Positions 1-32,000 of a stretch of 32,000 nt of DNA are shown here, in pieces. The translations under genes and the position numbers were made by a program. Position 1 is the first letter of the stretch. Every line of letters starts with the position of its first letter. Under the pieces are notes generated by a model. That model had not been told where the DNA came from, did no database searches, and was given only the letters and a program-made list of their open reading frames with translations. The DNA lies in contig NW_008806274.1 of the NCBI RefSeq assembly GCF_000400465.1, positions 540,244-572,243 on the forward strand, in the 5' to 3' direction. Source of the DNA: Wallemia ichthyophaga EXF-994. Taxonomy: Eukaryota; Fungi; Basidiomycota.

Positions 1-2317
1 GTGGTGGATCAGGTGCCAAGAGGCGCAGAAGCAGTGAAGGCACACCAAACAAAAAGGGAAAAATGCTCACGAATGAGGAATTAATGGAGAGTATCAGACA
101 GAAGACACTTAATCAGGAACTCCAATTTAAGGATCATGTGGAAGAGCTCGAACGTGTGCGCAAGAATAAATACAACATACCTAAACCCAAGACGGAGCTG
201 TCTGAGCGCATTGATCCGGTAGAGGCGGCCATTAAACGTGCTGAAAGAAAGTCGGAAATATATGCTGATATTGGAGCTGATGATGGAGTAGACAGTGACG
301 ACGATGCTGAGGACGAAGACTGGGCGGGATCGGCTGATGAAGAGGAAGATAAGCCAGCGATTGCATCAGGCTCTGAACGAGGATCAGAAGAACCTGACGA
401 GAATGAGATAGAGAAGGAAAACCACTCATCCTTCTCATCTAATGCTACGAGTGGCAGACCCGAAAACACTCGCAAACCTCTAGGAGAAGCAACCGGACAT
501 GCCTATGATAATGCCAGCGATGATAGCGACGGAGAAGTTCGCGGATATAGGCGGATAAGGAGGATTATCAATGATGACAAGGATGAGGAGCAAAATGAGG
601 CTAGTAAGATTGAGGGTAGATTGGAGTCACCATTTGAAGATAATTCACAGCCTGAGTTTTACATGAATGAGGATGGGCTGCTGACACAGTCGAAGCCGTC
701 AATGGAATTCGCTGAGGAGGGTATGCAAGTGGATAGAACTGAAGAAGTCAATCATGGTAATCAGCTCAGACGCAGATCATATGTGAGTGATAATGACGAT
801 GAGGGTTATGTAGCGAGGAAGCCAATGAGACAGACACAGCAAGCAACTCAAGCGACTCAACCAACCCAGGTAACGGAAGCAACTCAAGCAGCCACACAAC
901 CAGCCACAGAAATCAAGACACAGCAGCTTACGCAAATTGAACCAATACCGACAATGAAAGAATCAACGCAAGCCACTCAAGCTAAACAAACCATCCAAGC
1001 ACCAGCCAGCCCATCTTACAGCGACAGTGACAGTGAGCAAGAGCAACCACCAAAACCATCGAGGAGTGCATTCGATACACTCAAGAAGGGAATGAAGAGG
1101 CAGGAAGAGAGGCAGAAGCGACCAATTGATCCGCGCTACTTTGAAGCACAAGCTGAGATATCTGATGAGGACAACCTGGTAGGATTGATTAGTGATGATG
1201 AAGAAGATGACGAAAGAAACAATCGCCAATTAGATGAGCTGGTGAATGACGACAGGGTGGCACGGGAGACGCGCGACAAGCAGGATAAGTTGGCTACCGA
1301 GAAGTACCAAGAGCAGTTAAAAGAGGACGATGAACTGGATAAGAAGGTAGCGCAAAATGCTGCAGATGGTCGGTATAGATATAGGAGGAGACATCGTAAT
1401 GAGGATGGATTGGAGATGAGTAGTGATGACGATGATATCGAGTTCATGAAGGCGCAGGAACAATTGGCGACTAGGTTGGCAAAGAGAAGAAGGAAACAGG
1501 CTGGAGAAGAGCCGATGGAGAGATATGGTGGGTTTAGATGGATTTTTCTATAATTGACGCTGACATTTGCACTCGATACAGCTCGTAATCCTAGAACTGC
1601 TGCTTTCGTCGCTGCGTTCGAGGCGCCTGCGAATGCTGAAGATTTTGAAGCGGACTTTGATGTGGAACATACAGGTGGACCTTTGATCGAGCAGCCGGAG
1701 CATAGGAAGGATAGTGAAAACAGTGCCAGCGACAGCGTAGATGAGGATGAGGATAGTGATGTATCTGAAAGTACACATCAAAATGACAGCGTTAGGGTGA
1801 AAAAGCAGATGACGTTGAAGGAAGAAGCAGCAGCAATGCGCAATTTCATGGAAAGGGTAGGTCTGCTGCCTTTAACGGTAGCGCCGCAGCTGAGATAACA
1901 ATAACACAGAAACACGCGTACGAAAACATACAGTCGAGCGACTCGGAAGACGAGAGCCAGGCTATGCAGTTCGTCAGGAAGGGCGATCCGGGTAAGCAGA
2001 AGCAGAAGCCGCGCATCGAGAGGCGGGAGAATGATGACGAGGATACTGTGCCGTCGTACGCCAAGGGTCGTAGACCGCTTTCGCCACGCTCGTTGAGCAA
2101 GTTGAAGAAATATGCGCAAGACGAAGGTAGTGGGGTCAACTACTCTGCTGGCGGGGGAAGGAAGGGAGTGACATCGTTTTTGTCAGAATCAAATAGCGCT
2201 GGAGTTAAGAAGAAGCATCAGAGTGCGTCCAAGACGAAGCCATTGCAGTCGCAATCGCAGCAGTCATCGCAATCGAAGCCATCGTCCAAACTAAGTTCGT
2301 TCGGGAAGTGGAGTTGA
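1..2317 (+). CDS. MRC1: MRC1/claspin-like replication checkpoint mediator, 5'-partial; exons <1..1527, 1582..1856, 1910..2317
   Basis: The frame is open upstream of the ATG at 63 to the window edge. The protein is acidic and low-complexity, with a dense TQ cluster at 831-980 and an MRC1-like segment YFEAQAEISDEDNLVG. Introns 1528-1581 (GTGGGT..TACAG) and 1857-1909 (GTAGGT..CACAG) join three track ORFs in frame. Confidence 0.8.
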
Positions 2318-2384
2318 ATAGTGTGTAAATCTATATGTATGATTATCGTGGTAACTGTTACATGAAATTGTACAGCACACAAAT

Positions 2385-3962
2385 TTAGAGATGTGCCGTG
2401 GCAGTTGTGCGCCTATAGTAATCGGCTTTAATGAGATCGGATGCTCTTTCAGCTACCATTTCGACAGTGATCATAGGATTAGCGGTGACCATAGAGGGGA
2501 AGACAGAAGCGTCTACCACTCTAATACCTTTCATGCCCCTAATTCTGAGGAGAGGGTCTAAAACAGCGGATGGATCATTAGCTGCGCCCATTTTGCACGT
2601 ACCTGCTGGATGGTAGACGGTGTGGTGGACAGCTCTGCCGTATTTACCAATATCTTCATCGCTCTGCACGTGTGAACCAGGGGCAACTTCCTCTTTGAGC
2701 CACTTGGCGAACGGCTCCTGTTTAGCGATCTCCCTTGCAATTTTGATGCCGTCAATGATAGTCCGCTCATCTTGGCGAGCGGGGTCGGTGAAATAGCGAA
2801 AGTCGAGTGCGGGCTTGACGGAAGGATCGGCGCTAGTGAGGTAGAGTCTGCCGACCGACTTGGGTCTGCAGACATTAGGTGTCATGCATATAGCGTGCTC
2901 GGGGCGTGGGTAGCCGAGTCGCGCGGTGTTGTCAGCGAAAGGAACAGAATAGACGTGGAACATGAGATCTGGGCGTGTTTCGCCGTATTCTTTAACGCGC
3001 TGAATAAAGAGAGCCGCATCGGATTCCATTACTGTCTTGTCCTCGAGCGGCGCATGGAGCGACCACATGATGATGGACTCGGGATGGTCGAGCAGATTCT
3101 CACCGACTGGCAAATCAGCAGTAAGAGGAATGTTGAGGCGACGGAGCTGCTCAGCGGGACCAATGCCGTTGAGGAGGAGGAGTCTAGGTGAGTCGATAGC
3201 GCCAGCAGAAAGCAAAACCTCATGTCGACACCTGAAAGTGGTGCGTGACCCGCCTTCCGGTGTAGCTTCAACACCGACCACTCGATCCCCATCAAAGAGG
3301 AGCTTGTCGACCCACGAATTCAGCATGAGGTGCAAGTTAGGCCGTTTGTCCATGATAGGATGCATGTATGCGACTGAAGCCGACGACCGCTTCCCGTCGT
3401 GGGGTGTGTATGCAATGCTCAGCCAGCCCACACCCTCCGTCCACACCTTGGTGCCGTGCGAGTGGCGAGTCTGCGCCCAAGAGTCGAAGTTGTCGATCAC
3501 AGGCACGCTAGTGGCCCGTTGCGAGGCGTCTATCCAGTCGCCCATGATCGGGTTGCGGTCTTTGTGCGCCGGCGGCTGGATGTGATTGAGGAGGCGATCG
3601 CCGTACGCCTGCATCGTGTGGCTGTCCCATCCGCGCGCACCACGCTTCACCCACTCATCGAGATCTTGCGGAAAGGGGCGGAAACAGATGAGAGTGTTGT
3701 GGGAGCTGCACCCGCCGAGTACTTTGGCGCGTGAGTGCAGGATGTGCGAGTTGCCGTGTGGCTGCGCGACGGTCGGGTAGGCGTAGTCGAGCTCCCCGCC
3801 GAGCAGAGACAGCCAGGATCGCAGCTGGAGCACCTCCGGGTGGTTGCGGTCGTCGGGGCCGCCTTCGATCACGAGCACTGATATCTCTGGCACCTCGGTC
3901 AATCTGTTTGCCAGCACCAGCCCCGCTGTACCGCCGCCGATGATTATATAGTCGAATTCCAT
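2385..3962 (-). CDS. codA: Choline oxidase (GMC oxidoreductase, CodA type), intronless, about 525 aa; an alternative in-frame upstream ATG lies at 4037
   Basis: FAD-binding motif DYIIIGGGTAG; HSRAKVLGGCSSHN carries the His that covalently binds FAD in Arthrobacter choline oxidase; HTVYHPAGT carries the active-site His; C-terminal ANPMITV..AER; the protein ends in -AHL (PTS1 consensus). Confidence 0.85.
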   Translation of the reverse strand: MEFDYIIIGGGTAGLVLANRLTEVPEISVLVIEGGPDDRNHPEVLQLRSWLSLLGGELDYAYPTVAQPHGNSHILHSRAKVLGGCSSHNTLICFRPFPQDLDEWVKRGARGWDSHTMQAYGDRLLNHIQPPAHKDRNPIMGDWIDASQRATSVPVIDNFDSWAQTRHSHGTKVWTEGVGWLSIAYTPHDGKRSSASVAYMHPIMDKRPNLHLMLNSWVDKLLFDGDRVVGVEATPEGGSRTTFRCRHEVLLSAGAIDSPRLLLLNGIGPAEQLRRLNIPLTADLPVGENLLDHPESIIMWSLHAPLEDKTVMESDAALFIQRVKEYGETRPDLMFHVYSVPFADNTARLGYPRPEHAICMTPNVCRPKSVGRLYLTSADPSVKPALDFRYFTDPARQDERTIIDGIKIAREIAKQEPFAKWLKEEVAPGSHVQSDEDIGKYGRAVHHTVYHPAGTCKMGAANDPSAVLDPLLRIRGMKGIRVVDASVFPSMVTANPMITVEMVAERASDLIKADYYRRTTATAHL

Positions 3963-4043
3963 CTGCCTGTTTGATTTGAAAATTTTTGATTCGCCGTCGT
4001 CGTCGCCAGAAGAAAAGTTTACTATCTCATCTGTCATCAACTC
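3963..4043. promoter_or_regulatory. Putative ultra-short bidirectional promoter between codA and the ALDH
   Basis: Only 81 nt separate the divergent ATGs. The interval contains an AT-rich TGAAAATTTTT element at about 3977-3987 inside otherwise GC-rich DNA. Confidence 0.5.
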
Positions 4044-5608
4044 ATGGCGTCACCGAAATTATACACAACGATCCACGCGCTTAAGACAAAGATCGAGGTG
4101 CCGCTGGGGCTGTTTATCGACGGGGAGTTCAGGCGGGGAGGCGGTGCAGCCTTGTGAGTTGAAGTGGGTGGATAACGGCGATGTGCACGCTGACACGACG
4201 CAGCCACACGATAAACCCCGAGAACGAGCAGCCAGTGGTCGCAGATACCGTGCAAGCCGCGAGCAAGGCTGATGTCGATGCCGCAGTGAGCGCAGCCCGC
4301 CTAGCATACAACACGACATGGGGGCAGACAGTGGAAGGGAGTGAGCGATCGCGGCTAATGCGCAAGCTGGCCGACCTGATAGACCGTGATACATGCCTAC
4401 TCGCTGCGGTGGAAGCACTCGACGGCGGCAAGACGGTTACGTGGTGTGAGGGCGATATCGCCGACGCGTCTGCCTGTTTGCGCTACTATGCCGGTTGGGC
4501 TGACAAGATACACGGGCAGACACTCGAAGGACATGCGCCTACGAAGATGTCCTTCACCCTCCACGAGCCCGTCGGCGTCGTGGGGCAGATCGTACCGTTC
4601 AACTACCCGCTCATGATGGCAGGCTGGGCGATTGCGCCTGCGCTAGCAGTTGGCTGCTCTGTCGTATTCAAGCCGGCTGAGGCGACGCCGCTGTCCACGC
4701 TCCTCCTTGCGCAGCTGGTGCATGAGGCCGGCTTCCCAAAGGGTGTGTTCAACGTCGTCAACGGTAGCGGGCGCGAGACAGGCGCGGCGATTGCAGAGCA
4801 CCCCGATATCGACAAGGTATCTTTCACCGGTTCCACAGCTACTGGCCGCGGCATTGCCGTTGCTGCAGCGCGCTCCAATCTCAAGAAAGTGAGCTTGGAA
4901 CTTGGCGGAAAATCTCCCAGTCTCGTCTTTCCCTCTGCGGACATAGACGAGGCCGTCAAATGGAGTGCGTTTGGCGTGTTTGAAAACGCTGGACAAAGCT
5001 GCTCCGCCGGCACGCGTCTTCTCGTGCACGAAAGCGTATATGAGCAGTTCGTAAACAAGCTAGCACATGCGGCTGACGCGATAAAACTCGGCAGCGTACT
5101 CGATCGGTCCACGCAACAGGGACCACAGATCCACCGCGCACAGTTCGAAAAGGTCATGCAGTATATAGATATTGGTAAGGCAGAAGGTGCGCGCGTGGTT
5201 GCAGGTGGTACGCGTTACGGTGATACTGGCCTCTTTATCCGCCCGACCGTCTTTGCGGACGTACATAACGGCATGCGTATCGCGCAGGAGGAGATATTCG
5301 GACCCGTCGTTGTCGTGATTCCCTTCAAAAACGAAGACGAGGCGGTGGAAATGGCGAATGATACCTCTTACGGCCTCGCTGCGGCTATACACAGCAAGCA
5401 GGCAGATGAGGTGGGAAGGGTGATGCACCATCTCAAGGCGGGAACGGTTTGGGTTAATCAGTACACCATGCTCTCGCATAACACGCCTTTTGGTGGTTAT
5501 AAGCAGAGTGGGTGGGGCAGACAACTCGGCAGCTACGGACTCGACGCGTACATGAATGTGAAGGGCGTTAGCTGGAACTACGGCCCTGAGGCGGCGCCCA
5601 AGTTATGA
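4044..5608 (+). CDS. NAD(P)+ aldehyde dehydrogenase, probable betaine aldehyde dehydrogenase; exons 4044..4153, 4204..5608; 504 aa
   Basis: The true N-terminus MASPKLY..VPLGLFIDGEF is joined by intron 4154-4203 (GTGAGT..GCTGAC..CAG) to FHTINP. Motifs present: PFNYP, KPAEATP, FTGSTATG, LELGGKSP (catalytic Glu), AGQSCSAG (catalytic Cys), EEIFGPV. The protein ends in -PKL. ALDH family membership is certain; the betaine aldehyde substrate is inferred from adjacency to codA. Confidence 0.8.
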
Positions 5609-5751
5609 TGTGGTGGGTTTTCGAGTGGGCGATTTCGTAATTTTTGTAGTTTGTTTTGAATAGTGAGTAGTGAGTAGTGATTACTGTTTAGAGAGCAGCC
5701 TGTAGTATAAAAATCAAAGCGATAATTAGCAATACACTGTGTACCTGAATC

Positions 5752-5848
5752 AGGCACACTCGAGGCACCCTGAGTGTTGAGCGAGTGCCTTGAGTGCCTT
5801 AGTGCTGGGTGCCTTGCCAGCGACGCCTCCGCCTCAGCCTCAACACTC
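5752..5848. repeat. Cluster of direct and inverted AGGCAC/GTGCCT and GCCTC motifs
   Basis: AGGCAC at 5752 and 5763; GTGCCT at 5785, 5794 and 5809; GCCTC at 5825, 5831 and 5837; a perfect 10-bp inverted repeat GAGTGTTGAG (5772-5781) / CTCAACACTC (5839-5848). Confidence 0.7.
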
Positions 5849-5993
5849 TAACCAACCACCAAATATTCCCGCACGACCACCGATCACCTGCACCAAGCTG
5901 AAGCGACACCGCTAGCGAAGAGAGCAGGGCAACGTGAAAAAATAAATAATAAAACTAATTCGTAAGCAGCGCACACCCAACGCAACACGCACA

Positions 5994-6302
5994 ATGACGC
6001 TCACAGGCGGCAGTACAGGAGCAGGAGCAGGAGCAGGAATGGGTCCAGGGATGCCCATGGATAATAGCGTGCACGGAGACGGCCGCTGCAACGTCTACCC
6101 CCTCTCTACAGATAGATTGGAGTGCCTGCCATCACCATCAAATGCGCAGGTAGCGGTGGCTGTCGTGCTCGGTGGACTCGCCGTCGTGGCATACACCGCC
6201 GTCGTCGCAGCCTTGCTGCTCGTCCGCAGGAGGGCGAGACTGGGCGAGAAGGAGCGCGAGCAGGAGTGTGAGTGCAAAGGCGTGGACGGGATAGTGGGGT
6301 AG
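5994..6302 (+). CDS. Hypothetical small single-pass membrane protein (102 aa)
   Basis: An AT-rich tract lies upstream, the ATG context is ACAATG, and a 25-aa hydrophobic stretch VAVAVVLGGLAVVAYTAVVAALLLV is followed by RRRAR. I recognise no family. Confidence 0.4.
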   Translation: MTLTGGSTGAGAGAGMGPGMPMDNSVHGDGRCNVYPLSTDRLECLPSPSNAQVAVAVVLGGLAVVAYTAVVAALLLVRRRARLGEKEREQECECKGVDGIVG

Positions 6303-6407
6303 TATATTCCATCAACAAGCAAGCCATCAACCAAATCAACGCTATCTATCTATCTATATGATACAAACGAAACAGGAAGCAATCCACACACTCACACTGA
6401 CTCCCAC

Positions 6408-8150
6408 TTACTCCATCGCAGCAAGGCGATAATCCGCGAGGTTGTGATGTTGAGACGGGGAAGGCGATCCAAAGAGGCGATCGCGCCCATTGAGGGATTT
6501 CGGAAAGGCGATGGTGTCACGAATAGAGGTTGTATCGCACATGAGAGCGATGAGCCTGTCGAGCCCGAGCGCAATACCAGCGTGAGGGGGGGCACCACTA
6601 GCTAGGGCTTGTAGGAGGTGACTGAATCTACCCACCTCCTTCTCGCTCAGACGTAAGACGTCTCTAAAAACACTCTCTTGTAAATCCGCCTCATGAATAC
6701 GCACACTGCCCCCACCGATTTCGCACCCGTTGAGTACGAGGTCGTAGTGCTGGCCGCGCACGCGCTCTGGGTTTGTGTGGAGGAGGTGCACGTCGTCTGC
6801 ATGTGGTGCTGTGAAAGGATGGTGAGTGGAGGCGTAACGCCCACGTGAGAGATGTGCTTTATCCTCATCCGCACGCGTGAAGAGCGGGAACTCGGTGATC
6901 CACGTGAAAGCATAGGGTGTGGTGTGGGGGAGGGCGAGGTGATCTGCAAGCGCCAGACGCAGTGCTCCCAGTGCAGTTCCCCCACCGTCGGGATACACCG
7001 GCGTATCTTCACACCACACCACATCCCCCTCTTGCAGGCCGAGCGAGGCGACCATCTGTGGTGTGGGCGGAGTAGGAGGGTGAGCAGCGTAGAATTCTGC
7101 GCTCACTCGCGAGGCTGTCTCTTTGTCCAGCGTGAGTGCTCGCGTCTGCATTTGAGTTTGCTTTACGCCACCACTACCTACACACTCACCTCCACCCTCA
7201 GCCACGCCGCGTATGGCCAAATCGAATCGCAGGTCGGGCTTGTCGGAGCCGTAAGTGTTCATGGCGTGCGTGTAGGACATGACGGGTATGCTTGGAATGT
7301 GGGTGTGCATATACCGCGCCCACAACTCCCCCACTAGCCCTTGGATAAGCTGGCGGATCTGCTCACCACCGATATTCCACCCGCGCGCGCACGAGTCAGG
7401 CGAGGCAGCACCATTGACATAGGCCATTTCAACATCCAGCTGGGTAAACTCAGGCTGCCTATCCTTCCTGCCATCCTCATCACGGAAACACCTAGCAATC
7501 TGGAAATAGGCGTCAGTGCAGCCAGAAGCAATGAGGAGCTGCTTGGGTTGCTGGGGCGATTGGGAGAGCGCGTAGAAGGAGGGAGTGTCGGAGGAGCGTG
7601 TGGGGACGAGGAACTCCCGCGCGCCTTCGGAAGAAGAGTTGAGGAGGATCGGAGTTTCGATCTCGGTGAAGCTGAGGGAGTGGAGGTGGGTGCGGATAGA
7701 GTGGGTGATCTGAGACCGGCGCTGGAGAGTTTGGGTGAGGCGCGTGCTGCGCAGGTCGAGATAGCGGTGCTTCAGCTTGAGATCGACGTCGGAGGAGCAA
7801 GTGGGGGAGAGAGGATTGAAAGGGAGTGAGCGGGCCGCGTTGAGCATGTCGAGGCGGTGCACGTCGAGCTCGATGCTGCCTGTCCTCAAATTGGAATTGG
7901 ACGAGTCACGGAGCTTCACTTGGCCAGAAACCTGGATAACTGAGTTTGTCGTAGTGTTTGGTGGGATTAAAGTATTTGGTGTGATTAGCTGTATAACACC
8001 GCTGTGATCTCTCAAGTCGATGAAAGATTTCGCCTTGTTCAGCCGTCGAATCGAGATCAAATGGCCAGCGAGGTTTACAGTGCTATTGAGATCATCAACA
8101 CCAACTAAACCACACAATTTTGATCTTTTGAATAAATTAGAGAGTGTCAT
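6408..8150 (-). CDS. MSD1: Aspartyl-tRNA synthetase, mitochondrial/bacterial type, intronless, 580 aa
   Basis: OB-fold FIDLRDHSG; ETPIL..SSEGAREFLVP; LSQSPQQPKQLL; motif 2 YFQIARCFRDEDGRKDRQPEFTQLDVEM; HHPFTAP; YDLVLNGCEIGGGSVRIH; motif 3 GAPPHAGIALGLDRL. Confidence 0.93.
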   Translation of the reverse strand: MTLSNLFKRSKLCGLVGVDDLNSTVNLAGHLISIRRLNKAKSFIDLRDHSGVIQLITPNTLIPPNTTTNSVIQVSGQVKLRDSSNSNLRTGSIELDVHRLDMLNAARSLPFNPLSPTCSSDVDLKLKHRYLDLRSTRLTQTLQRRSQITHSIRTHLHSLSFTEIETPILLNSSSEGAREFLVPTRSSDTPSFYALSQSPQQPKQLLIASGCTDAYFQIARCFRDEDGRKDRQPEFTQLDVEMAYVNGAASPDSCARGWNIGGEQIRQLIQGLVGELWARYMHTHIPSIPVMSYTHAMNTYGSDKPDLRFDLAIRGVAEGGGECVGSGGVKQTQMQTRALTLDKETASRVSAEFYAAHPPTPPTPQMVASLGLQEGDVVWCEDTPVYPDGGGTALGALRLALADHLALPHTTPYAFTWITEFPLFTRADEDKAHLSRGRYASTHHPFTAPHADDVHLLHTNPERVRGQHYDLVLNGCEIGGGSVRIHEADLQESVFRDVLRLSEKEVGRFSHLLQALASGAPPHAGIALGLDRLIALMCDTTSIRDTIAFPKSLNGRDRLFGSPSPSQHHNLADYRLAAME

Positions 8151-8170
8151 GGTGGTTGTGGTACAAGCTT

Positions 8171-8550
8171 CTATTTCTTACGATTTCCACCTTTTCTACC
8201 GTTGAAAGATGCCCCAGATCTCGCCTGCTGGCGCTTGCGATGTCTGCCTACGTCTCGGCCGTGGGTTGAAACCTTTTTGTCGGTATTCGAATCGGTGTTG
8301 ATGGGCATCTCACCAGCACCCAGATCCTCTGCAAACTCAGGTCTATTGTCCTTAATAGCCTCGTCAGATGGCTGTGTGCTGGTCAGTCTACTGTTCAGCC
8401 TAGCCAGCCTCGCTTGATCCTTTATATGGTAATCTGAATCCTCCCTGCTACGCTTAGCAGATCTGTGCGCCTTTTTCACATTTGATCCTGTAAGCCTGGT
8501 TAAGTCTGAGCCACTTGATTGGGAAATAACCCACTCATGGATTTCGCCAT
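8171..8550 (-). CDS. DUF2423 / LLPH-like small basic protein; exons 8550..8535, 8487..8171; 110 aa
   Basis: Intron 8534-8488 (GTGGGT..TTACAG) restores MAKSMRSNVKKAHRSAKR..QARLARLNSRL. This matches the MAKSxRS..K..R..KR N-terminus of yeast YBL028C/LLPH-type proteins, and the C-terminus is K/R-rich. Confidence 0.75.
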
Positions 8551-8574
8551 CTTGGTTGTTCAACTCTAACCATC

Positions 8575-10410
8575 ATGGCAGATGAAAATAATCACATGGA
8601 CGAGAATAATAATAATAATTCTAAATTATGGCATTATATTAGGCGGGTGTTGTTTATATGGTTTGTTAGTAAATCCTTGAGTTATTTCATTGGTTTGGGT
8701 ATTGGCAATGGCAGCGTAACTAATCCACCTCCAATCACATCCCCCCATTCCCCGCTTACACCGAAACACGTTACCAGTCTCTGGGACACCCACACTAATA
8801 TGGATTTATACATTAAACTCAGCACACTCGATCACCCAGATATCACCAGCAACGACGACGACGACGAATCCACCCTCCCTCACCTTCTCTGGGAAAACAT
8901 CCACTACGGTGACTGGAACCTACACAGAGAAGCCACTCTAGATTTACACCTCCCTCCCAGCGTCACTCACCACAACCACTCCCTCTACGCTGATTTCTAT
9001 CTCTATAAACATGGCAGTCTTCTTAATAGCAGCGATAGTAATTTCGACCCTCTGTCTCTTGTTCACTCCCGTAAACCTCTCATTCGCTACCTTCCAAAGC
9101 AAAAAGAGCGTAAACAGGTCAATTTGTTGGAGGGTGATAGCGAGGTTGATAACACTGACGATGTCATTAATCAATCACAGCAATCAATACAACCTTTATA
9201 CACCCCTTACTACCATCCCTCTCTCCCCCTCAACATGATCCAAGACACCAGCATGAAAATTCCCTACACCTCATCCCCACCACCCACACGCTCTTACATC
9301 TCCTTAGACCCTTCAAACTCGTACCATTACCCCATCCTTTACCCAAACGACTTATGGCTCCTTCGCAGTCAGTTGATTGAAATTAACTCCACAACTACTT
9401 GCCTCCCCTTGACAATAACACTCGACTCTCTCACATTCTTCAAATTCAATCTCTACGCCAACATAAACGAGGGTATTGAGCGGAGTGCCCAGCAGCAAGG
9501 TACAGCAGGTGAACTTGACGAGTTTAAACGCATGATCCTCGAAACAAATCCTTACTTCCTCGCACTTACCATGTTAGTAACTCTCCTTCACACCCTCTTT
9601 GAATTCCTCGCTTTCAAAAGCGACGTCAGTCACTGGCGGGATGAGAATCACGACATGGTTGGTGTCTCACTCAACTCAATACTCGCAAATATAGCAGTCC
9701 AGCTGATTATCCTGCTTTATCTCCTCGACAACAACGACAATGCAAGCTGGACAATTATCGGTGGTCAGGGTGTAGGGCTGGTGATAGAGATGTGGAAGGT
9801 TACCAAGGCGGTAGATGTGGGTGTGATGCGTAGTGAAAACAGATGGTTACCTCACATCCGCTGGTCTGACAAGAAGCAACTCACCGCCGAAGAAAAGAAA
9901 TCACGCGAATATGACACCCTCGCTTTCAAATACGTCAGCTGGGTGATGATACCCATCCTACTCGCTTATACCATCTACTCCCTCCTCTACGACACACATA
10001 GAGGGTGGTACAGTTTCGTTGTATCTACACTCACATCCTTCGTCTACGCGTTCGGGTTCGTTCAGCTCATCCCACAACTCATTATCAATTACAAACTTAA
10101 AAGCGTTGCTCATATGCCAGGACGCGCTATGGTTTACAAAACACTATCGACCGTTATAGACGACTTGTTCTCGTTTATTATTAAGGTTTGTGTGGTTGCC
10201 GTAGTCTATCTATCTAACATCACCTCGCAGATGCCACTCCTTCATCGCCTCAGCTGCTTCAGAGACGACGTCGTGTTCATCATCTACCTCTACCAGCGTT
10301 GGATATACGCGGTGGATCCTGATAGATTGAATGAATATGGCCAGGCTACGGATGAGAAGGTGAACAAAGTGAATGGGGCGAGTAAGGTGGAGAGCAAGAA
10401 AGATCAATAG
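8575..10410 (+). CDS. CLPTM1: CLPTM1-family membrane protein (putative lipid scramblase); exons 8575..10185, 10231..10410
   Basis: Motifs ETNPYFLALT, FEFLAFKSDVSHWR, EYDTLAFKY, PQLIINYKLKSVAHMP. Removing the in-frame 45-nt intron 10186-10230 restores FIIK|MPLLHRLSCFRDDVVF. Confidence 0.92.
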   Translation: MADENNHMDENNNNNSKLWHYIRRVLFIWFVSKSLSYFIGLGIGNGSVTNPPPITSPHSPLTPKHVTSLWDTHTNMDLYIKLSTLDHPDITSNDDDDESTLPHLLWENIHYGDWNLHREATLDLHLPPSVTHHNHSLYADFYLYKHGSLLNSSDSNFDPLSLVHSRKPLIRYLPKQKERKQVNLLEGDSEVDNTDDVINQSQQSIQPLYTPYYHPSLPLNMIQDTSMKIPYTSSPPPTRSYISLDPSNSYHYPILYPNDLWLLRSQLIEINSTTTCLPLTITLDSLTFFKFNLYANINEGIERSAQQQGTAGELDEFKRMILETNPYFLALTMLVTLLHTLFEFLAFKSDVSHWRDENHDMVGVSLNSILANIAVQLIILLYLLDNNDNASWTIIGGQGVGLVIEMWKVTKAVDVGVMRSENRWLPHIRWSDKKQLTAEEKKSREYDTLAFKYVSWVMIPILLAYTIYSLLYDTHRGWYSFVVSTLTSFVYAFGFVQLIPQLIINYKLKSVAHMPGRAMVYKTLSTVIDDLFSFIIKVCVVAVVYLSNITSQMPLLHRLSCFRDDVVFIIYLYQRWIYAVDPDRLNEYGQATDEKVNKVNGASKVESKKDQ

Positions 10411-10492
10411 ATGAATTTATTTATAGCAAGTATTTAATTAATTTGATTTGTTTAGTTTTTATTTTTTACTTTTACTTTCACGCCTCACTTTC

Positions 10493-10522
10493 ACGCGTCT
10501 CTTTGTCGCGTCTGTGTCGCGT
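10493..10522. promoter_or_regulatory. MCB-like (MluI cell-cycle box) cluster upstream of CDC6
   Basis: ACGCGT at 10493-10498 and TCGCGT at 10506-10511 and 10517-10522. CDC6/cdc18 are established MBF targets in yeasts. Confidence 0.55.
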
Positions 10523-10620
10523 TCGCTTGTTTATCTCCAACGCCCAACTGCGAATAGCTGCACATTTGCACAGCTGCACACGTACACAGAAGAAGACATC
10601 CTGCCAGTCTCCACCTGTAT

Positions 10621-10664
10621 CTACATATATCTGCATATATCTGCATATATCTGCTTCTATCTGC
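10621..10664 (+). repeat. 10-bp tandem repeat (CTGCATATAT, about 4.4 degenerate copies) in the CDC6 upstream region
   Basis: ctacatatat ctgcatatat ctgcatatat ctgcttctat ctgc. Confidence 0.8.
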
Positions 10665-10730
10665 TTTAGAAGAAAAGCAATTGCTCAGCCACAGCCACGT
10701 AAACCCAGCGCACACAACGCACAACAAAAC

Positions 10731-12935
10731 ATGCCACTCAGAACATCACGCAGATTGCTCCACCTCGATCCACAATCCACCGAGGAGGATTTAGATCTGT
10801 TGGGGCTCGACAAGCAGCTCAATATTGTAACTCCGAGGAAGAATAATAGACGGCAGCCACATCCGCCCAACGGAGATACCACAGAGGAGGAGGATGAGGC
10901 TGTTAGTGATGCACATGCACATGCTGCTACTAATACTGCCACAATCACTCAACCATCTTCACAATCACCTTCTCCAAAACGGAAATATAGACAAAAACAG
11001 AGACACAGTCGTTCAGAAAATACACAACCTGGCACTGGTAATGACACTGGCAATGACACCACCACAGACACAGACACAGACGCACCTAATCTAATCAAGA
11101 AACAAATCACTCCAGAGAAGAAGAAACGTGGTGACAGTGTCAGCACTGCCAACAACACGCACACGCACACACGCACATTGCGTAACTCTCATTCAACTAC
11201 CTCAACTCAATCAACTCACCTCACTCACCCATCCACTCGCGCTGCTCTTGCTCGCGAGAGTACCTTTGGCGAGAACAGAGACACAAATAGAGACACAAAC
11301 AAAGACACAAACAGAGATAACTCAGGTGTCTTTAAAACACCCAGCAAAACACCAAAAACACCCTCCAGAACAACACGCAATTCCCTCAAAAAGCAGGACA
11401 CCTTCGATGAATACATCCAGCAGCCCAAGACGCTTTTCAAGGAGCTGGCGGGAAGTGTAGAGACGGAAACAGCGACTCACACTCCCTCTCACTCCCGCTC
11501 CACCCCTCTCCTGCGCCAAGACACACTCAACACGCTCAGCCAACCCAGCAACATATATGCAACAGCGCGCAACGCCATCCGCAGTATGAACGCAGCATCT
11601 GATAGTGACGAACTGGTTGGACGCGATGAGGAAATACGTACGATACGCAACTTTATCGATCCTGCCTCCCCACACTCCTCCCTATATGTCTCAGGACCGC
11701 CAGGAGGAGGTAAGACTGCAGCTGTGCGGTTGGTAACGCGTGGCATGCGCGCGCGATGGCTCAATTGCATGACTTATAGCGGGGATGGGCTGTTAGAAGA
11801 GGTGATGAGTGTGGGTGTGAGTATGGATAGGAAGAGCGATAAAGATAAAGACCAACCGAGGTGAGTTGAGTTGGATGCAAGCTAATATCCTACGCTAATT
11901 CTAATTCTAATTCTAACTTAACACAGACTGGTTATCCTTGACGAAATCGACACTCTCGCACACGAGCATCTCCTCAAGCTCTTCCAGCTCTTCCAGAATC
12001 AGAACTCGAGCCACACGAAGCTGATAGGGATAGCGAATGCACTTGATCTGACGAGCAACCAGCTGCAGAACCTAGCGCACCCACCAGTACATCTCCAAGT
12101 ACACGCGTACACCTCGGCGCAGTTGGCGGCGATAGTTGATGCGCGTCTTGGAGTATATCGCCAGCTGTTCATCTCCCAAGCGCTCGAGCTGCTTGGGCGG
12201 AAAGTGGGCGCGCAAACGGGGGACCTCCGTCAAGTGATTTCGGTGCTAACGCTTGCACTCGACAGTGTAGAGAAGGAGCAGCGGCGGAGTAAGGGAGTGG
12301 AGGGTGTATCTCAACTGACGTTGGAGGATGCCCCGCGTGTAACGATGCCTGTGATGCTAAAGAGCATCTCTGTGCGCGTCACCTCCGCCCAGAAAACCAG
12401 TCGCGGTGGCAAACTGGCTGGTCTCAATCTATATGCGCGCATCGCGCTGCTGTGCGTTATGCTCACTATGAAACGCAGATCTAAGCTCAGAAGCCGCGTC
12501 GGACTGTACGAACATTACTGCACCCTCCTGCGCACCCACTCCACTCTCAACCCGACAACCAAATCTGACTTTATTGATCTCGTCAATGTCCTCGTTAGCG
12601 CTAGTATCGTCGTCGAACTCGCTGCTCCGTTCGATCAGAATAGGAATGCTAGTGACGCCTTACTAGGCACTCCTAGCAAACGCGCTCGTAATAGAGCTGT
12701 TGCTGCTGCTAGCGAACCGGAATTCGGTTTGCAGTATAGCGAGCATGAACTCATACGCTTGTTGGGCGTCGCTGATGAACAGCATACCCTCGATGATCCT
12801 CTCCTCGAACAATTGAAACGTGTCTATTGGGGTGAGTGTAGACGTATCGATGCCGAAGCTGTAAGGTTGGAGTGGAGTAAGAGAACACCGCTTGGTGAGA
12901 ATAACAAAAATACACCAGTAGATGTTTTCGTTTAG
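10731..12935 (+). CDS. CDC6: Cdc6/Cdc18 replication-licensing AAA+ ATPase; exons 10731..11860, 11927..12935; 712 aa
   Basis: Walker A YVSGPPGGGKT. Intron 11861-11926 joins to Walker B LVILDEIDTL. Sensor-1 LIGIANALDLT, GDLR sensor-2 and a C-terminal winged-helix region are present. The long disordered N-terminus has S/T-P sites and coding RDTN/KDTN repeats. Confidence 0.9.
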
Positions 12936-13026
12936 ATAGTATTATAGTATATCACATATATCGCATAACACATCAACTCATCAAGTCAAATCCATTTAAC
13001 ATTACATTCATTAATAGTTAATTGCT

Positions 13027-13740
13027 TTACTTCTGCACACCCTCGTGGATAGCTTTGAGGAACTCATCGCCGAGCTTCTTAGCACTGGCAGGGTTCTGGC
13101 CTGAAATATACACACCATTGGCGTTCTTGTCGACAATGACACATTCGCCCCATGGCTGGTCAGCCTTGACGTAGACACCGCCGTGTCTCTTGATGTGATC
13201 CTCTGGTGTCTCAGAGATGCTCTGGACCTTGCCGACCATTTCTTCCTCGGTGTTGGAGAAGGCGGTTGCTTGTCTACCCTTGTAGATGGACTCGCTGTGC
13301 TTATCGACGACGTTGCCGAGGACACCACCTGCGTGGCACACAGCAGCTACTGGCTTGCCTGCTTGGTAGATACGGCTGATGACGCGCTGTGCGTCGTTGT
13401 CCTTGATAAGGTCGATCGATGGACCGTGACCACCTGGAAGGAAAACAGCGTCATACTCGGCAGGGTTAATTTGGGAGAGAGGGACGTTGTTCTGGTACTT
13501 GTCTGCGCGGTCCTTGAGGAAAGACATGGATTCAATGTCATCCTTGAACATAGCGATAGATCCTGGATCAATCACTGAGTGTCCTGTTGGTGAAGCGAAT
13601 GTAATGTCTACGTGTTGGTGGATTGCATAGAATGGGTGGGCCAATTCACTGATGAACACACCAGTGTCTTCGCCTTTGAGTGTTTTGGTGGCGGAAGAGA
13701 GGACGATAAGAACCTTTGGAAGTGTAACTGCTGATGACAT
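13027..13740 (-). CDS. HSP31: DJ-1/PfpI family protein (Hsp31/glyoxalase III-like), 237 aa
   Basis: TGVFISELAHPF (conserved Glu), DAVFLPGGHGP, AAVCHA (nucleophile Cys-His), ISGQNPASA. Confidence 0.88.
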   Translation of the reverse strand: MSSAVTLPKVLIVLSSATKTLKGEDTGVFISELAHPFYAIHQHVDITFASPTGHSVIDPGSIAMFKDDIESMSFLKDRADKYQNNVPLSQINPAEYDAVFLPGGHGPSIDLIKDNDAQRVISRIYQAGKPVAAVCHAGGVLGNVVDKHSESIYKGRQATAFSNTEEEMVGKVQSISETPEDHIKRHGGVYVKADQPWGECVIVDKNANGVYISGQNPASAKKLGDEFLKAIHEGVQK

Positions 13741-14073
13741 TTTTTTGGATGTTAGTCGTTTGTAAACAAGGATGAGAAACGATGATTAATTTACGTGGAT
13801 TATCATAACATACGTCATACACCTATTTATAAGCAATCTGAGGCATTTATTCTGTGGCAGCTGAGGTAAGATATTTGCATTTAGATATCCCTCCCTTTAC
13901 ATCCACCAGCTCCTTCTGAGTGTCGTTGAGTTATCCAAATTGTATTTGAGCAATTATAAGTGAGTGTGGGGTTAGCGTGTATCTGTACTACGCGCCCACT
14001 TAAACCCAACAAACACCTCTAGATAACTCCCCTCAATCCCTCTCACTTCCTCACTTCCTCACTTCCACCGCCC

Positions 14074-14562
14074 ATGTCTTCCAACAGCGAAAACCCAAAT
14101 ACGACGCTATACGTGCGCAATTTACCTGATAAAATTAACAAGCAAGAACTACGCCAGCAACTCTACTTTAGATTCCAATCCTACGGCCGTATCCTCGACG
14201 TCGTTGCGCTCAAAACCGACAAACTACGAGGACAGGCGTGGATAGTATTTGATGTATTATCTGCAGCTACCTCCGCAATCCGCGCTGAAAACGGCAGCAG
14301 ATTCTACAGCAAGCCTATGACAATACACTATGCAAAAACTACATCAAATGCAACAAAAATACATAGAGGCGGTGCAGGTGATATGTACAATGATGCACAG
14401 AAGAATGTACAGCGTATGACCATATCTAATGCTTCAGAAAGTAGTCTCGGTTTGAAACGTGCAAGGGAAGCCGAGGAGTTGCAAAGGAGGGACAATGATG
14501 CGGCTGCTACCTCAATAAACACCCAAGATTCCAACAAAAGAGTTAAAGTTGACTCCTCCTAG
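14074..14562 (+). CDS. U1A/U2B''-family single-RRM snRNP protein (loop sequence closer to U2B''), 162 aa
   Basis: RNP2 TLYVRNL; ILDVVALKTDKLRGQAWIVF resembles U2B'' VALKTMKMRGQAF; KPMTIHYAKTTS. Confidence 0.85.
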   Translation: MSSNSENPNTTLYVRNLPDKINKQELRQQLYFRFQSYGRILDVVALKTDKLRGQAWIVFDVLSAATSAIRAENGSRFYSKPMTIHYAKTTSNATKIHRGGAGDMYNDAQKNVQRMTISNASESSLGLKRAREAEELQRRDNDAAATSINTQDSNKRVKVDSS

Positions 14563-14673
14563 ACACACTGTACATTACGTTTAAACACGTTTATATACGT
14601 TTAGATGATAATTTATTGTAAACTAATACAAATCTTTACCAGCGACTTTCGGTGATTTGCTAATTATGGCCTC

Positions 14674-16789
14674 TCACATACACCTTTCACGCAGGCACTT
14701 GTCGAATCTACCTTCCAACGCCTCAAGTGTTGTTGCGCAATCTGGACGCACTGTTCCCTCGCCATAGAGTGGAATAGAACGGGTATCCTTTGTGTCCTCT
14801 GCGTGCTCTGTACTCTCCGGAATAACATCCTCATCAACTTGCTCCTGATTCTCTATCCCGATATTAGACGCCTGTTGCACCGCCTGGTCAGCCCCATTGC
14901 GCACCCTTCCATGCATGGTAATTGGTGTGATTGGATTTTTATCAATCATGTCCTGCCACACTGCAATAAACACTCCCGGTCCAATACCAGGCTCAGTCTT
15001 GTATCTATCGAGCAAATCATTCATCTTCTGCTTGCTGCTATTAAGTACGTTGTTTTGGTACGTGACGTGCTCATCCAACTCCTTCATAACCTTGTCTTGC
15101 GTCTGTGGGTCGAGTTGGTCAAATAGCTCTTGCAACACTCCGGAATAGTCTCCCGCTCCAGTACACTCCTCCTCTGTCACGTCCTCGCTACTAGTGCGGT
15201 ATTCATTCAGTGAATGCATATACCACGACAAGTACATGTCCTTCATTTCAGGAGCGTTCTTCACCAGATTGTGCAAAAACTTGTGCAAATTCTTCTGATG
15301 TTTGTTGAACAGATCTATGTAAGCACGTGGTCCGACCTGCTCCTTAGCTATTTTGACGAGATCGTCGATGAATATTTGAAGGTCTTCGAGCGTTTCTTTC
15401 AAATTAACAGATTTGTGTAATTTGCGAATAAGCGGTTCAAACGCATTTAATGCCTCAGTGACGCAAAGTGAAACGAGATCCGGTTTGGTATCTACAAGTG
15501 CATCTATCAAGCGATATCTGTCGCGTATTGCCAGCTGCAGTGTGAGTTGGGTGAGTAATGTTGAATGAGCCTTCTCTGATGATGGCAGATCGACTTTCTC
15601 GCGAGAAAGTATGGTTATAATGATTGATTGGTTGTTTTCTATCGTCTGACTGCGTATCTCCACCCTCTCCTCTCGTGTAGCGTGATCAACGTATTTCTGA
15701 ATAGCCTCCTTCTGCGCTGTGGTCGCACCATTCTCCGCCTCCTTCCTTTCAACGTCTGCCCACTGTTTCTGAAGGTTAGACTTATCTTTACCCAAAACAC
15801 TCGTAATGATGCTGGGATTTGTTAATAATATCATCCAATAAATAAAACACTCACGTCTGCAAGAGATTGTTGCCACTGCCTATGCCAACATAACCCAGTG
15901 GATTCCGAGACAAGAAGATTTTGAGTACGCCGGATATCATAGTGGCCGCATTAGCGACCTGAGTTGACACCCCGACGAGAGAGTACGGGAGGAGGTTGTG
16001 TATGCGCGAGATAAGCGACACTGTCGACTGTGCACACGGCGAGCGTGTAAACAAGTAGTGGAGGAAACTAGCCAAAGTAGCACTAGCGAAGGAGTGCGCG
16101 GCCTGATATAAAGAAGGAAGATCTTGTAGATTATCCGTCTTCTCGACGTACGCGATAAGATCCTCAACGTAATTACCATAAACGAGACCTTGCAAGAAGT
16201 CAGACCACGCGTTCTGTACGTCTGTTGGGTTTTGCGGATCGTAGGAGCATTCACGGGCGTCCTTGGGATACGTAGATTGATTCTTGCGTGGTAGACCACC
16301 GAGAACACCTCTCAAAGCGTATTCAGCCTGTCTTGTGTGAGTTGGGTGGTTGGGAAAATGGATAACGCACTATAACGATAATACCCTGTCCCAATATCTT
16401 GCGCTTACCGAGAAGACCTTTATCGAAGCTGTCTGAGAGGTCCTGTGAGGAATGATTGTGAGTATTTGCGAATGTTGCAGCTATCGACAGACTTGTGCAG
16501 CCAGCCTCTCGAGCAAACCCTGGGCCACCTGTTGCCAGAGCTCTGGAGAGATTGTGTTGAATCCAGGCAACGTCAACGCTAACTGTCTGAAGAGATAGTT
16601 GAGCGCAGGACTCGGCGGCTGTGGCTTATCTGCGAGCGGTTTGAAAGGGTATCCAGAGCTTGAAACGCGGCCGGGTACTTTAGTGAGAGTAAATTCGTTG
16701 AATGATTGCACATGCGTGAGTATATCAAATAGCGCCTTTAACTGAGCTCCATTTAACTCCATATTAGCCGCCGTCATCGTATAGGTCAA
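14674..16789 (-). CDS. PX-associated (PXB)/DUF3818 domain protein; exons 16789..16493, 16442..16371, 16327..15855, 15811..14674; about 659 aa
   Basis: N-terminal QLKALFDILTH..GYPF; LSDSFDKGLLGKRK; AEYALRGVLGGLP; NAATMISGVLKIFL..NLLQTIITSVL; LQLAIRDR. Three GT-AG introns (50, 43 and 43 nt) keep the frame. Confidence 0.75.
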
Positions 16790-16832
16790 CCGACGGATAG
16801 TTTTCTTGGCAGGAGTGAATATGTGTATAAAT

Positions 16833-18021
16833 TCAAATTACAAATATAATACCAATTATCAGTGCTATTAAGGCTGTTAACGTGGCTGTGATTGAATTAG
16901 CACCGCTATCATCGTCTGTGCTATCACCATTGCTATCGGTGTTACTATCACCGCCATTATTTTTGGTAACTGAATTGTTTGACATTATTGGTAACGCCGT
17001 GTTCTCCACTTGTTTCCATTCCGCACTGTCCTCCTCGCTAAAGTCCAAATAATACAACTCACTCGTCGATGTGAGCTGTACGAGCGTATCTTGTGTACTC
17101 GCGTAATCAGCTTTCTTATCCTTCTTCGTTGGACCATCGAAAGTAGTCGTTGTATTGCTTTCTACGTCAATCAAGTAAGAATTTTCACCAGAATCTGGAA
17201 TAAACCAGAATTTAGTCTGCCATTCATTATCACTTTTGAATACTGAAGCCGTCTTTCCATGTTGTTGATTCCAATCGCCGTACTTCTGCGCCTCCGGTTG
17301 GAAATACGAGTAGTGGATAACGAATAAATGAGCTTCACCTGGATCAGCGCCAGGAACATCAATAAAGTGAAGATGATTAGATGCTAATCCGATAACAGGA
17401 TTATAGTCATCTGTAGTGAATGGAGGCTGTTCAACAACATTCCAAGTGAGAGTATCGTTTGGAATCAAAGATTCATCACCCATTTCCAACGAATAGAGAG
17501 TATCACCATCCAAACCATACCAAACATTCGTATCGTGATCTAAAACTGCTTCAAGATTATCCAAACTTGGCTTATCATCATCTGTCAATTCTGCGCTTTT
17601 CTTTGTCCATTCTTTATTATCGAAGTCGAGTATATAAACGCTATTAGGCTCACTCTTCTCCACGTTGAGGCACTTGAGGGGAGTCGTTAGGTATGTTTAC
17701 ACTAAAACAAACAATTCACTTACGTATGCACCATTATTATACTGCGATAGCCAGCAATTTGGGTTAGCTGTATCGAATGACCTTAAGTCAATGTCAACTA
17801 AACACTAAAGAAAAAGACGATGAAACATCTACATACGGTCTGTCACCTTTAGTTATGTTGTCGAATGAAGAGCTTGAATTCCAATTCTTCTTGCTACCTG
17901 CTGCAAAGTCCTTATTGGCCACACCGAGTAGGTAAAGGTTCTGATCACTGTCGAACACGACTTGTGAGTCAGCGGCGGCTGTAGCGAGCGCAGCAACGAC
18001 TGAAAGAATACCCCACTTCAT
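16833..18021 (-). CDS. Uncharacterised secreted, probably GPI-anchored protein; exons 18021..17837, 17781..17724, 17672..16833; 360 aa
   Basis: Signal peptide MKWGILSVVAALATAAA; introns GTATGT..TAAG (55 nt) and GTAAGT..CAAG (51 nt) keep the frame; a D/S/N/G-rich linker is followed by DSGANS and a hydrophobic C-terminal tail (GPI-signal layout). Confidence 0.8.
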
Positions 18022-18160
18022 CTTGATTGTTTGAGCACGAGGGTCTAACGCGCGATTACTATTTTTAGTTGATTCACAGCCTAACCGCAGACCTATTCAT
18101 ATCTCGGTGAGTAAAAGTGGAATACATGAATATTTAAATATAATGCTATTATACATGTAT

Positions 18161-18923
18161 CTAATAATACGCAACACAATGAAGTAAGGGATGTGGATGT
18201 AACTCTCTTTGTCTATCAAGGATACTCTCAATATCCTCATCTAGATCATTACTACGTTCAATCTAACAAATATTCAGCATAAAATGGTCAACACACCAAA
18301 TTTAAACTCACCGCTGTTGCTAGATCGAGTATTGCTCTACCTGCTAAAAGAGCCTCTTCATGATTATCCTTAATCTCAACATTAACTACGTGTACAGGCC
18401 TATTGAAGTATGCCTCCCGATTCAATAGATCATCACAAACAGCCTCCCAACACCTCTCTTCGCATGTAATTACTATATCTGTATTTGGTGCACTATCTGA
18501 CCAGCGCTCTGGTGCAAGCTTTATCTGCCTATTCCTATCTAACATTGCCAATAAACCGTTATTAGTGTACAGTTTCCTATCTTTACTTTCTAAATCCTTA
18601 AGTATATGATTATATGGTGTACCAAACGCATAAGTATTAGGCCTGTCTATTGTTGTTCCAGGTAACCGTACTGCTGTACCTGTACCAGAAGATGTAACTT
18701 TGAAATTAGCTTTAGCCAGCACTTTATGCGCTTCCATTGATCGATTTTGATTGGATGAGCAGACTACGCAGAAAACTCTTTTCTTTGGTGAGTTTGAAGT
18801 TATTGCTGTTGCAGACGTCGTCGGTTCTAGTGATTGCTGTAGTTGCTGCTTCTGCTGCTGTTGCTGTTGCTGTATTTGCGCACTCCTCCGAGGATCCACT
18901 CTACCACGTAATCTTGGATCCAT
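18161..18923 (-). CDS. SSU72: Ssu72 RNA polymerase II CTD phosphatase; exons 18923..18312, 18262..18161; 237 aa
   Basis: Signature [48 protein letters not shown]. Intron 18311-18263 leads to the terminal [18 protein letters not shown]. The N-terminus has DPR repeats and a polyQ tract. Confidence 0.95.
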
Positions 18924-19013
18924 TTTTCTTCTTGTCGTTCTTGTCGTTCTTAGCGTCGTAGATGATGATGAATTGGGTTAAAGAGGTGAAATGCATCTTG
19001 ATCACTTACCACC

Positions 19014-20210
19014 ATGAGCAGACATCGCTATGTTAGAAATATGAATTTAGATGGTTAGTTATTCGAATTGCCAGTTTCATTCTTAATTTCAACCTCAAAG
19101 ACGAACTCGACGACGGTGGTTTCAGCGATGAGTACGATGACGACACTCAAGATCAAGTAGTTTATGGTGTGTACTGGGTTTATTTCGCTCACTCCTACTC
19201 ATCACACACGCTGCAGAAGGTATCACAGAAGATCAACTTGATCAATTATACGCTGGTTTAGACAGCATACGCGATTCTATCCCTGATTCTACCTCCTCTG
19301 ACCGTGAAGTCAAGGACGCCTTGTGGTACTTCTACTTTGATGTTGAGAAATCCCTTAATTGGATTCTCGGTACGTCATCATCCCCTATTCAAACGCATAC
19401 AGCGCTCAATTACTTGCAGAAGAATCCTCTAGACGCGCAGACGCTCAGCGCAAAAAGAAGGAGAAAGGTGAGCTCTCTTCCCTCCCACTCGACCCGCATC
19501 CGTCCAACTATCCTACTCTTCACCTAGATGAGGCGCCTCTGTCAGCACTTAAAAGGCTTGCGATTGCACGCCAGTCAAAGTCACAGCCATCGTCGTATCA
19601 GCGCCAGCACATTCTCTTCACTGGAAGAGGCAGGGCGCGTGTACCCCTGCCTTTTGATGTAGAGAAAGCTATCCATGTGAAACCTGATAGGAAGGTGTCT
19701 ATGGTTTCTGAAAATGTTGCCGAACAACAGCGATCGCCGACATCGCCTACTGCTCCTTCTAAACCTATGTCCAAGTTGGCGGCTATGGCAGCAACTAGAA
19801 GGCAGCAACAGCAACCGCAGCAGCCTCAGCAGCCATCCACACCTACAACCTCTAAACCACACTCGCACACCTCTGATGCATCCACCAAACCGCTCTCAAA
19901 ACTACAGTCAAAAGTCCTTCAAGCACGCGCAGCTCCTCCGCCAGACCAGCCACCACCACCGCCACGCGAGCTGACTCAGGCCGAGAAACTTTTCATAGAG
20001 CTCGACACTAATATAGAGAAGAACACTCCCTCTGAAATTGGCAACGTCATTATTAAAGCAACATCAAAACCCCATGAACATCACCTAGCCTCAGAGGCTA
20101 ATTTGTGGATATCTCAAAAAGGTGCATTCGACGGACCCAGTCCAGACGATGTTGTGCTTTTGGCTCGCAAAGGCACAGCCCTCGATAGTGCAGACAGAGG
20201 CTCTTCGTAG
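19014..20210 (+). CDS. SKI7: Predicted Ski7-like short isoform of the HBS1 locus; exons 1-4 plus 19528..20210; 329 aa, no GTPase domain
   Basis: The proximal acceptor CACCTAG at 19527 is in phase with the donor at 19468. The 683-nt open exon ends GAFDGPSPDDVVLLARKG..stop, resembling the exosome-binding PSPDD motif of Ski7/HBS1L short isoforms. Confidence 0.65.
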
Positions 20211-22073
20211 ACACCACATCTTTATTCCCTTACTATACCCTGTCCGACCCCCTTTATTACAATAAATATTAATAATACTCCAGAACAGAATCGCACATCC
20301 AAGCCAAACTCCAAGGCATCCACTCCCACCCCAGGCACACCTCGGAAAGAGTTTGCAAATCTCAGCAAAGATGTTAGCAATCTCAAAATCTCAGCCAACA
20401 GCACCCCGGCGCCATCGCGCCCATCAACACCACAGATTCAAGAATCGAAGAAGCTAATCCCGCGTCGAGAATTGGTAGAGAAAGTGCAGAAGACGCTCAC
20501 CAGCGACATAAGTCTGTGTGTAGTTGGGCATGTTGATGCAGGTAAATCAACTCTCCTGGGTCGACTGCTTGTCGAGCTTGGTGAAATGACAGACCGTGAA
20601 CACGAGAAAAATGCGCGTAATTCCGACAAACAAGGCAAATCTTCTTTCGCATATGCATGGGCAATGGACGATCTTGTAGAGGAGCGTGAACGAGGTGTGA
20701 CACTGGACTATGCTGTGACATCCCTGCGCACCAAGGACCGTTTACTGCATATAGTTGATACTCCAGGACATTCGCATCTTGTTCATAATATGATCTCCGG
20801 CGCGCAGCAAGCGGATGCTGCTCTGCTTATTATCGATGCTCGTCATGGCGAATTCGAGAAAGGGTTCTCGGAAAGAGGTCAGACTAGAGAGCATGCCCTG
20901 CTCGTGCGCAGCCTTGGTGTAAGGGAGCTTGGTGTGGTCGTCAATAAGATCGATGCGACAGGCTACTCACAGCAGCGGTTTGACTTCATCACAGACTCGC
21001 TTAGACCATTTCTTATCAAGAATGGTTTCAATAAGGATCGCATTCAGTTCGTTCCGTGTGCTGCTATGACAGGCGAGAATGTTACGAAACGGTCAAATGA
21101 GTCGCTTTGTGGGTGGTATAAGGGTCTTACTGTCGCTCAGGTTTTGGGTGAGTGTAGTTGTATACAGGTCTAGCCGCCCTATACTCATTGCTCACACATA
21201 CTCATTGCAGACCACCTTGAACCCCCTCAACGTCCCCTAGAAGCCGGGTTGCGTTTGCCTGTTCATAACATCTTCAAGGGCCAAACTGCAATAGCAAGTG
21301 GGGTAGGTGTCACTGGTAGATTGTGCGCTGGTGTGGTGCAGGTTGGTGAAAAGGTTAGATGCATGCCGGGAGACGAGCATGCTATTGTCAAAAGTAGGTT
21401 TGATTGAGTAGACGATTTCTTTCTAATGAACCAAAGTGATCGAGGTGGACGAGGAACCAGTGCCATACGCCGCTGCTGGTACCAATGTCACGCTGTATTT
21501 GGCGAATATTGATCCAATTCACCTGAGGTGGGTGCAAATCTTGCACAGCGTATTCCGCTCATTTGGCATAGTATTGGCTCTGTTCTTTGCTCACCAACCG
21601 ATCTTGTCCCACTAGCAACACGCTTTGTTGCACAGATTCTGCTCTTCGATACACACATCCCTATCCTACCAGGAACGACTGTGGGTAGCTATACTTGTTC
21701 CAATCCTCCTTAACACACCCCAAGTTTGAGATGTTCCTGCACTCAATCAACACTTCAGCCAGTGTGACCAAATTAATTGAAACAGTGGACAAAAATACAG
21801 GCGCTGTACTTAGATCCAAACCGAGGTTTGTTGCTTAGACATTTACTTCCTCTCCTAACACCCAGACTAAGGGTCCTCAGTGGAAATACAGCAGCACGTG
21901 TAGAAATGGCGGTTGGATCAAGCTCCCTCACATCGCAATCGGGCAGTGGAATGCCTTCTAGCAATCTCATTGCGATTGAAAAATTCAGCTCTAATAAGGA
22001 TATGGGTAGGATACTGCTCCGTCACGAAGGCGAGACAATAGCAGCTGGTATCATAATCGATCATATTCGTTAA
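19014..22073 (+). CDS. HBS1: Hbs1 translational GTPase (ribosome rescue); exons 19014..19053, 19101..19166, 19217..19369, 19420..19467, 20284..21147, 21211..21393, 21437..21527, 21572..21680, 21725..21825, 21866(or 21872)..22073; about 620 aa
   Basis: N-terminus MSRHRYVRNMNLD; HBS1_N segment VKDALWYFYFDVEKSLNWI; G1 GHVDAGKST, ERERGVT, G3 DTPGH, G4 NKID; EF1A-like domains II and III ending GRILLRHEGETIAAGII. All splice phases were checked. Confidence 0.9.
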
Positions 22074-22173
22074 AACTAATGGTCTATTCATGTAGATGTA
22101 TAAGATAGGCAGTTAAATACACAAAATCTGTTCTACTTTACGTGTATGGCTCAAGCTAATAAGTCTAGACAGT

Positions 22174-23813
22174 TCAGTCGTATACATCGACGTAGTGCTC
22201 TTCGTTGACGGTGCAGCTGCAATCTTTAGGTTTCTTGCCATTGAAGAATCCCATGGAGTGCTTTTCCATACAACCCATTGTGTCTGGTATGGCAATGCCA
22301 GGGGTAGCGGTGTGACCGTAACCATTCTTGATTGTGAGCAGTCCAGCGTTCTTCTTGCCGACCAAGTCTTGGAATTGGTGAGCCTGCTCAAGTGGCAGGA
22401 TTGGATCGTAAACGTTGGCAACCAGCAAGAACTTGTTAGCAAAGTCGATGCCGCTGAAGTCGGTCAAGCGAGGCTGGTCGAATGTGCCATTGGGGTATAA
22501 TTGACACGTGAAGCCTGATTGGTATAAGTATTGGCTGTAGAAGCGCTGAGTAACTTCGTTGTAGGTGTCTTTCATTGCATTTATAGCATCGTCTACTGTG
22601 AAATCTTCTATCTGGACATCAGCGCAGTTAATAGCTTTGATTGCATCGCCTCTCGAGCTGCTAATGCCACCTTTAGGGCCATATGGAGATGGTAAAAGCG
22701 AGGCAGCCTGCTTGATTCTGCTGAATGCTGTCCCCCATGTTGGTGGTACGTAGAGTGCGCTGTAGATATCTTCAACTGCACTCGTACGAGTTGAGTAGAT
22801 AGAGTTGATAACCGGATCATTGTTGTCGTACGCCATTGCAGTAAGCGCGTCAATGTACTCCTTGGTGATACCCTGAAATGGACATTCTTCCGTCTGTTGG
22901 CAACTCTCTACCATCTTGTCAAACACGCTATCGGTCGATGTCAAGTATGACGGGATAGCATCGAGGGTATCAGTGTTTGCTCTGACGCTTGGAGACATGA
23001 TTCCATTGAGGAGGAATTTGCCGACGCGATTGGGGTGTTTCACTGCAATACCCAAACCCAAGAACGAACCATAACTTTCTGCGAACAAGTCAACAGGCGT
23101 GTTAGATGCCTCGACCAGCTTATCGAAAACGTATACCATGTCATCTGCCGAGAAGTATGTACCGAGATAGGCAATGTGGGGAGTGTTGTCAACACATGAC
23201 TGCATATATTCCCTTTCCGCGTCGTAATAGTTTTGAAGTTGTGTGCGGAAGAGTGGAGTGGTTGTTTCGTCGAGCTTTGGTGGTACATCTGGGAAATTGT
23301 TTCTGGGGCCAGAGTCACTAGTGTTGCACATGACCTTGAGACCTGATTCCCCAGATCCACGTGGATCGACGCCGACCAAGATATAATCATTTGGCACGAG
23401 CTTATACAATAAGTCAGCAGATGCTTCAATTCCGCTGGTTCCAGAGCTAGCTGATGCTATGGCGGGTCCTCCAGCGTTGAAAAGTACGTGTCTTGACTTG
23501 AGTGCATTTTCGTTGCTCTTGTTCCAAACTTTCTTTACGTAGAGCCCGAACGTTCCAATTGATGGGTCATCGTGGTCAATAGGAGTGCTGGTGAGTGTGA
23601 GCGGTTTTGACAAAGGATATTCAAGACACACTCTATAGTTGCACATTGTGCATTGTATTTGTCATTAGTTGAACAGTCTTGCCAGTTAATTGAATAATCA
23701 CGAGCCTATCAAGGTTTTGTTAGCTTGAAGTCTCACTGCAATATTAAAGCAACACTCACCAGCGCAACGGTTGTTCCCATAAGAAAGAGTGCGAGTTGAA
23801 GTAAGTGGACCAT
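22174..23813 (-). CDS. Secreted alpha/beta hydrolase (TAP-like, peptidase S33-related); exons 23813..23760, 23705..23632, 23587..22174; 513 aa
   Basis: Signal peptide MVHLLQLALFLMGTTVAL; W.DC..CATIDTPIDH; LFNAGGP; GVDPRGSGES; nucleophile elbow AESYGS; LLVANVYDPILP (Asp); GYGH (His). Confidence 0.85.
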
Positions 23814-24446
23814 GTTTCTATCTGTCTTGTTTATGTTCTACAAAATAGATGAAGAAAATGTACAAAGGCTTAGCGGCCGAGGTCTATGCATGAATTTGAA
23901 AATCGAAAATTTTAGGCAGGGGAGTGAAAATTCGTTAGGTCGGGCCGATAGCATCAGTTTAATTAAATGACAGATAGCAATACCTTTAAATCAACTTATA
24001 AGTAAAATTAGAGAGAAAATATTCATTATATCCACTTCCAAGGAACAAAAAGTGTACAAAGAAAATGAGCGAGTGTTAGATAAAACAAACCAATCCAGGT
24101 TCGAATTGTAAGAATGACGGCTTTTGTCCTTCCTTAGCCTTAACTTGTTTTAGCTTGTTTCAATTTGTTTCAAATTGTTTCGGCTTGATTCAAGGTTGTT
24201 GATTTATGAGGTATGTAGGGTAGTGTCAAGTTGAGTATCAATACGTTGGAGTTGAACAGATTATTGAAAAGAAAGGATTTCGATCGTAATTTATTGTAAA
24301 AATCTTGAGTGTTCAAGATAGTTGTATGCAAGCTCAAGTAGAGAAATTGGATGATGCAGCAAATAAGTTTTGTGGTATATATCGGAGTGCAAAAACCGAA
24401 TAATAATTATCCCCTTATTCAGTAAATCGTAAATGAAATTTGGTGT

Positions 24447-27400
24447 TTACTTTCGATCGCTCAGTGGACCTAAATCTACCCAACTCACTCTAGGTGCTGT
24501 TGATGAATTTTGTCCTAAGGTTTGTCCTCCTGATCTTTGCCTCATATGCCCTGGTTCTCCATTCATTGATTCGAACGCTGACGTATGCGCAAGTGGTTCG
24601 AATGATTCTGATGGTGTAAACGGTGATGCTACTGAGTAAGATGAACTATCTGGCGTTTCAGAACCAGAGTTTATAATCGCTGATTTAAATTTAGACATTC
24701 TTGCATCTCTCTCCTGCTCTTGTACGAATGCAGGTATGGCGTTCCCTGCAATAGATTGTCTCGAAGGCAAGAACCAAACAGACTGTGGCCTGTTCTCATC
24801 GAAACCTTCGTTGAGCAATTCTTCCATTGCATTAGCATCATACTCTCTTCCACCACCTTTCATCAACAGATCATGTGCAGGTGTGAGTCTTGAAGCTGGA
24901 GGTGGATGTTCGCTATTAAACTCATTATAGTTACCAATTTCTTCACCCCACTTATCTTCTTCACCGTATGAGCTAAGAGATGTGTTATCGCTCTCCGCGT
25001 AGTCTGTTGAATCTGGATGTAACGAATCTGGTGGATTGAGATCGTTGTAGAATGCTCTTTGACCGAATGCTTTTTCATATTCTTTTCGTGTCCTCTCCTC
25101 TCGTTTCGTTTTGCGCAAGCGAGAACGTTCCCAATCTTCCCACCTGCGTAATGGTATATTCACAGTAAACAACTCTTCCTTATCGTCATGTGCCACACTC
25201 TTTGCTTCACCTTCAACTTTACGAGTTTCACCCCAGGAAAAGTCATCAAAGTGCCAGAATGAATACACAGGCAACACCAAATTCCATATCGGCAGAGCGA
25301 TAATGTAGATAACCATCCAACCAATGTAGACAATCTTGAAATTTGTGATAAGAATGAGAATTGCAGGTAAACCAAGAACAGCACAAAGCATCATGAGTGG
25401 AATTGCATCAGCAAATTGAGTAGGTGGTGTGATAATTGAGTTGATGATTAATGCCAATGAGAGGAGGATAGCGATTGGAAGAACGACGGTACCGATAAGA
25501 TCCATGAGAATCACGAACTGCATCGAAAAGCAGAAGGTACCACATCTTAGTGAAATGTCAACTTTGCTAATGCAACTCAAGAGTCACTTACAAGTTCCTA
25601 ACCAATACCAACTCCATCAAGTTATGTACAGTTGAGTTGATCCAGCGACGGCGCTGAGATAGCAAAACCTTGAACTCGTCCGGAGCGATGGTTCTACAAC
25701 GTGCAGATGGACAGAACATCATTTTGCGGTTAGGGAAGGTTCTTAACATCATTGTTGACAAGAATCTGTCTTCACCAAGTAAGAGAAGATTCTTTTGATG
25801 CAAAGTTTGAACGTCTGTTTGACTATACTGCTCTACTATGTCTGGTTTTACTATGAGTGGTACCCAATCGTCTTCCTCATCACGTCTAGCCTTGATACGA
25901 TACATGGAGAAACAACCTGGTAAACAAGTAACACCACCGAACACACTCTCGAATGCCTAAATTGGGTTTAGTTCGCGAGATCAGTCTAACATAACACGAC
26001 TCACTTTGACCATGTGATGGGAGATGTAGTACTCGAATACCTGTATCCAAGTAACCCAGCTAGCCCGTTTGTTTTCCAATCTAGTTTCACCACAAACACC
26101 CATAATCAAGTTATCGTGCTGCATGCATAGAATCAACTTGGTGAGTGCGTCAGGAAAAATCTTGGTATCAGCATCAATCATGAATATTGTTTCAAAGTAG
26201 TCAGGCGTAACGCCCATCAGAGTATGAATCTTTCTGAATAAATCGTAATCTAATGGTGTCATACGATCGTTGTATGTAACTCTAGAGAAGAAGTTCATGA
26301 GAACTATCTGAGAATCTCTTTTTCCTCTGTTTCCAGGCTTTGAAGCAGAGGCAGCCTCATCTTCAGTACCGCACTTTACCAACACGATTGTAGGAGTTCT
26401 GTGACCATTCTTTGATTTGTAATGTCCAGCATAAATCATAGCTCTATTTTCCTGCTTCTTGCCACCACCAACGGCCAAGTAAGCCATTGGCATTGGATTA
26501 CCGAAACGTGGATCTGGCTCAATCATACTGACGCAAATATCAGGGGTTGACATTTTTTCACCGTGCCCAGTGATCATACCATCTGCGACAATGAAGATGA
26601 GTTTGCGCTGGTCAGAGTAGTCACTAGCGGATATTGATTCCACTGTCGTTGCAATACTATCATGGCCCTCAGAGTAGCATGTAATGAGGCAGCATGTATA
26701 CAGCTCTGGACCAACACGTGCAGCCGAAATGATAGGATCATCTGGGACCAATGAGCGGTACTTGGCATCCTTGGCAGCCTTCTTACTTGATTTTGGCTCA
26801 GCACCATCAGAAGCCCAGGGTGCAGTTCCTTTTTTGTTGTTAACGCTGATGTTTGCACCTGAAGGCATAACAGATGGTGAAACAACGGATCTGGACATGT
26901 TCTTTGGAGGCTCGGTGAACTTCTTGGCTAGATACCAATTAAACAGGCAAGCCATAATGAAACGAGCCAAGACGACACCAAGGATAATAATGAGTGCAGC
27001 GTAGAGGAATAACTTGGAAGCGAAACAGCCTGGGGACATGTGATCGATTTGTCCAGCTTTGTAACGCTCGTGGAGACAAGGGACTGCATCCTTCAAATCT
27101 TTCGTATTGTAGAACATTTTGGTAGCATCTTTGCCGCCACTTGTATCAACCTTAAAGAGGACCTTACGAATAGCCTGATCAACAGGGTCATCAGGAATCG
27201 GCGACATCTGGCGATTCAAATATGGTGTCAAATTAAGTACAGTACCTCCAATGACCATCATGTTACGTTTGGCGGTTACATTCGACCAAGAGTAGCCAGA
27301 AAGGGTGTGGTCGGGTACCAGACCAAGACTGGATATGACTGACTCTGTCGGAGGGTCGAATGAACATTCAGAACCTTTAGAACAGGTGTTGATGGTCGCG

Positions 27401-28022
27401 TACGGGGCTTTGTCATCATTGCAGTTTTCTAAGGTACCACGACGGAAGTAATTTGTCATATCAATACCGGGTGAGCCTTCGCCCATGGCCTTGAAATCAG
27501 GATTATGAGCAGTTGCATTTTCTGTTAGATAGTTCTTCCCAGCAATCGAGACAGTACCAAACTTCATACCGACTCTTTCGAATTTGGTGTCCATAGTTCC
27601 CTCCGAAGACGGACAAAGAACTCTATCAACGCCCATACATATGAAGCCGACGATCGCAGCTAAGGAAGCGCAAATCAAGCAAAGTGAAACCTTTTCACGC
27701 CATGCCTGTCTCTTTGCTGGCGTGTGGACGAATAACTTAAGCAGAGGATCAGGTATATAGAAAGTGAGAGCGATGGCTGTATAATGCCAGGGACCCTTGT
27801 TCATTTCTGCGGGCTGCGTTAACTGGATACTCCGAGAGCGGATTACTGCGTACCGATGGAAGGGCCACCGGGCTTGACCAAAGGGGTAACTGGGGGAGCT
27901 CTTTCATGCTTAGTGAGTGTGCGCGATCTGCCAATCGTCGTGTTCTGCCTATGGTCAAGCATGCCGGTGCCAGAACTAGAAGCTCTTATCGCTGTCGATC
28001 TTGGTCTCAAGTTGTCTGCCAT
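24447..28022 (-). CDS. Chitin synthase, division 2 (class IV/Chs3-like, with cytochrome-b5-like region); exons 28022..27854, 27806..26005, 25956..25592, 25545..24447; 1144 aa
   Basis: RSRTLTK.ER N-terminus; QAWREKV; ITCYSEG; [11 protein letters not shown]; MIDADT; VCGET; [11 protein letters not shown]; LGEDRFL; QRRRWINST; LCGTFCFSM; [12 protein letters not shown]. No myosin motor domain. Confidence 0.95.
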
Positions 28023-28231
28023 TGAAGATGTAAACGAGTGTGTAAGAGCGTCGCTGGCTCAATTTTCTGATTTGACGTCGTCGTCGTGAGTGATGAGGTC
28101 AATTCTCGAACAATGCTTAGCGGACTGCACGGACGCAGCAGGTAATTCAAAAAATATAAATTTTCAAGTATACAGTCTAATTATCTTAATCAGATTTCTT
28201 TACATAACGAGCCATCTCGCTATTCCGCCGT

Positions 28232-28557
28232 CTAGTGGTGCTCCTCATCGTGGTCGTGTTCGAAAGGCAGATGCCATCCCTGAGTGCCTGCGTTAGCTGA
28301 TAGCCTGGAATCATACATCTCTCATCTCACAAGCATATGTGGTAAATCTTGGCTGTAAACGCTTATCAGCGCAGCTTTATAAAGCCAACAGAAACTCACC
28401 GTGCTTTGTAGAAAACCCAGAACCACATTGATGCCCCTAAAGCGGTGCTTGCGAATCTATGGAATGCTGGTGGAGCATGGAAACCTGGCCAACGTCTGTG
28501 TGAGCTATCCATCTCTTATATAATAAACCATTAAATACCTCTTGGACCGCCTGCCAT
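28232..28557 (-). CDS. NDUFB2: NADH:ubiquinone oxidoreductase accessory subunit NDUFB2 (AGGG); exons 28557..28539, 28484..28400, 28352..28331, 28279..28232; 57 aa
   Basis: The spliced product MAGGPRGFHAPPAFHRFASTALGASMWFWVFYKARQDLPHMLGWHLPFEHDHDEEHH has the LGASMWFW..Y.A..D....LGW..P pattern of the family. Three GT-AG introns (54, 47 and 51 nt) keep the frame. The acceptor of intron 1 is the least certain. Confidence 0.85.
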
Positions 28558-28656
28558 TGTATTTCTGTTTATTTCTTATCAGCGCTACTCACTTGCCGCT
28601 CCCAGCCACTCACTGTCGATGGGAAGTTGGGAAAACCCGTCATATAGAAATCTCAA

Positions 28657-28673
28657 ATATATATATATATATA
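28657..28673. repeat. (AT)8 microsatellite between the PTP stop and the NDUFB2 start
   Basis: atatatatatatatata. Confidence 0.9.
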
Positions 28674-28681
28674 AAATTACA

Positions 28682-31577
28682 TTAACAATTCTCGTTCTTT
28701 ATCTCATTTAATACTCCGGCAACGAGTGCTGAATACACGTAAACGTACTGACGAAGCGTGGATACCATTGACATTCTCTGCTCGCGTAAATCTTCCACGA
28801 CATCGCAAACTGGTTCATGCAGCCCTTTAATAACACCACAGTGCTGGTGCTCTGGCTTTTCTCCATCCAAATTTGCGGCTTTGAGACTGTCACCAACGTC
28901 CCCGGTCTCACTCACACCAGAAGCTTGCGAAGACATGCTTGACAACTTGCCTCTAAGTTCGGTTGGAGGTGAAGGTGGTCCGAAGGGGAAGTCCACTTTT
29001 TGACCAATGTTGCTAGACGATGTTTGTCTTTCAACTTGCATATTAACATCATTATGTTGATCCATATCAGTGCCATCCTTGGAAGTTGTACGCCTATCTC
29101 CAGCAACCTTCTTTAGACCCGGCCTCAACATATCCACTTGCATATCGTCACTGCTAATTTTCTGCGATTTAGAGCCTCTTCTGCGTAGTTTGCTCTTTCG
29201 TTCGTCTCTTAATAGATCAAGCATTGTGTCAAGAGCAACATATGATCCTGTTCGACCAACGCCTGCACTACAATGTACGACTATTGGTCCCCTATGCGAG
29301 TCGTATAACCCGTTGACATCCGCTATCATTGGCAAAAGTGCATCCGGCAGCGTAGGTGTGTCAAAATCCGGCCATCCAAGATACTGATATTGTGTGATTA
29401 TTTTCTCCTGTCGTAATTCACGATTCTTCAACATAATGGTCCTCTTTACGTACGTAGTCTCATACTTTTCCTTGTTGGCATCTTCAGTTGAGCTCTGTCT
29501 TCCAATAAATGATTGCTTTGAAGATGTATTCTTTTCACCGCTTTCATTGCCTTCATCTCCCTCAGTCGTAAGAACCTGGATTTCGATTTCGTCAAGAACT
29601 CTGTTGGCCCAATAGCGGCAGCACTTGTCAAGGCCACCTTCACGCTGCTTTGTGAGCCTTCAAAATGTCAGTATGCTCGTTATGCTATCAATGCTACTCA
29701 CATAACGATCAAAGCGACATCCTGCTCCCAGCATACCTGCCAGAAGTCTTTGAGTGTAGACTCCATTGGCCCTTGCGTAGCAATATAGCGCTTGGTGTGA
29801 TGCATAAGATCCTTACGAGCTTCCCTGATAATAGGAGTTTTATCACTTTCGCCAGCAGCATGAGGTGGTGCCGGACCTGTGTACAATGGTGAGGGAGCGA
29901 AACCGTCATTCTTGTCGAAACCAAACCCAGGCAGAACATGATTAGCGTTTACGTAATCATTGCCGTCACTATCTTCAGGATCTCTAAGCTTGACACGGGT
30001 GTGCTCAAATGGATATATGTTTCTGTATCTGTTCTTATGACCCAGCTCCACACCTGCACCGATACTGTATCTATCAATCTTACGAGCTTTGCCTAGGTGG
30101 AAAGTATCGTCGCGCTCTTTGCTACCCAAGGATTTCGATTGATTGCCATTTCCGTCAAGAGTCTGGGAATTGTTCGAAAGCCAGTCAAAAACTTCCATCA
30201 TTCTCTTTTGCTCGGTCCTTTCCAGTCTGTAGAACTGATAAGCCAATTCATCGTTGGCTTGCTTCTCAGACATGTCGACAATTCTTCTGAGGAAAGTTGG
30301 AAGCTTGTAAGAATTCCGTCTACTTTCATCTGAGATAGACATAGAAATACGCTCATGAGACATTCCATTTGCGAGCTCTCTATTCTGTCTAACGCTGTCA
30401 ACTGTAGACGTGTGAGTTTAATTATAGTCGAATAGCCGCAAAAGTATTTACAGAAAGGATTAGCAGCAAATTTATCACCACTGTGGCTACTATGCGGATT
30501 GCGAGGACTAGCTTTATTTGTAGTGGTAGAAACACCTTGGAAAGCTGCAAAGGGTAGGTTGCGTGGCTGAACGAAGGAGTTTTCGCCCTTAGGCGTACCA
30601 TCTGTATTTTGACCTTCTGCGAAGCCGTTTGATTTTGGAGTAGTCTCCACTGGTGCATCTTTTACTTGCGTGTAGGCAGCGAAACCGCCTGATATGTACT
30701 CCAATGAAGCACTAGCTCCGGCGTTTTCAAACTTCCTAAATACACCCAGCAATGCAGCGGGCGTGCCTTGCATACCTTCTCCGACGTAATTAGTGTCAGT
30801 GTCGTAAACAATGATAGTCTTTGCTTTCCTGTAAGCCTCAAGCTTACTTCTATCATGAGGATCTGGAACCATCTGAATGATTTTGTCGAGGCTGAAAATT
30901 GGACGTCTGAGCAATGTTGATGGAAGACAAATGCTAACTGCGCCTGGAATGCGAGAAGTAGAAAATGCAGTGTACGATCTAATGTCTACGATTAAAATTT
31001 CCTCCTTGACCGCATCTGGACGCTGATTGATGACGTCGACTAGATTGTGGAGTTCGGTGTGGCGTATGTTATTGGATTTGTGATTTGTGAATGGGGGAGC
31101 GCTATTAGAATTGTTTCGAGGGAGTGGTGGATTTATGGGCCCTTTCAATTGAAAGGGAGGCGGTCCGCCCAGCTGTGCTGGTAACGGACTCGGAGAAGCT
31201 TTCTTATGAGCAGGGCCATTATCCTTAAGACCAGCTGAGCTGGCATCTCTAGAAAGGCTGCTGTGTCTTCTGAGATTGCTTCTATCCCCGATCGCCTTCT
31301 CGAACTCATTGAGAGAGTGATCTTCGGCAACTGGACTCGATGAGCCACTACGCTCACCACGATTGGGTGATATATAGTTTGATTTGCCGAGATTCTGAAG
31401 CTGTGGCGTGAGTGAGGTTCTCCGCTCCACCTTCTGCGGGCTCAACTGCGTTTGTGATCTGCCGAAGCCAGGTGGGCTGAATGGATCTGGTTTTTCTAGC
31501 TCATGCGTTGGCTGCGTTACAATGCTTGTGTGGTTTGAGCCGAAGCGTTCTTCTAGAGCCTGCTCAAAAGTGGTCAT
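28682..31577 (-). CDS. Rhodanese/Cdc25-homology plus classical protein tyrosine phosphatase (Ptp2/Ptp3/Pyp-type MAPK phosphatase); exons 31577..30452, 30401..29702, 29657..28682; 933 aa
   Basis: ILIVDIRS..RIPGAVSICLPSTLLRR (rhodanese-like); NPFFDSVRQN across intron 1; KNRYRNIYPFEHTRV; YVNAN; YIATQGP; IVMLT across intron 2; WPDF loop; P-loop VHCSAGVGRTG. Confidence 0.92.
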
Positions 31578-31859
31578 TGACGTGAAGATCGTATTGATTG
31601 TGGCTCAAGCTGGTACATCACCCGGAATATCAAAAAAAAAATAAAAGTGGCAAAATTAAGCAACTGACAACCGTCACGTTATTGATCTTTTCCAGCGAGT
31701 GTTGTATTCTGTTCATGAATAGAGTGCTGTGACGTCATTCACGAGAATAACGTCAAACTTTGTCGTTGGCGCTATGTGAGCTTATAAAAGCGCAATAGAC
31801 GTTATATATGCTTGAAATTGTATAACATTCAAATTTTACAACAATGATTTCTAAGCAAC

Positions 31860-32000
31860 TCAATTAAGCGATCCTCTACAACCATCGACACCACAGAGAC
31901 ACGGAATCTTCTCATCCTCAATAGGGAAGTGGTAGTCATATGTGATCTCATCCCCTGGTGAAATCTCCTCCTTGGCATAGATGATTATCTTCTTCTCTCC
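31860..32000 (-). CDS. SET1: 3' end of a SET1-type H3K4 methyltransferase (SET C-terminus plus post-SET), 5'-partial
   Basis: The minus strand reads [46 protein letters not shown], containing EITYDY and the post-SET CxC....C motif. Confidence 0.88.

Follow-up and report, generated by a model that had tools for sequence, protein, structure and literature searches.

The window, the 32,000-nt stretch of DNA analysed here from the halophilic fungus Wallemia ichthyophaga, carries between positions 2385 and 5608 two divergently oriented genes, encoding a ChoA/CodA-like GMC flavoenzyme and an aldehyde dehydrogenase (ALDH). A sequence-only reading of the same DNA had described this head-to-head pair amid housekeeping genes and had suspected a Wallemia-like host. 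Both genes are found at these coordinates, housekeeping genes surround them, and the host is W. ichthyophaga itself. The features are the following:

2385..3962, minus strand: predicted choline oxidase gene (ChoA/CodA-like GMC flavoenzyme), 525 aa, intronless here, stop codon 2385-2387
2388..2396, minus strand: C-terminal Ala-His-Leu of the oxidase, fitting the PTS1 consensus [SAC][KRH][LM]
2478-2480, minus strand: Asn495 codon (CodA N510), from the active-site alignment
2610..2612, minus strand: His451 codon (catalytic His466 of CodA), from the active-site alignment
2955-2957, minus strand: His336 codon (CodA H351), from the active-site alignment
3078..3080, minus strand: Glu295 codon (CodA Glu312), from the alignment to 2jbv
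3699..3701, minus strand: His88 codon (CodA His99, covalent FAD attachment), from the alignment to 2jbv
3963..4043, no strand: spacer between the start codons, 81 nt, with an unconserved in-frame upstream oxidase ATG at 4035-4037
4044..4153, plus strand: ALDH exon 1, 110 nt; the spliced translation fits public model P0121
4154..4203, plus strand: ALDH intron, 50 nt, GTGAGT...CTGAC...CAG
4204..5608, plus strand: ALDH exon 2, stop codon 5606-5608; whole protein 504 aa
4601-4603, plus strand: ALDH Asn170 codon, from motif position and alignment
4898-4900, plus strand: ALDH general base Glu269 codon, from motif position and alignment
4982..4984, plus strand: ALDH Glu297 codon, six residues ahead of the catalytic Cys, a clade-specific Glu
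5000..5002, plus strand: ALDH catalytic Cys303 codon (ALDH2 Cys302), from motif position and alignment
5597..5605, plus strand: C-terminal Pro-Lys-Leu of the ALDH, PTS1-like; PKL in all three Wallemia species

In the ORF listing, the oxidase frame runs over 2385..4040 (minus strand, 551 aa, opening with TTG) and has its first in-frame ATG at 4037; the public W. ichthyophaga model P0001 has 525 aa and starts with the ATG at 3962. The identity to P0001 is given as 100%, with two residue differences. Use of the unconserved upstream ATG would bring the two start codons to a distance of 6 nt, and the N-terminal extensions of some gene models are non-homologous across species. The listed ORF 4181..5608 (plus strand) is only the in-frame portion of ALDH exon 2, and the 504-aa protein is 99% identical to P0121.

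Both Pfam domains of GMC enzymes were identified in the oxidase (GMC_oxred_N, 2.6e-33; GMC_oxred_C, 3.4e-37). Its top solved structures are those of the Arthrobacter choline oxidase (2jbv/9ugm, E ~1e-125), followed by the next GMC enzyme at 1.9e-73. The fold and domain order are those of A. globiformis CodA (2jbv, 4mjw, 3nne, 3ljp), and His99, His351, His466, Asn510, Glu312, Trp61, Val464 and Tyr465 are common to both proteins. The histidines for covalent FAD attachment and for the active site, called intact in the sequence-only reading, are indeed in place (His88 = H99, His336 = H351, His451 = H466), and all catalytic and choline-binding residues examined are conserved. In CodA, Glu312 binds the trimethylammonium group of choline; its equivalent is kept throughout the fungal and actinobacterial oxidase clade and varies among outgroup GMC proteins. 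A signature of 12 residues (W61 H99 T101 H310 E312 S331 H351 V464 Y465 H466 N510 M512) is common to Wallemia, the Aspergillus/Talaromyces ‘choline oxidase (CodA)’ clade and a Streptomyces/Nocardiopsaceae clade, and the oxidase tree joins these three groups at 99% bootstrap. The earlier identification as a CodA-type choline oxidase agrees with every available sequence test (structures, tree and active-site table), including the phylogenetic placement with choline oxidases. Judged by these tests, the protein is orthologous to fungal ChoA and actinobacterial CodA-like choline oxidases.

The ALDH (Pfam Aldedh, 6.9e-174) has its best matches, also among structures, in the class 1/2 ALDHs (fungal AldA/Ald5, human ALDH2/ALDH1A; 7kqv, 1o02). 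The full-length protein matches 7kqv at E 5e-153 and is 53-56% identical to Aspergillus AldA-type proteins. Like the class 1/2 enzymes, it keeps the catalytic Cys, Glu and Asn. It differs from them in having a Ser rather than a Cys flanking the catalytic Cys, Trp at 117 and 474, a C-terminal -KL, a gene linked to a choline oxidase gene, and Glu297 in place of the Phe/Tyr six residues ahead of the catalytic Cys. A Glu occupies this position in 21/21 members of its clade, against Tyr, Phe or Trp in 92/92 other fungal ALDH matches. Going by published numbering and by the gap-free distance to the catalytic Cys, we take the site to be that of Phe296 in human ALDH2 and of Trp285 in spinach BADH (betaine aldehyde dehydrogenase). 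In plant BADH, the aromatic residue at this site contacts the trimethylammonium group.

In the ALDH tree, the protein belongs to a basidiomycete-specific ALDH1/2-like clade (the Glu297 clade), which is also found in Rhodotorula, Rhodosporidiobolus, Cutaneotrichosporon and Vanrija. None of the top 120 oxidase matches was an orthologue from these genera, so the ALDH substrate may be wider or different. A BetB/BadA-type betaine aldehyde dehydrogenase was ruled out by this tree position, by scores of 462 and 514 bits against the NCBIfam BADH equivalogs (cut-offs 593 and 668.6) and by an identity of 35.7% to the ALDH in the BadA position of the Aspergillus sclerotioniger locus. The parallel drawn with the Aspergillus choline oxidase/BADH cluster needs correcting here, as the ALDH has no orthology to Aspergillus BadA or to bacterial or plant BADHs. 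Since the ALDH lies outside the BADH families, the second step of the module, betaine aldehyde oxidation, is attributed to it from its position only.

With 10 Aldedh-domain proteins among the 4884 genes of W. ichthyophaga, the odds that a given gene immediately adjoins an ALDH gene by chance are ~2 x 10 / 4883, or ~0.4%. The head-to-head pair is kept in W. ichthyophaga, W. hederae and W. mellicola; since synteny extends to the flanking genes, this conservation carries no independent weight. In Leucosporidium creatinivorum, the orthologous ALDH gene is divergent from the oxidase gene at a distance of 6 kb, in Meredithblackwellia the two are 1.8 Mb apart, and in Puccinia and Athelia no ALDH gene was found inside 8 kb of the oxidase. 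Gene packing in the W. ichthyophaga genome is very dense. The equivalent spacers measure ~78 nt in W. hederae and 52 nt in W. mellicola and are by eye without obvious sequence conservation. As the start codons of the pair are separated by 52-81 nt in the three species, one promoter region probably serves both genes, and the 81-nt spacer presumably acts as a bidirectional promoter region, shared or overlapping.

Regarding the C-termini, oxidase orthologues of other basidiomycetes end in AHL, ARL, SRL, SKL or AKL, with Tilletia as the exception, and the actinobacterial relatives are without a PTS1-like ending. The Glu297-clade relatives of the ALDH end in CKL, SKL, LKL, IKL or MKL, and general fungal ALDHs have a C-terminus without -KL. 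The PKL of the Wallemia ALDH is a non-canonical PTS1. Predicted peroxisomal signals on both proteins would be no less expected of a catabolic oxidase system than of osmolyte synthesis. The choline oxidase/BADH enzymes of A. fumigatus are reportedly cytosolic.

Taken at a probability of about 50%, the locus is a two-enzyme choline-oxidising unit, probably peroxisomal, with choline as a nutrient likelier than salt adaptation. With O2 as oxidant, the oxidase would turn choline into betaine aldehyde and release H2O2, FAD being covalently bound at His88, with His451, His336 and Asn495 as catalytic residues and Glu295 holding the trimethylammonium group; it is probably also able, as other choline oxidases are, to carry on to glycine betaine alone. 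The ALDH (Cys303, Glu269, Asn170) most likely oxidises betaine aldehyde to glycine betaine with NAD(P)+. It is not of the BetB/BadA type but would have been recruited to this step from among basidiomycete ALDH1/2-derived enzymes, and the cationic head group could be bound by its pocket Glu297. The PTS1-like C-termini on both proteins would put H2O2 production beside catalase. Physiologically, the unit most likely lets the fungus feed on choline, glycine betaine being either the product or an intermediate, as is the case in A. fumigatus.

It is possible, if somewhat doubtful, that the oxidase does both oxidations alone, as is known of choline oxidases (PMC6563132; PMC12807369), and that the ALDH is a general peroxisomal aldehyde or aminoaldehyde dehydrogenase, e.g., for polyamine-derived aminoaldehydes. 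Adjacency would then stem, no less doubtfully, from the compact genome or from old linkage and not from a dedicated pathway. The class 1/2-like ALDH with its scores below the BADH cut-offs, the reach of its clade into taxa where no ChoA orthologue appeared (top 120 matches), the unlinked genes of Meredithblackwellia, the Puccinia and Athelia oxidases without an ALDH gene inside 8 kb and the very dense gene packing all fit this explanation. However, an immediate ALDH neighbour has the low chance probability given above, Leucosporidium links the same ALDH orthologue to the oxidase, PTS1-like ends are common to both proteins, and the clade-specific pocket Glu fits a cationic aldehyde. Moreover, the pairing recurs with two other ALDH types, in Aspergillus and in actinobacteria, so the oxidase and ALDH combination appears repeatedly selected.

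The same chemistry could also serve osmoadaptation, W. ichthyophaga converting environmental choline (salted fish or meat, brine) to glycine betaine; we regard this as unlikely, as we do the accumulation of glycine betaine beside glycerol as a nitrogen-containing compatible solute that has so far escaped recognition. Oxidation of choline to glycine betaine is how this osmoprotectant is classically made, the oxidase has near bacterial relatives in halophilic Nocardiopsaceae whose genes adjoin OpuA transporter genes, and betaine and choline are absent from the W. ichthyophaga genome paper and the reviews examined. The salt-adaptation unit that the sequence-only reading had proposed nevertheless finds no backing: W. 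hederae and W. mellicola have the pair equally, oxidase orthologues occur in non-halophiles (rusts, a Leucosporidium yeast and many ascomycetes), and both genes are missing from the published list of 639 salt-responsive genes, which differ between 10% and 30% NaCl. Glycerol, arabitol and, in traces, mannitol are the solutes reported for W. ichthyophaga, and peroxisomal oxidases of fungi usually serve nutrient use. In A. fumigatus, glycine betaine was reportedly found to be an intermediate of catabolism rather than a protectant against stress. Use of another alcohol by the GMC enzyme, for example a different amino or quaternary-ammonium alcohol or an uncharged one, is quite improbable. The best-studied CodA, that of A. 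globiformis, is just 44% identical, falls outside the 99% clade and differs by S101T, W331S and N512M, and the oxidase scores far under the NCBIfam choline dehydrogenase (BetA) cut-offs. However, these substitutions are common to the whole clade, including the Aspergillus ChoA group and bacterial genes in a BADH/OpuA context, Glu312 and every catalytic residue are conserved, and failing the BetA cut-offs is expected, as BetA is a different GMC subfamily. Already contradicted, and hardly credible, is the idea that the GC-rich 2.5-8 kb are a recent horizontal island, a codA-BADH operon from a halophilic actinobacterium. GC content is 0.55-0.61 over 2500-8000 vs ~0.45-0.49 in the flanks, and Nocardiopsaceae oxidases, at 60-66% identity, match other basidiomycetes in closeness. 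Yet the ALDH is fungal-type with a spliceosomal intron and just 43% identical to the actinobacterial BADH, and the GC-rich stretch includes the mitochondrial AspRS gene and is missing at the syntenic W. hederae and W. mellicola loci. The tree joins the oxidase with other fungi, its relatives in other basidiomycetes have introns, and any inter-domain transfer would be older than the Dikarya radiation.

Compared with known systems, the Wallemia oxidase has its nearest non-fungal relatives in the Nocardiopsaceae/Streptomyces oxidases (58-66% identity), which have the same signature and are also ALDH-paired. The bacterial oxidase genes of the 99% clade directly follow a BetB/GbsA-type BADH gene (L005); in one genome (L004), oxidase and ALDH domain form a single fused protein, with OpuA-type betaine/choline ABC transporter genes coming next. 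The actinobacterial genes are co-directional or fused, whereas the Wallemia pair is divergent. Their ALDH is GbsA/BetB-type (4mpb, 5e-166), and their BADH-codA operons are without introns and without PTS1, which A. globiformis CodA also lacks. Plant ALDH10 BADH/aminoaldehyde dehydrogenases are NAD-dependent, act on cationic aldehydes and are peroxisomal via a C-terminal SKL-type signal, making them functional analogues of the role proposed for the Wallemia ALDH. They form another family (~1e-116 to spinach BADH vs ~1e-147 to class 1/2, same query), and their head group is bound by an aromatic box including Trp285, where the Wallemia ALDH has a Glu.

The A. fumigatus choline oxidase/BADH cluster (codA/choA, badA) was described by Lambou et al. 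(2013, Eukaryot Cell 12:853). The choline oxidase/BADH cluster that the earlier reading named from Aspergillus does exist as a divergent pair, both at an Aspergillus locus (L012) where an oxidase orthologue is divergent from a BetB-type ALDH and as the characterised A. fumigatus genes badA (AFUA_8G04080) and codA (AFUA_8G04090) (PMC4551469; PMC6563132). As in A. fumigatus, a FAD choline oxidase gene adjoins an NAD-dependent ALDH gene in Wallemia, and the oxidase lies in the fungal clade of Aspergillus ChoA (~56% identity) with the same active-site signature. The Aspergillus sclerotioniger proteins likewise end PTS1-like (PRL and AKL), whereas the Wallemia oxidase has a canonical PTS1. The spacer is 81 nt in Wallemia vs ~1.3 kb in Aspergillus. 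The Aspergillus ALDH partner is a BetB/ALDH9-type BADH (714 bits vs a cut-off of 593; best structure 8skf, 2.7e-180), whereas the Wallemia partner is non-orthologous and of the ALDH1/2-like Glu297 clade. With its different kind of dehydrogenase, the locus is a variant on the choline-to-betaine cluster known from Aspergillus.

The predicted choline oxidase and aldehyde dehydrogenase (ALDH) genes were confirmed to lie head to head, as the sequence-only reading had described, with 81 nt between their outward-facing start codons. The features of the pair are as follows:

2385-3962, minus strand: predicted choline oxidase gene (GMC family), 525 aa, intronless
4044-5608, plus strand: ALDH gene, 504 aa, first exon of 110 nt
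4154-4203, plus strand: ALDH intron of 50 nt (GTGAGT...CAG)

The oxidase is essentially identical to the public W. ichthyophaga model P0001 (reported as 100%, with two substitutions), and the ALDH shares 99% identity with its public model P0121. A longer oxidase ORF of 551 aa (TTG at 4040, first ATG at 4037), which adds 26 residues, was rejected. Since this extension is not conserved across the Wallemia species and lies upstream of the FAD-binding motif, which begins directly after the ATG at 3962, the latter is the likely start codon. The genes around the pair are ordinary (an MRC1-like protein, a mitochondrial-type AspRS, CLPTM1, an ORC/Cdc6-like ATPase, a DJ-1/PfpI protein, a chitin synthase and others), and a tRNA scan of the window found none. 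Two long ORFs on the minus strand (24447-25580 and 25981-27804) each match chitin synthase (Chitin_synth_2, CHS4 domain) and are presumably exons of one gene, split by an intron or an ORF gap.

Three apparent errors were noted in the public gene models of the sister species (L010, the W. mellicola locus, 5691-8002 and 8001-9776; L003, the W. hederae locus, 6157-7922). In the W. mellicola ALDH model P0123 (595 aa), splicing runs past the true ...APKL stop into the next gene, the W. hederae ALDH model P0122 contains an insertion of 16 residues, absent from W. ichthyophaga, that resembles an unspliced intron, and the W. mellicola oxidase model P0003 carries an unconserved N-terminal extension of 19 aa overlapping the ALDH start codon. 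The C-terminal extension wrongly fused onto P0123 is homologous to a 102-aa ORF in the window (5994-6302, plus strand) with a Gly/Ala-rich N-terminus, one predicted transmembrane helix, the motif C-x-YPL-x-x-D-x-x-x-CLP and no Pfam match. The ALDH and AspRS genes are therefore separated by a small, conserved gene for a membrane protein. The oxidase gene has an apparent intron (GTGAGT / GTATGT) after the first eight codons in W. hederae (L003, around 8024) and W. mellicola (L010, around 8081), while W. ichthyophaga reads straight through this site (3936-3962) with no break, suggesting that the intron was lost from the most compact genome. W. ichthyophaga also lacks an extra stretch that is present within the ALDH models of W. 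hederae and W. mellicola.

Based on Pfam, the oxidase carries both the N- and C-terminal GMC domains (PF00732, 2.6e-33; PF05199, 3.4e-37), and the GxGxxG FAD-binding motif is present (IIGGGTAG, residues 7-14). Its top solved structures are the choline oxidases 2jbv (Arthrobacter globiformis CodA), 3nne, 3ljp and 9ugm, with E-values around 1e-125, followed by the next GMC enzyme at 1.9e-73. The proposed CodA-type identity with intact FAD and active-site histidines was borne out. His88, inside the conserved GGCSSHN motif, aligns with CodA His99, the site of the covalent 8-alpha-N3-histidyl FAD, and His451, His336, Asn495 and Glu295 align with His466, His351, Asn510 and Glu312, respectively. Glu312 of CodA binds the trimethylammonium group, and Glu295 is its Wallemia equivalent. 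Trp61, His310, Val464 and Tyr465 (2jbv numbering) are retained as well. Overall, the Wallemia oxidase is 44% identical to A. globiformis CodA, from which it differs at the checked sites only by S101T, W331S and N512M. Other basidiomycete orthologues carry the identical 12-residue signature, as do a widespread ascomycete clade, which includes a Talaromyces 'choline oxidase (CodA), putative' along with Aspergillus proteins, and proteins of Streptomyces and Nocardiopsaceae. Because the three differences are clade-wide, the Aspergillus ChoA clade included, they were rejected as signs of a changed substrate. A BetA-type choline dehydrogenase was also rejected, with scores of 305 bits against a cut-off of 732 and 343 against 605 (TIGR01810 / NF002550). 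Taken by its residues and relatives, the protein is strongly indicated to be a choline oxidase (EC 1.1.3.17) of the fungal ChoA type.

A Fusarium solani GMC protein (P0244) was considered as the ascomycete ChoA reference and set aside as a diverged paralogue, since it lacks His99 and Trp61 and belongs to another gene cluster. Where CodA has the covalent-FAD His and Trp61, this protein carries Ile and Gln, respectively. The surrounding genes (locus L011 of Fusarium solani-melongenae, 1311-13678) encode a DAO-family oxidase, a cupin, an SSADH-like ALDH, a Zn2Cys6 regulator, an old-yellow-enzyme homologue and a second ALDH, and probably form a different catabolic cluster.

Next, neighbour-joining (NJ) trees with bootstrapping were constructed. 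In the oxidase tree (200 bootstraps), the Wallemia protein falls within the ChoA/CodA clade (99%) and not with non-choline GMC families, in line with its proposed identity. This clade unites it with the other fungal orthologues, among them the CodA-annotated proteins of Aspergillus and Talaromyces, and with actinobacterial CodA-like proteins; A. globiformis CodA and Dietzia fall outside. The fungal and Streptomyces/Streptosporangiales oxidases are unusually close, with 58-66% identity, which together with the 99% clade points to an old transfer of choline oxidase between the two domains. Monophyly of the fungi within the clade is weakly supported (43-56%, NJ). Within the fungi, Wallemia is sister to Athelia (100%), followed by the Microbotryomycetes and then the rusts, roughly the order of the species tree. 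Since other fungal orthologues contain introns and the fungi group together, the putative transfer is not specific to Wallemia.

The GC content is 0.55-0.61 over window positions 2500-8000, compared to approximately 0.45-0.49 in the flanks. This stretch spans the oxidase, the ALDH, the small ORF and the mitochondrial-type AspRS gene, and it is specific to W. ichthyophaga; W. hederae and W. mellicola show no GC step at their syntenic loci. A recently acquired actinobacterial codA-BADH island (BADH, betaine aldehyde dehydrogenase) was considered in view of this excess and of the Nocardiopsaceae top matches. This idea was rejected: the ALDH is fungal and intron-bearing, the oxidase groups with other fungi, and the excess covers AspRS too and is absent in the sister species. 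The GC excess at 2.5-8 kb is not a signature of horizontal transfer. A literature search on horizontal transfer of choline oxidase found nothing relevant.

The ALDH retains the catalytic triad (nucleophile Cys303, base Glu269, oxyanion residue Asn170). As a BADH, however, it scores below both NCBIfam equivalog cut-offs, with 462 against 593 bits (NF009725) and 514 against 668.6 bits (TIGR01804), and it was rejected as an orthologue of characterised BADHs (Aspergillus BadA, Staphylococcus aureus BetB, spinach BADH). Solved BADHs rank under class 1/2 ALDHs, and the full-length protein is closest to the latter (7kqv, 5e-153). By comparison, the ALDH in the BadA position of Aspergillus sclerotioniger, reconstructed from its locus (L012), passes the NCBIfam BetB equivalog with 714 bits against the cut-off of 593 and has BADHs as its best solved relatives (8skf, 2.7e-180). 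The Wallemia ALDH is 35.7% identical to this protein and 43% identical to an actinobacterial BADH, while its identity to AldA-type proteins of Aspergillus, whose genes do not adjoin a GMC gene, is 53-56%. Of the Aspergillus choline oxidase/BADH cluster to which the sequence-only reading had pointed, the divergent architecture and the orthologous oxidase are shared, but the ALDH does not fit.

In a tree of the best 120 homologues, the Wallemia ALDH falls in a separate basidiomycete-only clade (77% bootstrap), which among these matches comprises the three Wallemia species, Microbotryomycetes, rusts and some Tremellomycetes. Its members share the motif [FYH]-E-N-x-G-Q-[ST]-C around the catalytic Cys (VFENAGQSC in Wallemia). 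Here Glu297, six positions before this Cys, takes the place of the Phe, Tyr or Trp that all 92 other matches listed carry. Further clade-specific residues include Trp117, Ser302 and Trp474. Trp117 (4392-4394) and Trp474 (5513-5515) correspond to Met/Ile/Val or Ile/Leu in other fungal ALDHs.

Spinach BADH holds the trimethylammonium group in an aromatic (cation-pi) box that includes Trp285. Counting by ungapped spacing from the catalytic Cys, and going by published residue numbers, Glu297 presumably corresponds to this Trp285 and to Phe296 of human ALDH2. The aromatic residue that BADHs carry before the catalytic Cys is therefore missing in the Wallemia ALDH. Since a cation could also be bound by an acidic side chain, its absence counts against membership of the BADH family but not necessarily against the proposed function. 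Glu297 would suit a cationic aldehyde, and betaine aldehyde is a plausible substrate. If the protein is truly a betaine aldehyde dehydrogenase, it would represent a new solution for trimethylammonium recognition.

The head-to-head pair and the same flanking genes occur in W. hederae and W. mellicola, with start-codon spacers of about 78 and 52 nt, respectively; nothing obvious by eye is conserved in the spacer sequence across the three species. As the whole neighbourhood is syntenic, conservation of the pair in Wallemia says little on its own. Outside the genus, the synteny survey gave a mixed outcome: in Leucosporidium creatinivorum 6 kb separate the oxidase from the orthologous ALDH, which is again divergent, but in Meredithblackwellia the two genes are 1.8 Mb apart, and no ALDH was found within 8 kb of the oxidase in Puccinia and Athelia. 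The ALDH clade also includes genera without an oxidase orthologue among the matches listed. The Leucosporidium linkage and independent pairings elsewhere are more telling evidence of coupling than the Wallemia synteny.

Such pairings anchor the function of the oxidase clade. In Spinactinospora, a GbsA/BetB-type BADH (best structure 4mpb, 5e-166) immediately precedes the oxidase. In a second actinobacterial locus (L004), the oxidase is joined to an ALDH domain, with genes for an OpuA-type ABC transporter downstream, and in A. sclerotioniger the orthologue is divergent from a BetB-type ALDH. The L004 ORF (6001-8643, GCA_042666495.1) encodes an 880-aa protein with an ALDH domain and a CodA-like oxidase, and is either a true fusion of both pathway enzymes or a frameshifted pair; ABC_tran, BPD_transp_1 and two OpuAC domains are encoded downstream.

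The C-termini were compared with the peroxisomal PTS1 consensus [SAC][KRH][LM]. In each of the three Wallemia species the C-terminal tripeptide of the oxidase is AHL, which fits the consensus, as do the ends of the other basidiomycete orthologues examined (ARL, SRL, SKL or AKL), with Tilletia as the exception. In the actinobacterial relatives the C-termini are unrelated. The three Wallemia ALDHs all terminate in PKL, whose first residue is non-canonical, although the public model hides this end in W. mellicola. Its clade relatives end in the canonical CKL or SKL, or in LKL, IKL or MKL, while housekeeping ALDHs have unrelated C-termini without the -KL motif. In the A. sclerotioniger locus, the BadA-position ALDH (4117-5684, minus strand) ends in AKL and the ChoA orthologue (7001-8724, plus strand) in PRL; PTS1-like ChoA ends also occur in Hortaea (PKL) and Colletotrichum (SRL). 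The enzymes of the choline oxidase/BADH pair of Aspergillus fumigatus are reportedly cytosolic, and C-terminal tagging could mask PTS1-like signals of the Aspergillus enzymes. Judging from these termini, both Wallemia proteins may be peroxisomal, and the consistent signals predict peroxisomal fungal choline oxidation. Placing an oxidase that makes H2O2 together with an aldehyde-consuming partner in peroxisomes would be a coherent design.

The pair had been put forward as a candidate salt-adaptation or choline-catabolism unit, and the former reading finds no support in its distribution or in published expression data. The oxidase is found in many non-halophilic fungi and the pair in less halophilic Wallemia species, and the peptides of both proteins are absent from the published list of 639 genes that differ between 10% and 30% NaCl. 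Glycerol and arabitol, with traces of mannitol, have been reported as solutes of W. ichthyophaga; betaine and choline go unmentioned in its genome paper and review, and the literature searched makes no mention of glycine betaine in Wallemia, whether or not choline was supplied. In A. fumigatus, glycine betaine is reportedly a catabolic intermediate. Given the non-halophile distribution, the missing salt-list entry, the reported solutes and the catabolic role reported in A. fumigatus, we favour a role in choline utilisation in which glycine betaine is the product or an intermediate. That glycine betaine made by this pair serves as an osmoprotectant is unlikely, as the pair is not halophile-specific and neither gene is listed among those that differ between the two salinities tested. 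For halophily research this is, on the same two grounds, mainly a cautionary result. A more far-reaching joint reading would have the canonical BetB-type BADH displaced in Wallemia and some Microbotryomycetes by an unrelated, ALDH1/2-derived enzyme whose Glu297, instead of an aromatic box, binds the quaternary ammonium, the pathway located in peroxisomes, and glycine betaine acting as an overlooked nitrogen-containing compatible solute of W. ichthyophaga when choline is available. We give this combination a probability of roughly one in eight.

Overall, the interpretation made from the sequence alone is partly supported. The pathway itself is not new, since a choline oxidase/BADH pair is already established as a fungal cluster; a literature search for a basidiomycete counterpart found nothing relevant. 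Based on the gene contexts and trees, pairs of oxidase and ALDH appear to have formed independently at least three times with different ALDH lineages, namely GbsA/BetB in actinobacteria, BetB/ALDH9 in Aspergillus and the ALDH1/2-derived Glu297 clade in Wallemia. Such a three-lineage pairing would be a clear example of non-orthologous displacement inside a conserved metabolic gene pair. The Wallemia locus is a variant of the known fungal choline oxidase/ALDH cluster, with a non-orthologous ALDH and with two enzymes that both look peroxisomal. The characterised badA (AFUA_8G04080) and codA (AFUA_8G04090) genes of A. fumigatus have an arrangement matching that of A. sclerotioniger (PMC4551469). 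As in this Aspergillus ChoA-BadA cluster, an oxidase orthologue adjoins a divergent ALDH in all three Wallemia species; the architecture is common to both, but the Wallemia ALDH partner is not a BadA orthologue.

What the first reader, a model, noticed from the sequence alone, without database searches (positions are those of the whole stretch)
19468..20283. One locus, two quality-control proteins: Hbs1 versus a truncated Ski7-like isoform via alternative 3' splice sites
The phase-1 donor at 19468 (GTGAGC) can join two in-phase acceptors. The proximal one, CACCTAG|19528, gives a 683-nt exon ending AFDGPSPDDVVLLARKG..stop at 20210 (329 aa, no GTPase). The distal one, ACTCCAG|20284, skips that exon and runs in frame into the complete GTPase with catalytic DTPGH. 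HBS1/SKI7 dual coding by alternative splicing, and an exosome-binding PSPDD motif in the short human HBS1L isoform, are established. The notable point is that this fungal locus appears to make a GTPase-less adaptor. Naive annotation would call an orphan ORF or a broken HBS1. A weak phase-1 donor at 20188 (GTGCAG) could additionally give a long Ski7-plus-GTPase form.
Basis: partly seen in the sequence, partly recalled or inferred. Interest (0 to 1): 0.72.

Follow-up and report, generated by a model that had tools for sequence, protein, structure and literature searches.

The report
One gene encoding Hbs1 and Ski7
A fungal (Wallemia-like) gene can be spliced two ways, giving either the ribosome-rescue GTPase Hbs1 or a short GTPase-less Ski7-like exosome adaptor; this layout was already described for other basidiomycetes and for humans, so it is a good re-annotation, not a new mechanism.

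Summary
Donor 19468 (phase 1) fits two phase-1 acceptors, at 19528 and 20284. The proximal one opens a 683-nt coding exon that ends at TAG 20208-20210 and gives 329 aa. The distal one gives a complete 620-aa Hbs1.

Four related Wallemia loci keep the donor, both acceptors and a stop directly after ...ADRG(xS). The alternative exon is under purifying selection (dN/dS 0.145). It carries the Patch-4/S3 motif (AFDGPSPDDVV) and a degenerate SKI7-like motif. No in-frame ATG lies before the P-loop, so Hbs1 needs the skip.

A better candidate at 20122 would delete the conserved motif and is also not universal.

No RNA data could be found, so isoform use is inferred.

Marshall et al. 2013 already proposed exon skipping plus a truncated, GTPase-less Ski7 in Cryptococcus and Ustilago. 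Human HBS1L isoform 3 is the established equivalent.

Verdict: interpretation supported; a new member of a known kind. Its main value is correcting inconsistent public Wallemia gene models. Interest 0.3.

The parts
19014..19053 (+). Exon 1 (start codon, MSRHRYVRNMNLD), common to all isoforms
   Evidence: donor GTTAGT; the same exon is found in L005, L003 and L001.
19101..19166 (+). Exon 2, acidic N-terminus, common
19217..19369 (+). Exon 3, core of the HBS1_N domain, common. Relatives carry an extra intron inside it.
   Evidence: Pfam HBS1_N at residues 18-91, E 9.5e-13; extra intron seen.
19420..19467 (+). Exon 4, the last common exon. It ends AGAAAG in phase 1. The shared donor GTGAGC starts at 19468.
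   Evidence: The donor AGAAAG|GTRAGY is conserved in all five Wallemia loci.
19468..19527 (+). Proximal intron (60 nt), ending CACCTAG
   Evidence: The orthologous introns are 61, 60 and 58 nt. In two species retention would shift the frame, so this is a true intron.
19528..20210 (+). Alternative Ski7-like coding exon (227 codons plus stop TAG 20208-20210)
   Evidence: dN/dS 0.145 against L005. Homologs found. The stop directly after ADRG(xS) is kept in L005, L003, L001 and L004.
20025..20054 (+). Degenerate SKI7-like motif (TPSEIGNVII). It aligns with GPSLFGNIL and TPSPFASSL of other basidiomycetes and with RPSAFASTL of human HBS1L isoform 3.
20124..20183 (+). Patch-4-like / S3 motif (AFDGPSPDDVVLLARKGTAL), the best conserved block of the exon
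   Evidence: Invariant or near-invariant columns P-S-P-D-D..A-R..G-T.L. Aligned to FDFKSASPDDIV of PDB chain 9g8m_E. Consensus taken from PMC6143672.
20211..20283 (+). 73-nt spacer between the stop and the distal acceptor. It holds two conserved islands: ATACCC (20235) and TATTAAT (20267, branch-point-like, overlapping AATAAA at 20261).
   Evidence: Alignment of five loci; coordinates. TTAAT/CTAAT/CTCAT-type branch motifs can be read 8-15 nt upstream of the other acceptors of this gene.
20284..21147 (+). First Hbs1-specific exon: Ser/Pro/Lys-rich linker plus the G domain (P-loop 20526, DTPGH 20757, NKID 20943)
   Evidence: There is no in-frame ATG between 20211 and the P-loop.
21211..22074 (+). 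Remaining Hbs1 exons (21211-21393, 21437-21527, 21572-21680, 21725-21825, 21866-22074 including the stop): domains II and III
   Evidence: Pfam GTP_EFTU_D2 and GTP-eEF1A_C. Boundaries conserved in L005 and L001.

Best explanation
The window carries the single HBS1/SKI7 gene of a Wallemia-like basidiomycete. Four short exons (19014-19467) encode the shared N-terminal HBS1_N domain. The donor after 19467 can be joined to either of two acceptors.

(a) The proximal acceptor at 19528 adds a 227-codon exon that holds the Ski7-specific motifs and closes at TAG 20208. The product is a 329-aa protein with no GTPase. By analogy with human HBS1L isoform 3 and with the N-terminal part of yeast Ski7, it would bridge the Ski2-Ski3-Ski8 complex and the cytoplasmic exosome.

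(b) The distal acceptor at 20284 removes an 816-nt intron, about 13 times the usual intron length here. The product is a 620-aa Hbs1, which with Dom34/Pelota rescues stalled ribosomes.

What is shown: the sites, their phases, the coding constraint, conservation of the stop, the motif content, and the lack of an independent start codon for the GTPase.

What is inferred: that both junctions are used in vivo, in what ratio, where the short mRNA ends, and the binding partners.
For: - Coordinates and phases.
- Domains: HBS1_N, GTP_EFTU, D2 and eEF1A_C.
- Orthologous, syntenic loci from four other Wallemia genomes keep the donor, both acceptors in phase 1 and a stop right after ADRG(xS). The stop codon itself varies (TAG or TAA).
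- The proximal intron is 58 or 61 nt in two species, so only splicing puts the exon in frame.
- dN/dS is 0.145 for the alternative exon against 0.045 for the G-domain exon.
- Nineteen and then 59 homologs carry the alternative region. Most are annotated basidiomycete proteins of 310-490 aa with HBS1_N only. None has a GTPase Pfam hit, and all end 3-35 residues after SPDD.
- Adjacent locus tags for a short gene and a GTPase gene occur in Microbotryomycetes JL201 and JL221 and in Thecaphora. Short-gene and GTPase-gene models are also called side by side at the Sporobolomyces and Naganishia loci.
- Rhizoctonia solani has both a 338-aa short model and a 632-aa skip model, in different assemblies.
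- A profile of the alternative region hits the human HBS1L isoform chain 9g8m_E, aligned on both motifs.
- No in-frame ATG lies between 20211 and the P-loop.
- Literature: PMC3597508 (ESTs for skipping, and the truncated Ski7 proposal in C. neoformans and U. maydis) and PMC5389692 (human HBS1LV3).
Against: - There is no RNA evidence for this species or any Wallemia. Every related contig recovered was genomic.
- The 816-nt intron is very long for a genome whose introns in this gene are 40-63 nt.
- A decent phase-1 donor at 20122 (AAG|GTGCAT, PWM 8.2) exists in four of five Wallemia loci. One public W. mellicola model uses its equivalent to fuse the exon to the GTPase.
- The SKI7-like motif has lost its phenylalanine in Wallemia.
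- The PDB profile hit is marginal (E 0.15).
Confidence: 0.78

Rival explanations
1. The second product is a long Ski7-like protein that keeps the GTPase, as in Lachancea kluyveri. A further intron from 20122 or 20188 to 20283 removes the stop, and the 329-aa form is only an unspliced by-product.
For: - Both donors are phase 1 and fit the distal acceptor.
- 20122 scores 8.2, inside the real-donor range, and is present in four of five loci.
- Gene predictors produced an 818-aa W. mellicola model and an 896-aa W. hederae model of this type.
- In Saccharomycotina, Ski7 keeps the GTPase (PMC3597508).
Against: - 20188 scores -0.7, below all 34 real donors, and is GTC or GAT in three relatives.
- Using 20122 would delete the most conserved block of the exon (AFDGPSPDD...). 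It rests on a synonymous Gly codon position that is GGC in L003.
- The W. hederae model uses yet another donor, which is absent from the window, and it retains two introns.
- The sequence from the motif to the stop is conserved as protein, and the stop position is kept with different stop codons.
- None of the 59 homologs carrying the alternative region has a GTPase domain.
- Marshall et al. found the equivalent annotated introns unsupported by ESTs or RNA-seq (Text S1).
Confidence: 0.12
2. There are two separate genes, as most public annotations have it: a short HBS1_N-plus-Ski7-like gene, and an independent GTPase-only gene with its own promoter and start. No 816-nt intron is ever removed.
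For: - W. mellicola models of 496-519 aa start at an internal Met after the distal acceptor.
- Several basidiomycete annotations split the locus into two adjacent genes.
Against: - The window has no in-frame ATG between the stop and the P-loop. The first Met lies after the P-loop.
- The W. mellicola Met is not conserved in the window.
- The distal acceptor, its branch-point-like TATTAAT and its phase match to the exon-4 donor are conserved in all five loci.
- Full-length skip-type Hbs1 proteins (HBS1_N plus GTPase, 620-660 aa) are annotated in many basidiomycetes, including R. solani and C. neoformans.
- ESTs show skipping in C. neoformans and U. maydis (PMC3597508).
Confidence: 0.06
3. The 19528-20210 open frame is a chance ORF inside one long intron, and only Hbs1 is made.
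For: Fungal genes rarely use alternative exons. The W. ichthyophaga transcriptome study reports only one exon-skipping event genome-wide (PMC3849046).
Against: - dN/dS is 0.145 over 226 codons.
- Amino-acid identity to other Wallemia is 61-81%, with motifs conserved across Basidiomycota and matching human HBS1L isoform 3.
- The chance of such an open frame is about 2e-5.
Confidence: 0.02

Closest known systems
SKI7/HBS1 of Cryptococcus neoformans and Ustilago maydis (Marshall et al. 2013, PMC3597508)
   Same: Single basidiomycete locus. Hbs1 is made by skipping the Ski7-specific exon or exons. The proposed Ski7-like product is truncated and GTPase-less, ending at a stop shortly after motif S3. 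The donor that would bridge to the GTPase is poor or unsupported.
   Different: A different class (Wallemiomycetes). Here there is one alternative exon reached by a proximal acceptor of the same intron. No EST or RNA-seq support is available for this locus.
Human HBS1L isoform 3 (HBS1LV3 / SKI7; PMC5389692; PDB 9g8m chain E)
   Same: Shares the N-terminal exons with Hbs1. An alternative exon carries an RxxxFxxxL-type motif and then PFDFxxxSPDDIV close to the C-terminus. [quoted passage not shown]
   Different: The human alternative exon is much longer and is a terminal exon with its own poly(A) site. In Wallemia the first motif lacks Phe (PSEIGNVI). Sequence similarity is confined to the two motifs (profile E 0.15).
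Alternative 3' splice sites of SKI7/HBS1 in Lachancea kluyveri, Aspergillus nidulans and Saitoella complicata (PMC3597508)
   Same: One donor with two 3' splice sites. The proximal site adds the Ski7-specific segment that includes motif S3.
   Different: In L. kluyveri the added segment reads through into the GTPase, giving a long Ski7. Here it ends in a conserved stop.
Saccharomyces cerevisiae SKI7 and HBS1 paralogs
   Same: The same two functions. The N-terminal part of Ski7 alone supports exosome-mediated decay (Text S1 of PMC3597508).
   Different: Two genes that arose by whole-genome duplication, with no alternative splicing. Ski7 retains a GTPase-like domain.
Plant HBS1/SKI7 with a cassette exon (Arabidopsis At5g10630; PMC6143672)
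   Same: One locus, with a SKI7-like motif and a Patch-4-like motif (PFKFDxPSPDDhV).
   Different: In plants only the SKI7-like motif is in the cassette exon, and both isoforms keep the GTPase.

Membership tests
Dual-coding HBS1/SKI7 locus | One gene with an HBS1_N domain and an eEF1A-like translational GTPase (G domain, domains II and III) | tested here: met
   Pfam: HBS1_N 9.5e-13, GTP_EFTU 3.5e-44, GTP_EFTU_D2, GTP-eEF1A_C 1.2e-20.
Dual-coding HBS1/SKI7 locus | A shared donor with two in-phase acceptors, or a skippable exon, that brackets a Ski7-specific segment | tested here: met
   Donor at 19468, acceptors at 19528 and 20284, all phase 1. Conserved in four related loci.
Dual-coding HBS1/SKI7 locus | Patch-4-like / S3 motif (PFxFxxPSPDDxV) in the alternative segment | tested here: met
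   AFDGPSPDDVVLLARKGTAL at 20124-20183. These are the most conserved columns of alignments A1 and A3. Aligned to FDFKSASPDDIV of 9g8m_E.
Dual-coding HBS1/SKI7 locus | SKI7-like motif (RxxxFxxxL; metazoan consensus A+PShFAahL) | tested here: inconclusive
   TPSEIGNVII aligns with GPSLFGNIL and TPSPFASSL of other basidiomycetes and, through the profile, with RPSAFASTL of the human protein. However, Phe is Ile, Leu or Val in all Wallemia, and the preceding basic residue is missing.
Dual-coding HBS1/SKI7 locus | Both mRNA isoforms are actually produced | not testable with these tools
   No transcript-derived contig of Wallemia was found in three protein searches and twelve contig look-ups.
Truncated GTPase-less Ski7 (human HBS1L isoform 3 / basidiomycete type) | The reading frame closes a few residues after the Patch-4 motif, and the stop is conserved | tested here: met
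   The stop lies 8 codons after ...GTAL. It sits at ADRG(xS)* in five Wallemia loci, with TAG or TAA. In the other basidiomycete models the stop lies 3-35 residues after the motif.
Truncated GTPase-less Ski7 (human HBS1L isoform 3 / basidiomycete type) | No functional donor between the motif and the stop that would join the exon to the GTPase | tested here: met
   The only GTs there are 20188 (PWM -0.7) and 20207 (-4.0, wrong phase), against 3.6 to 12.8 for real donors. Neither is conserved.
Truncated GTPase-less Ski7 (human HBS1L isoform 3 / basidiomycete type) | Binds the exosome and the Ski2-Ski3-Ski8 complex | not testable with these tools
   Needs co-immunoprecipitation or complementation.
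Hbs1 translational GTPase | Intact G1, G3 and G4 motifs | tested here: met
   GHVDAGKS (20526), DTPGH (20757) and NKID (20943).

The most novel reading that the evidence does not exclude
In Wallemia the choice between Ski7-like and Hbs1 products may be set by a competition inside the 73-nt spacer. The conserved ATACCC and AATAAA/TATTAAT elements (20235-20273) could serve two roles at once: as the cleavage/polyadenylation signal of the short mRNA, and as the branch point of the distal acceptor. Then 3'-end formation and removal of the 816-nt intron would exclude each other.

If no poly(A) site is used there, the short protein would instead be translated from an mRNA with a ~1.6-kb exon-junction-rich 3' UTR. 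That would place an RNA-decay adaptor under nonsense-mediated-decay control.
Probability: 0.15. Interest if true: 0.5.

Novelty: new member of a known kind. Interest (0 to 1): 0.3.

Why it matters
The finding gives a consistent gene model for a locus that is mis-annotated in all Wallemia models seen here. Those models are GTPase-only, or chimeric long forms built on three different ad hoc introns.

It also adds a fourth basidiomycete lineage (Wallemiomycetes) to the 2013 proposal that basidiomycetes make a human-like, GTPase-less Ski7 from the HBS1 gene.

The wider survey points the same way. Short HBS1_N-only models appear in Cantharellales, Tremellomycetes, Microbotryomycetes and Ustilaginomycotina. 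The same stop-before-distal-acceptor layout appears in three more distant fungal contigs. Together these suggest the truncated form is the common fungal state rather than an oddity.

It does not reveal a new mechanism.

Tried and rejected
1. Idea: the frequent ...RK* ending of basidiomycete short forms reflects a stop embedded in a GTAAGT/GTGAGT donor, which would imply a real intron. Rejected. The DNA reads AAA TGA in Rhizoctonia and Sporobolomyces, with no GT there. Only Naganishia has AAG TGA.

2. Rejected by the PWM score and by its lack of conservation.

3. A direct phmmer search of the alternative exon against PDB sequences gave nothing relevant. Only the profile reached human HBS1L isoform 3, and weakly.

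4. A search for transcript-derived contigs to prove the junctions. All Wallemia contigs are genomic. Three candidate short-isoform contigs (L009-L011) still contain the proximal intron in frame, so they say nothing about splicing.

5. Retention of the proximal intron as a third in-frame isoform. This is possible in the window (60 nt, no stop) but not conserved, because the intron is 61 and 58 nt in L005 and L001.

6. Scans of the window for tRNAs, Rfam families and tandem repeats found nothing relevant.
Full report
**1. What is in the sequence**

The + strand between 19014 and 22074 holds one intron-rich gene.

- Four short exons (19014-19053, 19101-19166, 19217-19369, 19420-19467) encode an HBS1_N domain (Pfam E 9.5e-13).
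- Exon 4 ends AGAAAG|GTGAGC in phase 1.
- Two acceptors fit that phase: CACCTAG|19528 and ACTCCAG|20284.
- From 19528 an open frame of 227 codons runs to TAG 20208-20210. With the four common exons this gives 329 aa.
- From 20284 the frame runs through a Ser/Pro/Lys-rich linker into a complete eEF1A-like GTPase, with GHVDAGKS at 20526, DTPGH at 20757 and NKID at 20943. Five more short introns follow, up to the stop at 22072-22074. This form is 620 aa.

Introns in this gene are 40-63 nt, so the skip intron (19468-20283, 816 nt) is exceptional.

**2. Source organism**

The nearest named proteins are from Wallemia mellicola (79-80% identity over the G-domain exon) and W. hederae. The window's G+C content is 47.5%. 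That value and the ~60-nt introns resemble the published W. ichthyophaga genome (45.35% GC, mean intron 61 bp; PMC3849046). I therefore treat the window as a Wallemia-like (Wallemiomycetes) genome. I did not determine the species.

**3. Comparative test within Wallemia**

Four orthologous genomic loci were recovered. All are syntenic, with Ssu72 upstream on the minus strand and an alpha/beta hydrolase and a chitin synthase downstream.

- L005 is the closest (81% amino-acid identity in the alternative exon).
- L003 is about W. hederae.
- L001/L002 and L004 are about W. mellicola.

All of them keep the following:

- the donor AGAAAG|GTRAGY;
- the proximal acceptor, with protein conservation starting exactly there (DEAPLSALK+LAIARQ);
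- a stop directly after ...ADRG, ...ADRGSS or ...ADRGAS, written as TAG or TAA;
- the distal acceptor in phase 1.

The proximal intron is 60, 61, 60 and 58 nt. In two species only splicing puts the alternative exon in frame.

Window against L005 gives dN/dS = 0.145 over 226 codons for the alternative exon, and 0.045 for the G-domain exon. The alternative exon is therefore a real coding exon under purifying selection.

The stretch between the stop and the distal acceptor is 73 nt here and about 79-101 nt in the relatives. It is otherwise diverged. In two relatives it contains further in-frame stops, which rules out conserved readthrough. It keeps two conserved islands: ATACCC (20235), and TATTAAT (20267), whose TTAAT core ends about 10 nt before the AG. 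TATTAAT matches the yTnAy branch motifs visible upstream of the other acceptors of this gene.

**4. Does a long, GTPase-bearing Ski7 form exist?**

I built a 9-position donor matrix from 34 constitutive donors of this gene in four species. Real donors score 3.6 to 12.8. These are self-scored, so the values are slightly generous.

It is replaced by GTC or GAT codons in L001, L004 and L003.
- A better phase-1 candidate is AAG|GTGCAT at 20122, which scores 8.2. It is present in four of five loci. It would excise the most conserved block of the exon, and it depends on a synonymous Gly codon position that is GGC in L003.

Public gene models confirm that the locus confuses predictors:

- Most W. mellicola models, including that of the reference strain CBS 633.66, are GTPase-only (496-519 aa) and start at a Met that the window lacks.
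- One strain has an 818-aa model that uses the equivalent of 20122.
- W. hederae has an 896-aa model that uses a G|GTGCCT donor absent from the window and retains two introns.

Three different solutions in three annotations argue that none reflects a conserved intron.

**5. Must Hbs1 skip the exon?**

Yes, for three reasons.

- There is no in-frame ATG between the stop (20210) and the P-loop (20526). The first Met lies after the P-loop. The GTPase can therefore only be translated as a continuation of upstream exons.
- The only conserved in-phase route is 19467^20284.
- Full-length HBS1_N-plus-GTPase proteins of 620-660 aa with this junction type are annotated in many basidiomycetes, including Rhizoctonia solani and C. 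neoformans. In R. solani the genomic locus shows the same layout: short form, stop, about 120 nt, then the acceptor of the skip form.

**6. Breadth of the short form**

A search with the 329-aa form found 19 proteins. A profile of the alternative region found 59.

Apart from Wallemia ORF fragments, the named hits are annotated proteins of about 310-490 aa with HBS1_N as their only Pfam domain. They come from Rhizoctonia, Ceratobasidium, Hydnum, Thecaphora, Naganishia, Cryptotrichosporon, Sporobolomyces, Rhodotorula and unnamed Microbotryomycetes. None of the 59 has a GTPase domain.

They share the blocks PLSALQRL, KPxSKLAA, KPLSKLQxK, PSxF(G/A)xxL and (F)xxPSPDDxVxxAR+GTxL. They end 3-35 residues after the last block.

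In several assemblies a GTPase-only model sits directly next to the short model: adjacent locus tags in Microbotryomycetes JL201 and JL221 and in Thecaphora, and neighbouring called genes at the Sporobolomyces and Naganishia loci.

I tested whether the common ...RK* ending hides a donor that contains the stop. It does not.

**7. Link to characterised proteins**

The alternative exon alone finds nothing in the PDB. The profile of the region hits human 'Isoform 2 of HBS1-like protein' (9g8m chain E, the SKI7 chain of the human exosome structures) at E 0.15. This is the second-best match of 177,635 sequences. It aligns collinearly on PSxFAS (the RxxxFxxxL motif) and on FxxPSPDDxV.

These are the two motifs that define SKI7 proteins in animals and plants (PMC6143672). 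In the human protein the first motif is the main exosome contact and the second is minor (PMC5389692). In Wallemia the first motif has lost its Phe (PSEIGNVI), so that criterion is only partly met.

**8. Comparison with what is known**

Marshall et al. 2013 (PMC3597508) showed by ESTs that C. neoformans and U. maydis skip the Ski7-specific exons to make Hbs1. They argued from four observations that basidiomycetes make a truncated Ski7-like protein without the GTPase, 'strikingly similar' to the third human HBS1L isoform:

- poor splice sites;
- no EST or RNA-seq support for the annotated intron;
- amino-acid conservation running up to a stop;
- similarity to motif S3.

The present locus matches that description point for point in a further class of Basidiomycota. 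It is therefore a new member of a known kind.

**9. What remains open**

No RNA evidence could be obtained. All recovered contigs are genomic.

It is unknown whether the short mRNA ends in the 73-nt spacer or carries the whole downstream gene as its 3' UTR. The spacer contains AATAAA at 20261 and the conserved ATACCC. In more distant fungal contigs the spacer is only about 27-50 nt (L010, L012, L013), which leaves little room for a separate poly(A) site there. This favours the simple alternative-3'-splice-site reading, at least in those species.

The ratio of the two products, any control by nonsense-mediated decay, and the binding partners are all inferred.

**10. Verdict**

The extra long form through 20188 is not supported. 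Novelty is low: a new member of a known kind. The practical value is a corrected gene model for Wallemia. Interest is 0.3.

Noticed in passing
window 2385-8150: This block has 57-59% G+C against about 45% elsewhere. It holds three long uninterrupted ORFs: a GMC oxidoreductase (2385-4040, minus strand), an aldehyde dehydrogenase (4181-5608, plus strand) and a bacterial-type, presumably mitochondrial, aspartyl-tRNA synthetase (6408-8150, minus strand). The divergently placed oxidoreductase and dehydrogenase pair resembles choline dehydrogenase plus betaine-aldehyde dehydrogenase, but both score below the NCBIfam equivalog cut-offs. Glycine-betaine synthesis would be of interest in a xerophilic or halophilic fungus. 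The origin of the island was not examined.
   Followed up: partly
window 19217-19369 versus L005 2690-2760, L003 1320-1385, L001 5700-5780: Exon 3 of the gene is continuous in the window. In all three relatives it is split by an extra short intron after ...ITEDQL. This is an intron loss in the window's lineage.
   Followed up: no
L012 3283-3340 and L013 2983-3040 (unnamed Logan contigs), and L010 2771-2810: More distant fungal loci show the same layout. Their alternative region carries a human-like PFDFxxPSPDDVV motif. The Ski7-like ORF closes 27-50 nt before the branch point and acceptor of the Hbs1-type exon. In L012 and L013 the downstream exon is in a different frame. If these contigs are ascomycetes, the GTPase-less form may be the general fungal state and not a basidiomycete peculiarity. 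Their taxon was not established, and the upstream donor phases were not checked.
   Followed up: partly
window 20235-20240 and 20261-20273: Two sequence islands are invariant among five Wallemia loci inside otherwise diverged non-coding DNA between the Ski7-like stop and the distal acceptor. TATTAAT looks like the branch point. ATACCC has no obvious role and may be a 3'-end or splicing-regulatory signal.
   Followed up: partly
public proteins P0021, P0022, P0141, P0142 and P0166 (W. mellicola, W. hederae): Public Wallemia annotations of this gene disagree with each other. There are GTPase-only models (496-519 aa, including reference strain CBS 633.66), one 818-aa fusion that lacks the SPDD motif, and one 896-aa fusion with retained introns. 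None represents either product proposed here.
   Followed up: yes
window 22075-22173: Only about 100 nt separate the stop of the HBS1 gene from the stop of the convergent hydrolase gene (22174-23646, minus strand). 3' UTRs in this genome must therefore be very short or overlapping.
   Followed up: no
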